From an uncultured Bacteriovoracaceae bacterium (lineage in GTDB: Bacteria > Bdellovibrionota > UBA1018): a DNA stretch of 64,000 nt. The stretch lies in NCBI GenBank assembly GCA_964563795.1, contig CAZLYB010000013.1, positions 3,107-67,106 on the forward strand. The letters run 5' to 3'. The position numbers and the translations under genes are program-made. The first letter of the stretch is position 1, and each line of letters starts with the position of its first letter. The notes beneath the pieces were generated by a model. It was not told where the DNA came from. It made no database searches and saw only the letters and a program-made list of their open reading frames with translations. Of the stretch, positions 1 through 64,000 are shown piece by piece.

Positions 1-501
1 ACGCTTCCTCAACCCCGGGAGGCCATCGGGCCGAGTCATGAACTCATGGCTGAAACCCGTCTTGATCTCCGGGACCGTTGAAAGATCGCTGATGCGTCTG
101 AGCTTTTTTCGCTCCGCGTATTCGCGCCGAACAGCCAGCGCGTAAGTGTTATTGAACCCCAAGGGTCGGCTCATCACGAGATCCATCGGCTTCAAGCGGG
201 CTGAAATCTCGTCGAAGCTTCGAATCGTCGGATCCTTTAAAATCGCTTCGGCGATCGTACCGGTGTATTCGGGGTAAAAATCCACCGCTCCGCTCAATAA
301 GGATTGGACTAAAATTCCCGTGGCGCCCATTCCCAGCTTGCGATCCGCTTGAGCTTCTCCAGCCGCATCCACACGCTGCGCAAAAATCTCGGCCAACACG
401 TAACTCTCGGTGAAAATCTTTGAACCCACGATCGCGTGGGGTTTTTCAGCCCGGCATAGAACGCTGAAAATCAATCCAAATCCAATGACTGCCCCCCTCA
501 T
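1..501 (-). CDS. Glycine-betaine/osmoprotectant ABC transporter substrate-binding protein (OpuAC/ProX family); 3' end runs off the window
   Basis: Reverse translation from the ATG at 499-501 gives MRGAVIGFGLIFSVLCRAEKPHAIVGSKIFTESYVLAEI...DFYPEYTGTIAEAILKDPT. It has a signal-peptide-like N-terminus and the YPEYTG motif of OpuAC-type binding proteins. The start overlaps the upstream ATPase stop (ATGA). The product is not in the ORF track because it is truncated by the window edge. Confidence 0.6.
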   Translation of the reverse strand, partial: MRGAVIGFGLIFSVLCRAEKPHAIVGSKIFTESYVLAEIFAQRVDAAGEAQADRKLGMGATGILVQSLLSGAVDFYPEYTGTIAEAILKDPTIRSFDEISARLKPMDLVMSRPLGFNNTYALAVRREYAERKKLRRISDLSTVPEIKTGFSHEFMTRPDGLPGLRKR

Positions 502-1277
502 AAAAAAGCCTCGATCAACCACTGAGAAGGTTTTTGAGCATTGAGGAATTCAGTGATGAACGGAGTCGCTGGATTTCTCGCTAAATCCGAAAAATCCCCA
601 TGCTGCTCGATTTTTCCACGATGAATCAACGTTACCGTATGCCCAAAGAAAGCGGCCTCATTGATGTTGTGAGTCACCAAAACCACGGTTTTTCCCAAAA
701 TGCCGAAAATGCGCTTGAGCTCCCCCTGCAAATTTGAACGGGCAATCGGGTCCAAGGCTTCCAAAGGTTCATCCAAAAGCAAATAAGCGGGATCCAGCAT
801 GAGGGCTCGCATGACTCCCACTCGCTGACGTTGCCCACCGCTCAGCTGTTTGGGATAACGCATTAATAGACTTGGCTCCAAACCAATGAGGCTCGAAAGC
901 TCGCTGAGCCGGCTCATCACTCGGGCGCTCTCCCATTTCGCGACCCGCGCCGCCAAGGTCACGTTCTCTCCCGCTGTTAAATGCGGAAAAAGCCCGCCAT
1001 CCTGAATGACATAACCCACTTGCTGGGCGAGCTCAAGCTGATGAGACCGATCCATCTGCGTCTCCCCTAGGAAAATGCTCCCTGAATCAGGCTGGACGAG
1101 ACCCAATATCAAGCGAAGCAAAGTGGATTTCCCACACCCGCTTTCACCCAGTAGGACATGAGTTTTTCCTCGATCCAACTTCAGGGAAAACTGATCAAGG
1201 ACTTTTCTCCGCCCAAAACTTTTTGAGATTTTTTCTAGTTTGATCATGGAGCGAGCCGCGACCATAGCGTGTTCCAT
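498..1277 (-). CDS. ABC transporter ATP-binding protein (osmoprotectant/glycine-betaine type)
   Basis: Walker A GESGCGKST, ABC signature LSGGQRQRVGVMRAL and Walker B LLLDEPLEALD are all present. It is translationally coupled to the downstream substrate-binding-protein gene. The true start may instead be the internal Met at MIKLEKISKSF (around 1247). Confidence 0.85.
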   Translation of the reverse strand: MEHAMVAARSMIKLEKISKSFGRRKVLDQFSLKLDRGKTHVLLGESGCGKSTLLRLILGLVQPDSGSIFLGETQMDRSHQLELAQQVGYVIQDGGLFPHLTAGENVTLAARVAKWESARVMSRLSELSSLIGLEPSLLMRYPKQLSGGQRQRVGVMRALMLDPAYLLLDEPLEALDPIARSNLQGELKRIFGILGKTVVLVTHNINEAAFFGHTVTLIHRGKIEQHGDFSDLARNPATPFITEFLNAQKPSQWLIEAFL

Positions 1278-1410
1278 TTAATTTTTCCAGGGAAGGATGG
1301 AAGCGGCGGGAAATCCACGAATCCGGTCAAAATCTTTATTAAGAGAAAGCGATTAAATTTTTTTAAATAAATACTATAAAATAACTTAATTTCGTGCGAT
1401 AGACTTCATC

Positions 1411-1797
1411 ATGGAACATTCTTGCACCGTTGTCACTGTGGCGACTTTCAATACGGTCATGGAAGCGGAATTGGCGAAAACGATGCTCCAGGCCGAAGGC
1501 ATTGAGGCGTTTGTGGCGGATGCGCACACGATCTCGGTGAACCCGCTCTACTCCAATGCGCTGGGCGGTGTGAAGATTCAAGTCGCGGCACGGGATCTCG
1601 AGCAAGCGCGGATTCTTCTCATTAGGGAGCCGACAGCGGAATCTTTAAATGAGGATCTCTCAACTTGCCCCCGGTGCGGCGATCCACTTCAAGTAAAGGA
1701 AAAGGGTCGCTGGGGGGTACTCCTGGCAACCTTCTTGGCGGGAATTCCCCTGGCGATTCGAAAGAAAACTCGGACCTGCCCTCGCTGCAACAAGTGA
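1411..1797 (+). CDS. Small DUF2007-like protein with a C-terminal CxxC...CxxC zinc ribbon
   Basis: 128-aa ORF. The N-terminal ~70 aa resemble the DUF2007/putative signal-transducing fold, and two CPRC motifs are spaced 35 aa apart. The upstream region is AT-rich and shared with the divergent ABC operon. Confidence 0.5.
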   Translation: MEHSCTVVTVATFNTVMEAELAKTMLQAEGIEAFVADAHTISVNPLYSNALGGVKIQVAARDLEQARILLIREPTAESLNEDLSTCPRCGDPLQVKEKGRWGVLLATFLAGIPLAIRKKTRTCPRCNK

Positions 1798-1885
1798 GCA
1801 GCGCGAAGCGCCAGCCGAACGGCGCCGTTGCCTTGGCAACGGGAGAACCTCTCGCTCGGAATTTTTTCGCGTGACGCAAAAAATT

Positions 1886-1963
1886 TGGTCGGGGCAGCAG
1901 GATTCGAACCTGCGACCCCCTGCTCCCAAAGCAGGTGCGCTAGCCAGGCTGCGCTATGCCCCG
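1886..1963 (-). tRNA. tRNA-Pro (anticodon TGG)
   Basis: The reverse complement is CGGGGCATAGCGCAGCCTGGCTAGCGCACCTGCTTTGGGAGCAGGGGGTCGCAGGTTCGAATCCTGCTGCCCCGACCA. It folds as a cloverleaf with a 7-bp acceptor stem, anticodon loop TTTGGGA (TGG), T-loop TTCGAAT and an encoded CCA. Confidence 0.85.
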
Positions 1964-2084
1964 ACGAAAAAGAGGTTGCACTGTAGCCAATCTCCTCCTG
2001 AAGCACAAGCCCGACGCCGAGTCGCCTAAAAATAAATCCTGCTTGCCGCTCCAGCCCGCTTCAAGATAGGCTCAATTCAGCATC

Positions 2085-2309
2085 ATGTCCCACATTGACC
2101 AGCAAAAATACCTGCAAATCCTCAAAGACCGTGGCGTGGAGCCCGCCTTGACCGCTCTCCACCGAGACTTGAATTTATTGGAAATTGAAGCTTTTGAAGG
2201 CCCAGGAGGGTACGACCCCGATCTACTCCGCCAAATTGATGAGCTCAGGGTCTTTTCGAGGGATTTGTGGAAGTCGGCATTGAATCAGGGATCTTCTTCG
2301 TCCGGATAA
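2085..2309 (+). CDS. Hypothetical small protein (74 aa); doubtful
   Basis: The ORF overlaps the convergent 2245-2715 gene by 65 nt and has no recognisable motifs. It may be spurious. Confidence 0.2.
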   Translation: MSHIDQQKYLQILKDRGVEPALTALHRDLNLLEIEAFEGPGGYDPDLLRQIDELRVFSRDLWKSALNQGSSSSG

Positions 2310-2715
2310 GCCCTTTTTTCTCAAGCTGACGAGTAGCTTCAATCAGCTTCAGCTGGGCGCCGCCCACCTCGGCAAGACCTACATTCATATTCCAAAGATC
2401 TTTGACTTCAGCCGCGATTCTCGCGGGCGCGCACCGAAGCCAGGATGTCTTAACCGCATCATCCGCATTTTTAGTGGCCAGCGCGATCACTCGGGCAGGA
2501 GCTTTGCTGAGGAGCTCAGCGAGTTCCATCTCCGGAAGACTCAAAATCGTTTCAAACGTGATCACATATTCAAGAACGAGAGAGGTAAATTCGGGGTCTT
2601 CCTGCTGCCCCACCTCAATCATTTTTTTTCTTCTCGCCGAGGGCGTGGTCTCCACTAACTCCACCAGCGATCGGAACCCCTCAGGACTGCGCTTAAAGCG
2701 GCTATAGACACCCAT
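2245..2715 (-). CDS. FliG C-terminal-domain-like protein (single-domain, orphan)
   Basis: 156 aa. The segment EMELAELLSKAPARVIALATKNADDAVKTSWL followed by AEVKDLWNMNVGLAEVGGAQLKLIEATRQLEKKGLI follows the FliG_C/MgtE_N helical pattern (…RLSDVEEAQ..IV…LEE.GEI). There are no flagellar genes nearby. Confidence 0.45.
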   Translation of the reverse strand: MGVYSRFKRSPEGFRSLVELVETTPSARRKKMIEVGQQEDPEFTSLVLEYVITFETILSLPEMELAELLSKAPARVIALATKNADDAVKTSWLRCAPARIAAEVKDLWNMNVGLAEVGGAQLKLIEATRQLEKKGLIRTKKIPDSMPTSTNPSKRP

Positions 2716-2736
2716 ATGATGGATTTCAAGTATGCT

Positions 2737-3234
2737 TCAGTTTTCAGAGTTTGTCATCTGATCACGTTCTTTTTGAAACACTCCGGACCCGGAAATTAAA
2801 TCATGAAGCGCCCGTTTATCAGGATGAATCAAGGCCATGAGATATCCCGTTGCGAACGGAAGAGCTGAGATTCCATAACCGACGTATCGAAGGGTGGATT
2901 GCTTGAGCGTGATGGGCGCGAAGGTCTTGAGATCCAAAACCTCAAGTTTAAAAAGGGATTTGCCAAAAGTCGTCTGATAATGGGCGTGACCGTAAACATA
3001 ATAAAAAGTCGCTGAAACCGTATATAAAATGAGATTGATGATTTGAAACAGGAGGGAATCAACCGCCACCCCCGCCTCGCCCGCACCCCGAAGGATACCC
3101 ACCCAGAATAGAATCCCCAGAATCATCCACTCCAGGAGCAGACTGACGAGGGTCAGTAAGATCGTATCGATGAGGCATGCGAAAAATCGAACCCAAAAAC
3201 CGGCATTTTTCCTGTTCTTCATGAATTCACCCAT
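2737..3234 (-). CDS. RDD-family membrane protein
   Basis: 165 aa with 3 predicted TM segments, an N-terminal WVRFFACLIDTIL stretch and a C-terminal HPDKRALHDLISGS segment, all typical of RDD-domain proteins. Confidence 0.65.
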   Translation of the reverse strand: MGEFMKNRKNAGFWVRFFACLIDTILLTLVSLLLEWMILGILFWVGILRGAGEAGVAVDSLLFQIINLILYTVSATFYYVYGHAHYQTTFGKSLFKLEVLDLKTFAPITLKQSTLRYVGYGISALPFATGYLMALIHPDKRALHDLISGSGVFQKERDQMTNSEN

Positions 3235-4360
3235 TTGCGATCTGGCTGATCACAGCCACAACGATGATATAGGACCAAAGCGGAAACTCACGGATCCGAA
3301 TTGAAAATAAAAGCAAACCGAACCCAACCCAGGCTACCCACACGGGCCAACCTGGAGCAAAGGGAGCATTCAATACTGGGCCCGCCAATCTCAGAAGACT
3401 CCCCAAGATTCCTCCGATCACCGCGGGAATGGCGGCCTCGATGAAAGAGCGGAATCGAGGACTTTTCCCCAAGCGCTCCCAAAGCCGAGGGAGCAGAATA
3501 AGCACATTGATGAAAGAGGGGATGAAAACCCCTAAAGTAGCCAAGATCGCGCCTCCCCACCCCATCACTAAGTATCCAATGAAAGTCACCGTCATCACGA
3601 CGGGACCCGGCGTCACTTGCCCTAGAGCAAGCCCATCCATGAATTGAGCATGAGTCAACCAATGCCTGCGACTCACCACCTCCCCCTCAAGGAGTGGAAT
3701 AATCGCCAAGCCACTCCCAAAAATTACAGCACCCGCCTTGAAACAAAGCCAAAATAAAGCGAGAGCGGGCTGCTCGAGGCCCGTTCCCCAAAACCCCACG
3801 CTGCGAAGCTTTCTTTGCGAGAGGCGTCCCTGAATCCACTGATAAAGGGAAAAACGATAAGCGTAAACTACTCCCCAACCGATGATCAACGCCGGCTCCA
3901 AGGCGGGATTCCAAATCACGGCCCCTGCGCTGCTCAACATTGCCATCCAAAAGATCGCGCGCTTCGGCTGGCCTTGCGCGAAACGCAGCAAAGAAATCAC
4001 CATCACGACCAATGCACCGATCTGCATCCCATGAAACCAAGCCGAAAAAGACTGTGCCCATCCCCAGGCCTGATAAGCATGGGCAAAAATCAACAAAAGG
4101 GCGAAGCACGGAAGAATGAATGCGATCCCTGCCACGGCCCCTCCTTTGATTCCCCGGCGTTCACGGCCGATCGCCAAAGCGAGTTGAGTGGCCACGGGGC
4201 CGGGCAAGATTTTGCAAATCGCGTAGAGCTCTTGAAATCGCCCGGGGCTCACCCAACGCCTTCGAGCGCAAAACTCCCGCTCCATCATCGCCATGGTCGC
4301 CACTGGCCCCCCGAATCCAGTGCAGCCTAATATGAAAAAAGACTTAAAAATCTCGAGCAT
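3227..4360 (-). CDS. chrA: Chromate transporter ChrA (CHR family, two-domain long form)
   Basis: 377 aa and polytopic. The GFGGPVATMAMMEREF motif is present near the N-terminus and is repeated in the second half (the FIPS...GG.LG region). Confidence 0.8.
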   Translation of the reverse strand: MLEIFKSFFILGCTGFGGPVATMAMMEREFCARRRWVSPGRFQELYAICKILPGPVATQLALAIGRERRGIKGGAVAGIAFILPCFALLLIFAHAYQAWGWAQSFSAWFHGMQIGALVVMVISLLRFAQGQPKRAIFWMAMLSSAGAVIWNPALEPALIIGWGVVYAYRFSLYQWIQGRLSQRKLRSVGFWGTGLEQPALALFWLCFKAGAVIFGSGLAIIPLLEGEVVSRRHWLTHAQFMDGLALGQVTPGPVVMTVTFIGYLVMGWGGAILATLGVFIPSFINVLILLPRLWERLGKSPRFRSFIEAAIPAVIGGILGSLLRLAGPVLNAPFAPGWPVWVAWVGFGLLLFSIRIREFPLWSYIIVVAVISQIANG

Positions 4361-4378
4361 TCCCCATTTCCTGGTGAA

Positions 4379-4407
4379 TTGACAGGTCGACCCTCTTCAC
4401 AGTATAT
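4379..4407 (+). promoter_or_regulatory. Candidate sigma70 promoter for tatA
   Basis: TTGACA at 4379-4384, a 17-nt spacer, then GTATAT at 4402-4407. The ATG lies 9 nt downstream, so the leader is very short. Confidence 0.35.
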
Positions 4408-4416
4408 CGTAAGACT

Positions 4417-4680
4417 ATGTTTGGAATATCAGGTGAGCATCTTTTAGTCCTGGGGATAATTCTCGTCATTTTTGGTCCCCGCAGGCTTCCTGAGCTGGGA
4501 AATACTCTGGGGAAAGCCATCCGCAACTTCAAGGATTCCTTAGCTGGAGTTGAAGACGCTCAATTTAGAAGGATTGATGAAGCAGCTGCAGAGAAGAAAA
4601 AAGCGCAGGCGGCGCAAACCGCCGCAGCTTCCTCCGCCGCGAACCCCGCTTCTTCTGAAACACCTTCCCCCTCCGCATGA
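4417..4680 (+). CDS. tatA: Twin-arginine translocase subunit TatA/E
   Basis: MFGISGEHLLVLGIILVIFGPRRLPELGNTLGKAIRNFK matches the TatA TM helix, hinge and amphipathic helix. The C-terminal tail is rich in Ala, Pro and Ser. Confidence 0.85.
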   Translation: MFGISGEHLLVLGIILVIFGPRRLPELGNTLGKAIRNFKDSLAGVEDAQFRRIDEAAAEKKKAQAAQTAAASSAANPASSETPSPSA

Positions 4681-5222
4681 GCACGCTTTCATTCGATAAT
4701 AAAAACTTCACGAAGTACCTCAATCGCTACGAAATCGACGCCGCAGTCCAATCTGTCGCAAATCGACTGAATGCCGACTATGAGGGGAAGAAAGTCCTCC
4801 TGGTCTGCGTTTTGAAGGGAGCGATCGTTTTTCTCGCGGATTTGGTCAGGCACCTCAAGATTGAGAATGAAGTGGAATTTGTTCGGCTCTCGAGTTACGG
4901 CAAGGCGCGAACTTCAAGCGGGACCGTGACCATCCTCAAGGACATTCAAGCGGATATCCGCGATCAGCATGTTCTCATCATCGAGGAAATCATCGATAGC
5001 GGCCGAACGCTGCGCTTTCTCTATGATCGGCTGAAGGCCTCAAAACCCGCCTCCGTCGAAATCGTGACCCTGCTTGATAAGTCTGCGAAACGCGTCGTGG
5101 AGGTCCCGGTGAAATACATCGGCCGCACCATCGAGGATCAGTTTCTCGTGGGTTACGGGCTTGACCTCGAAGAGCGCTGCCGCAATATGCCGGATATCTA
5201 TTATCTGAAGTATCCGAATTGA
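4677..5222 (+). CDS. hpt: Hypoxanthine-guanine phosphoribosyltransferase
   Basis: The PRPP-binding motif VLIIEEIIDSGRTL is present, and the KVLLVCVLKGAIVFLADLVRHL stretch is typical of HPRT. The start overlaps the tatA stop (ATGA). Confidence 0.9.
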   Translation: MSTLSFDNKNFTKYLNRYEIDAAVQSVANRLNADYEGKKVLLVCVLKGAIVFLADLVRHLKIENEVEFVRLSSYGKARTSSGTVTILKDIQADIRDQHVLIIEEIIDSGRTLRFLYDRLKASKPASVEIVTLLDKSAKRVVEVPVKYIGRTIEDQFLVGYGLDLEERCRNMPDIYYLKYPN

Positions 5223-5342
5223 TTCATCTCCTCTTAATCACCCCTTTGGGTTGGCGGGTGGTGAGCATCCCTGCTCCTTGAGCTTGCCGTCGTGGCAAGC
5301 TCTTTCAACCCGCACCAAAGGGGTGATTAAGAGGAGATGAAT
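5222..5342. repeat. 121-bp element bounded by 28-bp perfect inverted repeats (ATTCATCTCCTCTTAATCACCCCTTTGG), with an internal hairpin
   Basis: Arm 5222-5249 is the exact reverse complement of arm 5315-5342. The 65-nt interior contains a second hairpin, GCTTGCC-GTCGT-GGCAAGC, at 5283-5301. The element lies between the convergent hpt and gpsA stops. Confidence 0.6.
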
Positions 5343-5379
5343 GAGTAGATTGAATGACTCCTTAGAAAAGGCGCTGCTC

Positions 5380-6399
5380 TTATCCCTCGACGATCATGTC
5401 GCTCACCATGAGCTGCTTGAGCACTTCGGATGCGGGTTGCTCACCCCGCAGCATGCGATGAACGCCTTGCGTGATGGGCATCGGAATGCCGTGCGCTTCC
5501 GCGTACTCCCAGACGATTTCGGTCGTGCGCACTCCTTCGGCCGTGCTTCCCAATGTAGCGAGCACTTGCTCCAGCCTCTGCCCTTGGGCGATTTGAAATC
5601 CCACGCGGTAATTTCTACTCTGCGAACTCCCGCACGTGGCGAGCAGATCCCCCACCCCCGCCAGGCTCAAAAATGTCTCCACATCGGCGCCGAGCGCCTT
5701 ACCGAAGCGCACCATCTCGGCAAGACCGCGCGTGATCAACATCGCTCGGGCGTTCCATCCGAGCTTCAACGCATCCAACGCTCCTGAAGCGATGGCCAGA
5801 ATGTTTTTCAACGTTCCCGCCCACTCCACGCCAATCACATCAGGGGAGGGGTAAGCCCGAAAAAGGGGGGAAGTCAAAAGCGCGCTCCCCGCTTCAATCA
5901 CTTCTTCGAAGTTCGACGCGACGACCGTCGCGGCGGGCTCTCCGCGCGAGATCTCGTGGGCGAGGTTGGGGCCGCTCAAGACGCCGATCCGGCGCACTGG
6001 AAGCTCCTCCAATAAGACCTCCGAAATGCGTTTCATCGACTTTTGCTCAATCCCCTTCGTGGCATGAATGACGATTTCATCGCCCTGGAAGAATGAGCTG
6101 AATTTCCGGGCAGCCTCCCGGGTAGCGGCCGAGGGAAGCACCCAAAACACCAGGCGAACCCCTCCTTCGAAGACCCGCGACGGATCGCTGGAGGCGATGA
6201 TCTGGGAATGGAGCTTCATCTCAGGCAGGTAGCGCGAATGAATGCGAGTCGCATTGATCGAGCGGGCCGCCTCATCATCCCGCAGCCATAGACGCACATC
6301 CCGGCAATGGGGCGCTGCCAACTGCGCGACGCACGTCCCCCAACTCCCCGCTCCGATGACCGCGATGCTCGCGTTAGGCCAAAAATCCTTTTTCGTCAT
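5380..6399 (-). CDS. gpsA: NAD(P)H-dependent glycerol-3-phosphate dehydrogenase
   Basis: N-terminal Rossmann motif IAVIGAGSWGT. The protein is 339 aa, and the typical GpsA core (…LSGPNLAHEI…) is conserved. Confidence 0.9.
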   Translation of the reverse strand: MTKKDFWPNASIAVIGAGSWGTCVAQLAAPHCRDVRLWLRDDEAARSINATRIHSRYLPEMKLHSQIIASSDPSRVFEGGVRLVFWVLPSAATREAARKFSSFFQGDEIVIHATKGIEQKSMKRISEVLLEELPVRRIGVLSGPNLAHEISRGEPAATVVASNFEEVIEAGSALLTSPLFRAYPSPDVIGVEWAGTLKNILAIASGALDALKLGWNARAMLITRGLAEMVRFGKALGADVETFLSLAGVGDLLATCGSSQSRNYRVGFQIAQGQRLEQVLATLGSTAEGVRTTEIVWEYAEAHGIPMPITQGVHRMLRGEQPASEVLKQLMVSDMIVEG

Positions 6400-8110
6400 A
6401 CTTGCCTGGCCCTTTCCACGGCCCTTCCCGCTCGGCTAAAAGCGAGAGGCCATAACCGCTTAACCGGTTGCGGTAGTAATAGAGGAGCGGGAGATCCTCG
6501 GTCCAGACCTCACCTTCCTTAATTTTCAAAACCGCCGCTTCATGGAAAAGACCCAGTTGCTCCGCGCCTTCCATGAGCCACTGCTCCACCGTTTTTCCGT
6601 GAAACTCGCGCGAAAGCCTGAAATCTCCACCCGCCGCCCGCTCTTGGATCAGCTCGTAAAGTTGCTCGGTGAAAGCGAGGAACTCGGGCAGCGGGACTGA
6701 GCGCTGAGCCATGGAGAGCCTGAGAAAGCGGTAAAGATCCAAGTCGGGGTATTTGCGCCTCAGGAATTCAAAAAATGCGAACGCCGCGAGATGGGACGTG
6801 AGCAAGGTATTTTCATGATAAAATCGGCTTACGAGACGGTCCCCCAGCTCCCGCGTGTACTCCTGATCCCTCAGCGACTCCGCCTTCAGCTCCCCATCGG
6901 TCGTCAACCACCGGATGGGATCGATCACTCGTCCATGCGGACCCACGGAACGGCCCTCATCGTCCACGAAATTGCCAAAGACATCTAAGGGACGCCCGAT
7001 GCGCACGGTAATCCCGCTGCGCGAGGAGAACAGCTTCCAAAAAAAATGCAGGACTTTGCGGTACTGCCATGAGTCATCCTCGACGGCGAGGAATCGATGC
7101 TTTCCCGCTTCGGCGAGGTGATCTTCGATGAGCGAGCTCGCTTCCAGAACGAAGTGATAACTCGTCACCATGGGCACCACGTAAATATTGGGCTTCGCCA
7201 CGCCCTGCATGTGATTCCTCAGCTGAGCCTCGAGTCCAGTGCCGAGAAGGCCCAATTTGAGTTTGGATTCAATCGCCCCGCTGCGCGAACGGCCCCCGCC
7301 CGGGAAAAAAATGGAATGGATCCCTTCGCTCAAAATCCGGACGCTATAGTTCTTTAAGGTTTGTTTATAAAGCTTCGCGGATTTGGCGCGGTCCACCGTG
7401 TAAGCCCCCAGTCTGCCCATGAAAAAACTGAGAACCGGGTTTGAAAACAAGTTCAAACCGGCCCCATAGGCGAATGGGGGCAGCCCCATGAGGTAGATCA
7501 CGTAGCCGATGAGGATGCTGTCGATGTTGCTCTGGTGCGTGGGGACGAGGAGGACGGTCCCGCGCTCGGCGAGTTTCCTCAGAAGAGCGACTTCACCCTG
7601 AATCTCCAGCCGAGACTGCAGGGACTGGGTCATTTTCCATGGCATGAAATGCCTGACGCTCGCCGCGTTCAAGAGCCAATTGAATCCCCAGGGAACGGCG
7701 TTCGTGGCGAACCGATAAATTTTGGGGTCAAAAGAACCGCAAATTTCCTCGGCGTAATGATTCAGAACGGAGTCCAAAAGGGGATTTCGATCGACTTCAA
7801 CCGCGGTTTTGACGAGGCCGCGGTGAATCTGGCCCCATAACATTTGATCGCGCTTGAAACGCCCCTTAGTGAAAAACCCAGGATGCTCACGACGTAAACG
7901 CTGCTTCTCGAGATAGAGCGCTTCCGTCAAAAGCGGCTCAACCGCGGCCCCCTCGAAATCCGCGCGGGTCTGCTCCAGGACATCCCGAATGATCCGGGAG
8001 CGATCCCGCTCGAGCAAGGCGAGAGGATAAGGCACCTCCCCGGCTTCGACGCTCGTCAGAGCGGCCTTGGGATAATCAGGACTAAGTTCCCGGTTTCGAC
8101 TTTTACCCAT
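6374..8110 (-). CDS. Glycerol-3-phosphate acyltransferase, PlsB-like (GPAT family)
   Basis: Acyltransferase block I VPTHQSNIDSIL (H-x4-D) and block III FFPGGGRSRSG are present. The gene overlaps and sits immediately upstream of gpsA, giving a G3P-synthesis/acylation pair. Confidence 0.6.
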   Translation of the reverse strand: MGKSRNRELSPDYPKAALTSVEAGEVPYPLALLERDRSRIIRDVLEQTRADFEGAAVEPLLTEALYLEKQRLRREHPGFFTKGRFKRDQMLWGQIHRGLVKTAVEVDRNPLLDSVLNHYAEEICGSFDPKIYRFATNAVPWGFNWLLNAASVRHFMPWKMTQSLQSRLEIQGEVALLRKLAERGTVLLVPTHQSNIDSILIGYVIYLMGLPPFAYGAGLNLFSNPVLSFFMGRLGAYTVDRAKSAKLYKQTLKNYSVRILSEGIHSIFFPGGGRSRSGAIESKLKLGLLGTGLEAQLRNHMQGVAKPNIYVVPMVTSYHFVLEASSLIEDHLAEAGKHRFLAVEDDSWQYRKVLHFFWKLFSSRSGITVRIGRPLDVFGNFVDDEGRSVGPHGRVIDPIRWLTTDGELKAESLRDQEYTRELGDRLVSRFYHENTLLTSHLAAFAFFEFLRRKYPDLDLYRFLRLSMAQRSVPLPEFLAFTEQLYELIQERAAGGDFRLSREFHGKTVEQWLMEGAEQLGLFHEAAVLKIKEGEVWTEDLPLLYYYRNRLSGYGLSLLAEREGPWKGPGKYDEKGFLA

Positions 8111-8718
8111 ACCCTCTTTGCCTGACTGACATTGCTCAACCCTCTCGAGTCACAGCGAATCCGACCCTTTTTCAAAGGATAGCGCGCTCCTCGAAGATGA
8201 AGCTTTGCGCTTCCACCGATGGGGAAAAGTGAAAAAACCCTTCCCGCACCGAGTTCCCCTGACCAACGGGGGAGTCCCGAGGAGAGAAAATGGTAATCAG
8301 CATCCTCGCCGCGGCTCATCAATGAATGCAGCGAATCCCCGCTTTTACGGGCCGCTTCAGAGCACTCATAAATCATCGCAAGATGCTGATCCGCGCGGCC
8401 CCCCGTGAATCCCCAGGCCTCGATCGACTCGGGACTCATCGCAAGCGCGAACCGGAGAGCCGCGCCCAAATCGCTGATGTTTTTCTCCGGAACTAGGCTC
8501 ACATGTTCTACGCGCTTAAGCAAGCTCCGGGAAGCCAAACTGTCCCAGTCGCCGATGGCGAAATGAATGTTGACTCCCGCTTGATCCGCTCGATCCACTC
8601 CCCCATCCACGGCAACTACGAAATCATCCTCACGAAGCTCCCGGGAGAATGCCCTGGAACGGTAATTCCAAAGGGGACCGATTAAAAGAATGCGCCTCCT
8701 ACCACGCCTCCGTTTCAT
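8056..8718 (-). CDS. Thiamine pyrophosphokinase
   Basis: The motifs VVAVDGG and AIGDWDSL (the GDxDS catalytic motif of the TPK catalytic domain) are present, and the size is about 220 aa. Confidence 0.6.
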   Translation of the reverse strand: MKRRRGRRRILLIGPLWNYRSRAFSRELREDDFVVAVDGGVDRADQAGVNIHFAIGDWDSLASRSLLKRVEHVSLVPEKNISDLGAALRFALAMSPESIEAWGFTGGRADQHLAMIYECSEAARKSGDSLHSLMSRGEDADYHFLSSGLPRWSGELGAGRVFSLFPIGGSAKLHLRGARYPLKKGRIRCDSRGLSNVSQAKRVWVKVETGNLVLIIPRPL

Positions 8719-11423
8719 GAACTGAATTGAGTGAGGGTTCCTTGCAACTGACGCTCTTTGCTTCGCAGCTCTTCAAGGCGCGCTTTCTCCTTGGCCACCA
8801 AAGCCTCCGGCGCCTTGGCGATAAAATCCTGGTTTGAAAGCTTCCTCGAAATGAACTCGATGTCAGCTGCGATCTTCTCCATTTCCTTTTTCAGCCGTTT
8901 CTTCTCCTCATCGAGGTTCAGCCACTGCCCGATCGGGATCCGAAGTTCCAAGCCCTGTCCCGTGATGGGAATCGCCACTTCGCCCTTTTTCACGGGATCG
9001 GCGCCGGCGCGCTTGATCTCAAGCCCGGAAATCCTGGCCAAATTCAAGATTAGGGGGCGTTCAGCTTCAAACAGCTTCAGGGACTCCTCGGAGGAGCAAA
9101 AAAGCTGCACTGGGAATTCCTGTTTCGGACTGATGTTGTTCTCCCCTTTGAAATTTCGAACCGCATCCACGGCCGCTTGAAGCGCCGCAATCTCTGACTC
9201 CACACGGGACGCGATCCACTGGGCGTTTCTTTTCGGGAAGGATTGCAGCATGAGCGTTTCGCCCTGCTGGCCGGGAACCCTTTGCCATAGCTCCTCGGTA
9301 ACGAAGGGCATCACGGGATGAGCGAGTTTGAGCAGAGACTCCAAAACATGCGTCATCACCCCCAAAGTGAGGAAAGAAGCCTCATTCTGCTCCTTGAGAT
9401 TCAACTTTGAAAACTCCAAGTACCAATCACAGTACTCGTTCCATGCGAAGCGCTGAATGCCTTGGGTCGCTCGGTTCAATTCAAAGTTCTCAAAGCCGCC
9501 TTCCACTTCCTCCACCGCCACTTGCAAGCGGGATAAGATCCATCGGTCCGGCAGCGAAAGCCGGTCCGCGTTCTTGGAAATAAAACGCTCCCATCCTTCG
9601 GCGGGAATCTTAAATCCGGGTTCTTGAAAATTCTCCCAATGCATGAGGCAGAATTTTGTGGCGTTCCAAATTTTGTTGCAAAAAGCCTTGGTGCCCTCGA
9701 CTCGCTCCACGGAGAGCTTGATGTCACGGCCTTGCCCCGCCATGGAGGCCAGGTGAAAACGGAGCGGATCAGCTCCCAGGCGATCGATGACCTCGAGGGG
9801 ATCGATCACGTTCCCCTTGGTCTTTGACATCTTCTCGCCTTTCTCATCGCGAACCATGGCGTGAAGGTAGACCCGCCTAAAAGGCACCTCGCCCATGAAA
9901 TGCAATCCCATCATGATCATCCGGGCGACCCAGAAAAATAAGATATCGAAACCCGTTTCCAATATGGCGGTCGGATAAAACGTCTGAAGCGCCGCGGTCC
10001 GCTCCGGCCAGCCTAAGGTTGAAAAAGGCCAAAGCGCAGAACTAAACCACGTATCCAGCACATCCTCGTCCTGAACCACCCGGACGCTCGAGCACTGCGA
10101 GCACCGCTGGGGAGTCTCCCTCGAAACGGTGATCCCAGCGCACTCCTCGCAATGCCAGGCGGGAATTTGATGTCCCCACCAAAGCTGCCTTGAAATGCAC
10201 CAATCCCGAATATTCAGCATCCATTCGAAATAGGTTTTGCTCCACGCCTCGGGATGAAAGGTAATCCGGCGTTCGCGTACCGCTTCGATGGCCGGTTTCG
10301 CAAGCGGCTCCATTTGCACGAACCACTGCTTTGAAACCAGGGGTTCCACGATGGAATCGCACCGCTGGCAGAGCCCCACTTGATGGGTATAATCCTCGGA
10401 GCCGATGAGCTCACCGCTCGCCTGAAGCTCGGATAAAATTTTCTCGCGGGCCTCCGAGAATTTCAGGCCGGCGTAAGGCCCTCCTTCTGCCGTGATCTTC
10501 CCATCCTTGCCCATCACGCTGAGGGAAGGGAGTCGGTGCTTTCTGCCAAGCTCATAGTCGTTGAAGTCGTGAGCTGGCGTCACTTTCAGGGCGCCGGTCC
10601 CAAACTCCCGGTCGACGTACGAATCGGCGATGACTGGGATCGGCCGACGGATCACCGGAAGCACGACCTTCTTTCCGACAGCGAATTGATAGCGCTCATC
10701 CTCCGGGTGCACGGCCACCGCCGTATCGCCAAGCAGCGTCTCCGGCCGAGTCGTGGCGATGATCACTTTTTTTTCGGGGTTTTCCTCAAGGGAATAAGCG
10801 ATCTTCCAAAGGGTCGCCTTGCGTTCCGTGGGAATGACTTCCAAATCGGAGAGGGCGGTTTGACAACGGGTGCACCAGTGAATGATCCTCTCGCCCCGAT
10901 AAATGAGGCCCTCCTCATAAAGGCGGACGAATACTTCCCTGACCGCATGAGAAAGCCCCTCATCGAGGGTAAAGCGCTCCCTTTTCCAATCCAGCGAAGA
11001 ACCCAGGCGCTTGAGCTGGGATTGAATGATGCCGCCATGCTTCTCTTTCCATTCCCAAACTTTCTCCACGAAAGCGGATCGTCCCAGCGAATGGCGGGAT
11101 TTTTTCTCCCGCGCGAGCGATTTTTCGACCTGGGCCTGAGTCGCGATTCCCGCATGGTCGGTTCCAGGCAGCCAGAGCGTGTTGTCGCCTTTCATCCTGC
11201 GCCATCGAATAAGGATGTCTTGGATCGTATTCGTGAGCGCGTGACCCATGTGCAAAGCGCCCGTGACGTTGGGAGGGGGAATGACCATGCAGAAGGCGTT
11301 CTGGCCGGGCTGATTGGCGTCATTCGCCTCAAAATACCCGTTTTTCTCCCAATAGGAGTACAGGAGGGATTCAAAAGCTGCGGGCTCATAAGTTTTAGTA
11401 AGGGGATTTGGATTTGGCTTCAT
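8715..11423 (-). CDS. valS: Valyl-tRNA synthetase
   Basis: HIGH-region PPPNVTGALHMGHA, KMSKS motif KMSKTKGN, a length of 902 aa and a C-terminal coiled-coil domain. Confidence 0.95.
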   Translation of the reverse strand: MKPNPNPLTKTYEPAAFESLLYSYWEKNGYFEANDANQPGQNAFCMVIPPPNVTGALHMGHALTNTIQDILIRWRRMKGDNTLWLPGTDHAGIATQAQVEKSLAREKKSRHSLGRSAFVEKVWEWKEKHGGIIQSQLKRLGSSLDWKRERFTLDEGLSHAVREVFVRLYEEGLIYRGERIIHWCTRCQTALSDLEVIPTERKATLWKIAYSLEENPEKKVIIATTRPETLLGDTAVAVHPEDERYQFAVGKKVVLPVIRRPIPVIADSYVDREFGTGALKVTPAHDFNDYELGRKHRLPSLSVMGKDGKITAEGGPYAGLKFSEAREKILSELQASGELIGSEDYTHQVGLCQRCDSIVEPLVSKQWFVQMEPLAKPAIEAVRERRITFHPEAWSKTYFEWMLNIRDWCISRQLWWGHQIPAWHCEECAGITVSRETPQRCSQCSSVRVVQDEDVLDTWFSSALWPFSTLGWPERTAALQTFYPTAILETGFDILFFWVARMIMMGLHFMGEVPFRRVYLHAMVRDEKGEKMSKTKGNVIDPLEVIDRLGADPLRFHLASMAGQGRDIKLSVERVEGTKAFCNKIWNATKFCLMHWENFQEPGFKIPAEGWERFISKNADRLSLPDRWILSRLQVAVEEVEGGFENFELNRATQGIQRFAWNEYCDWYLEFSKLNLKEQNEASFLTLGVMTHVLESLLKLAHPVMPFVTEELWQRVPGQQGETLMLQSFPKRNAQWIASRVESEIAALQAAVDAVRNFKGENNISPKQEFPVQLFCSSEESLKLFEAERPLILNLARISGLEIKRAGADPVKKGEVAIPITGQGLELRIPIGQWLNLDEEKKRLKKEMEKIAADIEFISRKLSNQDFIAKAPEALVAKEKARLEELRSKERQLQGTLTQFSS

Positions 11424-11433
11424 GAGTTCTTCT

Positions 11434-12435
11434 CTAAGCTTTCTTTTCTTCGCGGAGTCTTTTTTCCCAGTTCAACGCGCTTTCGCAGATCAATTTGAGG
11501 TCCGCGTAACGAGGTTCCCATCCCAGCAAATCCCGAATTTTCCTGTTATCAGCGATCAACTGGGCGGAATCGCCCGGACGGCGGGGCGCTTCCCGAACCG
11601 GAAATGAAACTCCGCTCACTTCTTGAACCGTTCGGATCACTTGCCGGACGCTAAATCCCTCGCCATAGCCGCAATTGAAAATCCCGGGATTCCCTCCCCG
11701 ATCGAGATAATTCAAAGCATCCAAATGGGCTCGAGCCAAATCTTCAACGTGAATGTAATCCCGAATCCCCGTCCCATCCGGGGTGGGATAATCAGTCCCG
11801 TAAATCTCCACGCGCGGCCGCAATCCGAGCGCTGCCTGGCAGGCGACTCGAATCAAATGAGTCGCGACCTCCCCCGACTGCCCCAATCTCCCGTCAAAAC
11901 TCGCTCCTGCCACGTTGAAATACCTCAAACTCAATCCCTTGAAATGACTTCCCTGGATGCTTTCGGTGACCGAGCGAAGCATCCATTCCGTCATGAGCTT
12001 TGAGGCGCCATAGGGATTGAGGGGCTGCACCGGGGCGGATTCAGGGATCAGAACCGACTGAGGATGCCCATACACCGCGGCGGTCGATGAAAAAACGAAC
12101 GAACGCACTTTTTTTGCCCGTGCGCACTCGGCGATCAAAGTTTGAGAGGCCACGGTGTTGTTCTTGAAATACTTCAAGGGATCAACGACCGACTCATCCA
12201 CCCGGATGGATCCGGCGAAGTGAATCACGCTTTCAATCTCATGGTCTTCCAGCGCCTGACGAACCAGGGCGGCATTCCCTACGTCACCCTCGATCCACTG
12301 CGTTCTCGGATCAATCGACGCGCGCCTCCCCGTGCTCAGGTCATCCATCACGAGCACGGAATAACCGGCATCCAAGAGCTGTCGGGAAGTATGGGAGCCA
12401 ATGTAGCCCGCGCCCCCGGTCACTAAAATCTTCAT
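11434..12435 (-). CDS. galE: UDP-glucose 4-epimerase
   Basis: N-terminal MKILVTGGAGYIGSHT, a YxxxK active-site region (YGASK) and a length of 333 aa. Confidence 0.85.
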   Translation of the reverse strand: MKILVTGGAGYIGSHTSRQLLDAGYSVLVMDDLSTGRRASIDPRTQWIEGDVGNAALVRQALEDHEIESVIHFAGSIRVDESVVDPLKYFKNNTVASQTLIAECARAKKVRSFVFSSTAAVYGHPQSVLIPESAPVQPLNPYGASKLMTEWMLRSVTESIQGSHFKGLSLRYFNVAGASFDGRLGQSGEVATHLIRVACQAALGLRPRVEIYGTDYPTPDGTGIRDYIHVEDLARAHLDALNYLDRGGNPGIFNCGYGEGFSVRQVIRTVQEVSGVSFPVREAPRRPGDSAQLIADNRKIRDLLGWEPRYADLKLICESALNWEKRLREEKKA

Positions 12436-12489
12436 GCCACCGTTCTACACTCCATTGAACTCTGGGGTCAAATCAAGTACTTCCAAGGC

Positions 12490-13377
12490 ATGAAGGGCAT
12501 TCTTCTCGCAGGCGGAAGTGGAAGCAGGCTTCACCCCTTGACTCAAACCGTGAGCAAGCAATTGCTCCCGGTCTACGACAAGCCCGTTCTCTACTATCCC
12601 CTGTCGGCTCTAATGCAAGCGGGGATTCGGGAAATTTTGATCATCAGCACCCCCCGCGATTTGCCGAAAATTCAGGAATTGCTCGGTGATGGGTCGAACT
12701 TGGGCGTGAACCTCTCTTATCTCCCGCAGCCCAAACCCAATGGGATTGCACAGGCCTTGATCTTAGGGGAGGCGTTCCTCAATCATCAGCCCAGCTGCCT
12801 GATCTTGGGAGATAACATCTTTTACGGCCAGAACCTCCCTGCGCAATTGGAGCGCTCGGCTCAATTGACCAATGGCGCTCAAATCTACGCTTACCAAGTG
12901 CAGGATCCCGAGCGCTATGGAGTGCTCGTTTTTTCCGCGGAGGGCAAGCCCTCGAGCATCATCGAAAAGCCCAATCCCGCGCCTTCTCCGTGGGCGGTGA
13001 CCGGACTTTACTTTTACGACCAAAACGCCCCCCGTTACGCAAAAACCCTCGCCCCTTCCGCCCGGGGTGAGCTTGAGATTTCGGACCTGAATCGGATCTA
13101 TCTTGAGAAAGGCCAGCTCGAGGCGCACCGGCTCAGCGTAGGGACGGCCTGGCTGGACTGCGGAACTTTTGACTCCCTTCTCAGCGCATCCCTCTTCGTT
13201 CAAACGCTTGAGCAAAGGCAAGGATTGAAAGTCGCTTGCCTCGAAGAAATCGCATGGACCCGGGGCTGGATTTCCTCTCATCAGCTGGGAAAGACCGCTG
13301 AATCCTATGGCAACAGCCCTTACGGGCTCTATTTGCAAAAACTGCTTCGCTCCCATCTCGCCGCGGAGAAAAAGTGA
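12490..13377 (+). CDS. rfbA: Glucose-1-phosphate thymidylyltransferase
   Basis: MKGILLAGGSGSRLHPLT...KQLLPVYDKPVLYYPLS matches RmlA. The protein is 295 aa. Confidence 0.9.
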   Translation: MKGILLAGGSGSRLHPLTQTVSKQLLPVYDKPVLYYPLSALMQAGIREILIISTPRDLPKIQELLGDGSNLGVNLSYLPQPKPNGIAQALILGEAFLNHQPSCLILGDNIFYGQNLPAQLERSAQLTNGAQIYAYQVQDPERYGVLVFSAEGKPSSIIEKPNPAPSPWAVTGLYFYDQNAPRYAKTLAPSARGELEISDLNRIYLEKGQLEAHRLSVGTAWLDCGTFDSLLSASLFVQTLEQRQGLKVACLEEIAWTRGWISSHQLGKTAESYGNSPYGLYLQKLLRSHLAAEKK

Positions 13378-14264
13378 TCCTCATTTTTGGTTCGACGGGG
13401 CAGGTCGGCCACGAATTGAAAAAGCAGCTCGGTTCAAAAGCCATTTGCCCGGACCGGCATGAAAGCGACTTTTCAAAGCCCGATCAGATCCACTCCCTTT
13501 TAAAACAGATCCGCCCGACCCAAATCTACAACGCGTCCGCTTACACGGATGTTGACGGCGCGGAGCGGGATGCCCTCGCGGCTCAAACGATCAACGCGGA
13601 AACCCCACGTCTCATCGCCCGATGGTGCAGCGAGAATGAGGTTCCTTGGATCCATTATTCGACGGATTACGTATTTTCTGGAACCCCTCCCTCGTCCCGA
13701 GGCTGGAGCGAGGACGATGCGCCCGCTCCTCTCGGAGTTTACGGAGCGACCAAGCTCGAAGGCGAGCGGGCGATTCAGGCGATCCCCTCCTCCAAGGCCC
13801 TCATTTTTCGGACTTCCTGGGTTTATTCCGACATTCGGAAAAACTTCATCAAAACGCTGCTCCATTTAGCTCAACAAAAAAAAACGATCCCCATCGTTAC
13901 GGACCAAAAGGGGGCTCCCACTTACGCTGAGGACTTGGCGCGCTGCTCAATTCAGGCCATGGAGCAAGCGGCTCAAATGCCCGCCTTCCCTTCCGGGATT
14001 TATCACCTCTGCCATGGCGGCGCGGTCAGCCGATTCGAATGGGCGGCCTTTTTTTTTGAGTCTCTTCAAGCCGCTCAACCCAGCTTCATCAAACCCGAAC
14101 TCAAACCCATTCTCACCGCTCAGTTCCGGGAGCAGTTTCCCCTCGCGGCACAACGCCCGCTGGATAGCCGACTCTCCATGGATAAAATTCAAAGGACTTT
14201 GGGAGTGCAAATGCCCCCGTGGGAGGAAGGAATGAAAAAATTGCTGAGGAAACTCGTATCATGA
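13374..14264 (+). CDS. rfbD: dTDP-4-dehydrorhamnose reductase
   Basis: MILIFGSTGQVGHEL gives the Rossmann start typical of RmlD, and the YSTDYVF segment is present. The gene overlaps the rmlA stop. Confidence 0.8.
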   Translation: MILIFGSTGQVGHELKKQLGSKAICPDRHESDFSKPDQIHSLLKQIRPTQIYNASAYTDVDGAERDALAAQTINAETPRLIARWCSENEVPWIHYSTDYVFSGTPPSSRGWSEDDAPAPLGVYGATKLEGERAIQAIPSSKALIFRTSWVYSDIRKNFIKTLLHLAQQKKTIPIVTDQKGAPTYAEDLARCSIQAMEQAAQMPAFPSGIYHLCHGGAVSRFEWAAFFFESLQAAQPSFIKPELKPILTAQFREQFPLAAQRPLDSRLSMDKIQRTLGVQMPPWEEGMKKLLRKLVS

Positions 14265-14851
14265 AGCTCGTGAGCACCGGATTTGAGGGATTATCCGTCG
14301 TGGAATTGGATCGCTATGAGGACGAGCGCGGATCCTTCATGGAGCGATTCCAGGAGAAGCATTTTCAAGCGATGGGGCTTCCCTCGCATTTTCCCCAGGA
14401 CAACCATTCACGCTCGATGCCGGGAGTCCTTCGAGGGTTGCACTTTCAGCATACCCCGCCCCAGCAAAAACTGGTGGGAGTGATTCAGGGGCGCATTCTC
14501 GATGTCGTGGTTGACCTCAGACCCTCTTCCTCGACCTTCCTCAAATCTTTTCAGATTGAACTGGGGGATCAGCGGCCGCAGCTGCTCTGGGTCCCTCAAG
14601 GTTTCGCGCATGGATTCGCAGTTCTAGGGGATCAGCCCGCCGATGTTTATTACAAAGTGGATAAAATTTATCATCCGCAAGGTGAAACGGGGGTATTTTG
14701 GGCTGATCCGGGCCTCGAAATTCCGTGGAAGAAGTGGGGGATCACTTCGCCCCGAGTTTCCGACAGGGACTCCAAGCTCCCCCGGCTGAGTGAAGTCCTG
14801 AAATGGGTGGAAAAAAACCCAAAACTTTGGGACATCTCTCCTCAGTCATGA
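14261..14851 (+). CDS. rfbC: dTDP-4-dehydrorhamnose 3,5-epimerase
   Basis: An RGLHFQ motif and cupin fold. I place the start at the ATG at 14261, which overlaps the rmlD stop; the tracked ORF starts 42 nt earlier inside rmlD. Confidence 0.8.
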   Translation: MKLVSTGFEGLSVVELDRYEDERGSFMERFQEKHFQAMGLPSHFPQDNHSRSMPGVLRGLHFQHTPPQQKLVGVIQGRILDVVVDLRPSSSTFLKSFQIELGDQRPQLLWVPQGFAHGFAVLGDQPADVYYKVDKIYHPQGETGVFWADPGLEIPWKKWGITSPRVSDRDSKLPRLSEVLKWVEKNPKLWDISPQS

Positions 14852-15588
14852 AGCGACTTTCCCTCATCGTCCCCGTTTACAACGAAGAAGCCCAGCTCGC
14901 TCGCGTCATCGAGCGTCTCATGCAAGTGGATTTACCGGTCGAGCGCGAATGGATTTTCGTCGATGATTGCTCGAAAGACCGAAGCCTTGAAATTCTGAAG
15001 GAATGCGCCAAGCGATGGCCCTTTCAGATCATCGAGCAAACCAAGAATCAAGGCAAAGGCGCGGCGATCATCAGGGGCATTGGCCAAGCCCGGGGCGATT
15101 ATATCCTCATTCAGGACGCTGATTTCGAATACAGCCCGGAGGATATCCCGCAATTGCTGGAGCCTCTTTTGTCCGGAAAAGCGGATGTCGTCTATGGGAG
15201 CCGATTCAAGAAGAACGCGGCCCAGGTTCATCGAACCTATCATTACTTCGTCAATCGGTTTCTCACGATGCTCAGCAATCTTTTCTCCGGAATTTATCTG
15301 ACGGATATGGAAACTTGTTACAAAGTTTTCGATGCGCGGCTCCTGAAATCCATGAAGCTTCGCTCCAGGCGCTTTGGGATCGAAGTGGAACTCACCGCCT
15401 ACCTCGCGAAAAGCCGGGCGCGTATTTATGAATTGCCCATCAGCTACTTCCCGCGCACCCGCCTTCAGGGCAAGAAGATCAATTGGAAAGACGGCGTAGC
15501 CGCGCTTTTTCATCTCGTTTACTTCAATTACTTCGTCTCCGACGAAAAGGCTTTCCACGATCTGAAGAAAGACGCCCCGCATGCCTAA
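14848..15588 (+). CDS. Family-2 glycosyltransferase (DPM1-like)
   Basis: LSLIVPVYNEE, DDCSKD and QDADFEY (DxD) motifs. The start is moved to the ATG at 14848, which overlaps the rmlC stop. Confidence 0.75.
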   Translation: MKRLSLIVPVYNEEAQLARVIERLMQVDLPVEREWIFVDDCSKDRSLEILKECAKRWPFQIIEQTKNQGKGAAIIRGIGQARGDYILIQDADFEYSPEDIPQLLEPLLSGKADVVYGSRFKKNAAQVHRTYHYFVNRFLTMLSNLFSGIYLTDMETCYKVFDARLLKSMKLRSRRFGIEVELTAYLAKSRARIYELPISYFPRTRLQGKKINWKDGVAALFHLVYFNYFVSDEKAFHDLKKDAPHA

Positions 15589-16609
15589 CGTGCTCTTGAC
15601 GGGAGGAGCGGGCTTCATCGGAAGCAGCTTGCTCCGCCGCTTAGTCGGGCGCGGGGACCGCGTGATCATTCTCGATGCGCTGACCTACGCAGGTCACCGC
15701 GAAAATCTGGAAAATATCTCGGGACCAGGGACTTGGGAGCTCGTTGAGGGCGATATCCGCCAAGGGGAGCTGACCTCGCGCCTTCTGCGGGAGCATCGCA
15801 TCGAAAGCGTCATCCATTGCGCCGCGGAATCCCATGTGGACCGATCCATTGGATCGCCCGTGAATTTTTTGGAAACCAACGTGATGGGCACTTACCAGAT
15901 GCTCCAATCCGCTCTCACGCATTGGAAATCGCTTCCCGCCTCTTCGCGAGGAGCATTCCGTTATTTGCAGATCTCAACGGACGAAGTTTTTGGCTCACTC
16001 GGCGAGGATGGCTTCTTCAATGAAGAAAGTCCCTATCGCCCTAATTCCCCCTACTCCGCCACGAAGGCCGCGGCGGATCACTTGGCTCGAGCCTGGCACT
16101 CCACTTATGGCCTCCCGGTCATCACCACTTACTGCACGAATAACTACGGCCCTCGGCAAAATCCCGAAAAACTGATCCCCCATATGATCACCCAAGCCCT
16201 CTCCCATCGCGAACTTCCCGTCTATGGCGATGGCAGGCAAGTCCGTGATTGGATTCACGTGGAGGATCACTGCGACGGCATTCTGCTGGCGTTGGATCGC
16301 GGAGCCATCGGGGGCACTTATGGCTTCGGGGGGCGGGCGGAGATGGATAATCTCTCGCTCGTTCAGCGCATTTGCCGAAGCCTTGATCGGCAAAAGGCCC
16401 GCGCTGACTCCAAGCCGCATGAATCCTCCATCCGCATGGTGGAAGACCGCCTGGGGCACGACCGAAGATACGCCATTGATGACTCCAAGGCCGAAAAAGA
16501 ACTCGGCTTCAAAAGAAACTACGATTTTGAGTCGGGTCTCGAAAAAACGATCCAATGGTACCTTGAAAATCAGCAGTGGTGCCGTATGATCTTAAATAAG
16601 AGAAAATGA
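15581..16609 (+). CDS. rfbB: dTDP-glucose 4,6-dehydratase
   Basis: MPNVLLTGGAGFIGSSL, YSATKAA (YxxxK) and a length of 342 aa. Confidence 0.9.
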   Translation: MPNVLLTGGAGFIGSSLLRRLVGRGDRVIILDALTYAGHRENLENISGPGTWELVEGDIRQGELTSRLLREHRIESVIHCAAESHVDRSIGSPVNFLETNVMGTYQMLQSALTHWKSLPASSRGAFRYLQISTDEVFGSLGEDGFFNEESPYRPNSPYSATKAAADHLARAWHSTYGLPVITTYCTNNYGPRQNPEKLIPHMITQALSHRELPVYGDGRQVRDWIHVEDHCDGILLALDRGAIGGTYGFGGRAEMDNLSLVQRICRSLDRQKARADSKPHESSIRMVEDRLGHDRRYAIDDSKAEKELGFKRNYDFESGLEKTIQWYLENQQWCRMILNKRK

Positions 16610-17949
16610 TTCGATCTCGCGCGCCTTTGATCTTATTGCTGCTGCTTTTCCTGAATGGTTGTTCGACGGCGCGCAAGCGCGCCCAAGAGGCCCTTGAGAA
16701 CAATCAATACCAACAGGCCATCGATCAATACGAAGTCCTGTTGAAATCCGATCCCAATGACGCTGAATTACGACTGGGTTTGCAGCAAGCCCGTGAAGGA
16801 TGGATTGACCAGCGTCTGATCGAAGTCAGGCGCGCTCGAATGGCGAGCAACTTGGAGCAGGCCCTCGATTTGCTGCTCGAAGCCTTCCAACGCCAAAACG
16901 CCTGGTCTTTGACCGCTGGCGGAAAAGTGGGATTCACGCAAACCGAGGAAGTCGAATTCGCTTGGGCTTTCGCGCGCAAGGCGGCTCAAGAAGCGCTCGC
17001 CCAGCAGCGCCCCCTAAGGGCCGAGTATTTTTTGAAGCATTACCGAATTTTGTTTGAGGAGCGATTCTCGGCGACCTATGCACCCTTGGCCCAGAAAACG
17101 TTTCAACAAGGCAAACAGAGCTGTAAAACCTTTGCGAAGTCGGTTCCTCCCGGAAAGTTTTACCTTTCTCAGTTCGCCTCCCAACATTGCCGTTATTGGG
17201 GTGAAAGCGGCCTTTCGACCGCGCGCGCGGCGGCTGACCCGGACATCGCCCCCTCTTTTCAGCGGATGCAATGGAACGCTTCGATCGTGAGCCTTTCGCC
17301 CGAACGCCTCGGCGGCTTCACGCAAGCGCTTTTTGATCGATTCAAAAAGACCGCTTGGTACAATCCTCAGTCGCAGGCTGCTCTTCCCGCAAAATTAACG
17401 GGACGCTATTTGGAGCGATTGACGCGCGAACCGCGCCTCCAAAATCATCGTTACTGGGTCAGGGAGCAAGTGAATCAAAAAGAATTCAAGAGCGTCGAAA
17501 AAACGTTCACCTACTGGGCCCAGCAAGTCAATCAAACCCTCGAGCTGGAGCTCCTCTTGGAGCTGGAGCTGGGCTCTCAGCCGCTTTCAATCACTTTAAG
17601 CGAGAAATCCGAAACGGGCGGAATGGAGCATCAAGAAAACCACCCTAAACTGGAGCTTTACCCCTCGCGAGCCCAGCTTCAGGAGATCGGTCCTTGGTTC
17701 AATTCTCAGTCAGAGGGTTTTTCCAAAAAATTCGAGGATCAGCTCATCCAAATCTGGAAGGACCGCTACTGCCGCGACGACGCGTCAAACGCTTCAGGGG
17801 ACCCGAACCTCCCCTCTGCTCAGGGGAACCGGGTTCTGCGCTGCATACAGCAACCGCTGCCTCAATACCCCGCCTTTGTGGAAAACTGGCATCGACAGCA
17901 TTTTGGGCTGAGCTGCCTACAGGCCTTGAGCCTGCTTGACCCCCATTGA
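16606..17949 (+). CDS. Hypothetical lipoprotein (447 aa)
   Basis: Signal peptide with lipobox LLFLNGC and a helical, TPR/coiled-coil-like composition. The start overlaps the rmlB stop (ATGA). Confidence 0.45.
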   Translation: MIRSRAPLILLLLLFLNGCSTARKRAQEALENNQYQQAIDQYEVLLKSDPNDAELRLGLQQAREGWIDQRLIEVRRARMASNLEQALDLLLEAFQRQNAWSLTAGGKVGFTQTEEVEFAWAFARKAAQEALAQQRPLRAEYFLKHYRILFEERFSATYAPLAQKTFQQGKQSCKTFAKSVPPGKFYLSQFASQHCRYWGESGLSTARAAADPDIAPSFQRMQWNASIVSLSPERLGGFTQALFDRFKKTAWYNPQSQAALPAKLTGRYLERLTREPRLQNHRYWVREQVNQKEFKSVEKTFTYWAQQVNQTLELELLLELELGSQPLSITLSEKSETGGMEHQENHPKLELYPSRAQLQEIGPWFNSQSEGFSKKFEDQLIQIWKDRYCRDDASNASGDPNLPSAQGNRVLRCIQQPLPQYPAFVENWHRQHFGLSCLQALSLLDPH

Positions 17950-19692
17950 TCAAAAGGCCTGTCCGAATTGAGCTGAAAAGTAAGCGGGATCGGCCCCCGC
18001 TATTTTTTCAAGCGGCATCGCCACGTCCAAGCGAAGTACTGACGTATTGAATTGAGGGAACACGATCCGAAGTCCCGCGCCCACGGATTGATGCACGCCC
18101 AGATCTGACCAAGAGTTCAGGGCGTCACCCGCGTCGTAGAAAAAGGCGTACCCCAAATGCACCGTCTGAAGGGCCATGGAACGGCTGCGGAGCTCGGCGT
18201 TCGCCCCCCAGCTTTGAGTGCCCGAGAAATAACGAGAAGGGAATCCCCGGAGCGCGTTATCCCCGCCGAGCACGCTAAAACCCCGGTCCAAATCATAAGC
18301 ACGCCTTGAAATGCGCGCGCCCGCGTGCAAACGAAATCCAAAGATCGGAGGAGAGACGTTTTTCACGCTGAACGCGCCGATTCGATTTACCCAATCCGTC
18401 CGGGATTGCACGCCCCGTTGATGGCGCACGGATCCCGTGAGTCCGGCGAAAAAAAGGTTTTCTTCGTAGAATGCGGTCCACCCCAAGCTCAAGGCGAACT
18501 CCTCAAACTGAGATGAAAACCCCAGTCCCGGGCGGGCAGCGCGGACCTCAAATCCAAGGCTCGGTCCTAAGCGGTAATCTTCGGTGAGGGCAAACGTTTG
18601 GACATCCACCTTTCGGTCAAAACTCGTGCTGTAGGTTTGATAAGCCGCGAAGAGCATCCCCGCGCTTTCGGTCCTCGGCAGCGCTTGAGCGCTGAATTCA
18701 GAGCGGGTCGCGGCTGCAGCCACTGCTGCATCGCTCCCCAAAAGCTCGAAAGATTTGATCCATCCTTTCCATCCCCCCGAAAAATCGTGCTTCCAGCCGC
18801 TTCCATAAGAACGCGTGAGCTGGGCGAGGAAATCGGATCGACGGCGACCAAAGCGATAGGGGTAAAACTGACCGCTCGTGGAAGTGAATTGCGCGAGCTT
18901 TGGGCCTGAAAACAACCGATAGATATCTTTGCTCGAAGTAGCGGCGATTCTCCAACCCCAAGGCGCGTCGATTCGATAGAGAGGTTGACCGATGCTCAAG
19001 CCGCCGGATCCACCCTCAAGCTTCCTGGAATCGCGGTTCACGATGAAACGCGCGCTCTGTCCGAACGCAACGCGGCTCCCCAGGACCCGGGGGTCCGTGA
19101 AATTTTCGCCGACGGAGTGAGTGGCGAGATCCAAGGAATAGTCGAGCGCGATATCCTTGGTCCTGCCGGCGACGTTGGCCTCTTCCAGCTGAACTTCCAG
19201 GCTTTCGAGCGTAGAACCCACGTACGAAAAATCCGTGTTGACTCTCAAGCTCCAGAGATCTTTCGTCACCACTAGAACCACCACATGACCGTCGTCCTGG
19301 GATCGGCAAGCCACCACTCGAGCGATTGAGACGAAGAGATTTTTCCTGAGATTCCGTTCGCTTTCCAAAATCAGCCGATCCGACCAAGGTTCCCCTTCGG
19401 CAAAAAGGAGCTCCCGGCGAATCACGTCCTCGCGGGTCGTGGAGTGCACCGCGTTCAGGAACAAGGGCCAGGGATCCCGCTCATCAATCACGTCATGAGA
19501 GGCAATGATGACCTTTTCGATGATTTTTCCCTGCGGCTGGGGATCCATGCTGAGCTGGGAGCGGGATTGAACCTCTTGAATGAGGGTCTGTTGATAAGAC
19601 TCATCGGCGCTCGCGAGCTGAATGAACAAGGCGTAGAGCGCGATGCCCGTTCCCCTCAAGAAGAAAAGCCCGCTGGCTGAACCGCGCCTCAA
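17950..19692 (-). CDS. Outer-membrane beta-barrel protein, possibly Omp85/TpsB-like
   Basis: An N-terminal signal sequence, a C-terminal ...SAQFGQAF with a terminal Phe, and alternating beta-strand patterning in the C-terminal half. It is translationally coupled to the upstream acyl-CoA dehydrogenase. Confidence 0.35.
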   Translation of the reverse strand: MRRGSASGLFFLRGTGIALYALFIQLASADESYQQTLIQEVQSRSQLSMDPQPQGKIIEKVIIASHDVIDERDPWPLFLNAVHSTTREDVIRRELLFAEGEPWSDRLILESERNLRKNLFVSIARVVACRSQDDGHVVVLVVTKDLWSLRVNTDFSYVGSTLESLEVQLEEANVAGRTKDIALDYSLDLATHSVGENFTDPRVLGSRVAFGQSARFIVNRDSRKLEGGSGGLSIGQPLYRIDAPWGWRIAATSSKDIYRLFSGPKLAQFTSTSGQFYPYRFGRRRSDFLAQLTRSYGSGWKHDFSGGWKGWIKSFELLGSDAAVAAAATRSEFSAQALPRTESAGMLFAAYQTYSTSFDRKVDVQTFALTEDYRLGPSLGFEVRAARPGLGFSSQFEEFALSLGWTAFYEENLFFAGLTGSVRHQRGVQSRTDWVNRIGAFSVKNVSPPIFGFRLHAGARISRRAYDLDRGFSVLGGDNALRGFPSRYFSGTQSWGANAELRSRSMALQTVHLGYAFFYDAGDALNSWSDLGVHQSVGAGLRIVFPQFNTSVLRLDVAMPLEKIAGADPAYFSAQFGQAF

Positions 19693-21437
19693 CTCAACGT
19701 ATCCCAGGCGAAATTCTCAAGCTCCAAGGCATGGTCCGCAAGCGACTTGATGAGTTCATCATCATTGTCATCGATCTTGTTCAAGTTCGATTGAGTCCTG
19801 CGTTTTACTTGCCCCGCGAAGACCTCGAGGATCTCGATCTCTTTGGTGCACTTGCCCAGTCCCATTTTTGAGATCGTGGTATGGACTCGGCTGAGCACGC
19901 ACCCCAGGACGAAAAGGTCGATCATGATATCAGCAAGGCGCTTCGTCGCGAATTGCTTCCCAATGATCGCTTTTCCATGCTTTCTCAGGATGCGATCCGC
20001 CGCCGCGGACAAGGACCGAGTGCCTTCCTCAAAAATATTCGCGTAATTCTTGAGCGCGGGATGAAGTTTGGTGAACGAGGTTTTCGTGCCCCCCACGCCC
20101 GTCAATTGCGCCACCCTCTTGATCGTGTACTCTGAGAGGATCCCAAATCCCTTGATCGGGTCATTGAAGATGCCTTCTACGGAGCTCGCCATTTCTTTCA
20201 GTTGTTTTCCCACGTCATTCATCGCGGTGAGCGCGATGAAGAGGCGCAGAATATCGTTGGTGCCCTCGAAAATGCGGTTCACCCGGCAATCCCTGAGGAT
20301 TCGCTCGTAAGGGAACTCGCACATGTACCCATTGCCACCGGCGATCTGAAGCGCCTCATCCGCGGTCCGCCACAGGCATTCCGTGGCGAATACTTTGCTG
20401 ATGGCGGCTTCCACCGCAAAATCCTCGTAGCCTTGATCCGCGAGCCCCGCCACCATCGCCACCACCGATTCGGCCGCGTAGCACTCCACCACCATATGTC
20501 CGATCTTCTGCTTGATGAGCCCGAAGTCTGAGATGGGCTTCCCGAACTGTGAGCGCTCCTTGGATTGCTTCGTCGAAAGCGCGATGCAATGCTTCATCGC
20601 TCCCACGCATCCTCCGCCCAGCCCCGTGCGCCCAGAGTTGAGGATTTTCATCGCGACCTTGAATCCCTTACCGACTTCTCCCAGGACGTTCTCCCCGGGA
20701 ACCCGCACCTGGTCAAAATTCATCGTGGTCGTGGAGCTGGCCCGAAGCCCCATTTTATCCTCATGGGGGCCCGAAGTGACGCCCTTCATGTCACGCGTCA
20801 CGATGAAGGCCGTGATATGCCCTTCAGGCCCATCCGTCCGGGCAAACACCGTGAAGAAATCTGCGATCCCACCGTTGGTGATCCAAATCTTTTGACCGGA
20901 GAGAATCCAGTCCTTGCCATCTCGAACCGCCTTGGTCTTGAGAGCGGCGGCATCAGAACCCGCACCGGGTTCGGTCAAGCAGAACGCGGCGATCAGCTCC
21001 CCCGTCGCGAGTTTTGGGAAGTATTTTTCTTTCTGCGCGTCAGTTCCAAAAAGAACCAAGCCGCGCATCCCGATGGAGTTATGCGCGCCCACCGTCAGTG
21101 CGACCGACCCATCGAATTGCGCCATGCACTGAACGAACCGAGAATAAGCGATGCTCTTGAAGCCCACGCCACCGTACTGCTCGGGGGTCACGAGACCAAA
21201 TAAACCCACACCTTTCATTTCCTGGATGAGCTCCGCGGGAAGCTCCCCTTGGCGATCCCATTTGCGAAACTCCGGCTCTTTCGTTTTGAGCCAACTCTCC
21301 ACCGCGCTGATCATGCCCTTGAGATTGTCTTTCTCGTCTTCCTTGAGCTCCGGGAAAGGGAGGATCACTTCCTCTTCGATCTGACCCATACACAATGACC
21401 GCATGAAGCTCACTGACTTTTGCTCTGCCATGGACAT
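19689..21437 (-). CDS. Acyl-CoA dehydrogenase (VLCAD/ACAD9-like long form)
   Basis: FCLTEPGAGSDAAAL and GG.GYM..FPYER ACAD motifs, and a length of 582 aa with a C-terminal extension. Confidence 0.85.
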   Translation of the reverse strand: MSMAEQKSVSFMRSLCMGQIEEEVILPFPELKEDEKDNLKGMISAVESWLKTKEPEFRKWDRQGELPAELIQEMKGVGLFGLVTPEQYGGVGFKSIAYSRFVQCMAQFDGSVALTVGAHNSIGMRGLVLFGTDAQKEKYFPKLATGELIAAFCLTEPGAGSDAAALKTKAVRDGKDWILSGQKIWITNGGIADFFTVFARTDGPEGHITAFIVTRDMKGVTSGPHEDKMGLRASSTTTMNFDQVRVPGENVLGEVGKGFKVAMKILNSGRTGLGGGCVGAMKHCIALSTKQSKERSQFGKPISDFGLIKQKIGHMVVECYAAESVVAMVAGLADQGYEDFAVEAAISKVFATECLWRTADEALQIAGGNGYMCEFPYERILRDCRVNRIFEGTNDILRLFIALTAMNDVGKQLKEMASSVEGIFNDPIKGFGILSEYTIKRVAQLTGVGGTKTSFTKLHPALKNYANIFEEGTRSLSAAADRILRKHGKAIIGKQFATKRLADIMIDLFVLGCVLSRVHTTISKMGLGKCTKEIEILEVFAGQVKRRTQSNLNKIDDNDDELIKSLADHALELENFAWDTLS

Positions 21438-21458
21438 GCCCCTGCTTTCTTTGATTTC

Positions 21459-21487
21459 AGACTAACCGGATTCGAGGAGCATTTCAA
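21459..21487 (-). promoter_or_regulatory. Candidate sigma70 promoter for the acyl-CoA dehydrogenase gene
   Basis: On the minus strand: TTGAAA, a 17-nt spacer, then TAGTCT. An AGGGG Shine-Dalgarno sits about 8 nt before the ATG at 21437. It lies just downstream of a strong terminator. Confidence 0.3.
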
Positions 21488-21493
21488 TTGAAC

Positions 21494-21543
21494 GAAAAAA
21501 AGAATAAAAAAAACCCGGCCCCCTCGCATGAGAGGGCCGGGTT
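21494..21543 (-). terminator. Rho-independent terminator of the 21572-22573 lipoprotein gene
   Basis: The minus strand reads AACCCGGCCCTCTCATGCGAGGGGGCCGGGTT, followed by TTTTTTTTATTCTTTTTTT. This is a GC-rich 12-bp stem followed by a U-tract. Confidence 0.75.
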
Positions 21544-21571
21544 GAATTCCGATGCAAAGATCGGAGGGAGA

Positions 21572-22573
21572 TCAATCCGAGTTGAGATCTAGGGTCTTGT
21601 TCGCGTTGCAGGCGGGTTGAGCGCTCGCCAACACGGAGGCCAATCCTTGAACTGCGCTCGTGGTGTCTTTTCTCATCACAGTGATGGAGTCGCGATTTTT
21701 GATTTCGAGCTCATAGGAAGTGAAATCCCCGCGATTGAGGCTTTCTCCCTGAATTCGCGTTTGAGTGACGTCAGCGGTTTCAGCGTGGTTCGAAATCTGA
21801 TAGGTGCTCCGAACCGGGACCACGACCGAGATTTCTTCCTGACCCGCTTTGAGGCCGGTCGCTCCGCTGGTTAAAGCCTGGGCCGTCTCAAGAATCACGT
21901 GGGTCCCTTTGACGTAAGTAGGGTTGCGAAGGATCTCATAGCGAACGCTCACGCTGATCCGGGCCTTTTGATTTTTGGAAATGCAGCTGGTTTTGGAGAG
22001 GCTCCAGCCGGACTTCAAGATATCCTGGGCTTGAATCTCGGCTTTGCCCATCGAAAGCCCCTCGGATTTGCAGAAATCCTTCAGCGCGGAACGAGCGGCC
22101 TTTGAAAGCTGCTGAGTCTGCTCGTTCAATTGCTTCTCGAGATTTTTATCGCGATCAGCGACGTTCTTCTTCTCGTTTTCATTGTAACCGATGATGCTGT
22201 CCGAGGTGTCTCGCATTTTATCGCGCATCCGATCCAGGTTTTTTTCAAAACGGGCCGCGATTTTCTGATGCGTCGCCGTCGCGCTGTCCGCTCGGCCGTC
22301 ATTCAAAGGGAGCATGCCTTCGTTCAGGATGGCGAGGGCGGTTTTTTCGGCTTGATCCAAAACAGCAGCTGCAGGCTGCAGGGCTTCTTTCTCGGCCTGA
22401 GCGCAGGCCGGATCAATGTCTTTCGCCGCAATTTTCAAACCCGATGCATTCGCACCAGCAGAGGCGGAAGCGTCGGCCTTCTTGGCGGGGCTTTTGGTTT
22501 GGGCCTTTCCACAGGCCATGAACGAGCAAGCGATCAGTCCGCTCGCCAGAATTAAAGAATAACGCTTTGACAT
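21572..22573 (-). CDS. Hypothetical lipoprotein, coiled-coil rich
   Basis: The start is set at the second Met (MSKRYSLILASGLIACSF, lipobox) because a GGAGG sits 8 nt upstream. The protein is Lys/Glu/Ala-rich. Confidence 0.5.
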   Translation of the reverse strand: MSKRYSLILASGLIACSFMACGKAQTKSPAKKADASASAGANASGLKIAAKDIDPACAQAEKEALQPAAAVLDQAEKTALAILNEGMLPLNDGRADSATATHQKIAARFEKNLDRMRDKMRDTSDSIIGYNENEKKNVADRDKNLEKQLNEQTQQLSKAARSALKDFCKSEGLSMGKAEIQAQDILKSGWSLSKTSCISKNQKARISVSVRYEILRNPTYVKGTHVILETAQALTSGATGLKAGQEEISVVVPVRSTYQISNHAETADVTQTRIQGESLNRGDFTSYELEIKNRDSITVMRKDTTSAVQGLASVLASAQPACNANKTLDLNSD

Positions 22574-22738
22574 AAAATGAGTTCCTCCTTCAAAGAACTG
22601 ACAATTCCAATGAACCGCGTTCGCCAAAGCAAATCCCGCACCACACGACTGGTGCGAATGCGCCCCAAAGCGGAAAAAGAGTTAGTGAGGTACGGGTAGA
22701 AAAAGAAGGACTGGCCTGAGCAAAAAAAAGACAGCTGT

Positions 22739-23929
22739 TTAAGGGATGGACGGCAACAGGGAAGCTTCGGAAGAACTGACTTCCCGGATCGCCTGACCTA
22801 AATTTCGAAAGAGGCCTTCAACATGGGCGAGATAAGCTTCTCGATCGCGGGCCTGGGATTGGAAGCGACTCCCCACTTCCTTCCACCAAGCCGCATCTTG
22901 AGCCTTTTCCGGAATGAGGTCCAAATAGGGCCCGACGATCGGCGGAAAAAAGCGCAGGCTCAGCGAAGCGGCTTCCGACGCTTTTCCCATCGCTTCTTCG
23001 GCGAGCGCGATCACGCGGCTTTGAATTTCGTCGGGGTCTTGCCGCAGGGCTTTTGCCTTCCCGCCCTGAAGGGACTGAATCAAGCTCATCCGAATCGTGG
23101 GCTGGGAAAGCGGATCACCGGCGTCCAGGATCTTCCCAATGCCATCTTCATAGGCGAAATGATAGTAAGTGATGATTCGAGTCACTTTGACTACCCACTC
23201 GCTCGCCGTGCTCCACTCACGGAAGCGAAAAGCCGGCAGCATAAGGAACCACTTCGAAGGCGTTTGGGCGGTATGAAACGGCTGAGTCACATCCTCGAGA
23301 TAATGAAGCGCGTTCGCCAAAAATCGAGTCGCCCAATAGGGATGCCCTTTTTTTGCCGCGCGCCGGGACCAGAGCAACCAAAGCTCCGCTCGATCCGGGG
23401 CATGACCCATGCTCTTGAAAAACTTGCTCAAGGGAAGCTTCATTCCCGTCACGAAAGAGCGGAACTGAAAAGGCCAGAACATGTGGCGGAATGCTTGCGA
23501 GGGTGCGCCGGTTTTTCCGCCCATCATCGAAAGCTCCGGCCCCCAGAGCTCCGGATAGGGATCAAAAAGCTCCTGATCCATTCCCCAATCCGGTTCATCG
23601 GCATAGGTGGAAAGCACTTTCGCCCAGAGAACGGTTTTCCCGACCCTCTCTTGAGCCTGCGGGATTTTAAAAGGAAATGTGAGCGAAGGGGCGATCTTGA
23701 GATTCTTTTTGAGCGCGTCTAAACTTTCAAACCCCAAGTCATGAATCAGCTGATCCAATGAGGTCACTCGGAGCGGGCGATTTTTCAGTGTAACAGGCAG
23801 CGAATTCAGCGCGGCTTGGGTGATTAAGTCATGACGGGACCAAGCCTGGGCTTGGGCGCTGAGTCCGGCGATCCCCAGAACGATCCATCCCCAGTTTTTT
23901 AACCCACACCCTCTTTCGCGGAAGCGCAT
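22739..23929 (-). CDS. Secreted zinc-dependent phospholipase C family protein
   Basis: The signal peptide ends AQA|WS, so the mature N-terminus is Trp, as in Zn-PLCs. HYLEDVTQPFHTAQ matches the HYFGDIDTPYH zinc-ligand motif of Bacillus/Clostridium PLC. Confidence 0.55.
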   Translation of the reverse strand: MRFRERGCGLKNWGWIVLGIAGLSAQAQAWSRHDLITQAALNSLPVTLKNRPLRVTSLDQLIHDLGFESLDALKKNLKIAPSLTFPFKIPQAQERVGKTVLWAKVLSTYADEPDWGMDQELFDPYPELWGPELSMMGGKTGAPSQAFRHMFWPFQFRSFVTGMKLPLSKFFKSMGHAPDRAELWLLWSRRAAKKGHPYWATRFLANALHYLEDVTQPFHTAQTPSKWFLMLPAFRFREWSTASEWVVKVTRIITYYHFAYEDGIGKILDAGDPLSQPTIRMSLIQSLQGGKAKALRQDPDEIQSRVIALAEEAMGKASEAASLSLRFFPPIVGPYLDLIPEKAQDAAWWKEVGSRFQSQARDREAYLAHVEGLFRNLGQAIREVSSSEASLLPSIP

Positions 23930-23957
23930 GGGTGCAGTCTAACTGAAGAAGGACCGA

Positions 23958-24218
23958 CTAGCGATGTCGGTTTTTTTTGTGTTTTTTACCCTTTTTCTTA
24001 TGACTCGCCGTCTTACGATTGGTTTTCGTTTTCGCACGCTTTGATTTTTTGGAGTTCTTTTTTACGTGCTGAGACGAAGAGTGCTTTTTGCCGTGAATCC
24101 CTTTAGACTTCTTGGACTTAGCAAAAGCGTCTCCTCCGCTTGAAAGCAAAAAGAGCAGCGTGATGACGACGGAAAGGGTTTTAAGTGCCCGCTTTTTCAT
24201 ATTCGATCTGATCGGCAA
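23958..24218 (-). CDS. Small polycationic secreted protein (86 aa, Lys/His-rich)
   Basis: A signal peptide MKKRALKTLSVVITLLFLLSSGGDAFA is followed by about 55 aa that are more than 50% Lys, His or Arg. It lies 28 nt upstream of the PLC gene on the same strand. Confidence 0.4.
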   Translation of the reverse strand: MPIRSNMKKRALKTLSVVITLLFLLSSGGDAFAKSKKSKGIHGKKHSSSQHVKKNSKKSKRAKTKTNRKTASHKKKGKKHKKNRHR

Positions 24219-24256
24219 AATGGGAGGGAACCTGAGAAAAACCTTTCCAAACCCAA

Positions 24257-24275
24257 AATGCCCGTGTTACGGGCA
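24257..24275 (+). promoter_or_regulatory. Perfect 8-bp inverted repeat ATGCCCGT-GTT-ACGGGCAT 7 nt upstream of the symporter start
   Basis: Seen directly in the sequence. It could be an operator or a hairpin in the 5' UTR. Confidence 0.3.
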
Positions 24276-24281
24276 TGTCAC

Positions 24282-25616
24282 ATGAAAAAGATTCTGATTT
24301 TATTGAAAAAAACTACGATCACTCAATGGATTTTCGTCGCCCTGGTGGGCGGCTTTTTAGTGGGCGTTTTTGCCCCGAGCCTCATCCCCGTGGTGAAGCC
24401 CTTTCGAGGGCTTTTCTTGAACGGGATCAAGTGCATCATCGCCCCGCTGATTTTTTCCACTATCGTCACGGGGATCGCCTCAGCCGGGAGCTTCAAGCAA
24501 CTGGGTCTCATGGGCGTCCGCGCGCTCCTTTACTTTGAGGTCGTCACCACGCTTGCTCTGGTCGTGGGCTTGGTCATGGTCAACGTCTTTCGACCAGGCG
24601 ATGGATTGCACTTGGCGGCTCATTTGCCCGATGCCGCAGCTAAAGCCGCCGCGACCAAAATGTCCTTCGGAGCATTCATCGAGCACCTGCTCCCCACCAA
24701 CATCGCTGACGCCATCGTTCGCGGGGATGTGCTTCAAATCGTGATCTTCTCCACCCTGTTCGCCATGGCCGTCTTGGCCATCGGAGAGCGAGGCCGCCCC
24801 ATCTTTAGCTTTTGCGAATCTTTGGCTGAAGTCATGTTCAGGTTCACGGGCTACATCATGGTGCTCGCTCCTTTCGGGGTCGGGGCAGCTTTGGCCGTAA
24901 GCGTCGCGGAGCATGGATGGCAGGTGATCTTCCCGCTGCTCAAATTAGTGGGAACCCTTTACTTCGCTCTCGCGGTATTTTTGGTGGCGGTGCTCTACCC
25001 GGTTTGCCGGCTCTTTAAAATCCCCGTCTTTGCGTTCTTGAAACAGATTAAGAGCCCCGTGATTCTGGCGTTCGCAACCACTTCAAGCGAATCCGCATAC
25101 CCAGCCGCCCTTTCGGCAATGGAGCGATTCGGGGTTCCGCGGCGCATTACGAGCTTTGTCCTCCCCATGGGCTACAGCTTCAACTTGGACGGCTCCACCC
25201 TGTATCTCGCATTGGCATCAGTTTTCGTGGCGCAAGCGGCGGGAGTGGAACTTTCCTTGGCCCAGCAAATCCTCATCATGCTTACGCTGATGCTCACCAC
25301 GAAAGGCGTAGCCGCGGTTCCCCGTGCCTCGATCGTGGTGCTCTCAGGGACTCTGACGACCTTTGGGCTTCCATTGGAAGGGATTGCGCTCATTTTGGCC
25401 GTTGATGAATTCATGGACATGGCTCGTACCGGAGTCAATCTGCTCGGCAATTGCTTGGCTACGGCAGTCATTGCGAGAACTGAGGGGATTTCTCTTCCCT
25501 CGCCCGCTGCTGCTTTTGCGGATGCCATTGACCCCACAACCTCCCAGCCTTTAGGTCTCCGAACCGAATCCCAAGGCGCTTCATCAGAGTCTTCCCACTC
25601 CTCGCAAACGAGATGA
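24282..25616 (+). CDS. Dicarboxylate/amino-acid:cation symporter (DAACS, GltP/DctA-like)
   Basis: Polytopic, with the characteristic serine-rich AFATTSSESAYPA re-entrant loop motif. The start is set at the ATG at 24282. Confidence 0.85.
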   Translation: MKKILILLKKTTITQWIFVALVGGFLVGVFAPSLIPVVKPFRGLFLNGIKCIIAPLIFSTIVTGIASAGSFKQLGLMGVRALLYFEVVTTLALVVGLVMVNVFRPGDGLHLAAHLPDAAAKAAATKMSFGAFIEHLLPTNIADAIVRGDVLQIVIFSTLFAMAVLAIGERGRPIFSFCESLAEVMFRFTGYIMVLAPFGVGAALAVSVAEHGWQVIFPLLKLVGTLYFALAVFLVAVLYPVCRLFKIPVFAFLKQIKSPVILAFATTSSESAYPAALSAMERFGVPRRITSFVLPMGYSFNLDGSTLYLALASVFVAQAAGVELSLAQQILIMLTLMLTTKGVAAVPRASIVVLSGTLTTFGLPLEGIALILAVDEFMDMARTGVNLLGNCLATAVIARTEGISLPSPAAAFADAIDPTTSQPLGLRTESQGASSESSHSSQTR

Positions 25617-26101
25617 GCGGGCTCATTTGCCTTCAAGAATATTACTCCCCCCAAAGCCGTTGCTTCGGGTGCGGTCCGGGCAATGAACTGGGCCTGAAAA
25701 TCCAGAGTCTTGCCCCTCAAGACGCGCCTCATTCAAAAGGCGTAAAAATTGCCGCGCATTGGCGCGCTCAACCTCACCATCAAGCCTTTCCAGGAGTCGT
25801 TAACGGCGGGATCATCGGCGCCTTGCTCGATTGCCACTCCAACTGGACCGCGGCATGGGCACTGATGGTGGAGCAAAAACAACCTCGCCCACCGTGCACC
25901 GTCACGGCGAGTTACTCCGTTCAATTGCTGCGCCCCACTCCCAGTGAAACAGAATTGACCCTAGAAGCCTGGGTAAAGGAAATTTCTTCCGACCGAGCGA
26001 CGATTGACGCTACGCTTTCAGCCAAGGGAAAGCTCTGCGCCCGATGCGAAGGGGTTTTTGTCGCCGTGTCACCGGGACACCCTGCTTACCACCGCTGGTA
26101 G
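25613..26101 (+). CDS. Hotdog-fold thioesterase (PaaI/DUF4442-like)
   Basis: 162 aa with the motifs HQAFPGVVNGGIIGALLDCHSNW, typical of the 4HBT/PaaI thioesterase fold. It overlaps the symporter stop. Confidence 0.55.
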   Translation: MSGLICLQEYYSPQSRCFGCGPGNELGLKIQSLAPQDAPHSKGVKIAAHWRAQPHHQAFPGVVNGGIIGALLDCHSNWTAAWALMVEQKQPRPPCTVTASYSVQLLRPTPSETELTLEAWVKEISSDRATIDATLSAKGKLCARCEGVFVAVSPGHPAYHRW

Positions 26102-26175
26102 AGCGCGAAATCAGCGTGCTACTTGCAAAATCAGAAGAGAACAGGTAGTTCCTGCTGGAGTTTGCATTCATCTGT

Positions 26176-26250
26176 TGGAGTGTAGCTCAGCGGGAGAGCA
26201 TCCCCTTCACACGGGGAGGGTCGTAGGTTCAATCCCTATCACTCCAACCA
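26176..26250 (+). tRNA. tRNA-Val (anticodon CAC)
   Basis: TGGAGTGTAGCTCAGCGGGAGAGCATCCCCTTCACACGGGGAGGGTCGTAGGTTCAATCCCTATCACTCCAACCA folds as a cloverleaf with anticodon loop TTCACAC, T-loop TTCAATC and an encoded CCA. Confidence 0.85.
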
Positions 26251-26328
26251 TTTTAGTTTTAATTTCTTTTAAACAAGACACTCCGAAAAGAACCTTTTAT
26301 CGTTAAAGGACAAAAAGGAGAATCAGCG

Positions 26329-26817
26329 ATGGGGCAACTCTTGGATGTCAATTTCATCAAACCCTTTATCGAAGGGGCGATCCATACTCTTAAAGTTCAA
26401 TGCCAAGTGGAGGCTAAAGTAGGAAAACCCTACATGAAAAGCCAGGAGCCTGGGGATTCCCCAAAAATGGATATTGCCGGCATCATCGGCATCACCAGCG
26501 ATTCCTTCAAGGGTTCCATTTCACTTTGCTTTCCTGAGAGAACTTTTTTGGCGATCATGGGCCGAATGTTGGGCGAGACTTACACCGCCATCACGAAAGA
26601 CGTGGAGGACGGCGCCGGAGAGCTCACGAACATCATCTTTGGCGCGGCAAAAAGGGTGCTCAACGAAAAGGGGCACACCATCCAGAAAGCGCTTCCCAGC
26701 GTAGTATGCGGATCCGGGTTGAAAGTCCGTCACTTGACGACGACGCCCACAGTCGTGCTACCGTTTGAAACGGAGCTGGGCGCTTTTGCCATTGAAGTCG
26801 GGATCGAACCCATTTGA
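26329..26817 (+). CDS. CheX-like chemotaxis phosphatase (CheC/CheX family)
   Basis: 162 aa. N-terminal LLDVNFIKPFIEGAIHTL and the CheX family's conserved GELTNIIFG motif. An AAGGAG Shine-Dalgarno precedes the start. Confidence 0.6.
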   Translation: MGQLLDVNFIKPFIEGAIHTLKVQCQVEAKVGKPYMKSQEPGDSPKMDIAGIIGITSDSFKGSISLCFPERTFLAIMGRMLGETYTAITKDVEDGAGELTNIIFGAAKRVLNEKGHTIQKALPSVVCGSGLKVRHLTTTPTVVLPFETELGAFAIEVGIEPI

Positions 26818-26834
26818 ACGACGGAGAAAAACGC

Positions 26835-27227
26835 ATGTTCGACTTGAAAACGCGAATTCTGATCATCGATGACATGAGCACAATGCGAAAGCTGGTGACC
26901 AAAGCCTGCAAAGAGATCGGCTTCACCGAATTTCTTGAAGCTTCGGATGGGGCGCTGGGATGGGAAGCGCTGAACTCAGCGAGTCCCCCGGTCGGCCTCA
27001 TCATTTCGGATTGGAACATGCCCAATTGCACGGGGCTCGACCTCTTGAAGCGGGTTCGCGGGGATCAACGCTTCAAGCAACTGCCTTTTTTGCTGGTAAC
27101 CGCCGAAGCGGAGAAAAGCCAAATCCTCGAAGCGCTCCAAGCTTCAGTGAGCGGATATGTCGTGAAACCCTTTACCGCGGAGACACTCAAGCTCCAGCTT
27201 GAGCAGGCGCATAAAAAGCTCTCTTGA
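26835..27227 (+). CDS. CheY-like single-domain response regulator
   Basis: RILIIDD, the phospho-acceptor context LIISDWNMP and YVVKPF. The start is moved from a TTG to the ATG at 26835, where GGAGA sits 7 nt upstream. Confidence 0.8.
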   Translation: MFDLKTRILIIDDMSTMRKLVTKACKEIGFTEFLEASDGALGWEALNSASPPVGLIISDWNMPNCTGLDLLKRVRGDQRFKQLPFLLVTAEAEKSQILEALQASVSGYVVKPFTAETLKLQLEQAHKKLS

Positions 27228-28624
27228 TGCCAGGAAATCTCCCCGCTCAATCCGTCCCCTGCCTCGCCATCGCTCTCAGCAAGGAACTTGAGGCCCAAAT
27301 TCAAAATTCCTTCCCTGAACTCAAATTAGCTCTTTCCCCCTACGATCTCGAAAAGTTGATGGAGCCCATCCAGCCGCCGCCCAAGCTCATTCTTTGCGGC
27401 TCCCTCCCTCAGAGCGGCACCATCGCGGAGCTCGCCCAGCTCTTGCGCATGAATTACCAAAACACGCCGATCTACCTGATCTTGGAATCAGGAGCTCACA
27501 TCGACCGTAAGGAGTTGATGAAGAACGGGTTGAACGATGTGTTTTTTTTCCCTTTCGACCAGAATCTCTTCACTCAATCCCTGAAGGAATGGCTGCTGAG
27601 CAACTTAGACGGCCAAAAAGCGTATCGTTCGGTGAAGCTCGTGGATTTGCAGCCTAACACCACACTGCAGTTCGATACGTTTCTTTACATGCCGGCGAAC
27701 CACAAGCACATCAAGTATTCCTCGGCCGGCGACCCCATCGAAACCGAGCGCCTCAACCGACTCAAGCAGAACCCGACCTCGAGCATTCACGTGGCCTCCG
27801 AAGACCTCCAGAAAGTTTACGAATACACCGCGGCGACGCTGAAGAAGCTGGGATCTAGCGCGTCGATGGGTGAAACGGAGCGATCCCAAAAACTCCAAAC
27901 CGCCGTCAGGGACCTCATCTCCGATCTTTTCAGCGACGCGGTCACGGGGATGGAGGGAGGAAAAGGCGTGATCGAGGACTGTCAGAACATCGTCCGATCC
28001 TACATCTCCTCCTCCTCCAAGGATGGCTGGTATGAAAAGATCCTCACCCTGAGCGGGAGCAGTGCCGGAAACTACTCACATTCGGCCAACGTCGCGACTT
28101 ACGCGGCGCTCTTCGCGGTGGGATTGGGGAACGAGCACGTCGAGGAAATCGGGATCGCAGGCCTGCTCCATGACATCGGGCTCGCTAAAATCCCCGTGGA
28201 GCTGCAGTCGAAACCCATCTCAGAGATGACCCAGCTCGAAAAACATTCCTATGAAAAGCACCCCGAATATTCGCTTGAAATCATCCGAGAAAGAAAGCTC
28301 ATCATCCCGGAACTTTCCCAAAAAATCATCCTTCAGCATCATGAATGCTTCAATGGTTCGGGGTTCCCCAAAGGCTTGCGTGATAAGCGCTTGCTGGTGG
28401 AGTCCCAAATCCTTGCGTTCGCTGATCGATTCGACGAATTATTGGCGGTGACTCCAGGAAAAAAAGCGAAAACGCCCTTTGAAGCCGCTCAAGAACTCTC
28501 GCTCTTGATGATCAATGACCCCAGCAAGGCGTTCATCGAGCCAGAGCTGATGAAAAAGCTTCTGGCGCTCTTTCCCGCCTCGCAGCCTCCCTCTCCCAGC
28601 GGAGCCGACGGGAGCGCTGCCTAA
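27227..28624 (+). CDS. HD-GYP domain protein with an N-terminal receiver-like domain; degenerate GYP motif
   Basis: The HD motif LLHDIGL is intact. HHECFNGSGFPKGL has NGSGFP in place of the canonical DGSGYP. The N-terminal ~150 aa fold like a receiver domain but have no clear acceptor Asp. Confidence 0.75.
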   Translation: MPGNLPAQSVPCLAIALSKELEAQIQNSFPELKLALSPYDLEKLMEPIQPPPKLILCGSLPQSGTIAELAQLLRMNYQNTPIYLILESGAHIDRKELMKNGLNDVFFFPFDQNLFTQSLKEWLLSNLDGQKAYRSVKLVDLQPNTTLQFDTFLYMPANHKHIKYSSAGDPIETERLNRLKQNPTSSIHVASEDLQKVYEYTAATLKKLGSSASMGETERSQKLQTAVRDLISDLFSDAVTGMEGGKGVIEDCQNIVRSYISSSSKDGWYEKILTLSGSSAGNYSHSANVATYAALFAVGLGNEHVEEIGIAGLLHDIGLAKIPVELQSKPISEMTQLEKHSYEKHPEYSLEIIRERKLIIPELSQKIILQHHECFNGSGFPKGLRDKRLLVESQILAFADRFDELLAVTPGKKAKTPFEAAQELSLLMINDPSKAFIEPELMKKLLALFPASQPPSPSGADGSAA

Positions 28625-29034
28625 ACGCCTGAGGACTTTCTTTTCTTGCGAGTGCTCTCGATTTTTTCGATGTGTTTTTGCGTATGGCCATGAATCTTGC
28701 AGAATTCGCTGTGAAGGAGATCCAGCTCCTCATCCGAGAGATTTTCGAGGTCAATCAGCTGATTGCGCGCGCCCACTTGCGCCCGGATCAATTCATCGAG
28801 CTTGAGGTGAATGGCGCGCGCGTCGCGGTTTTGGGTGTTTTGGATCAGAAACACCATGAGAAAAGTGATGATGGTGGTTGAGGTGTTGATCACCAGTTGC
28901 CACGTGTCGGAGTAGCCAAAAATCGGGCCTAATCCGGCCCAGATCGCGATCCCCAGCAAAGAGAGGCCAAACGCCAGGGGTGAACCCACCCAGTAAGAAA
29001 TGGCGTTGGCCATTTTTCTGAATTTTTCTTTCAT
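28621..29034 (-). CDS. Low-affinity iron permease family protein (PF04120-like)
   Basis: The signature FGYSDTWQLVINTSTTIITFLMVFLIQNTQNRD is present. The start is set at MKEKFRK. It converges on the HD-GYP gene with a 4-nt overlap. Confidence 0.55.
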   Translation of the reverse strand: MKEKFRKMANAISYWVGSPLAFGLSLLGIAIWAGLGPIFGYSDTWQLVINTSTTIITFLMVFLIQNTQNRDARAIHLKLDELIRAQVGARNQLIDLENLSDEELDLLHSEFCKIHGHTQKHIEKIESTRKKRKSSGV

Positions 29035-29055
29035 GAATTTCCTTTCATCGCCGGT

Positions 29056-29084
29056 TTGACAAAAAACAATCGGATCAGTATATG
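29056..29084 (+). promoter_or_regulatory. Candidate sigma70 promoter for the 29135 gene
   Basis: TTGACA, a 17-nt spacer, then TATATG. Confidence 0.3.
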
Positions 29085-29134
29085 GAATCGCAGGTGTGGG
29101 GCTTCTAACGTTTAACAAAAAATAGAGATTCATC

Positions 29135-29905
29135 ATGAAGAAAACAATTTCGATTTTTCTATTCGTCCTATTTTATTTTATTGCAGCTGACGCATCCGCC
29201 CAGCAGCGAGTCGGAAGAACGGTCGGCGCGGATGAGATCTTGAATACATTGCTTTCTCAAACGATCGCGAACAATAAGAAGGAGAGTGTTCTGCTCGCTC
29301 TCAATCGAGCGGACTCCGCGAATCATTTTCAAGTTTTAGAATATTTTAAAGAAGTGATGAAAGGGGTCTGCAAGGGCGTGCCCCAAGAAAGCAGCAAAGT
29401 TATCTCCCTGGAAGGTTCTCTCAGAGCGAGCTTTCAGGAGATGACCCATATTCGCTACAAACTGAATCAGCTTAAAAAAGAGACTGCCCCTTACCTCAAA
29501 AAAATACAACTGGACGAAGCAACTTTGATGGCTCTGTTCAATAACTCGGAACAAGAAGCTTTTAAGCTCCATTACGGAAACTTCAAGGCGACCCAAGACT
29601 CTCAATTCGAGGTCCCTACTACCTTTTCAGGGGCTCATCAACTGATTGACGAGCTTTATAACGATTACAAAATCAAAAACGAGTACAGCGAGACGTTCAG
29701 AAAATCATTTCGTGACATCGCCACTCTGGAGGAACTGGATGAATGGGGCGTGCCGCTCGCTCATCTCTCAGCGATCAACAAACTGGAGCGTTTTTTCGTC
29801 GCGAATGAAATTTTGAGCGAAACTTACCGATGCCACCTCTTGAATCAGCAGAGGATTGCTCAATCCCCTTCGCAGCAGCAGCGTCCGCGCAATGCCGAGG
29901 AGTGA
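29135..29905 (+). CDS. Hypothetical secreted protein (256 aa), AT-rich gene
   Basis: Signal peptide MKKTISIFLFVLFYFIAADASA. The gene's GC content is noticeably lower than that of its neighbours. Confidence 0.45.
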   Translation: MKKTISIFLFVLFYFIAADASAQQRVGRTVGADEILNTLLSQTIANNKKESVLLALNRADSANHFQVLEYFKEVMKGVCKGVPQESSKVISLEGSLRASFQEMTHIRYKLNQLKKETAPYLKKIQLDEATLMALFNNSEQEAFKLHYGNFKATQDSQFEVPTTFSGAHQLIDELYNDYKIKNEYSETFRKSFRDIATLEELDEWGVPLAHLSAINKLERFFVANEILSETYRCHLLNQQRIAQSPSQQQRPRNAEE

Positions 29906-29907
29906 GA

Positions 29908-30192
29908 TTACTTCTTCTTTTGGAAATCCTTGAGGAGATCCATCGCCGCTTTGAGCTGGGGATTATTCATCCCACCGGGCATCCCTCCCATCCCTGCTCC
30001 GGGCCGACGATTGCCGAGCCCTTGCATCATGCTCTGCATCTGAGCGACCGCATCATTCATGTTTTTAGCGGAGGGAAAAGCCATCTTCATCATCTGCTGG
30101 CTCGCTTGCTTGAGCTTCAGAAATAAAACCACGTTCACGCCGGTGAAGGCGGCCACCAAAACCCAACTGAGGATGATCCAAAATGTCATAAT
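29908..30192 (-). CDS. Small membrane protein with a Met/Gly-rich tail
   Basis: One TM helix followed by MQSMMQGLGNRRPGAGMGGMPGGM. Confidence 0.3.
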   Translation of the reverse strand: MMTFWIILSWVLVAAFTGVNVVLFLKLKQASQQMMKMAFPSAKNMNDAVAQMQSMMQGLGNRRPGAGMGGMPGGMNNPQLKAAMDLLKDFQKKK

Positions 30193-30202
30193 GCCCTCAC
30201 TG

Positions 30203-30934
30203 CTAGCGAATCCCGCTGGATTTCGCAAGTCTTTCGTAGGCCTCCAGCATTTTGACTCGGACCTCGTCTAAGAGCCGCTCTTCCTCTCCCAGCGAATACC
30301 CCCGTGTTGAAAAGGGCGGCAAAACTTCCAAAGGAAGAATCCCAGGTCGAATCCGCTTTTCTTTCCAAGAAAACCAAGCCTTCAATGGAGGGGCGACCAA
30401 AATCAAAAGGGGCGCCCCCGTCTCCAACGCCAAGCGAAAGGCGCCTTTTTTGAAAGGCAAAAGCGGTTCACCGGATCGATTGCGGGTTCCCTCCGGGAAA
30501 ATCAAAACGGATTGCCGGTGATCGCGAATTTTTTTCGCCGCCCGTTCCAGGCTTTGAGCGGCCCTGACTCGATTTTTTCGATCGACGAGCACGTTGCCTG
30601 AACCCACGAAAAGAAAACCAAAGACGGGCAGCCAAATGAGCTCTTTTTTTCCGATGATGAAAGTCCGCTCCGGGTAAATCGCGCCGAGCAGAACCGAATC
30701 CCAGTTGCTCTGATGATTGGCCACCACCACGAAAGGCCCGGGAGCGTTCAGGTGCTCCAGCCCCTGAACTTGAAGCTTCAGCCCGAGGATTCTGAGCGCC
30801 ACCCGACCGTAAGCCCGGGCCGTGGTTTGCATGACCCAAGGATCTTTCCAGCGGAACACGCAGAGCAACAGCCCCACGGAGCAGACGATCAAAAGCCAGG
30901 TTCCGGATAAAAGCAGGCGGATCCAAAAGAGCAT
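30203..30934 (-). CDS. plsC: 1-acyl-sn-glycerol-3-phosphate acyltransferase
   Basis: VVANHQSNWDS (H-x4-D) and FPEGTRNRSG motifs. The start is set at the ATG overlapping the upstream stop (TAATG). Confidence 0.8.
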   Translation of the reverse strand: MLFWIRLLLSGTWLLIVCSVGLLLCVFRWKDPWVMQTTARAYGRVALRILGLKLQVQGLEHLNAPGPFVVVANHQSNWDSVLLGAIYPERTFIIGKKELIWLPVFGFLFVGSGNVLVDRKNRVRAAQSLERAAKKIRDHRQSVLIFPEGTRNRSGEPLLPFKKGAFRLALETGAPLLILVAPPLKAWFSWKEKRIRPGILPLEVLPPFSTRGYSLGEEERLLDEVRVKMLEAYERLAKSSGIR

Positions 30935-31860
30935 TATTTCAACCGGGTGGAGATCCACGCCTGAAGCACGCGGCTCGAGACGGGGCGCCGGATCTTTTTG
31001 GAAAACTGGGCGCTCAAGCGGCAAAGCGCATCCAAATTCACGCCGGTCTCGAGCCCCAAGCCATTCAGAAGATACGCCAAATCCTCGGTCGCCAAATTCC
31101 CGCTGGCGCCAGGAGCGAAGGGGCATCCGCCTAATCCTCCTACCGAACTATCGAAGACTCGCACGCCCAGATCCAGCGCTCGCAAAGCATTCGCGAGAGC
31201 CGTTCCCCGCGTATCGTGAAAATGGGCTGCGATATGGGAGGGAGATTGAGCGAGCCTCATCGCCGGATGAAACACGTCGCTCACTTGGTTGGGGGTAGCC
31301 ACTCCGATCGTATCCCCGATCGAAACTTGATCGACTTCAAGCCGCAAAAGACTTTCCAAAACGCGGAGCGTTTCTGAGGGCGCGATTTTGCCCTCAAAAG
31401 GACAGGCAAAAGCCGTCGAAAGATAAGCGCGAAACCGGATTGAATCCCCCTGGGAGGATTTCCCCTCCCGAATGAGGGACTGGAATTCCTGCATGGATTC
31501 CTGAAAAGTCATCCCAATGTTTTTTTTCAGGAAAGTAGCGCTTACGGCCGTGCCGAATGCGATATGACGGCATCCCGCTTGAAGCGCGCGCTTCAGCCCC
31601 GTTCGGTTAAAAACCAATCCCCAGGCCTTGGCGGAGTGGGGAATGGCTTTTTTTGTTCTCTTGAAGACCGCTTCGCTCTCCGCCATCTGAGGGACCCGAT
31701 CCGGGCGCACGAACGCGCCGAGCTCGACTTCCCGGAGCCCCGTCTTGAATAAATCCCGCACCAGCCGCGTCTTTTCAGCGAGCGGAACTTTGCGCTTTTC
31801 ATTTTGGAGCCCGTCCCGCGGCCCCACTTCAAAAATAAAAGCCCGCTCGCGCGAGTTCAC
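30934..31860 (-). CDS. Hydroxymethylglutaryl-CoA lyase
   Basis: N-terminal EVGPRDGLQNE motif, a TIM-barrel HMGL family fold and a length of 308 aa. Confidence 0.85.
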   Translation of the reverse strand: MNSRERAFIFEVGPRDGLQNEKRKVPLAEKTRLVRDLFKTGLREVELGAFVRPDRVPQMAESEAVFKRTKKAIPHSAKAWGLVFNRTGLKRALQAGCRHIAFGTAVSATFLKKNIGMTFQESMQEFQSLIREGKSSQGDSIRFRAYLSTAFACPFEGKIAPSETLRVLESLLRLEVDQVSIGDTIGVATPNQVSDVFHPAMRLAQSPSHIAAHFHDTRGTALANALRALDLGVRVFDSSVGGLGGCPFAPGASGNLATEDLAYLLNGLGLETGVNLDALCRLSAQFSKKIRRPVSSRVLQAWISTRLK

Positions 31861-32348
31861 GATTTTTCCTTTTTGGAGGGTTCGTCCGCCTGAAAATCCA
31901 GAAGCAGCTCGCCGGGGCTCAGGCTCTGCCCCTCTTGAACGCGGATTGCGGTCACCTTTCCGGCGACAGGGGCGGTGATGGCGAATTCCATCTTCATGGC
32001 TTCCACTCGAATCAAGACCTCATTGGATTGAACGCTTTGCCCAGCCTGAACGAGAATTTTCCTGACTTTCCCCGGAAACTGCGCCCGAAAATCCAAATCC
32101 GCATTCGAGCCCGGGCCCCCTGAAGCGGCGGACGGATCCTCGGAGCTCTCCAGTACCCCCTGCCAAAGCTTGCCATTCCAAAGCAAAGTGGTTTTGCCTT
32201 GAGCGCCTTTCAGCAGGAAAAATCTTCGCCGGACCCCGGAAGCATCCTCGAGGATCTGCCAACCTCCTGGCCTAGTCTGTGAAACAAGAGGAGAGCTCGG
32301 ACGCTCCAATGGCCAGCTTTTCCCGGAGACTTTCCACTGGCGCTTCAT
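31857..32348 (-). CDS. Biotin carboxyl carrier protein (separate BCCP/BT-like subunit of an acyl-CoA carboxylase)
   Basis: Biotinylation motif EAMKME near the C-terminus. The ATG overlaps the biotin carboxylase stop (ATGA). Confidence 0.75.
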   Translation of the reverse strand: MKRQWKVSGKSWPLERPSSPLVSQTRPGGWQILEDASGVRRRFFLLKGAQGKTTLLWNGKLWQGVLESSEDPSAASGGPGSNADLDFRAQFPGKVRKILVQAGQSVQSNEVLIRVEAMKMEFAITAPVAGKVTAIRVQEGQSLSPGELLLDFQADEPSKKEKS

Positions 32349-33787
32349 GGTGAAACCCAGGGGGAAGGAAAGTTTTGCGGCGAACCCTGAGCACCGGAAC
32401 CCCCCAGGGACGAAGGCGATGAATGAGCGAGAAGCTCAAGAGACACCGCATCGAACTCGGGCTGAAACGAAGCGAATGCCTCCTCCAAAAATGACGTGGA
32501 CACGCGCCCCGCCTGCACTTGAGGATGTTCGGAGATCGCCAAAAGATAAGGTTGATTCGTGCCTACTCCAGCGATCACGGTCTCCCTCAAAGCCTCTTGA
32601 ACACGGGCGAGCGCGGACGCGCGATCCGATCCGTAAACGCTGAGCTTGGCGAGCATCGCATCGTACTGAGTGTGGATCGTCTGCCCCACTTCGATGCCGC
32701 TATCAACTCGGATTCCCGCGCCCAATGGCCATCGCAAAGCTTCCACTTTTCCGCTCCAGGGCATGAACCCTCGCGCGGGATCTTCCGCGTACAGCCTCAC
32801 CTCAATGGAGTGGCCACGAACGCTGGGCGGCTCAGTCCAAGGGGAGTTTCCATTCAGGCCCAATTCAATCTGGGCTCTCACCAGATCGGTCCCAGTTACC
32901 CACTCGGTCACAGGGTGCTCCACTTGAAGGCGGGTATTCATCTCGAGAAAATAAAAGCCGCCCGCATCATCCACGAGAAACTCCACCGTGCCGGCGCTGC
33001 GGTACTTCACGGCTCGCAGGAGCGAGAGAGCGGCTTCGTGCAAGGCGTTCCGCGTGGTTTCGCTGATCTGCGCGGCGGGCGCCTCTTCCCAAACTTTTTG
33101 ATGGCGCCTTTGGAGGGAGCACTCGCGCTCATGAAGGTGGACGCCGCCCCCCTTTCCATCCCCGAAAACCTGGACTTCGACGTGACGGGGTTGCAACAGG
33201 AGTTTTTCCAGGAAAAGAGTGCCGTCGCCAAAAGCCGCCTGAGCCTCGGCGCTCGCGCTTTCGGCGGCATCCTCAAGCTCTTTGAGCTCGAGCACCTTGC
33301 GCATTCCTTTTCCTCCCCCTCCGGCTGAGGCTTTCAGAAGCAGGGGAAATCCCACTTTCAGCGCGGCGGCCTTGAGATTTTGCCCCGCTTCAACGATCGC
33401 CCAGGGCAGCGTCGGCACGGCAGCTTGCTCGGCCGCGCGCTTAGCGGCGATCTTCTCCCCCAAAAGCGACATGGAGTCAGCGCGAGGGCCTAGGAACGTG
33501 AGTCCCGCCGCTTCTACCGCGGCCGCGAAAGCGGGGCGCTCCGACAAAAAGCCATACCCCGGGTGCACCAGCTTCGCTCCCAGTCGTTTGGCCTGCGCGA
33601 TGATCGCGACTGAATCCAAGTAGGCGGGCACTTCGCAGATTTCATCCGCATAGGTGAGGTGGCGAGCCTCTTCATCACCGGGAGCCAAAATCCCCACGGT
33701 TTTAATCCCCATTTCGCGGCAGGTTTGAAAAACGCGGCAGGCGATCTCCGCGCGATTGGCGACGAGCAGCTTGGTCGGCCGGTTCAC
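32345..33787 (-). CDS. Biotin carboxylase subunit (MCC/PCC alpha, biotin-carboxylase domain only)
   Basis: LLVANRAEIACRV at the N-terminus and an ATP-grasp core. The tracked ORF has no Met before this segment. A GTG at 33785-33787 overlaps the hydratase stop (GTGA) and gives MNRPTKLLVANR. Confidence 0.8.
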   Translation of the reverse strand: MNRPTKLLVANRAEIACRVFQTCREMGIKTVGILAPGDEEARHLTYADEICEVPAYLDSVAIIAQAKRLGAKLVHPGYGFLSERPAFAAAVEAAGLTFLGPRADSMSLLGEKIAAKRAAEQAAVPTLPWAIVEAGQNLKAAALKVGFPLLLKASAGGGGKGMRKVLELKELEDAAESASAEAQAAFGDGTLFLEKLLLQPRHVEVQVFGDGKGGGVHLHERECSLQRRHQKVWEEAPAAQISETTRNALHEAALSLLRAVKYRSAGTVEFLVDDAGGFYFLEMNTRLQVEHPVTEWVTGTDLVRAQIELGLNGNSPWTEPPSVRGHSIEVRLYAEDPARGFMPWSGKVEALRWPLGAGIRVDSGIEVGQTIHTQYDAMLAKLSVYGSDRASALARVQEALRETVIAGVGTNQPYLLAISEHPQVQAGRVSTSFLEEAFASFQPEFDAVSLELLAHSSPSSLGGSGAQGSPQNFPSPWVSP

Positions 33788-34596
33788 TTTGAAAGCCACG
33801 AGGGTTTGCGCTTTTCGAGGAAAGCGCGCACGCCCTCTTGGCCCTCCGGCGAAACACGAAGATCCGCGAGGATCTTGGCGACGTACTCCAGGGGATCTGG
33901 AAACTGCGCCCGACGCTCCGGCCAGGATAAATCCAAGACCAGGCGCTTGGCCGCGGCGACCGCTTGAGGGCCGCACTGCAAAAGCGCTTCTAATTTGAGT
34001 TCAAACGATTTTTGCAGCTCTTCGGGACGCTCCACGACTTCATGAATGAGGCCGATCGCGAGCGCCCGCTCCGCGCTGAAACGCTCCGCGCTGATAAAAA
34101 GCGCGCGCGAATGAGAGGCGCCGATCTTCGCGACGACGAAAGGGCCGATGCACGCCGGGATGATCCCCAAACGCACTTCGCTCAAACTGAACTGAGTCTC
34201 TCGACTGGCCACCACCACGTCGCAAACGCTGACCAAGCCGACTCCTCCCCCTAAAACCGCGCCATGAACCAAGCCGATCAAGGGCCGGGGGCATTCATTG
34301 ATGATCGAAAAAAGATGAGCGAGCTCCCGGGTATCTTGAAGGTTCTGCTCTCGGCTGAGCTCCACCGATTCACGCATCCAATTGAGATCTCCCCCTGCGC
34401 AAAAAGACGCTCCCGCTCCGCAAAGCACCGTGACTTTGACTTGAGGATCCCTCAGCCGCTCGGAAAAAACCTCGGTGAGTTCTTGGATCATTCGACCATT
34501 GAAGGCGTTGCGCACCTGAGGCCGATTCAGCTCCACCCGCAGGACGCCTGCGCCTGACAGAGTGACTTGAAGAGTCTGATCCGTTTTTTGAGCCAT
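33784..34596 (-). CDS. Enoyl-CoA hydratase/isomerase (methylglutaconyl-CoA hydratase-like)
   Basis: Crotonase-fold motifs LNRPQVRNAF and CGAGASFCAGGDL. The start is moved to MAQKT (34596). Confidence 0.75.
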   Translation of the reverse strand: MAQKTDQTLQVTLSGAGVLRVELNRPQVRNAFNGRMIQELTEVFSERLRDPQVKVTVLCGAGASFCAGGDLNWMRESVELSREQNLQDTRELAHLFSIINECPRPLIGLVHGAVLGGGVGLVSVCDVVVASRETQFSLSEVRLGIIPACIGPFVVAKIGASHSRALFISAERFSAERALAIGLIHEVVERPEELQKSFELKLEALLQCGPQAVAAAKRLVLDLSWPERRAQFPDPLEYVAKILADLRVSPEGQEGVRAFLEKRKPSWLSK

Positions 34597-34649
34597 GCAC
34601 CGTTGAAGGTAACGTCCGCCCCGATCGCTTGCAACTGAGAAAAAATTTT

Positions 34650-34666
34650 GATCTCCTAGGGAGATC
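34650..34666 (+). promoter_or_regulatory. 17-bp perfect palindrome GATCTCCTAGGGAGATC abutting the carboxyltransferase ATG
   Basis: Seen directly. It covers the GGGAGA Shine-Dalgarno and lies in the divergent intergenic region between the hydratase and carboxyltransferase genes. Confidence 0.35.
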
Positions 34667-36253
34667 ATGGCTTTGATCAAATCCCAGATTTCAACGAACT
34701 CCGATGAATTTAAATCCAACGCCGCCCATCACCGAAAGCTCGTCGCTGAATTGAAGGAGCGGGTGGAAAAAAACCGCCTCGGCGGCGGAACGGAAGCGCG
34801 CGCTAAACACCAGTCCCGGAATAAACTTTTAGCCCGAGATCGGATTGAAGCGTTATTGGATCCTGGCTCGCATTTTCTCGAGCTCTCGTCCTTAGCCGCA
34901 TGGGACATGTATGAAGGAAGCGCCCCTGGGGCTGGGATCGTGACGGGCATTGGGTCCGTCCATGGACGCGAAGTGATGGTGGTCGCGAATGACGCCACGG
35001 TGAAAGGGGGGACCTACTTCCCCATGACCGTTAAAAAACACCTCCGCGCCCAGGAGATTGCCCTAGAAAATCGGCTCCCCTGCGTCTATCTCGTGGATTC
35101 GGGGGGAGCCTACCTCCCCCTCCAGAGCGAAGTTTTTCCCGATCGAGACCACTTCGGCCGAATCTTCTACAATCAAGCCCGAATGTCCTCGCAGGGAATC
35201 GCTCAAATCGCCGTCGTCCTGGGTTCCTGTACCGCGGGTGGGGCCTACGTCCCAGCGATGTCCGATGAGACCATCATCGTGCGCAATCAAGGCACCATTT
35301 TTCTGGGAGGACCTCCTTTGGTCCAGGCCGCCACCGGGGAGATCGTGACGGCGGAGGAATTGGGCGGAGGCGATGTCCATTGCCGAACTTCAGGGGTCGC
35401 CGATCACTTGGCTGAAAACGACGAGCATGCGCTCTCGCTCGCCCGCGGAATTTTGGGGCGACTCAACCGAGAAGCTCCCCTTTCGATCGATCGGATTGCC
35501 CCCGAAGATCCGATCTACCCCGCAGAAGAGCTCTACGGCGTCATCCCGCCCGATTACCGAAAGCCATTTGATTCGCGAGAGCTCATCGCCCGGCTCGTCG
35601 ATGGATCCCGCTTTGACGAATTCAAGGCGCTGTATGGATCCACCCTGGTTTGCGGATTCGCGCGGCTCTGGGGGATTCCCGTCGGCATCCTCGCCAACAA
35701 CGGCATCCTGCTCAGCGAAAGTTCGCTCAAAGGCGCCCATTTCATCGAACTCTGCTCTCAACGGAGGATCCCCCTGTTCTTCCTGCAGAACATCACGGGA
35801 TTCATGGTGGGAAAAAAATATGAGTCCGGCGGAATCGCGAAAGACGGGGCAAAACTCGTTACCGCGGTTTCCGGAGCGCCAGTTCCCAAGTTTACCCTGA
35901 TCTTCGGGGGCAGCTTCGGGGCTGGAAACTACGGAATGTGCGGCCGAGCCTATCAGCCCCGTTTCTTGTGGATGTGGCCGGGGGCGAGGATCTCCGTGAT
36001 GGGTGGCGAACAGGCGGCTTCGGTGCTCACTCAAGTGAAGGGCAACCAACTTTCATCCCAGGAGATCGAGAAAATCCAAAAGCCCATTCTCGAGAAATAC
36101 CAGCACGAGGGCAGCGCTTATTTCAGCACCGCGCGGCTCTGGGACGACGGGATCATCGACCCTGCGGAGACGCGCCGAACGCTCTGTCTCGCGCTCTGCG
36201 CTTCATTGAACGCCCCGCTCCCGGAGTCCCGCTTCGGCGTTTTCAGGATGTGA
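34667..36253 (+). CDS. Acyl-CoA carboxylase carboxyltransferase subunit (methylcrotonyl-CoA carboxylase beta-like)
   Basis: N-terminal ...[35 protein letters not shown] and two crotonase-like CT domains over 528 aa. Confidence 0.8.
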
Positions 36254-37380
36254 TGAAAAAGCTCAAGCTCGTCATCAGCGACTTTCACCTCTCGTGCGGC
36301 CGGTGGCTCAAGGATGGGCGAAGGAATCCCCTCGAGGACTTTCATCAGGATGAGAGATTTCGGGAGCTGCTCGAGCATTACAGCACGGGATCTTACGCGG
36401 ACTGGGAAGTCGAGCTCGTCATCAATGGCGATTTCTTTGACCCCCTGGCGGTTCTTCCCATGACGGAGAACGGGAAAGTCGTCATCCTCGATTACCCTGA
36501 GGAAGTCGAGGAAGCGAGCGCCGTGACCAAATTCAAGCTGATCGCCTCGGGTCACCCCATCAGCATCAGGGCACTCGAGGCCTTTTTGGCGCGAGGCAAG
36601 AGCATCACTTTTCGATGGGGAAACCATGACGCGGCGATTCTTTGGCCGGCCGTTCAGATATTCCTAAGAGAACTGCTCCATCCGCCGCGGGCTGAGCAAT
36701 TGGCCTTCCAAAAAGACCCGTATCTCTTCGACCGCATCTGCATCGATCACGGGCATCAGCACGAAATCTTCAACCAATTTGACACTCAGCGCATCTTCAT
36801 CGAGAGAAAGATCAAGGGGGCCAAGAAAACGATCTTGAACCTTCCCTTCGGGAGCTTCTTCGTCTTCGGCTTCATCAGCCGCATCAAGCTCGAAAAACCC
36901 TTTATCACTTACGTCCAACCGCTTCGCAGCTACATCAAGCTCTCGATCTTCATGAATCCTTTATTTTTTATAGTAAATGGATTTAAAGTATCCTGGTTCT
37001 TCTTCAAGATGCGCCTGATCAAGCACCCCATGAGGTTCTCCCGGATCAGAAAAACATTCTTACTGCTGCTTGAAGCGCTCCACCGCCCCTCGCTCGAGAA
37101 GGTCGCCGAGGAGATCTTCAGTTCCCCGGAAGCGGACGCGCTGGGTTATGACACGCTCATCATGGGGCACAATCATCAAGCCATGGTCCGCGTTTTCCCG
37201 GGTGGCAAGCAATACATCAATACGGGCACTTGGACGCCGCTCACGAGCCTCGAGATGTCGACGCTGGGCCATCGCGTCCTACGCACTTACGCGCTGATTG
37301 AATACTTGGATTCAGGCGCCCCACGCTGCAGCCTCAAAGTGTGGAACGGGGAGCCCCGTTCCAACGAGGACTTCAATTAG
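36253..37380 (+). CDS. Metallophosphoesterase (calcineurin-like)
   Basis: The GDFFD and GNHD motifs are present. The ATG at 36253 overlaps the carboxyltransferase stop; the tracked 480-aa ORF is an upstream over-extension. Confidence 0.55.
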   Translation: MKKLKLVISDFHLSCGRWLKDGRRNPLEDFHQDERFRELLEHYSTGSYADWEVELVINGDFFDPLAVLPMTENGKVVILDYPEEVEEASAVTKFKLIASGHPISIRALEAFLARGKSITFRWGNHDAAILWPAVQIFLRELLHPPRAEQLAFQKDPYLFDRICIDHGHQHEIFNQFDTQRIFIERKIKGAKKTILNLPFGSFFVFGFISRIKLEKPFITYVQPLRSYIKLSIFMNPLFFIVNGFKVSWFFFKMRLIKHPMRFSRIRKTFLLLLEALHRPSLEKVAEEIFSSPEADALGYDTLIMGHNHQAMVRVFPGGKQYINTGTWTPLTSLEMSTLGHRVLRTYALIEYLDSGAPRCSLKVWNGEPRSNEDFN

Positions 37381-37667
37381 GGCGTTGACTTGATCGGGAC
37401 GGTCGTATCTGTCACGCCGGGCGTCAGATCCAGCGCAGGGGGCTTGATATTCGAGGGATCAATCGGAACCGGTACGGGTTTCAGAGCCCTTTTTTCCGCA
37501 TCCACGACGGGCAGCCCCGCTGGCACTCTTTTGAGGGTCGTGTTCAGGCTCGGGCAATCCGGATTGCCCGAATTCTCAAATCCCGAGGCTCGACCCGCCG
37601 AGAAAGCGAGACCCGCGAAGAGGGTTAAACCTAGCATCAGTTTCTTGTTCTTCAGATTCATAAACAC
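37377..37667 (-). CDS. Small secreted Pro-rich protein (96 aa)
   Basis: Signal peptide MFMNLKNKKLMLGLTLFAGLAFSA. It is the last gene of the minus-strand tad transcript. Confidence 0.35.
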   Translation of the reverse strand: MFMNLKNKKLMLGLTLFAGLAFSAGRASGFENSGNPDCPSLNTTLKRVPAGLPVVDAEKRALKPVPVPIDPSNIKPPALDLTPGVTDTTVPIKSTP

Positions 37668-37686
37668 CTCTTAAGTTAAATCATTC

Positions 37687-39369
37687 TTAAAAAGACAGGC
37701 TGACCCCGGCTGGCCGGACGATCTCCAGGAGATTTTGAAAGGCCGTGAACACTTGCGAGGCGACTTTCCTGCCCGCGGAGCTCTCGATCTTCTTCACTTC
37801 GCCGCTGTTCGTGTAGCTCATGGTGATCGTGCCTAAGTTCTCGTACTTGATCTGGGTCGGTTTGGAATTCTCGTCGTACTTGAAATCCATGCGGCGCTTC
37901 GCATTGTCGACCATGGTCTTGATGAGGCCATTGGGGAAGTAAAGCAACCGGACCGCTTTTTTCTCGGAATTTTCAGCGAAAATCATGTTCCCGCTGCCGT
38001 CATACTGGAAGTTCGACCACTGGGTCTGCCTCTTCGAGGCGCGATCCTGCCGCGTGACTCTCTTCACCTTGCCCACCTTGGCATCGTAGGAAAGCTCGGT
38101 GAGCTCAGTCGGGGTGGTCTTGCGGGTCAAATGGCCCTTCGCATCGTAGTCAAACGTGGTTTCTTCGCCTTCTTTCTTGATCGAAACCGGCAGGCCATGA
38201 CTTTCATTGTAAGTGGTCTCGGTCTTTTCCCCGTCGAGCGTGGCGATCAGCTTGTACTGCCACTCCTCCCCGTCCGCGCGCCTTTTGTTGAAGTACTCGT
38301 ACTGGGCGGAAGAGAGCTTGGCTCCCTCCTTGCTCTTCACGTTGACGGCGACGGTGTAATGATTCTTGTCGGAAGAATCGTACTGATAGGAATACTCGGT
38401 CAAGGTCCCATCCCGCTCCTTCACGGTTTTCACGTTCTCGTTCTTATCCACACCGTAGTAGGAGATTTGCAGGGTCGTTTTGTCCGCGTAGCCGATCTCA
38501 TTCATGTTGCGATTCTTGTCGTATTTGTACGAATAGGCGTTTCCGTCAACGTCCTTGCTGTACGTCAGCTCCCCCACGGCCGAATATTGGAAGGAAGCCA
38601 CTTTTTTGTTCTCTCCCTCGATCCTCTCAAGCAAACCCTGCTTATTGTAGGAAAGGAACATCTTGCGGTTGAAGTTATCCACGATCTTGGCGATACGACC
38701 GTCCTTGGAGTAAGTCAGGTCGATCGCATTCTTGTTCCGATCGGAGACTTTGACCAGTTTTCCCTGCTCATTGAAGCGCTCGACTTTGCCGCTCTCAAAA
38801 ACGCGGATGTACCCGCCCGCGACTTTGGTGATGTACTGGGGGCTGAACCGGATGGATTGGAGCTGAACCCCATTGGCCAAGGCGCGCGGCTTCAGGCGCC
38901 CGCTTTGCACGAGTTTTTCCCATTCCCTGCCCCTGAACGAAGCATCCGCTTTCAACTGAACCTTGTATTTCTTGAATTGGTCCGCCGAACCGCTGATGAG
39001 GTTCGCCGCCCTGGCCCCGTTGGCAATCTCCTCCACGGCGCGATCCAAATCCGCCTGGTTGAAATTTCCGGGGCTGAATCGATTCTCGGCGCCGCCGCCG
39101 TACTCATGGACGGTGACGCTCCCATCGGCCGCCACTTTCAGGAAAACCTCGAATTCATTGCCCCATCCCCACCCGAAGATGCCCTTGAAGGAGGTGGAGG
39201 CCTTGGCGTTGTACACCCGTTCGATCTTGGGGTCGAACCCGCCTGGATACACAATATCCGTATAACCTATGAAAAAATTTCCGTTCTTCAAGCTCACGTT
39301 CGCGCGCGCGGCTTGCGCATATAAACCGATCGTCCCCATCGTCAAAAGAATGACGGCTTTCGTTCTCAT
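37687..39369 (-). CDS. YD/RHS-repeat-containing secreted protein
   Basis: A signal peptide, then about 12 degenerate YD repeats (…LTYSKDGRI…, …YDKNRN…, …YDAKGHL…, …YDGSGNM…). There is no obvious C-terminal toxin domain, and the protein ends with Phe. Confidence 0.5.
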   Translation of the reverse strand: MRTKAVILLTMGTIGLYAQAARANVSLKNGNFFIGYTDIVYPGGFDPKIERVYNAKASTSFKGIFGWGWGNEFEVFLKVAADGSVTVHEYGGGAENRFSPGNFNQADLDRAVEEIANGARAANLISGSADQFKKYKVQLKADASFRGREWEKLVQSGRLKPRALANGVQLQSIRFSPQYITKVAGGYIRVFESGKVERFNEQGKLVKVSDRNKNAIDLTYSKDGRIAKIVDNFNRKMFLSYNKQGLLERIEGENKKVASFQYSAVGELTYSKDVDGNAYSYKYDKNRNMNEIGYADKTTLQISYYGVDKNENVKTVKERDGTLTEYSYQYDSSDKNHYTVAVNVKSKEGAKLSSAQYEYFNKRRADGEEWQYKLIATLDGEKTETTYNESHGLPVSIKKEGEETTFDYDAKGHLTRKTTPTELTELSYDAKVGKVKRVTRQDRASKRQTQWSNFQYDGSGNMIFAENSEKKAVRLLYFPNGLIKTMVDNAKRRMDFKYDENSKPTQIKYENLGTITMSYTNSGEVKKIESSAGRKVASQVFTAFQNLLEIVRPAGVSLSF

Positions 39370-39401
39370 GATTGCTCCCCTCACATGGCCTTCCTATAAG
39401 A

Positions 39402-40268
39402 CTATACGTCAATTTTGATGATTTTCATGATGACAAAAAAACCGACCGCCTCCAAGGCGATGATCAGGAGGATGATGAGCCACCCCAGGAACGTGGTAAA
39501 CAAAGGCTGCATAAACTCCGGATCTGTTTGGTAAAAAATGACTCCCAAGACCGGGGGGATCGCCATCACGAAAACGCCCTGGTAAAAGCCCTGCGCGGTC
39601 AGGGCGGCGATCTTGCTCTCCACCTTGATCCTTTCCCGGATCGTGGTCACGATCGTGTCGAAAGTCTCGGCCAAGTTCCCACCGGTCTCCTTGAGGATGT
39701 TGATCGAAGTCACGAACATCTCGACGTCGTCGGACTTGATCCTCCTCCCCAGGTTGCTGAAAGCCTCCTCGAGGGGAACGCCGAGCTTGTTCTGGTTGAG
39801 GATCAAGTTGAACTCCTGCTGGATGGGATTGCTCATTTCTTGCGTCACCAATCCCAGGGACTGCACGATGGAAAGGCCCGACTTCAGCCCGTTGGACATC
39901 AAGCTCAAGGCATCCACCATTTGCAGGATGAACTTTCGGATTCTCCTCCGATAAAGCCAATCCACGATCGGCTTCGGGGCCTTCCAAAACACGATGACGG
40001 TCAAGCTCGAGAAGACCAAGCCCGGGATCCAATTCGGAAGAAAGGCGATCATCACTAAAAAAGCCGGCCCAAGGCTCAGCGCCAGCATGATCTGCGCGAT
40101 CTTGTGGGCGGGGATATCGACGAACATGAGGCTCAGGCGATCCACCACGTAATCCCGGGTCCCCACCGACTGAAACTTCAGCCAATCCAGGAACCTTTTG
40201 TTGTAGTGGTAGGAAATCCCGAAAACCGCCGCTCCGATACTCAGGATTCCGATCACCTTGAAGAACAT
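39402..40268 (-). CDS. tadB: Tad/Flp pilus assembly inner-membrane protein TadB (T2SS-F domain)
   Basis: The T2SS-F-domain pattern …ALSLMSNGLKSGLSIVQSLGLV…GVPLEEAFSNLGRR…GGNLAETFD…IRER… is present, with three TM helices. Confidence 0.75.
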   Translation of the reverse strand: MFFKVIGILSIGAAVFGISYHYNKRFLDWLKFQSVGTRDYVVDRLSLMFVDIPAHKIAQIMLALSLGPAFLVMIAFLPNWIPGLVFSSLTVIVFWKAPKPIVDWLYRRRIRKFILQMVDALSLMSNGLKSGLSIVQSLGLVTQEMSNPIQQEFNLILNQNKLGVPLEEAFSNLGRRIKSDDVEMFVTSINILKETGGNLAETFDTIVTTIRERIKVESKIAALTAQGFYQGVFVMAIPPVLGVIFYQTDPEFMQPLFTTFLGWLIILLIIALEAVGFFVIMKIIKIDV

Positions 40269-40274
40269 CGCCCG

Positions 40275-42452
40275 TCACCCCGCCTTCGCCGTGAAAAGGC
40301 TTCGCGAGATCTTCATTCCCTTGGCTTCCATCTCTTCCACGAACTTCGGAACGAAACCGGTTGGGATCACGCGCCCGATGACTTTTCGCTTTTTATCGAG
40401 GCCTTCCTGCTTGAATACGAAAATATCTTGAAGGCTCACCACCTCGCCCTGAATCCCCACGACCTCGGTGATGTGGGTGATTTTTCGGCTTCCGTCCGAG
40501 AGGCGGCTTTGCTGAATGATGATCCCCACCGCTGAAGCGATGTTCTCGCGGATCGCTTTGGCCGGTAGGCCCAACCCCGCCATCATCACGAGCGTCTCGA
40601 GACGCGCGATGGCTTCGCGGGGATTGTTCGCGTGAAGCGTGGTGAGCGATCCCGAGTGACCGGTGTTCATCGCTTGCAACATATCGAGGGCTTCCTGGCC
40701 GCGGCACTCCCCAACCACGATTCGGTCGGGACGCATTCTCAGGCAGCTTTTCACCAAATCCCGGATGCTCACTTCGCCCTCGCCCTCGATGTTCTTGGGC
40801 CGCGACTCAAGGCGCACCACATGCTCTTGCCCAAGCTGAAGCTCGGCTGAATCCTCAACCGTGATGATTCGCTCAGTGGCGGGGATGAAATTTGAAAGCA
40901 CGTTGAGCAAGGTCGTTTTCCCGGAGCCCGTTCCTCCGGAGACCAGGACATTCAACTTCGCCTCGACGCAGCATCTCAGGAAATCCGCGATCTCGGGAGT
41001 CATCGAGCCAAAGGAGATCAGATCCTTGGCTTCCATTCTTTTTTTGGGGAACTTTCGGATCGTGATGGTCGGGCCCCGGAGCGACAAGGGGGGGATGATG
41101 ATGTGAACACGCGATCCATCGCGCAAACGCGCGTCGACGTACGGCACTTTTTCATCAACGCGGCGCCCGAGCGGCGTCACGATTCGCTCGATCACCGTCA
41201 TCATCTGCTGCTCGCTGGAGAAGGTGACTTTCGAAAGCTGGGGTTTTCCGAGACGCTCGATGTAGATTTGATCCCGGGAATTGACCATGATTTCAGTCAC
41301 GCTCTCATCCGCAAGCAGATCCTCGAGCGGCCCGAGTCCCAGCGCCTCATCGAGGACTTCCTTCACCATCTGAGATTTGAGCTCTCGGCTATTCAGGAGG
41401 GACTCGGTGTCCTCGGCGCCAAGGACGTCGAGGATCGCTTTCTGCGTTTTCTCGCGCAAAACCGCCCTCTGCTTGGGATCGTTCGTGTCAGTATTGGTCC
41501 GCTTGAGGTCCATCTGCTCGACCAAGGCCTTGTGAACCCTCAGCTTCATCGCCGTCCAAGCGTCCAGCGGCGCGGACATGCTGCGATGGATCGGGTTGCC
41601 GTCGGATCGGGCTTGGCCAGATCCATCGGGGCTGGAGCTCGCGACTGCGGCCTGCGATTGCATCTTGGCGGCCACCCCGGTCGGCTTCTTGAGCTTGGCC
41701 AAACTCTCGAGCAGATTGGATTGCTGCATTTTTCGGACGATATCGTGATAAGCGCGCGCGACGGCGGTGTTCGGCGCGGCGATGCAAAGCGGAATGCTCT
41801 TCGCGAGCGAGCTTTCGCAAGTGGGGCCATCCTCGGGAATGGCGGCAAAAATCGACTTGCCCAAGTTTTTTTGAATCAGCTGGGGATTGATGATCGAGTT
41901 TTGGGAATATCGGTTCATGACCACTTGAACCATCTCGGGGGGGAAAAGCAGCTCCTGAATTTTTCCCAGCAGGCGCTTCGTCTGATTAATCACGATGATG
42001 TCGGCGGAGGTCACCACGTAGATGGCGCTCGCGAACTCGAATGCCTTAAGAGCCCATGGATCCGTCCCGCTCCCGCAATCCACGACGGTCCAGCTGAAGA
42101 CGTTGGTGACGGACTTCAAGAATCGTCCGAGCCCGTCCAAATCCAGGTCGCGCGCCACGATCGCGTCGCGGGGGGCGCCGATGTAACTGTAACCCGCCTG
42201 CGCGTTCACCATGAAGGGGGCGAGCGTCTTGGGATCCACCGGCCCCGGCGGCATCTTGCTCACGTCAATGATGCTCTTGGGGGGATTTTGATTCAAAATG
42301 ACGTTTTGATCGCCGAGGCTATTAAGGTCGAGATCAACGATCAATGGTCTTTGTTTAAATTCTTGGAGATAAGCGATGGCCAGGTTCGCGGCGAACACGC
42401 TTTTTCCGACCCCGCCTTTTCCGCCGACCACTGCGATGATATGCCCAGGCAT
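40275..42452 (-). CDS. Fusion of a CpaE/TadZ-like ParA/MinD ATPase domain and a CpaF/TadA secretion ATPase
   Basis: The N-terminus carries the deviant Walker [15 protein letters not shown] of ParA/MinD/CpaE. The C-terminal half carries the VirB11/CpaF core [15 protein letters not shown]…RLESRP…VGECRG with His- and Asp-boxes. It is one uninterrupted 725-aa ORF. Confidence 0.8.
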
Positions 42453-42469
42453 CGGTTACTTGCTCCCCA

Positions 42470-44206
42470 TCACTTCATCTTGACCCGGAAATTCCGCTTG
42501 AGGTCTTCCGTCCCATCCGAGGCGTTCTCGATGATTTGCGGAGTGATGAAAATCACGAATTGGGATTTCGACTTCCTGTAGTTCTTGGACCGCAGCAGCG
42601 TGAAGAGCGGATCGGTCCCTTCGCTGAACGACCCGGGGCTCGGATCATCCTTATTGAAGTCCGTGCCCACCGTGGTCGCGCTCACTCCGGCGATCGCGGC
42701 GCTTTCCGCTGATTTGACGTAAAGCTTGGTATCCACCCGGTGAGTCGCGGTGATGGGTTGCGTCCCTGACGCCGGAGTCCGACCCACGAGGTTGGTTTGG
42801 TTCACCTTGATATCGACTTGGATGTCCTCGCTTTGCCCCAGGATCGTGGGCGTCACGCCGAGCTCCAGCCCCACGTCCTGCTTGCCCGCCGAGACCTGCC
42901 CATTGGCTCCCTGGATCAAGAAAGGGAATTGGGTTCCCTCAAACAGGCTCGCGGCTTGGCCGCTTCTGACGACCAAGGTCCCGGTTTTCAAAATCCTGGC
43001 ATAGCCCGCGGCCTGGGCGCTTTGAAGCTTCGGCAATAAGCTTGAGATGGTCGCGCTGAACGAAACTCCCCCGCTTCCGGTTGTGGTGGTCGTTGCTCCG
43101 GCCGTCTGGCCGTTGCTGAAAGTGACCTCGGGACCGCTGGAGGTGAACCCCGGTTGCCATTTAAAGCCAAAGAGCCGGTTGTAATCCTTGGAAAGCTCCA
43201 CGAAGTAAGCCGTGATTCGAACCAGCTTATCCTGTTTTTTCGGGGGAGGCGCGTTCACGATGATGAAAGTCTGCACCAGATTCCGCCCGGGAAGCCGCGT
43301 CGCCTGGCCCTCCGCCTCGAACCGGCCCAAGGGATTGGCGGGTTTGATTTCAGGGAGATAGAGCAGCGCGATGTTCTTCGCACGGTTGGCTTGATCAATG
43401 GTATCGACGGTCCCTTCCAAGAAGATCAGTCCATTGACCACTCTCGTCTTCACGCCGGGGGCGAACACATTGATGTCTTCTTGAATTTTTTTGGCCAGGA
43501 ATTGAAGCGCCAGCGGCGAGAGCGTCGTGAGATTCATGATGAAATCCCCGTAGGCCTTGTCCCCCACGACGGTCAGAAGGCGAGCGTAGTCATTGGGGAC
43601 GAGGATCTCCCCTTCCAAAATGACTTTAGGCCCCACGATGCGGATGTCCAAACCTTCCACGTCGCGAAGCAAAGAGCGTACTTCACCAGCCACTCGAAGC
43701 AGATTGGAACCCGTGATCCGGGCGTTGAAAATCAGGCGAATCGTCCCATCCGCGTCACGTACCGTGATGTTTGTGTCCCCCGGTTTCAAGGGCTTGAAAA
43801 CGATCTGGCGCTTTTGACCGATTTTTACGAGCGTAGTCGCGAGCAGGGTGGGATTTCCGATGGTGATCCCGCTGACTTCGGGACTCACGTCAAAATTGAG
43901 ATCGACGGCTTTGTCTTCCCCCGAAGTCAGCAGCAGCCTCCTGCGATCCGCATTCGCCTCCGACTCATCATTGGTCAATCGGGATCGCCCCACGGATCTC
44001 GCACGGCGGGAGAATCGGGGCAGGGATTGAACAGGAACGGATTTAACTTCGGGCAAAGGCTGCGACTGCGGCATGGGAGCGGGCGGGACTTGAGGCGCGG
44101 GCTCCGTCACTAAGGACCCCCCGGATGGCGGATCCTCGGCGTGGAGCTCGCCGCCCGGCGCGGCGATCAGCAGCAAGAAGATCGGGAGAAGATTCCATCG
44201 TTTCAT
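42470..44206 (-). CDS. cpaC: Tad secretin CpaC/RcpA
   Basis: A signal peptide and the secretin C-domain …FVIFITPQII… . The protein is 578 aa. Confidence 0.8.
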   Translation of the reverse strand: MKRWNLLPIFLLLIAAPGGELHAEDPPSGGSLVTEPAPQVPPAPMPQSQPLPEVKSVPVQSLPRFSRRARSVGRSRLTNDESEANADRRRLLLTSGEDKAVDLNFDVSPEVSGITIGNPTLLATTLVKIGQKRQIVFKPLKPGDTNITVRDADGTIRLIFNARITGSNLLRVAGEVRSLLRDVEGLDIRIVGPKVILEGEILVPNDYARLLTVVGDKAYGDFIMNLTTLSPLALQFLAKKIQEDINVFAPGVKTRVVNGLIFLEGTVDTIDQANRAKNIALLYLPEIKPANPLGRFEAEGQATRLPGRNLVQTFIIVNAPPPKKQDKLVRITAYFVELSKDYNRLFGFKWQPGFTSSGPEVTFSNGQTAGATTTTTGSGGVSFSATISSLLPKLQSAQAAGYARILKTGTLVVRSGQAASLFEGTQFPFLIQGANGQVSAGKQDVGLELGVTPTILGQSEDIQVDIKVNQTNLVGRTPASGTQPITATHRVDTKLYVKSAESAAIAGVSATTVGTDFNKDDPSPGSFSEGTDPLFTLLRSKNYRKSKSQFVIFITPQIIENASDGTEDLKRNFRVKMK

Positions 44207-44209
44207 TCT

Positions 44210-45049
44210 TTACCTACGCCCATTGGCGGGAGCCCGCGGCGCGCGCGAGTAATCCGCCCCCAGCACATCGGAAAACAAGCTCGAACCCAAATTGACCCTC
44301 TCGGTGTCATCATTATTGCGCAGTGAAAGCGTAAGCGCGTGATCGCTATTGGCCATCACGAGCGCGAGCGCTTGCGCTTGGTTGGGATCCACTTCAAGAG
44401 TGATGGAGCCGAAAGAGGAATCCTCGTTCAAATTCTTGATCCTCTCCTTGCCGCCGAAAAGATCCGGCTCGATCAAGCGAGGCACGTTGTTGGTGACGTT
44501 TTTTCCCACGGAGAGGACGACCACGTCTTGCAGGAAGGTTTTCGCGATTTTCCCTTCTTTTCCCCCGCCAAGATCCAGGACAGCGATCAGATCGACCCGA
44601 TCGCCGGGCTTCACCAATTTTGAAACGCCGCTGATCTCATCGATGCGGATCGCGAAGGCGCGTTTTCCCGGGGTGATTTGAGGCGCGAGGCCCGTGCGCA
44701 TATTGGGCTCCGTCACTTTGTTCTGGGTGACTTGCTCGCCTTTTTTGATGGGAACCAGGGCGACGGTCCCGGCCATGCTCTTAAGGCCCCGTGTCGTCTC
44801 CTTATCCTCTTCCTTCTTCTCAAAATAAATGGCGTTCGGCTCCAAAAACCGCTTTGGGATTCGCTCGATGCTCAAAACGGTTTCGTTGATCGTTTCAAGC
44901 TCGCGAATGTCCTTCTTCGCCTTGATGACGAGGACTTCGGCGCCGAATTTCCGGCTGGCCTCTTCTTCGATGCTGGAAACGTAACTCATGACGAAGAACA
45001 CCGCCAAAGCGGCCATCAAAAGCGACAGGGTGAGCGCGCGATTATTCAT
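44210..45049 (-). CDS. cpaB: Flp pilus assembly protein CpaB/RcpC
   Basis: A TM anchor MNNRALTLSLLMAALAVFFV, followed by SAF and RcpC domains. The start is placed at Met39 of the tracked ORF; Met25 is also possible. Confidence 0.7.
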   Translation of the reverse strand: MNNRALTLSLLMAALAVFFVMSYVSSIEEEASRKFGAEVLVIKAKKDIRELETINETVLSIERIPKRFLEPNAIYFEKKEEDKETTRGLKSMAGTVALVPIKKGEQVTQNKVTEPNMRTGLAPQITPGKRAFAIRIDEISGVSKLVKPGDRVDLIAVLDLGGGKEGKIAKTFLQDVVVLSVGKNVTNNVPRLIEPDLFGGKERIKNLNEDSSFGSITLEVDPNQAQALALVMANSDHALTLSLRNNDDTERVNLGSSLFSDVLGADYSRAPRAPANGRR

Positions 45050-45617
45050 ATTGGAGCGGGCCTCCGCAAATCTGGAACTGGCTTGCCTCATCGAGGCGGT
45101 AAAGCGCGGTTGCTTTGGAATCCGGGCCGTAAGGGGGACCTGAGAGCGGCAAGATGGCGGCATCCCCGGAACCGTTTCGAACGACGTTCGCCTGCGTGCA
45201 CAGGGTCACCGTGTTCCTCACGCGCACGAGCGCGCGTTCCGCTGGCTCTTGCCCGGTCTCATCCTGCGCGGGCGCGCGCCTTCGAGTGACGTTCTTGGTG
45301 GGGGCTTTCGGGATGTACCGTTCGCCGGGCTCACTGGGGCTGGCGTTCTCCGCAACGCCGATCACCATCTGATTGTAACTTTTTGCAGTCAATTCGGCCT
45401 CCCGCAGGGAGAGATAGGGATACACGGGACTATTGTAGGTGAGCCAGAGCGCCTGGGCGCGGGCGTACTGCTGATTCACGATCCCCACTTGAATCGCCGT
45501 ATTCACGCGGATGAGAATCAAGGCGAGCGTGAGCATCATCGGAAGCATCAAAAGAAATTCGATGACGCTTTGGCCCGATTGATCCAAGATCAATGCTCCA
45601 GACGGGTTAACACCCAT
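45042..45617 (-). CDS. TadE-like pseudopilin
   Basis: The N-terminal prepilin-like segment QSGQSVIEFLLMLPMMLTLAL contains the G/xxxxEF motif. Confidence 0.55.
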   Translation of the reverse strand: MGVNPSGALILDQSGQSVIEFLLMLPMMLTLALILIRVNTAIQVGIVNQQYARAQALWLTYNSPVYPYLSLREAELTAKSYNQMVIGVAENASPSEPGERYIPKAPTKNVTRRRAPAQDETGQEPAERALVRVRNTVTLCTQANVVRNGSGDAAILPLSGPPYGPDSKATALYRLDEASQFQICGGPLQYE

Positions 45618-46161
45618 TATCGATCACTCCCTTCAGGCGATCCATTTCCTGCCGGCATTCCTCGACAGTGGGCTCTCGAAGCAGCCAACTCTCGGAAATG
45701 AGCCGCAGCGTGTTGACTGAATCCTGACCGGAGGACTTCCTTCCCGCGCCGGCCAAAGGGATCAGAAACACCCTGCTCTTAAATGCGTATCGGACTCCCT
45801 GAAGCCAACTGAAGTACTGGTTGTCTTCCTGGTACTGCGAAGGGGGCTTGATGCGCAGCCCCGAAACCTCCTGATCGCTGCCCCACGCCGCATCCCCCTT
45901 CGCGATGAAGGGGAATCGATCCTGGGAAGCCTGGGACTGGCCTCGCTTCAAAGTGCGGCTGATGACGTCAGCGGCGCGCTGGAGCTGATCGTCTTTGCCA
46001 GGGCCAGCTGAAAGATAGGCGCGGGCCGACATGAAAGTGGCGTAATGCGCGTAGTTCCCGAACCCAAAAACTAAAGAAAGTTGATAGAAAAAAAAGACGA
46101 ACCCCATCAGGAACATCAAGGTCAACGCGAATTCCACGGTGGACTGGCCTTTGGAGTTCAT
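45607..46161 (-). CDS. TadE/TadF-like pseudopilin
   Basis: N-terminal MNSKGQSTVEFALTLMFLMGFVFFF. Confidence 0.55.
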   Translation of the reverse strand: MNSKGQSTVEFALTLMFLMGFVFFFYQLSLVFGFGNYAHYATFMSARAYLSAGPGKDDQLQRAADVISRTLKRGQSQASQDRFPFIAKGDAAWGSDQEVSGLRIKPPSQYQEDNQYFSWLQGVRYAFKSRVFLIPLAGAGRKSSGQDSVNTLRLISESWLLREPTVEECRQEMDRLKGVIDNGC

Positions 46162-46469
46162 CGCCCCCCCGTCCGGGTCGGACTGATGAACATGCGAAAA
46201 TTGCCGCTTCCCGCCTGAGGTCTCGCGCGCGGATGATACTGGACGTCCTGGCCGCCCTCTTCCTCATACCCCACCGCCTTCGGATGCCCGTATTGGTAAG
46301 TACGCGCGAAATCGCTCGAGATGGGCTTCATGAGGCGGGCCTCGATATTCATCTTCCTGAGGCTCGCGGCGATCATCGCGAAGAAGCCAGCGATGATCGC
46401 AATGAGCAGGATGTACTCGGTGATCGCCTGCCCGCTTTGATTTTTTACGGCCAAATCCATTTTTCCCAC
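46158..46469 (-). CDS. Pilin-like protein (Flp/TadE-like N-terminus)
   Basis: NQSGQAITEYILLIAIIAGFFAMIA carries the Flp-type G/xxxxEY cleavage motif. At 103 aa it is longer than a typical Flp pilin. Confidence 0.45.
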   Translation of the reverse strand: MGKMDLAVKNQSGQAITEYILLIAIIAGFFAMIAASLRKMNIEARLMKPISSDFARTYQYGHPKAVGYEEEGGQDVQYHPRARPQAGSGNFRMFISPTRTGGR

Positions 46470-47014
46470 CCTAAATGCCCGAATCCTTCCTTGAGCGGAT
46501 GCACGCCCCCCGCAACGAGCAGCGCCGCCGCCCCGATCGCGATTCCAAGGGGTATCTTTAGGGATCGATCAAATTGAAAATTTACTAAAGGGGGCAGGCG
46601 CCATAGGACAGCCTGCATGAGGGCGCGGCATTTAATAAGAAACTGCGAAGCTCTCCCTCGCCAAATCAATGACAGGGCGGCGAGCGCTCCCCCGAACAAA
46701 ACCCCCATCACCGCCACTTCAGCACAGTAAAGAGGACCACCCCACGCTCCGAACGCCATGAGCAGTTTCACGTCGCCCGCTCCCAAGTGCCGGAGGGCGT
46801 AAATCCACCCATACAGAAGAAAACCCGCCAAGATTCCCAATGCTGAAAATCCGGCGCCGCTCCATCCTCCCTGCCCCCAATGGAACAAAAGACCGAGCAT
46901 GAGCGAAGGAATCGTCAACGCATTGACGATTTTACCCCAAAGAAGATCGGTGATCGCGGCGAGAACCGCAGTGAGAATGAGGAAGTAAAACGGGATTTCA
47001 ACTGTCCCAGACAT
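46445..47014 (-). CDS. tadV: Prepilin peptidase (TadV/CpaA, A24 family)
   Basis: Polytopic, with the catalytic LGAGDVKLL motif. The start is placed at MSGTVEIPFYF. Confidence 0.7.
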   Translation of the reverse strand: MSGTVEIPFYFLILTAVLAAITDLLWGKIVNALTIPSLMLGLLFHWGQGGWSGAGFSALGILAGFLLYGWIYALRHLGAGDVKLLMAFGAWGGPLYCAEVAVMGVLFGGALAALSLIWRGRASQFLIKCRALMQAVLWRLPPLVNFQFDRSLKIPLGIAIGAAALLVAGGVHPLKEGFGHLGWEKWIWP

Positions 47015-47222
47015 AGAGCGGCGCTCGTCCGGTTTTGAGGTCCTTTTCAAGCTGGCCCCCGAGCTTCAGCATGCCTTGGTCCAGCGTCTTGATGATCGTT
47101 CGGGAGATGGCGACCGCGCTGACGACCACGGCCGAGAGGATCAATAGATATTCAACGGTGCCCTGACCGTCTTCTTCCAACCAGAATTCACGCCAGAATG
47201 AGCGAGCCGATTCCTTCAGCAA
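46998..47222 (-). CDS. flp: Flp-family pilin
   Basis: The leader is followed by GQGTVEYLLILSAVVVSAVAI (Flp motif). Confidence 0.75.
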   Translation of the reverse strand: MLKESARSFWREFWLEEDGQGTVEYLLILSAVVVSAVAISRTIIKTLDQGMLKLGGQLEKDLKTGRAPLYVWDS

Positions 47223-47236
47223 GATGCTCCCTCGTT

Positions 47237-47470
47237 TTATTGATCCAACGGATTCGTGGCATCAATCATATTTTTTTCGGTTCGATCGAGGATCGTGCTC
47301 AGGGAAGAGCCGAATTTCGCGCGGAACTTCAGCGCGACCATCACGACGATGGCCAAAATCAAGATGTACTCGGTCGTCGTCTGGCCTTCTTCATCAGACC
47401 AAAACGCGGAGAGTCGCTTTTTCCATGCTGCGAGCGCCATAGATACCCCTGAATTCATGCCTCTACCCAA
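47237..47470 (-). CDS. flp: Flp-family pilin (second copy)
   Basis: EEGQTTTEYILILAIVVMVAL carries the Flp motif. It lies 14 nt upstream of the first copy and is preceded by an AT-rich 76-nt intergenic region. Confidence 0.75.
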   Translation of the reverse strand: MGRGMNSGVSMALAAWKKRLSAFWSDEEGQTTTEYILILAIVVMVALKFRAKFGSSLSTILDRTEKNMIDATNPLDQ

Positions 47471-47546
47471 GTATCGGAACCCAAGCCGAAAAACATGATT
47501 TCTTCCTTCATTATATTATATTTATTTTATATAAATAAATCCAACT

Positions 47547-48284
47547 TCAGAAAAAGATCAATGTTGCCCAGAGGTTATCCTCGCGGCCTTGCTCGCCCTG
47601 GAGCTCATTCAAAGCCTCCAAAGCCGCTCCTCGCCCCATGAAGAATGCTTCCCAAAGCTTCTGACGCTCCCCCTCCAAAAGCCCGTCCGTGTGGAGGAAC
47701 AACCCATCCCCGGAATGGATCCGGCACTCCAGGATCTCGGGCTCCAAATCTTCATTGAGGCCCAGGGCCGCCAAAGGGACGCCCTCCTCGCACAGCGTCG
47801 CTTCTTTCTTGAAGGGATCGAGTAATCGCCCATAGCTTCTGGGCGTCGTCAGCTCCGCCATCCCGCTCTGCCTGAAAATCCAAGCCTGGCAGGAGCCGAT
47901 GGAACCCAGGGAGAGCTGATCCCCGTCCAAGAAGCCCGCCACCAAGGATGCGCCCGCCTTTTCATGAACGCTTCGATTCCTGTTCTTCGACAGAAGCTTG
48001 CGGTTGGAGTGAACAAGCGCGTTGAAAAGCACGTTCCCTGCGAGTGAATAATAATGGCGAATCACGAAAGGCAGCGTCGCCTCGCGATCCCCTACCTCCT
48101 TCACAAGAAACGCCTGCACCGCCTCGCACGCCAGCTTGGAAGCGGCCGATCCCGCAGATGGGCCTCCGAATCCATCAGCCACCGCGAAAACTCCTCTTTC
48201 GGCCGAAGCCCATCCGAAATCCTCCTGAGCGGGCCTCTGGCCAACCGCCGAGCAATGGGCGATCTCGGAAATCAATCGGCTCAT
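47547..48284 (-). CDS. PP2C-family Ser/Thr protein phosphatase
   Basis: The motifs QRPAQEDFGW, VADGFGG and LHTDGL follow PP2C metal-binding motifs 1, 2 and 8. Confidence 0.7.
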   Translation of the reverse strand: MSRLISEIAHCSAVGQRPAQEDFGWASAERGVFAVADGFGGPSAGSAASKLACEAVQAFLVKEVGDREATLPFVIRHYYSLAGNVLFNALVHSNRKLLSKNRNRSVHEKAGASLVAGFLDGDQLSLGSIGSCQAWIFRQSGMAELTTPRSYGRLLDPFKKEATLCEEGVPLAALGLNEDLEPEILECRIHSGDGLFLHTDGLLEGERQKLWEAFFMGRGAALEALNELQGEQGREDNLWATLIFF

Positions 48285-50665
48285 TCCGCCTCCCCTTCTT
48301 CAATGACGGCGCTCGCGGGATAGCGCGAGAGCTTGCGCGAGGCGCGCTCATGATAAAGGTCATCCTTGGGGACGAGCGCCAGGATCTCCTTGTATTTTTT
48401 CTGAGCCGTCGAGAAATCACTGTAGCTCTCCGCCAGGACCGCCTCCGTGTAAACCCCCTTGGCCCTCTCATGAAGCGCAGAACGGGTTCGCTCCACGCCC
48501 TGTTGGCTCGCCGAGAAGGAGGGATCGATGATGCTGGCCCGCTGATACAGCTGATAGGCTTGCGGGATGTTTCCCGAGTCCTCATTCTGTTTCGCGGCTT
48601 GCACGATCGGATCCCGCTTGGACTGGATCGCCTGCAAGGAGGCTTGAATCAACGCCTTGGAATGCCTCAGTAGCTTCGCGTCGCTTGCGCCGATTTCCTT
48701 AATTTTATAAAATCTCGAAATCGCGTCGCGGTATCTGCCCCGCCGCCTCAAGCTGAGGCCTTCCTTCAGCAAGGCCCACCCCTTTGCGTTGATTTCTCTT
48801 TGGACTTCCCGCTCTTGCTCGAGCAGTCTTCGCTTGGTCTCATCCGCTTCGATTTCTTGCCGCCATTGAGCGACCAAGGCGTTCTCCGGATCAAGCGCCA
48901 GGATCTGGCCGAAAATCTCCTTGGCGATGTCGTACTGCCGCTTGGACATCTTCAATGAGGCTTCTTCGGTTAATTGCCCCACTTTGACTTTGATGCGCTC
49001 TTCCTCTTCCTTCTTTCGAGCCTCTTCAAGCTGAGCCTCCCTTTTTTGACGGCCTTCCTGGGCGTATCGCTCGATCTCGCGGGAGTCCTTGTAGTCGGGG
49101 ACGAGCTTGAAAATTTTCTCGATCTCATAGAGGGCTCGGTCGAAATCACCGGCCTTGTAATATTCAAACGCCCGATCATGCTGCTCCTGGACGAATTTTT
49201 TTTGCTCTGCGGTCAGCGACTCAAAGGTCGCTTGCTTCGCGGCATCAGCCGCGTTCTCGGCGGACGGCTTCTTTTGAGGCGCATCGATGACATCCTCATC
49301 CCCCGGTCCGAAATACCAGATGAAGGCGCAAGTCAGGGCGATCACCAGATATTGCTTCGGCTTGGAAAGATTCCTGAATTTTTCGATCAATCCCTTGGGT
49401 TTTGCCTGCTCTTGCGGGGCTCCCACTCCGGTGATCCCTGCGATCGAAGAATCACCGACCGCCGCTGAAGAAAAAGGCAGCGCGGACGGCGGCGGCATCA
49501 TCGGCGAATGGTACGCGGCATTGAAATTCTCAAAAGCCGAATCCGCCTGGATTTCCTCCTCCTGAGGCAAAGAGACGAGCGCCGCCTCCTGCTTGAGGTA
49601 ATCCTTGCTATGGGCCTGGAATTCAAACTCGACGTTTCCAATTCGGATGCGGTCGCCGGCCGAGAGCTCCTGCTCCTGAATTTTGACTTGATTCACGTAG
49701 GTTCCGTTGGAGGAACCAAGATCCTTGATCAAAAACCGGTGCTGATTCCTGAGGATGACCGTATTTTTTCGGGAAGCCTTTTTATCGTTCAATACGATAT
49801 CGCACGTCTTCCCACGCCCCAGGCTCACTTCATCCTTGATGATTTCATACTCAGTGACGTTCGCGGTGCCTGGGTCAAAAAGCAGCTTCGAATCGACTCT
49901 CGCCACTGAGACGACTTGGGTATGCTCGCCCGTGGGGGCATCCAGAGCTGGAACTTCAGGCGCCTCCAAATCAATCCCCGTTCCCTCCTCGTGCGCGTCG
50001 GCGGAAGCCTCGGCGAGGAGCGGGGGATCCTCAAGCGTGAGACCCGGGACTTCATTCGTCTTTGAATCTTCTTGGGAATCTTCTTGGGAATCTTCTTGGG
50101 AATTTTCGGGAGAAGCCGTGATCTCCTCCTGAACAGGGGCGTTCTCCAGAGGCGCGGGGGAGTCCTCAAAAAAGGCCACCGGCTGCGTCGCTTCGGGATC
50201 TTCGGATTTCAGCGGTCCTGATTCAAACGGCAACGGCTCGCTGGGCGTCTCCAGCGGGGCTTCGGCGGCGACTTCCTGAAAAGGCGAAGTGATCTCGCCG
50301 GAATCCGGATGATCCGTCGCGGGAGCAGCTGATTCAACGGCGGATTCCGGCGCCGGCTCGGAGAACGGGGAGGCTTCGAGCGAAAGCCTCGCCAAATAGG
50401 GGCCGATCGCGATGACATCGCCTGACTTCAAAATGGCCTTCGTGCACTCCTGCCCATTGATGGTCAGAGGCGCGAATTCGCTCTGGCGCTCCACTTGAAT
50501 TCCGCCAGTGACGCGGCTAAAGCGGGCGTGTTCCCGCGAGATCGCGCGATCATCCAGCCGGATCACGCAGCCTTCGGCCCTGCCCACCAGGACATCGCCT
50601 TCAATCGGCACGCTCTTGATCTGCTCGCCATCCTTTAAGATGGTCAGAATCGCGGCCGCGCCCAT
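48281..50665 (-). CDS. Membrane-anchored protein with two FHA domains, an acidic repeat linker and a C-terminal TPR/coiled-coil region
   Basis: FHA-1 at the N-terminus (…VGRAEGCVIRLDDRAISREHARF…). FHA-2 lies around residues 260-340 (GRGKTCDIVLNDKKASRKNTVI…LGSSNGTYVN). One TM segment (LVIALTCAFIWYF) is followed by TPR-like repeats. Confidence 0.7.
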   Translation of the reverse strand: MGAAAILTILKDGEQIKSVPIEGDVLVGRAEGCVIRLDDRAISREHARFSRVTGGIQVERQSEFAPLTINGQECTKAILKSGDVIAIGPYLARLSLEASPFSEPAPESAVESAAPATDHPDSGEITSPFQEVAAEAPLETPSEPLPFESGPLKSEDPEATQPVAFFEDSPAPLENAPVQEEITASPENSQEDSQEDSQEDSKTNEVPGLTLEDPPLLAEASADAHEEGTGIDLEAPEVPALDAPTGEHTQVVSVARVDSKLLFDPGTANVTEYEIIKDEVSLGRGKTCDIVLNDKKASRKNTVILRNQHRFLIKDLGSSNGTYVNQVKIQEQELSAGDRIRIGNVEFEFQAHSKDYLKQEAALVSLPQEEEIQADSAFENFNAAYHSPMMPPPSALPFSSAAVGDSSIAGITGVGAPQEQAKPKGLIEKFRNLSKPKQYLVIALTCAFIWYFGPGDEDVIDAPQKKPSAENAADAAKQATFESLTAEQKKFVQEQHDRAFEYYKAGDFDRALYEIEKIFKLVPDYKDSREIERYAQEGRQKREAQLEEARKKEEEERIKVKVGQLTEEASLKMSKRQYDIAKEIFGQILALDPENALVAQWRQEIEADETKRRLLEQEREVQREINAKGWALLKEGLSLRRRGRYRDAISRFYKIKEIGASDAKLLRHSKALIQASLQAIQSKRDPIVQAAKQNEDSGNIPQAYQLYQRASIIDPSFSASQQGVERTRSALHERAKGVYTEAVLAESYSDFSTAQKKYKEILALVPKDDLYHERASRKLSRYPASAVIEEGEAE
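50064..50107. repeat. 12-bp tandem repeat (GAATCTTCTTGG x3 plus a partial copy) encoding SQEDSQEDSQED
   Basis: Seen directly. It is in frame within the FHA protein's acidic linker. Confidence 0.7.
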
Positions 50666-51648
50666 CAGCCCGTCCCTTCAGGCGCTTGCATCAGCTCCAC
50701 CGTTTTTTGAAGCTGGTCCTTCGCCTCACGAAAAGGAGTGCTCTCGGGTTCGCGGTAAAGCAGCCTCATCACCGCCTCGTAGTGGCCTTTCGCTTCTTTC
50801 AATTTGCCGCTTTGGAGGCCTTTTTTCCCGCGCTCGAGGTGGAACTTCACTTCGTCCTCGATCATCTTATTGCAGTTTTGAAGATACAAAGTGGCGAGCC
50901 GGTGGCCCGGGGCAACTTGAAGAACCGTTTCAAACTGAGTCTTGGCCCGCAGATAATTTTTTTCCCGAAACTCGCGAAACCCCCCTTTGAAGAACATTTC
51001 AGCGGAACGAGTGGCTTCTGGCGTGGCCACGCTTGGGGGCAAGAAAGAGGCTAAATCCCGGATTGGCGGATTTTCCGGCCGGGAACGCGATTTTTTGGGC
51101 CCTCCCGGGGAGAGGACAAAGTAAAAAACCAAGGCGACTGCGGCCAGACCGCCTAATTTGAAAAGCCGGGAGCGTGAACCCGATGCCCCCGAGTTTTTTC
51201 CCAAGGACTGGACGTGTTTTCGAGCGGTCTCCAGCTGAGCATGCCCCAAAAGAATTTTCGAGACTTCCCTGGAGGGGGCGGTCAAAAGGCTGGTCGCGGA
51301 TTGGTTTGAAACGAGGAATTCGAGCACCGTTTCGCCCAAATGGATCGTATCGCCCAGGTTGAGGACCGCTTCCCGGGCGGATTTCCCATTATGCAAAATT
51401 CCATTCGCGCTCCCCGCATCGCGCACCGACCAGCTTCCCTGAGCCGTTGAAATGAGCTCGGCGTGCTGCCGCGAAGCTTTCAAATCCAAAAGGACGACGT
51501 CATTTTCTTCCCCGCGGCCAATGGTCGCGCGTGGAGACGTCAGGACATAGAGCGCGCCCTGGTCGGGACCTTGGGCGACCTTCAAGCGCGCAAGTTCCCC
51601 GTTTTGCCGAGGAACCTGAGCCGTCCTGAATTTCAAGGCCCCCTTCAT
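50665..51648 (-). CDS. FHA-domain membrane protein with C-terminal TPR repeats
   Basis: FHA segment …ATIGRGEENDVVLLDLKASRQHAEL…GSANGILHNG… and a TM segment LGGLAAVALVFYFVL, followed by TPR-like repeats. The start is placed at MKGALKF (51648), 2 nt after the upstream stop. Confidence 0.65.
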   Translation of the reverse strand: MKGALKFRTAQVPRQNGELARLKVAQGPDQGALYVLTSPRATIGRGEENDVVLLDLKASRQHAELISTAQGSWSVRDAGSANGILHNGKSAREAVLNLGDTIHLGETVLEFLVSNQSATSLLTAPSREVSKILLGHAQLETARKHVQSLGKNSGASGSRSRLFKLGGLAAVALVFYFVLSPGGPKKSRSRPENPPIRDLASFLPPSVATPEATRSAEMFFKGGFREFREKNYLRAKTQFETVLQVAPGHRLATLYLQNCNKMIEDEVKFHLERGKKGLQSGKLKEAKGHYEAVMRLLYREPESTPFREAKDQLQKTVELMQAPEGTG

Positions 51649-51650
51649 CT

Positions 51651-53285
51651 TCAACTCATTTCCGTCCGTTTGGAGGCGGCAAGCAAGTACGCCCTCGCGG
51701 CCCCGCCCCACGGCCCGAAAGCGGCGCAGGACACTCGATAGCTCACCCCGGAAAACTCATAATCCTCGCCAATCGGATCCCCTCCCACCGAGGCGCGCTC
51801 GAAAAGATCTTTCACGAATGAAGCGAACGCCTGGTCACGGGCCACGGAAGAAAGCTCCTGTCCCACCGCTTCATCCGCCCGGATCCCGCTGATCTCCTCC
51901 ATCACTGAATTGGAGTAAAAAACCTTCCTCTCCCCGTCGCAGATCACGAGCGCGAAAAGACCGAGCTCGCCGAGCATTTTTGCGGGCGCAACGATCTCTT
52001 CCAGTGAAGGCTCAGAGTTTCCCGCCGCTGAGCTCAGCTCTCCTGAACCGTTTGAGCGGGGAATCCTTTGAAGGGCGGAATTCACTCGATCGTAAATCGC
52101 GTTCATCTCCTCAAACCGGAACTCCCGCGTCACTTGAGTCAGATCGCCCTTGAGGGCTTTGTCGAGGTCTTCACCCAGCACCGTCATGGGTTTGAGGGTG
52201 AGGCGGTACAAAATCAGCAAAAGCAAGGCCGCAAACAATCCCACCACGATGAATGTCTCGGAGTAAGCGAGCCCCACTTCGCCCATCGAGGGAACGCTCA
52301 AAGCGCTGTCGATCGACACCACGGCCATCGCCACGACGACGTTGCTTCCCGTGATCGCGCTCAGCACTTTGACGGGCTCGATGGCGACGACGGTGTCGGA
52401 ACCCGCGATTTTCACGATGCCGGTTTCACGCCCTGAGCGGAAAAGCTCCCGCGCCTTCACGGCCTCAACCGCCTCGACTCCGGAGGTGAGGTACTGATTG
52501 AACTTCGAGCCCGGCGCCAAGATCCTGTTCTCGAGGTCAACCAAGAGCGACATCCGCACGCCTTCGCCGTAGCCCACACTCCCGATTTCCGTTTTGGTCT
52601 CCATTTGAGCCGACAAGGCCTGCGTGTTGCGTTCAGCGATCTGCTTCGCCATGGCGCGGGCGCGCTTCCCTACTTCACGCAAGATCGCATCTTGATTCGA
52701 CTGAACGAGCGGGTAAACCGAGACGAATAAATTCAGCAAGACGAATATTCCGAAAATCGCGCCCACTAAAAATCGCCATTCTGTCTTGAAATTGAGCTGG
52801 TAAAAAAATGGCATGAATTTTCGGTCAAAAAACCACGTCAGCCGCCCCTTGAGATCTTTGGGGACTTCCTCAGCAGCCGGGACCTCGGACAAAGGCAAGG
52901 AAGACTCCCCTCCGGTCGCAAGAAGCGCGGAGGGATGCTGAATGACCGGAGCGAGGGGAAGCCCCGCCTGAAACCCCTGATTCGAGAAGTTCGGGGCGGA
53001 CGGTCGCACCAGCTGAAGCACGTACTCGCCGACGCTGATACGGTCGCCCGCTTGAATCGGCTTTTTGCGGGTCAACGCGCCGTTGATGAAGGTTCCATTC
53101 GAGCTGTTTTGATCTTGAATCTCGATTTCATCGCCGTTTACGACCAGGACGCAGTGGCGCTTGGAAACTTTAGCGGACGGAAGGACCACGACGTTGTCTG
53201 AGGCCCTGCCGATGGAATTCTCACCCTCGCTGATTTCCCAGCTCGTGCCGCGCTTCGGTCCGGAGATGACTCTTAGTTTATACAC
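51651..53285 (-). CDS. FHA-domain membrane protein with a large extracytoplasmic domain
   Basis: N-terminal FHA segment (GRASDNVVVLPSAKVSKRHCVL…SSNGTFING), a TM segment FLVGAIFGIFVLLNLFV, and a roughly 330-aa C-terminal domain. Confidence 0.65.
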   Translation of the reverse strand: MYKLRVISGPKRGTSWEISEGENSIGRASDNVVVLPSAKVSKRHCVLVVNGDEIEIQDQNSSNGTFINGALTRKKPIQAGDRISVGEYVLQLVRPSAPNFSNQGFQAGLPLAPVIQHPSALLATGGESSLPLSEVPAAEEVPKDLKGRLTWFFDRKFMPFFYQLNFKTEWRFLVGAIFGIFVLLNLFVSVYPLVQSNQDAILREVGKRARAMAKQIAERNTQALSAQMETKTEIGSVGYGEGVRMSLLVDLENRILAPGSKFNQYLTSGVEAVEAVKARELFRSGRETGIVKIAGSDTVVAIEPVKVLSAITGSNVVVAMAVVSIDSALSVPSMGEVGLAYSETFIVVGLFAALLLLILYRLTLKPMTVLGEDLDKALKGDLTQVTREFRFEEMNAIYDRVNSALQRIPRSNGSGELSSAAGNSEPSLEEIVAPAKMLGELGLFALVICDGERKVFYSNSVMEEISGIRADEAVGQELSSVARDQAFASFVKDLFERASVGGDPIGEDYEFSGVSYRVSCAAFGPWGGAARAYLLAASKRTEMS

Positions 53286-53650
53286 AGCTCATCCCCATCC
53301 CGGATCGAGCACCGCTCGAGAGTACCCACCGGGAGCTCGAAAGTATCCGTCGCTTTGCGATCGCGAAGCGGGAGAACTTTCCAAGGGCGCACGTCGGAAT
53401 GCGCGGAAGTCACCACCCACTTCAGCGCGCCGGACGACGAACGTTCACGGCGTGCGAAAACGACGTCGATCGAGACGCTCATGAACCACATGTGAATGTC
53501 GTTGCAGCGAGGAAACCACATTCCCTCACCCTCCCTCAGGCTCGTTCTCCCGATCAGGCCTTTGAGCCGGTCGAAAAAACACTTTGCCACATGACACTTA
53601 TCGGCAATAACCAATTGATTTTTTAGGGAATACAGCTGGATGGTCTTCAT
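53273..53650 (-). CDS. DUF192-domain protein
   Basis: …GLIGRTSLREGEGMWFPRCNDIHMWFMSVSIDVVF… matches the DUF192/COG1430 core. The start is placed at MKTIQLY. Confidence 0.5.
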   Translation of the reverse strand: MKTIQLYSLKNQLVIADKCHVAKCFFDRLKGLIGRTSLREGEGMWFPRCNDIHMWFMSVSIDVVFARRERSSSGALKWVVTSAHSDVRPWKVLPLRDRKATDTFELPVGTLERCSIRDGDELCIN

Positions 53651-53682
53651 ACGGCCCATTCTCCCTTGAATTCCCAAGAAAA

Positions 53683-54600
53683 TCACTGGCCCGGAGAGAT
53701 CATGCTGAGCACAAAAGGCCCAAAAATCATCAACATGACGGCGGGCAGGATGAAAAGCACCAAGGGCAAAATGACCTTTTGGGACGCTGCGGCACCTGCT
53801 TTTTCTGCGCGGAGCATCCTTTGGCTCCGAATTTGATCGGATTGCTGACGCAGGATGCGGCCGATCGAGGCCCCCATCTGATCCGCAGAAATCAGGATCG
53901 CGATGAACGAATTGATCTCGGTCATCCCAATCCGGGTCCCCATTTCACGCAGCGCTTCCTGCCGGGAAGAACCCACCTTGATTTCCTTGAGGAGCTGGGC
54001 GAACTCGTCCACGAGGGGACTGGGATTGGCCTTTTCGACGACCTTCCCGATCGCCCCGATGAAATCAAGGCCCGCTTCCGTGGAAAGCGCCAAAAGATCG
54101 ACGATGAACGGCATGGACTTCAAGATTTGGCGCTGCCGCTTTTGAATCCGGGAGCGCATCCACAAGTCGGGATAGAACCAACCGAGGACCCCGGAGACCA
54201 AGATCAGAAACAGCGAGAGATCGAGGAACCCGCCCGCTTTGAGGATTCCCCCGATGATCGGGAAAAAAACAATATTAAATAATTTAAATGCAATAAAATC
54301 ATCGGGATCGAACTCCTCGCTGAGCCCGGCCGAGACGAGGCGGCGCTGGTAATAAGCGCGGAAGTAATCCCAGAAAGCCTTGCCTCGGACGATCGGCGAA
54401 ACGTACTGGGTGAAGAAAGGGCGTGTGTATTTGACGAGCGGGTTCGAGGCCTTGCGGTCACGTTGATCCCCCAGATTGTCCGCCGCGGCGCGGCTTTCGC
54501 CTTCTTTGAGGAACTCGCGCGCGACGATGTAGACCGCCACGGCGATCAAGCCATAGGCGAACCAGACGACGAATTGACCGCGTTCCAAGATCGCTGACAT
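53683..54600 (-). CDS. tadC: Tad/Flp pilus assembly inner-membrane protein TadC (T2SS-F domain)
   Basis: T2SS-F-domain pattern PFIVDLLALSTEAGLDFIGAIGKV…SSRQEALREMGTRIGMTEI…, with three TM helices. Confidence 0.7.
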   Translation of the reverse strand: MSAILERGQFVVWFAYGLIAVAVYIVAREFLKEGESRAAADNLGDQRDRKASNPLVKYTRPFFTQYVSPIVRGKAFWDYFRAYYQRRLVSAGLSEEFDPDDFIAFKLFNIVFFPIIGGILKAGGFLDLSLFLILVSGVLGWFYPDLWMRSRIQKRQRQILKSMPFIVDLLALSTEAGLDFIGAIGKVVEKANPSPLVDEFAQLLKEIKVGSSRQEALREMGTRIGMTEINSFIAILISADQMGASIGRILRQQSDQIRSQRMLRAEKAGAAASQKVILPLVLFILPAVMLMIFGPFVLSMISPGQ

Positions 54601-54695
54601 TTTTGAGATAGATCCTCTGCAGTCCTATCGGAAAAAAAGAGATCTACTTTTAATTCATGTTCAATTTACGGCGAGCTTCCATTAGAATTAAAATC

Positions 54696-64000: not shown

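Follow-up and report, generated by a model that had tools for sequence, protein, structure and literature searches.

Known Tad Motors and Their Positioning Proteins

The canonical tad gene order is flp-tadV-rcpCAB-tadZABC, and the canonical P-loop lysine has been lost in many TadZ proteins. Classical TadZ has been reported to combine an atypical Walker A motif with low ATPase activity (Denise et al. 2019, PMC6668835). [quoted passage not shown] Going by a citation in this preprint, a prediction of the fusion preceded it. The genes Bd0108-Bd0111 form an operon, the tad/hit locus (PMC3818213). In Myxococcus xanthus, KilF (MXAN_3107) of the Kil Tad-like killing apparatus is the listed ortholog of Bd0111 (eLife 2021 supplement, from which the domain content of KilD is also taken).

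One Reading Frame for Two ATPases

The window, i.e., the whole 64-kb stretch of DNA analysed here, carries on its minus strand one uninterrupted ORF of 725 aa (40275..42452, ATG start, stop codon included), and the plus-strand frame over the same interval is riddled with stops. The preliminary description had noted this single continuous frame without naming a strand; the ORF is as it described. Its parts are the following:

41682..42452, minus strand: TadZ-like ParA/MinD ATPase domain, aa 1-257 (Pfam, NCBIfam, PDB sequence matches, AF2, Foldseek)
41562..41681, minus strand: flexible low-complexity linker, aa 258-297 (AF2, alignment of 28 fusions)
40275..41561, minus strand: CpaF/TadA motor ATPase, aa 298-725 (phmmer, Pfam T2SSE, AF2 secondary structure)
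40275-40277, minus strand: stop codon of the fusion ORF

In Pfam, CbiA/ParA covers aa 4-214 with an E value of 2e-12, and T2SSE covers aa 371-648 with one of 1e-65 (222 bits vs a cutoff of 24.9); NCBIfam places MinD-type models at aa 5-264 and TadA/VirB11-type models at aa 337-668. A ParA/MinD domain joined to a CpaF/TadA ATPase with a C-terminal VirB11-type core had been proposed from two motifs, now located at aa 5-18 and aa 503-514, with the proviso that the N-terminal part should be recognisable as a ParA/MinD fold; Pfam and NCBIfam recognise both halves, and domain searches as well as AF2 and Foldseek recognise that fold.

The C-terminal part is, judging by its sequence, a complete CpaF/TadA and a predicted motor: phmmer aligns aa 297-712 of the fusion with residues 80-488 of C. 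crescentus CpaF (9e24/8rjf) at an E value of 2e-125. A helical bundle (298-371) and an N-terminal domain (375-470) precede the C-terminal ATPase domain, which holds the Walker A motif (aa 506-514, GGTGSGKTT). Nucleotide-binding residues are conserved in this half as well as in the N-terminal one.

In the N-terminal domain, the Walker A motif GGKGGVGKS (aa 10-18) contains both the signature lysine of the deviant type (KGGxG), K12, and the P-loop lysine, K17; it is followed by the switch I residues D40/D42, Walker B D125 and an IPED motif (205-208), and the domain ends with a conserved helix, LLxxLxxLKKP (aa 247-257). The AF2 model of aa 1-262 has a pLDDT of 87.5, and Foldseek with the N-domain model puts 3EA0, FlhG, MinD and Soj on top (TM 0.72-0.81). 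The closest solved match is 3EA0, by fold (TM 0.80/0.87, rmsd 2.1-2.3 Å) and by sequence (profile E 4e-39). The linker, for its part, has a pLDDT of about 30 at residues 269-295, varies in length and sequence between relatives and is without conservation in the alignment of 28 fusions.

We looked for a separate tadZ. The N-domain profile, run with --max against every six-frame segment of the 64-kb window, matched the fusion ORF at E 2e-105 and found no second ParA-like gene, the match after it being at E = 1, and a scan of the window for the Walker A motif gave a single site, in the fusion ORF; since both scans match only this ORF, there is no separate tadZ in the window, in agreement with what had been said of the locus.

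We read the protein, with a probability of about 0.85, as the TadZA of an uncultured Bdellovibrionota, i.e., a Tad (Flp, type IVc) motor TadA/CpaF to which TadZ/CpaE is tethered N-terminally.

The Surrounding tad Locus

The neighbours of the fusion, all of them on the minus strand, are listed below:

37377..39384, minus strand: 565-aa DUF6531/RHS-YD repeat protein, and an ORF of 96 aa whose start resembles a signal peptide (Pfam)
39402..40268, minus strand: TadB-type platform protein, T2SSF, directly downstream of the fusion (Pfam E 3e-18)
42470..44206, minus strand: secretin (RcpA/CpaC), directly upstream of the fusion (Pfam Secretin E 2e-17)
44210..45163, minus strand: RcpC/CpaB (Pfam RcpC; TIGR03177, 148 bits for a cutoff of 71)
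45042..46469, minus strand: three small ORFs of 191, 184 and 103 aa, the middle one TadE-like, probably minor pilins
46445..47050, minus strand: prepilin peptidase, Peptidase_A24, TadV/CpaA (Pfam E 4e-12)
46998..47470, minus strand: two Flp-type pilin genes, 74 and 77 aa (translations)
47547..54600, minus strand: upstream accessory module with genes for a PP2C phosphatase, for three FHA proteins (FHA+TPR, 794 aa; FHA; FHA+PAS) and for a second T2SSF protein (Pfam)
53683-54600, minus strand: this second T2SSF platform protein, TadC-like (Pfam)

The TadE-like call comes from a weak Pfam TadE match of ORF 45607-46161. In both pilins, motifs of the G/xxxxEY type (GQGTVEY and GQTTTEY) precede a hydrophobic helix. 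The arrangement recurs elsewhere: the secretin has the same position in loci L081, L082 and L083, three small genes lie at the corresponding place in L081 and L083, L083 has a Flp1_like Pfam gene at the place that matches the pilins, and the pair formed by an RHS-YD gene and a small ORF also follows tadB in L001, L081 and L083. The order secretin-fusion-tadB-RHS-small ORF is common to the window, L081, L083 and the published Bd0111-Bd0108, and, in position, the RHS-YD protein and the 96-aa ORF of the window correspond to Bd0109 and Bd0108 of the B. bacteriovorus hit locus. In the accessory module, the FHA+TPR protein (ORF 48281-50665) resembles KilD, and FHA or FHA-TPR genes together with a gene in the PP2C position are common to L001 and L083. 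Among the window ORFs scanned, we found no Ser/Thr kinase to pair with the FHA/PP2C genes. A Ser/Thr kinase adjoins the locus in L082.

Origin and Activity of the N-Terminal Domain

The N-terminal domain departs from the family description of TadZ/CpaE: the ATPase domain begins at residue 4, leaving no receiver-like ARD, and, with K17 present, it does not show the TadZ-type atypical Walker A devoid of the P-loop lysine (KGGxGx[ST]). The solved TadZ of E. rectale, 3FKQ, matches the N-domain profile weakly (E 8e-9) and over positions 3-149 only, is outscored by MinD, FlhG and 3EA0 in the profile comparison and is absent from the 50 best Foldseek matches listed for the domain. By sequence, the domain looks more MinD/FlhG-like than E. 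rectale TadZ because it has kept the canonical P-loop lysine. One could, therefore, argue that it was never a TadZ, being a MinD/FlhG-type ATPase recruited independently, with a likeness to TadZ in role only, and the best solved matches (3EA0, archaeal and bacterial MinD, FlhG/FleN), the canonical KGGVGKS Walker A, the missing ARD and the MinD models at the top of the NCBIfam matches all speak for such a recruitment. We nevertheless consider it improbable. The MinD models reach only 62-65 bits (TIGR01968, TIGR01969), far under their cutoffs of 201-213; the domain has no terminal MinD-type membrane-targeting tail, since it runs on into the linker and the CpaF part; and neither minC nor minE occurs among the window ORFs scanned. 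A cell-division MinD was accordingly rejected on its NCBIfam scores below the cutoffs and on genomic context.

The separate homologues of the domain point the same way. Searched among 1.84 billion representatives, the nearest unfused relatives are proteins of about 380-430 aa that match from residue 130-160 onward; they score about 100-122 bits vs about 50-57 bits for MinD and 3EA0, and in most of the eight checked with NCBIfam the N-terminal extension is receiver-like. The P-loop feature is variable in the family, GK[ST] being kept in 37 of the 64 relatives with an N-terminal extension. Within a sample of 80 loci, drawn from listed matches to a generic Walker A, [GA]K[GD]GVGKS[VT], and holding three true relatives, cpaF lies immediately downstream in only the two best separate matches (L004 and L005, E about 1e-37 to 1e-39); an ATPase gene directly upstream of cpaF in these two loci supports a tadZ-tadA gene fusion. 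In the window, moreover, the domain occupies the exact place of tadZ in canonical operons.

Another possibility is that the domain is a degenerate and catalytically dead scaffold that tethers the motor without nucleotide-dependent switching. The low ATPase activity and atypical Walker A of classical TadZ, cited above from Denise et al., would suit it, as would the altered Walker motifs seen in some fusions (GARDGVGKT in P0137, GGKDGVGKS in P0155 and GGKSGVGTS in P0158). It is an unlikely one for the window protein, as K12, K17, S18, D40, D42, D125 and D208, among them the signature lysine, the P-loop lysine and serine, both switch I aspartates and the Walker B aspartate, are invariant in all 28 aligned fusions, which come from two clades. 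Such invariance predicts a working ATP switch in the TadZ half, and its extension over the window protein and the 28 fusions suggests selection on nucleotide binding, and probably on hydrolysis, in this lineage. From sequence and model, the N-terminal part is a ParA/MinD-fold ATPase whose activity is predicted.

Distribution of the Fusion

The survey of the distribution of the fusion that the preliminary description had called for gave more than 300 independent protein clusters with the same co-linear architecture (715-775 aa), from MAGs of Bdellovibrionota and from some labelled Myxococcota. The clade of the window accounts for at least 120 clusters, with 77-83% identity, 100% coverage, equal length and the same domains; two further clades with the fusion architecture are found in Bdellovibrionales/Pseudobdellovibrionaceae and in Myxococcota-labelled MAGs. 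The nearest genome match is labelled Oligoflexia, its N-domain being 71% identical, and overall identity to the Bdellovibrionales members is 48-51%. There is no named B. bacteriovorus protein among the 120 best matches listed for query P0135.

The idea that a spurious indel in a MAG contig joined separate tadZ and tadA genes can be dismissed: although the window apparently comes from a metagenome-assembled contig (the 100% identical P0001 lies on a single 69,936-bp NCBI contig), and although a low-complexity linker makes indel errors likelier, the continuous frame is not an error, because the same length and both domains recur in the many independent assemblies and sources behind the clusters of the window's clade and, with contigs above 1 Mb (L081, L083), in the two more distant clades, and B. 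bacteriovorus makes the full-length protein (bioRxiv 10.64898/2026.07.08.737194).

A fusion spread over several Bdellovibrionota classes and over Myxococcota-labelled MAGs points to an old architecture under selection, not to the peculiarity of one species.

Proposed Working of TadZA and a Possible Phospho-Signalling Link

For TadZA, the most likely origin would be an rcpA-tadZ-tadA-tadB operon of the canonical kind in which the boundary between the neighbouring genes tadZ and tadA was lost, leaving a disordered tether of about 40 residues between the two halves. From the work on B. bacteriovorus and from what is known of the ParA/MinD and CpaF families, we infer that the C-terminal part would be a hexameric motor, docking on TadB/TadC and driving both extension and retraction of the Flp pilus, while the N-terminal domain would bind ATP and dimerise through its signature lysine. 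The N-terminal domain and the linker would together bind a cellular landmark (RomR in Bdellovibrio), and this binding would place the motor, with the whole machine, at one site. Through the fusion, each motor subunit would come with one positioning domain, in a fixed stoichiometry, and localisation would be coupled to the motor within one polypeptide.

The TadZA locus of the window's clade includes three FHA proteins, one of them the KilD-like FHA+TPR protein, and a PP2C phosphatase; Ser/Thr phosphorylation might, therefore, gate the TadZA motor. We offer as a speculation, and a rather doubtful one, that the Tad/Kil-like motors of predatory “delta-type” lineages share an exchangeable N-terminal targeting module and that the placement or activity of TadZA is gated by Ser/Thr phosphorylation. 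In M. xanthus KilF this targeting module would be the FHA domain; across Bdellovibrionota, and in some MAGs labelled Myxococcota, it would be a TadZ ATPase. The Ser/Thr-rich tether might be a target of phosphorylation, in which case gating would add to the polar landmark. If true, this would be a regulatory layer undescribed for TadZA, and the co-occurrence of TadZA with a Kil-like FHA/PP2C module in the window's clade hints at a connection of motor placement with phospho-signalling that could be tested.

Comparison with Known Systems

The canonical Tad systems of A. actinomycetemcomitans and C. crescentus share with the window the same two activities in the same operon order. They differ in that TadZ/CpaE and TadA/CpaF are separate proteins and not one polypeptide, and in that canonical TadZ/CpaE has a receiver-like ARD, which the window fusion lacks; the fusion, unlike many TadZ proteins, has retained its canonical P-loop lysine. 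On the motor side, C. crescentus CpaF has a disordered N-terminal region before residue ~80, where the window protein has the TadZ domain and the tether instead. The ParA-family ATPase 3EA0 of Chlorobium tepidum, which we take to have been treated as a TadZ homologue, resembles the N-terminal half in being a single ATPase domain of ~245 aa without an ARD, but it is a stand-alone protein and has an atypical Walker A, KGGDGGS, without the P-loop lysine.

KilF is also a CpaF-type motor with an extra N-terminal module, and the Kil locus, like that of the window, encodes many FHA proteins, KilD with its FHA and TPR domains among them. The modules themselves differ: KilF has an FHA domain where the window protein has a ParA/MinD ATPase. 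The Kil apparatus is assembled where the cell touches its prey and not at a pole.

The best counterpart is TadZA (Bd0111) of strain HD100. Both proteins come from the phylum Bdellovibrionota, and in both a flexible linker connects an ARD-less, ParA/MinD-like TadZ region, which has a Walker A motif, to a TadA at the C-terminus; both loci run rcpA, tadZA, tadB, a gene for an RHS/YD protein and one for a small secreted protein; orthology with Bd0111 is inferred from this architecture and synteny and from the identity to Bdellovibrionales members given above. The window protein belongs to another, uncultured lineage. B. bacteriovorus tad locus 1 is without a prepilin peptidase and a TadC-like gene (bioRxiv 10.64898/2026.07.08.737194), whereas the window locus has both, and the latter also has the FHA / FHA-TPR / PP2C module upstream. 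The contrast drawn in the preliminary description with the separate proteins of characterised Tad systems, thus, stands as far as the fusion is concerned, but not for its unusualness: striking as it is beside textbook Tad systems, it is the standard form of this lineage, characterised and published as TadZA in B. bacteriovorus; the motors of Bdellovibrio and its relatives normally take this form, of which the window holds an ordinary example. What we add to the described system is modest: its spread across the phylum and beyond, the canonical Walker A and the KilD-like FHA/PP2C module beside the locus.

ORF and Domain Architecture of the Fusion

A single ORF occupies window 40275-42452 on the minus strand, with an ATG start, 725 codons and a stop, and the plus-strand reading of the same interval contains many stops. 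The preliminary description, which had placed a 725-aa ORF there without stating its strand, is thus borne out, with a continuous frame on the minus strand; its two quoted motifs fall at residues 5-18 (14-residue ParA-type motif) and 503-514 (12-residue VirB11-type motif). Pfam assigns residues 4-214 to a CobQ/CobB/MinD/ParA nucleotide-binding domain (E 2e-12) and residues 371-648 to T2SSE (E 1e-65), and NCBIfam gives MinD-type matches at residues 5-264 and TadA/VirB11/TrbB-type matches at residues 337-668. Since residues 297-712 align with CpaF of Caulobacter (solved structure, residues 80-488; E 2e-125), the C-terminal part is a whole Tad motor with the helical bundle ahead of its N-terminal domain.

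The AlphaFold2 model of the whole protein comprises an alpha/beta N-domain modelled with confidence (residues 1-260, pLDDT 80-94), a stretch with a pLDDT of about 30 (residues 269-295), then helices (298-371), an NTD (375-470) and a CTD (480-720) matching the region that aligns with CpaF. Modelled alone, residues 1-262 reach a pLDDT of 87.5; among solved structures, the closest to this model is 3EA0, a ParA-family ATPase of Chlorobium tepidum (TM 0.80/0.87, rmsd 2.1-2.3 A), followed by FlhG, MinD, Soj and FleN. Domain searches and model matches thus both recognise the ParA/MinD fold attributed earlier to the N-terminal part. Alignment with Pyrococcus MinD reveals counterparts for the signature lysine, the P-loop Lys/Ser, the switch I aspartates, the Walker B aspartate and the IPED motif, and K12, K17, S18, D40, D42, D125 and D208 are invariant in 28 fusions from two clades. 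Among fusions, the tether (residues 258-297) differs in both length and sequence; a conserved helix (LLxxLxxLKKP) borders it on one side, and on the other lies the start of the CpaF helical bundle, also conserved. The protein has two intact nucleotide-binding modules with a disordered tether between them, and a complete Tad locus surrounds it.

A word-indexed search of 5.8 billion proteins returned at least 120 clusters with 77-83% identity to the fusion. Those listed are all 712-746 aa long and cover 97-100% of the query, and nearly all have both domains; their named members are Bdellovibrionota, Bdellovibrionia, Oligoflexia or Bdellovibrio sp. Such same-length relatives come from NCBI, JGI, ENA and Logan assemblies, which in practice rules out an assembly artefact. 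An unfiltered search with the N-domain profile across all 659 six-frame segments of the window matched the fusion ORF only, with no second N-domain-like gene, and a motif scan of the window agreed, finding no further Walker A site of this type; the absence of a separate tadZ, first remarked for the locus, therefore extends to the whole window.

Gene Content of the Tad Locus

The locus lies on the minus strand and reads, from upstream to downstream:

53683-54600 (-), TadC-like T2SSF, second platform protein, at the far upstream end, ~13 kb from tadB
51651-53285 (-), FHA+PAS protein, 544 aa
50665-51711 (-), FHA protein, 348 aa
48281-50665 (-), FHA+TPR protein, 794 aa
47547-48284 (-), PP2C phosphatase, with the three FHA genes directly upstream of the pilin genes
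47237-47470 and 46998-47222 (-), two tandem Flp-type pilins (74 and 77 aa)
46445-47050 (-), prepilin peptidase (Peptidase_A24), inside the locus
45042-46469 (-), three small ORFs, one TadE-like
44210-45163 (-), RcpC/CpaB
42470-44206 (-), secretin
40275-42452 (-), fusion
39402-40268 (-), TadB
37687-39384 (-), DUF6531/RHS-YD protein, 565 aa
37377-37667 (-), 96-aa ORF with a signal-peptide-like start

A Ser/Thr kinase gene was not detected in the window. As listed, the peptidase ORF starts at a TTG and shares ~50 nt with the 3' end of the second pilin ORF; the peptidase gene therefore probably begins at a later codon. The RcpC/CpaB ORF overlaps the preceding 191-aa ORF (45042-45617, -) by ~120 nt; since its TIGR03177 match begins at residue 44, the CpaB start probably lies beyond the first ATG. 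Acyl-CoA carboxylase and associated genes lie on both sides of the locus, in two sets:

30934-36253, HMG-CoA lyase-like, biotinyl carrier, biotin carboxylase, enoyl-CoA hydratase and carboxyltransferase genes, syntenic with L083
56640-61825, methylmalonyl-CoA mutase, biotin carboxylase and carboxyltransferase genes

Gene order was compared with the tad loci of relatives. On L081, a 1-Mb marine Bdellovibrionales contig whose fusion N-domain is only 33-35% identical to ours, the window's order recurs from the pilin genes as far as a DUF6531/RHS protein of 565 aa and an ORF of 102 aa, and the FHA/PP2C module is absent. L083, a 1.7-Mb contig from the window's own clade, has in addition the FHA genes and the downstream acyl-CoA carboxylase genes, and its gene at the PP2C position has no recorded Pfam match; L001, another relative's locus, has FHA and FHA-TPR genes and a gene at the PP2C position, as in the window. 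In all three, an RHS-YD protein and a small ORF, each close in length to its counterpart in the window, follow tadB; the sequence of the small protein is barely conserved (27-29% identity).

Origin and Distribution

A full HMMER pass with residues 1-260 against 1.84 billion representatives ranked fusions first (718-777 aa, domain from residue 1, 27-48% identity), followed by many proteins of ~380-430 aa whose match begins at residue 130-160 (~28-32% identity, E 1e-20 to 1e-30). Most of the eight such relatives compared with NCBIfam consist of a receiver-like N-terminal region and a MinD-like ATPase, which is the TadZ/CpaE architecture. A missing P-loop lysine is a peculiarity of TadZ; where the ATPase domain starts at or beyond residue 90, the lysine is absent from 27 of 64 relatives and kept in 37. 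Unlike classical TadZ, the fusion N-domain lacks the receiver-like region (ARD), and its Walker A is canonical, in contrast to TadZ proteins devoid of this lysine. The solved E. rectale TadZ (3FKQ) matches it partially and weakly (E 8e-9), behind MinD, FlhG and 3EA0. The last of these, 3EA0, is a stand-alone protein of ~245 aa without a receiver-like domain; its Walker A is atypical (KGGDGGS), and it resembles a TadZ-type protein that has no ARD.

Among 80 loci fetched by a genome-contig scan, only L004 (Nocardioides) and L005 (Actinomycetota) have cpaF immediately downstream on the same strand. They encode the two highest-scoring separate homologues in this sample, with N-domain profile E-values of about 1e-37 to 1e-39; of the sampled ParA/MinD/Mrp-type matches that score lower, none has an adjacent cpaF. 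In one sampled locus, L023, two weak T2SSE-type matches (E about 1e-9) lie on the opposite strand some 3-5 kb away. The canonical operon order is rcpA-tadZ-tadA-tadB, and the window reads secretin, fusion, tadB. As homologue architecture, cpaF adjacency and operon order agree, this comparison supports an origin of the fusion from neighbouring tadZ and tadA genes, with the partial 3FKQ match, the missing ARD and the canonical Walker A as points of caution.

The survey of its spread, suggested at the outset, takes MAG taxonomic labels as given. By cluster name, fusions occur in Bacteriovoracia, Bdellovibrionales, Pseudobdellovibrionaceae and unclassified Bdellovibrionota; at least 120 further clusters surround the fusion P0135, and a third clade, around P0137 (signature motif altered to GARDGVGKT), includes MAGs labelled Myxococcota. 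In one of these (GCA_024712085.1, 4415-13128), the tad locus is compact: a 730-aa TadZ-TadA fusion is encoded between secretin and TadB, the gene for a 660-aa Ser/Thr protein kinase adjoins the pilus genes, and 2.6 kb downstream there is a second T2SSE ATPase, which is unfused. Since the clusters and clades span these groups, the fusion is old. At least one phylum has it as its standard state, and it probably occurs beyond that phylum.

Comparison with TadZA and Kil Systems

The same architecture has been described in Bdellovibrio bacteriovorus as TadZA, with a TadZ region lacking the ARD (Tesseur, Denise, Santin and Laloux, bioRxiv preprint, 8 July 2026, 10.64898/2026.07.08.737194). According to this preprint, which credits an earlier prediction of the fusion to its reference 13, tadZA could not be deleted, silencing of tadZA-tadB stops prey invasion, the TadZ region plus linker is both required and enough to bind the polar hub RomR, and TadZA moves dynamically with a RomR-dependent bias towards the invasive pole. 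The initial reading as a fused TadZ-like and CpaF/TadA protein was correct in its observation and essentially right in its interpretation, but the architecture is conserved and previously described.

Capeness et al. 2013 (PMC3818213) reported an operon of Bd0108 (hit), Bd0109 (RHS/YD repeat), Bd0110 and Bd0111 (TadA). Our RHS-YD protein and 96-aa ORF are positional equivalents of Bd0109 and Bd0108 of this host-interaction locus; because the locus corresponds by position to Bd0111-Bd0108, we call the window protein a TadZA ortholog, an assignment by gene position rather than alignment with Bd0111.

Judged from structural studies of CpaF and from the ParA/MinD family, the motor formed by the C-terminal part would be hexameric and sit on the TadB/TadC platform, and the N-domain would act as an ATP-dependent dimerisation switch. 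By analogy with the B. bacteriovorus experiments, the N-domain and tether may bind a landmark protein, which would place the motor, and hence the machine, at one site; the fusion itself enforces a 1:1 ratio and holds the positioning module on the motor.

The locus differs from that of B. bacteriovorus: the preprint (10.64898/2026.07.08.737194) reports no TadV in the tad loci of that species, whereas ours contains a Peptidase_A24, and the tadC of B. bacteriovorus is reported at a separate locus, whereas our TadC-like gene stands at the upstream end of the tad locus. In M. xanthus, KilF (FHA + P-loop NTPase), for which Bd0111 is given as ortholog, and KilD (FHA + TPR) were described in the eLife 2021 Kil paper and its supplement; our FHA+TPR protein has the same reported domain content as KilD. 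We consider it rather unlikely, though worth stating, that the N-terminal targeting module of the Tad/Kil motor is exchangeable (TadZ or FHA) and that, in the window's clade, the neighbouring FHA/PP2C proteins exert additional control over the TadZA motor.

Follow-up and report, generated by a model that had tools for sequence, protein, structure and literature searches.

A tadC-linked cassette of three membrane-anchored FHA proteins and a PP2C phosphatase in a Tad pilus locus of a Bacteriovoracaceae bacterium

Results

Gene organization of the cassette

Four co-directional genes, FHA3, FHA2, FHA1 and PP2C, occupy positions 47547-53285 on the minus strand of the window, which is the whole 64-kb stretch of DNA that was analysed. 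They locate behind tadC and a DUF192 gene, within a complete Tad/Flp pilus locus. An earlier note on this DNA had described three membrane-anchored FHA proteins together with a PP2C phosphatase in this region, which was borne out by ORF calls, Pfam and hydropathy. The first gene of the cassette is tadC (53683..54600, minus strand; Pfam T2SSF, E 9e-17), encoding the T2SSF-type inner-membrane platform protein, and its stop overlaps the start of the DUF192 gene (53273..53686, minus strand; Pfam DUF192, E 3e-13). The DUF192 gene is followed by FHA3 (51651..53285, 544 aa), FHA2 (50665..51648, 327 aa), FHA1 (48281..50665, 794 aa) and, as the last gene, PP2C (47547..48284, 245 aa), all on the minus strand. 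A 348-aa ORF was rejected as FHA2, since the start is at 51648 and the resulting 327 aa agree with P0241, a database protein of this contig. The cassette junctions are three overlaps of 4, 13 and 4 nt, one 2-nt spacer and one 1-nt overlap. The six genes in the order tadC-DUF192-FHA3-FHA2-FHA1-PP2C are translationally coupled. When the cassette was scanned for promoters and terminators, sites were no more frequent than in shuffled sequence.

Two Flp-type pilin genes (46998-47222 and 47237-47470, minus strand) lie between the PP2C gene and tadV. Their products of 74 and 77 aa carry the motifs 'G-QGTVEY' and 'G-QTTTEY', each followed by a hydrophobic helix, and in the related locus L081 a Flp1_like gene stands at the equivalent place. 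The remaining Tad genes were assigned by Pfam at 39402..47050 on the same strand (Peptidase_A24, TadE, RcpC, Secretin, CbiA+T2SSE and T2SSF). They comprise the tadV peptidase, Flp-like and TadE-like pilins, cpaB/rcpC, the secretin, a tadZ-tadA fusion and tadB. The fusion protein has 725 aa and is matched by both the TadA and the MinD models.

FHA3 resembles a membrane sensor

The topology of FHA3 was derived from hydropathy, the positive-inside pattern and an AlphaFold2 model (pLDDT 85.9). Its order is FHA domain, disordered linker, amphipathic helix, TM1, PDC/PAS-like domain, TM2, HAMP-like hairpin and PAS domain, and a catalytic output domain is absent. On the whole protein, Pfam matched FHA (E 8e-17) and PAS (E 4e-4). 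The cytoplasmic FHA domain (residues 1-95; 53001..53285, minus strand) carries the complete pThr-binding signature, namely G26-R27, S41-x-x-H44 and S61-x-N63-G64-T65. FHA3 has no signal peptide and its FHA fold starts at residue 2, which supports the placement of the FHA domains in the cytoplasm rather than the periplasm. The FHA domain of FHA3 resembles those of GarA and DgcB more closely than that of YscD.

TM1 (about residues 170-190; 52716..52778, minus strand) has a Kyte-Doolittle peak of 2.57, is a helix in the model, and is flanked by a K/R-rich stretch upstream and an acidic one downstream. The periplasmic domain of about 150 residues (about residues 191-338; 52272..52715, minus strand) begins with a long helix and continues as an alpha/beta PDC/PAS-like fold, and its fold matches are the sensor domains of CitA and WalK. 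TM2 (about residues 339-364; 52194..52271, minus strand; Kyte-Doolittle peak 2.49) has K/R residues downstream and none upstream. About 180 cytoplasmic residues follow TM2 and form the HAMP-like hairpin and the PAS domain. The HAMP-like helix-loop-helix (residues 365-410; 52056..52193, minus strand; sequence KPMTVLGEDLDKALKGDL...EEMNAIYDRVNSALQ) is modelled with helices at 334-378 and 392-407. It is the most conserved segment of FHA3 (0.76), with P366 nearly invariant. The PAS domain (residues 428-540; 51666..52004, minus strand; Pfam PAS on the fragment, E 3e-5) reaches the protein end, adopts a PAS fold in the model and has a weak profile match to phytochrome PAS.

Among full-length structural matches, FHA3 comes closest to the sensor module of WalK, a histidine kinase. 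In a Pfam search of FHA3 fragments (E<=1), PAS alone was detected, with no match to HAMP, Cache or PDC models. Because Pfam HAMP was not detected, the HAMP-like assignment was made from structure and motif only, and both the HAMP and the PDC assignments come from one AlphaFold2 model and from fold matches without reported query ranges. The fold thus suggests that FHA3 may contain a TM - PDC/PAS - TM - HAMP - PAS sensor module. The earlier note had given FHA3 a cytoplasmic FHA domain, one TM helix and a large extracytoplasmic domain. The cytoplasmic FHA domain stands, whereas the single TM helix is replaced by two, and the C-terminus is cytoplasmic as judged by hydropathy, charge flanks and the AlphaFold2 model.

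The same note had assigned FHA3 to the class of T3SS ring proteins (SctD: YscD, EscD, PrgH), which does not agree with two TM helices, a single PDC/PAS-like periplasmic domain and a cytoplasmic HAMP-PAS C-terminus. SctD has a single TM helix and three ring-building (alpha-beta-beta-alpha-beta) motifs, and it lacks the cytoplasmic HAMP-PAS tail and the conserved pThr pocket of FHA3. Ring-building motifs were sought in the AlphaFold2 model and its fold matches and were not found, and a periplasmic SctD domain is not among the listed top fold matches. The NCBIfam SctD model TIGR02500 (type_III_yscD) scored 31.4 bits against FHA3 (cutoff 86), and the match is confined to model positions 1-62 of 413, the FHA part. 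Pfam 'Yop-YscD_cpl' matches were rejected as a sign of SctD ancestry; they are a generic FHA-clan overlap and are duplicated on every FHA domain here. By Pfam, the neighbours of the cassette are Tad/Flp genes only, and no T3SS gene was found near it.

FHA1 and FHA2 share an FHA-TM-TPR core

FHA2 (Pfam FHA, E 6e-14) consists of an FHA domain (18-113), a helix, a TM segment (162-180), a disordered stretch and a five-helix TPR-like domain (199-321), for which generic TPR proteins were the only matches. FHA1 has two FHA stretches (E 2e-29) and TPR_2/TPR_14 matches in Pfam. Its parts are FHA-N (1-95), an acidic disordered linker (96-245), FHA-C (258-352), a short hydrophobic anchor of 15-17 residues at 439-453, and a TPR/coiled-coil region at about 470-790. 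By hhalign, the two proteins could be aligned across FHA-TM-TPR (probability 99.8%, E 8e-28, 302 columns), and on this alignment FHA1 and FHA2 are judged to be paralogues with an FHA-TM-TPR core.

The linker of FHA1 contains 38 D+E versus 2 K+R, and a 12-bp x 3.7 tandem repeat within it (50064..50107, minus strand; TRF score 81, 96% matches) encodes SQEDSQEDSQED. Pfam, composition and TRF thus confirm the earlier description of two FHA domains separated by an acidic SQED-repeat linker. However, the linker is the least conserved segment of FHA1 (0.20), so the repeat is local rather than family-wide, and the SQED repeat was rejected as a conserved phospho-motif in favour of a local 12-bp slippage repeat. 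Thr249 of FHA1 (codon 49919..49921, minus strand) is invariant in 37 homologues within this otherwise unconserved linker. Thr249 is a candidate phospho-acceptor; the motif around it, [D/E]-x-x-T-[K/R/Q]-[V/L/I], precedes FHA-C by about 12 residues.

Neither a signal peptide nor a lipobox was found in FHA1 or FHA2, and the only hydrophobic segment of each is internal. The charge flanks of the FHA2 TM segment are ambiguous with a weak positive-inside signal, and the FHA1 anchor is short, for which reason the TPR regions of FHA1 and FHA2 are placed in the periplasm by inference. TadD is an outer-membrane lipoprotein. FHA1 and FHA2 are like the TadD pilotin in having TPR-type helical repeats, probably in the envelope, but unlike TadD they have no lipobox and carry an inner-membrane anchor behind cytoplasmic FHA domains. 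The suggestion that their TPR arrays replace a missing TadD is therefore not sustained, as both proteins would be held in the inner membrane by an internal helix and have no signal peptide or lipobox.

FHA pockets, phosphatase and kinase search

The four FHA domains were compared for the loops conserved in pThr readers, G-R, S-x-x-H and (S/T)-x-N-G. In the FHA alignment, the loop set is complete in FHA3, complete with a T to I change in FHA2, and altered from H to N in FHA1-C, and FHA1-N lacks the third loop, S-x-N-G-T. By this alignment, the pThr-binding signature is retained wholly or for the most part in three domains, FHA1-N being the exception. Since FHA1-N has no S-x-N-G-T and FHA1-C has Asn for the conserved His, not every FHA domain need read pThr. 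In sequence and fold, the FHA domains are nearest to the pThr readers GarA, OdhI, FhaA and DgcB. The literature search found no reported phosphorylation, kinase or FHA ligand for any cassette member, and nothing of relevance for DUF192.

The last gene encodes a PP2C/PPM Ser/Thr phosphatase (PP2C_2, E 3e-11) and has an ATGA overlap with FHA1. The product matches the Stp1/IreP PP2C model (E 3e-19, covering positions 8-227 of 232), and its matches among PDB sequences are tPphA, PstP and PppA. The metal-binding motifs ED, DGxGG, DG and DN are present as E21-D22, D37-G-F-G-G41, D200-G and D236-N237; across 12 orthologues, conservation reaches 90% or more at E21, D22, D37-G41 and N237.

No kinase was found in the cluster, in agreement with the earlier note. 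No Pkinase match was obtained in the 64-kb window (Pfam on greedy non-overlapping ORFs of at least about 135 aa), and a six-frame search of the window gave no Hanks catalytic-loop motif. The Hanks motif was also absent from all of the related cassette loci (0/24), versus 11/57 for the same pattern in unrelated FHA loci. These results support a kinase encoded elsewhere, as had been proposed.

The cassette corresponds to Bd0470-Bd0475 of Bdellovibrio bacteriovorus

Related loci were collected by tblastn and profile synteny. In 23/24 of them the sequence immediately upstream of the cassette matches TadC, the DUF192 gene stands between tadC and FHA3 in 24/24, and a PP2C-like ORF follows FHA1 in 16. 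The order tadC-DUF192-FHA3-FHA2-FHA1 was found in Bdellovibrionales, Bacteriovoracaceae, Halobacteriovorax, Pseudobdellovibrio and Oligoflexia MAGs. In the closer relatives the cassette is inside the tad locus; identity to the Bdellovibrio and Halobacteriovorax relatives is about 22-28%.

The operon Bd0470-Bd0475 of B. bacteriovorus has been described in Duncan et al. 2019 (PMC6561027), in Front Bioinform 2025 (PMC12034629) and in a bioRxiv preprint (10.64898/2026.07.08.737194). Its genes are annotated as TadC (Bd0470), conserved secreted protein (Bd0471), FHA proteins (Bd0472, Bd0473 and Bd0474) and 'serine phosphatase' (Bd0475), so that gene order and content are as here; in both the phosphatase is PP2C-like, and the small conserved protein is of the DUF192 family in the present locus. 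The cassette is the Bdellovibrionota tadC operon and the counterpart of Bd0470-Bd0475; orthology to Bd0472-0475 is based on synteny, annotations and the published architecture of Bd0474. tadC corresponds to Bd0470, the DUF192 gene by its position to Bd0471, and the PP2C gene to Bd0475. Bd0474 has two cytoplasmic FHA domains, a TM helix and an extracytoplasmic TPR domain, and FHA1 has the same FHA-FHA-TM-TPR build. A published description of the Bd0472-type sensor architecture was not found. The TadZ-TadA fusion is common to both organisms. In contrast, the cassette here is contiguous with the other tad genes and tadV, whereas in B. bacteriovorus tadC is at a separate locus and TadV is missing. 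The presence of signalling genes adjoining tadC had already been noted in that species.

All six genes of the B. bacteriovorus operon are predation-essential in Tn-seq of strain 109J (fitness <= ~0.13 in the conditions of the supplement). The Bd0474 transposon mutant attaches to prey but does not kill or round it, and the tadC mutant does not attach. Bd0474 also binds Bd0075 in a two-hybrid assay, and a contact between Bd0475 and Bd0473 is predicted by AlphaFold-Multimer (ipTM 0.604).

Discussion

We propose that the cassette is a regulatory scaffold which serves a predatory, Kil-like Tad machine and depends on pThr marks set by a distant kinase and removed by PP2C, and we give this reading a probability of about 0.6. 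A Hanks-type kinase encoded elsewhere would phosphorylate Thr; for B. bacteriovorus, Bd3148 has been put forward in the literature as a candidate. Its targets might be the T249 motif of FHA1, T119-x-x-L122 in FHA2, or residues of TadZA, TadB or TadC. The cytoplasmic FHA domains, tethered to the inner membrane, would bind the marked Thr sites, by which a multivalent scaffold could be built or licensed at the Tad platform, and the co-encoded PP2C would remove the marks and reset the system. The periplasmic TPR regions of FHA1 and FHA2 may touch envelope partners. From its fold, FHA3 could be a dimeric transmembrane sensor (PDC - HAMP - PAS) without enzymatic output, which would relay a periplasmic cue, e.g. 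prey contact or pilus state, to the phospho-scaffold by protein contacts. In a more specific and tentative version, which we hold to be less likely than not, FHA3 and the Bd0472 family as a whole would represent a novel receptor class, with a histidine-kinase-like sensor that controls a tethered pThr-reading FHA domain. Such a receptor would be the switch long looked for, by which contact with prey, or else tension or retraction of the Tad pilus, leads to pilus licensing, with FHA1, FHA2 and PP2C serving as phospho-scaffold and reset.

The partner of Bd0474 raises the question of which machine is served. Bd0075 has a cytoplasmic GYF domain, a TM helix and periplasmic TPRs and is not a Tad component, therefore the cassette could serve a neighbouring process. 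It might leave the Tad pilus itself uncontrolled and instead tie contact with prey to polarity or to a different envelope machine (e.g. gliding motility or motility arrest), and the linkage to tadC would then reflect attack-phase co-expression only. The retained attachment of the Bd0474 mutant, as opposed to the tadC mutant, would fit this explanation, and so would a review proposing that Kil-cluster FHA proteins tie contact signals to motility arrest. The gliding protein GltG is also among the NCBIfam matches of the FHA domains; however, that match covers the FHA domain only (37-70 bits versus a cutoff of 650), and the cassette is joined to tadC by overlapping genes in the loci examined and is located inside the tad locus in the closer relatives. 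We consider the explanation unlikely.

The phosphatase could instead be of the partner-switching (SpoIIE/RsbU) type or act on a non-FHA substrate, with FHA domains that bind unphosphorylated partners and no Thr kinase involved. This would account for a kinase in none of the 24 loci, and it draws on a Pfam SpoIIE match to PP2C (E 2e-5) and on the annotation of Bd0475 as 'stressosome / stage II sporulation phosphatase'. But neither a STAS nor an anti-sigma partner is encoded in the cluster, PP2C is matched best over its full length by the Stp1/IreP family, and FHA3, FHA2 and, for the most part, FHA1-C have kept the pThr pocket, which makes this explanation quite improbable. Even less probable is a mainly structural role, in which FHA3 would form an SctD-type inner-membrane ring and the three FHA proteins a ring or platform round the Tad machine, with FHA folds as phospho-independent packing modules. 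FHA3 does share with SctD a cytoplasmic FHA fold at the N-terminus, with a TM helix and then a periplasmic part behind it, but the topology and fold results for FHA3 have already weakened this idea.

How prey contact is sensed and Tad/Kil is switched on in bacterial predators is an open question according to the Kil papers, the DgcB paper and the 2025 review. The locus extends the gene inventory only slightly, since the operon had previously been found predation-essential in B. bacteriovorus. It presents the cassette as a fixed companion of tadC across Bdellovibrionota, without a kinase of its own in the loci examined, and it supplies concrete residues and domains to mutate in a tractable model organism. 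What is new as a lead is confined to FHA3, the first FHA protein of the cassette, which is built like a sensor without a kinase. WalK/CitA-type histidine kinases have a DHp/catalytic ATP-binding core, whereas FHA3 has none and carries an N-terminal FHA domain instead. The core is missing because FHA3 stops behind the PAS domain, at residue 544. Its relatives are of the same length, and the best 150 relatives of the sensor part all have about 585 aa or fewer.

The scaffold reading has a parallel in the T6SS PpkA-PppA-Fha1 pathway (summarised in PMC5995506), in which an FHA scaffold and a PP2C are encoded with a contact-triggered envelope machine, and PppA, the PP2C of that pathway, is among the PDB sequence matches of the phosphatase here. 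Unlike in the T6SS pathway, whose kinase is PpkA, the cluster here has no kinase, and it has three FHA proteins, all of them membrane-anchored and one with a predicted periplasmic sensor of its own. The T6SS threonine phosphorylation pathway has also been invoked for the Tad-like Kil system of Myxococcus xanthus, with KilD (MXAN_3108), MXAN_4648, MXAN_4649 and KilF, whose authors propose prey-contact signalling by the FHA proteins enriched in Kil (Seef et al. 2021, PMC8460266). Kil is likewise a predator's Tad-like machine with several FHA and FHA+TPR proteins, one of which adjoins GspF-type platform genes. Three Myxococcota loci obtained with the FHA3 profile (L037, L042 and L076) were rejected as Kil counterparts; their similarity is confined to the FHA domain or extends no further than TM1, no Tad genes adjoin them, and L076 encodes an FHA-GAF-cyclase adjoining a Hanks kinase. 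In Kil the ATPase itself (KilF) bears an FHA domain, whereas the ATPase here is a fusion with TadZ, and KilD is described as cytoplasmic, unlike the membrane-anchored FHA proteins here. The Kil secretin and the secretin of this locus have the same list of BON, pilus-N and secretin domains.

The FHA and PP2C genes form a coupled unit with tadC

A tightly packed gene run occupies the minus strand from 54600 down to 37687 of the window, which has a G+C content of 50–60%, and the gene identities along the run were assigned with Pfam and NCBIfam. In the order of transcription, it starts with tadC (T2SSF), a DUF192 gene, three FHA proteins and a PP2C phosphatase, continues with two small Flp pilin genes, a prepilin peptidase gene (Peptidase_A24), an Flp-like gene and two TadE-like genes, and ends with cpaB/rcpC, the secretin, a 725-aa TadZ(MinD/ParA)-TadA fusion, tadB and a secreted RHS-repeat protein. 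The interval 47547–53285, singled out by the earlier note, corresponds exactly to FHA3 (51651–53285), FHA2 (50665–51648), FHA1 (48281–50665) and the PP2C gene (47547–48284). The junctions from tadC to PP2C overlap or nearly touch each other, with a GTGA overlap (tadC/DUF192), an overlap of 13 nt (DUF192/FHA3), a spacer of 2 nt (FHA3/FHA2), a 1-nt overlap in TGATG (FHA2/FHA1) and an ATGA overlap (FHA1/PP2C). Therefore, these six genes constitute one translationally coupled unit (the cassette), and no internal excess of promoters or terminators emerged from a consensus scan.

Two Flp-type pilin genes (46998–47222 and 47237–47470, minus strand; 74 and 77 aa) lie between the PP2C gene and tadV, and each product has a hydrophobic helix after its motif ('GQGTVEY' and 'GQTTTEY', respectively). 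A third Flp-like gene occupies 46158–46469. tadV (46445–47050, minus strand) provides a dedicated prepilin peptidase (Peptidase_A24) within the tad locus; B. bacteriovorus reportedly has no TadV and uses PilD instead. The TadZ (MinD/ParA-like)-TadA ATPase fusion (40275–42452, minus strand), with a low-complexity linker at about residues 250–330, is an unusual arrangement shared with the TadZA described in B. bacteriovorus. The secretin (42470–44206, minus strand) shows a secretin domain with weak BON and T2SS-T3SS_pil_N matches, which is the domain list given for KilC, the secretin of the Myxococcus Kil system. The RHS-repeat/DUF6531 protein (37687–39384, minus strand; 565 aa), whose gene closes the tad operon of this likely predator right behind tadB, has a signal-like N-terminus and could be a cargo or tip-associated factor.

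The cassette is conserved in Bdellovibrionota

Full-length homologues of FHA3, FHA2 and FHA1 with 45–56% identity come from Bdellovibrionota metagenome bins. The related loci comprised 23 with long FHA3 relatives from a one-genome-per-species scan and L081, reached through the homologue P0025, and they include Halobacteriovorax sp. CON-3, Bacteriovoracaceae, Pseudobdellovibrio and Bdellovibrio sp. The order tadC-DUF192-FHA3-FHA2-FHA1 is retained across these 24 loci. A PP2C-like ORF follows FHA1 in 16 of the 24 (11 by BLAST and 5 more by profile), and a contig end interrupts at least five of the loci without it. In closer relatives, the cassette runs on into tadV, flp, tadE, cpaB, secretin and tadZA like the window, and in distant relatives it is separate from the remaining tad genes. 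The DUF192 gene (53273–53686, minus strand) keeps its place between tadC and FHA3 in all 24 loci (L001–L022, L026, L081). Its positional B. bacteriovorus counterpart, Bd0471, is predation-essential in Tn-seq; a literature search on DUF192 returned nothing relevant. On the 1.68-Mb contig of L081, the PP2C-like gene and the flp genes are separated by a 550-aa gene (15886–17538) without a Pfam match, for which the window has no equivalent at this place.

Predicted phosphothreonine readers and an intact phosphatase without a kinase

The FHA and PP2C domain calls are far above chance, and the observation of the earlier note holds with corrections. Pfam detected the FHA domain in FHA3 (E 8e-17), in FHA2 (E 6e-14) and over two stretches of FHA1 (E 2e-29), FHA-N and FHA-C, together with TPR_2 in FHA1 (E 8e-9). 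All four FHA domains were aligned, and family conservation was inspected alongside. FHA3 carries the full G-R / S-x-x-H / S-x-N-G-T signature, invariant in 39 homologues. The signature is present with T→I in FHA2 and with H→N in FHA1-C, and its third loop is missing in FHA1-N. By these residues, the cassette FHA domains look like phosphothreonine readers. The PP2C gene product matches PP2C_2 (E 3e-11) and the Stp1/IreP PP2C model (E 3e-19, positions 8–227 of 232), and contains the PPM motifs ED (21–22), DGFGG (37–41), DG (200–201) and DN (236–237). In 12 orthologues, residues E21, D22, D37–G41 and N237 are conserved to 90% or more, and the protein has sequence matches in the PDB to tPphA, PstP and the T6SS phosphatase PppA.

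No Pkinase domain was found in the window with Pfam on greedy, non-overlapping ORF calls of about 135 aa or more, and a six-frame search of the window gave no match to the Hanks catalytic-loop motif. The same motif was found in none of the 24 cassette loci (389 kb), whereas it recovered kinases in 11 of 57 unrelated FHA loci of the same scan (Fisher p = 0.03). One of these 11, L025 (7786–11700) from a Deltaproteobacteria MAG, has an FHA-FHA-FHA-PP2C-kinase (Hanks) cluster, in contrast to the kinase-less Bdellovibrionota cassette. These results support the earlier proposal that the kinase is encoded elsewhere, and its location outside the cluster turns out to be a family trait. In Bdellovibrio, Bd3148 has been suggested as the kinase for DgcB.

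FHA1 and FHA2 are related FHA-TPR proteins

FHA2 starts at 51648 and has 327 aa, in agreement with the database protein from the same contig. In a profile-profile comparison, its residues 18–317 aligned with residues 257–609 of FHA1 (probability 99.8%, E 8e-28), so FHA1 has the FHA2 build, to which it adds a second FHA domain at the N-terminus and an acidic linker, and its TPR region is longer. The linker (residues 96–245) has 38 acidic and 2 basic residues and contains SQEDSQEDSQED, coded by a 12-bp tandem repeat of 3.7 copies at 50064–50107. The acidic linker noted before does lie between the two FHA domains. No other part of the family is less conserved (mean commonest-residue frequency 0.20), and its repeat is therefore a local accident rather than a family feature.

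Most FHA1 and FHA2 homologues contain a single hydrophobic segment. The bias of the charges around it supports an N-in/C-out orientation for FHA1 (net +3.8 before, +1.1 after) and is weak for FHA2 (+2.5 before, +1.9 after); thus we infer a periplasmic location of the TPR parts, which agrees with the published prediction for Bd0474. Both proteins lack a signal peptide and a lipobox and are therefore no TadD-type outer-membrane lipoproteins; the suggestion that they substitute for TadD is not supported. Thr249 of FHA1, in [D/E]-x-x-T-[K/R/Q]-[V/L/I], does not vary among 37 sequences although its linker is otherwise unconserved, and T119-x-x-L122 of FHA2 is nearly invariant. Both are candidate phospho-acceptors.

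FHA3 has a sensor-like build with no kinase

The hydropathy of FHA3 reveals two strong helices, at 172–190 (peak 2.57) and 346–364 (peak 2.49), with K/R-rich sequence upstream of the first, acidic sequence between them and K/R downstream of the second. In the AlphaFold2 model (39 homologues, mean pLDDT 85.9), the FHA domain (residues 1–95) is followed by a disordered linker (97–134), a conserved amphipathic helix (145–167), TM1, which extends into the periplasm as a long helix (to residue 225), a compact alpha/beta domain (243–326), TM2 running on into a helix-loop-helix (334–378 and 392–407), and a PAS fold (428–539) at which the protein ends. The segment after TM2, KPMTVLGEDLDKALKGDL...EEMNAIYDRVNSALQ, is the most conserved of the protein (0.76) and looks HAMP-like by modelled fold and motif. 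Pfam gave no HAMP or Cache/PDC model in FHA3 even at E ≤ 1, and therefore the HAMP and PDC assignments come from fold and motif only.

A search with the sensor part (residues 140–544) against 1.84 billion cluster representatives matched 483 of them at E ≤ 1e-3. The best 150 of them share the same fixed architecture: the full-length ones have 465–585 aa, mostly more than 510, with the match starting near residue 125–190, and no longer kinase-bearing form occurs among these 150. No paper describing the architecture of Bd0472 was found in the literature. The kinase-less sensor build is the one fresh point of this analysis, and it offers a specific protein and residues for testing how prey contact is sensed.

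A probable regulatory scaffold on the Tad platform

The cassette corresponds to B. bacteriovorus Bd0470–Bd0475 and belongs to a known operon family already flagged experimentally. Bd0470 is listed as TadC, Bd0471 as a conserved secreted protein, Bd0472 to Bd0474 as FHA-domain proteins and Bd0475 as a 'serine phosphatase', all with very low Tn-seq fitness (Duncan et al. 2019 and its supplement, PMC6561027). A Bd0474 transposon mutant attached to prey without killing or rounding it, and the authors of that work placed Bd0474 in one operon with tadC. A 2025 study (PMC12034629) described Bd0474 as two cytoplasmic FHA domains with an extracytoplasmic TPR domain, found its two-hybrid binding to Bd0075 (GYF-TM-TPR), and reported an AlphaFold-Multimer contact between Bd0475 and Bd0473 (ipTM 0.604). 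A 2026 preprint (bioRxiv 10.64898/2026.07.08.737194) reported the TadZA fusion and a separate tadC locus with FHA/TPR/PAS genes alongside. FHA and FHA-TPR proteins also abound in the related Kil system of Myxococcus (KilD, MXAN_4648, MXAN_4649, KilF), for which its authors proposed a contact-triggered phosphorylation cascade by analogy with T6SS (PMC8460266).

The cassette is probably a regulatory scaffold that depends on phosphothreonine and is attached to the Tad platform (probability about 0.6). The analysis shows the operon structure, the obligate tadC linkage, the membrane anchoring and the absence of a kinase from the cluster, together with an intact PP2C and phosphothreonine pockets that are full or almost full in every FHA domain but FHA1-N. 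A distant Hanks kinase would write the phosphothreonine marks, the FHA domains would read them and assemble or license the Tad machine, and PP2C would reset the scaffold. The periplasmic TPRs of FHA1 and FHA2 may bind envelope partners, and FHA3 may pass a periplasmic cue through its HAMP-PAS part to the scaffold.

The earlier note assigned FHA3 the topology of T3SS ring proteins (YscD/PrgH). This topology is not borne out, given the two TM helices; the NCBIfam SctD model reaches only 31 bits with FHA3, against a cutoff of 86, and matches within the FHA part only (model positions 1–62 of 413). A purely structural SctD-like ring is very improbable. The Pfam 'Yop-YscD_cpl' matches were rejected as an SctD sign, since they occur with each FHA domain of the cluster and reflect FHA-clan membership. 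The cassette might instead serve mainly another machine, for instance in gliding or pausing, through Bd0075-like partners; the Bd0474–Bd0075 interaction is in favour of this reading and the constant company of tadC speaks for the Tad platform, which leaves it unlikely. We consider a kinase-independent or partner-switching reading quite doubtful.

Other genes in the window

A three-gene signalling cluster (26329–28624, plus strand) encodes a CheX phosphatase, a stand-alone receiver domain and an HD-GYP-type (HD_5) protein. The sole match of a 156-aa ORF (2245–2715, minus strand), far from any flagellar genes of the window, is the FliG C-terminal domain (E 6e-12). Genes for biotin carboxylase, biotin carrier and carboxyltransferase occur as two separate sets, at 30934–36253 and 56640–61825; one adjoins an HMGL-like lyase and the other a methylmalonyl-CoA mutase.
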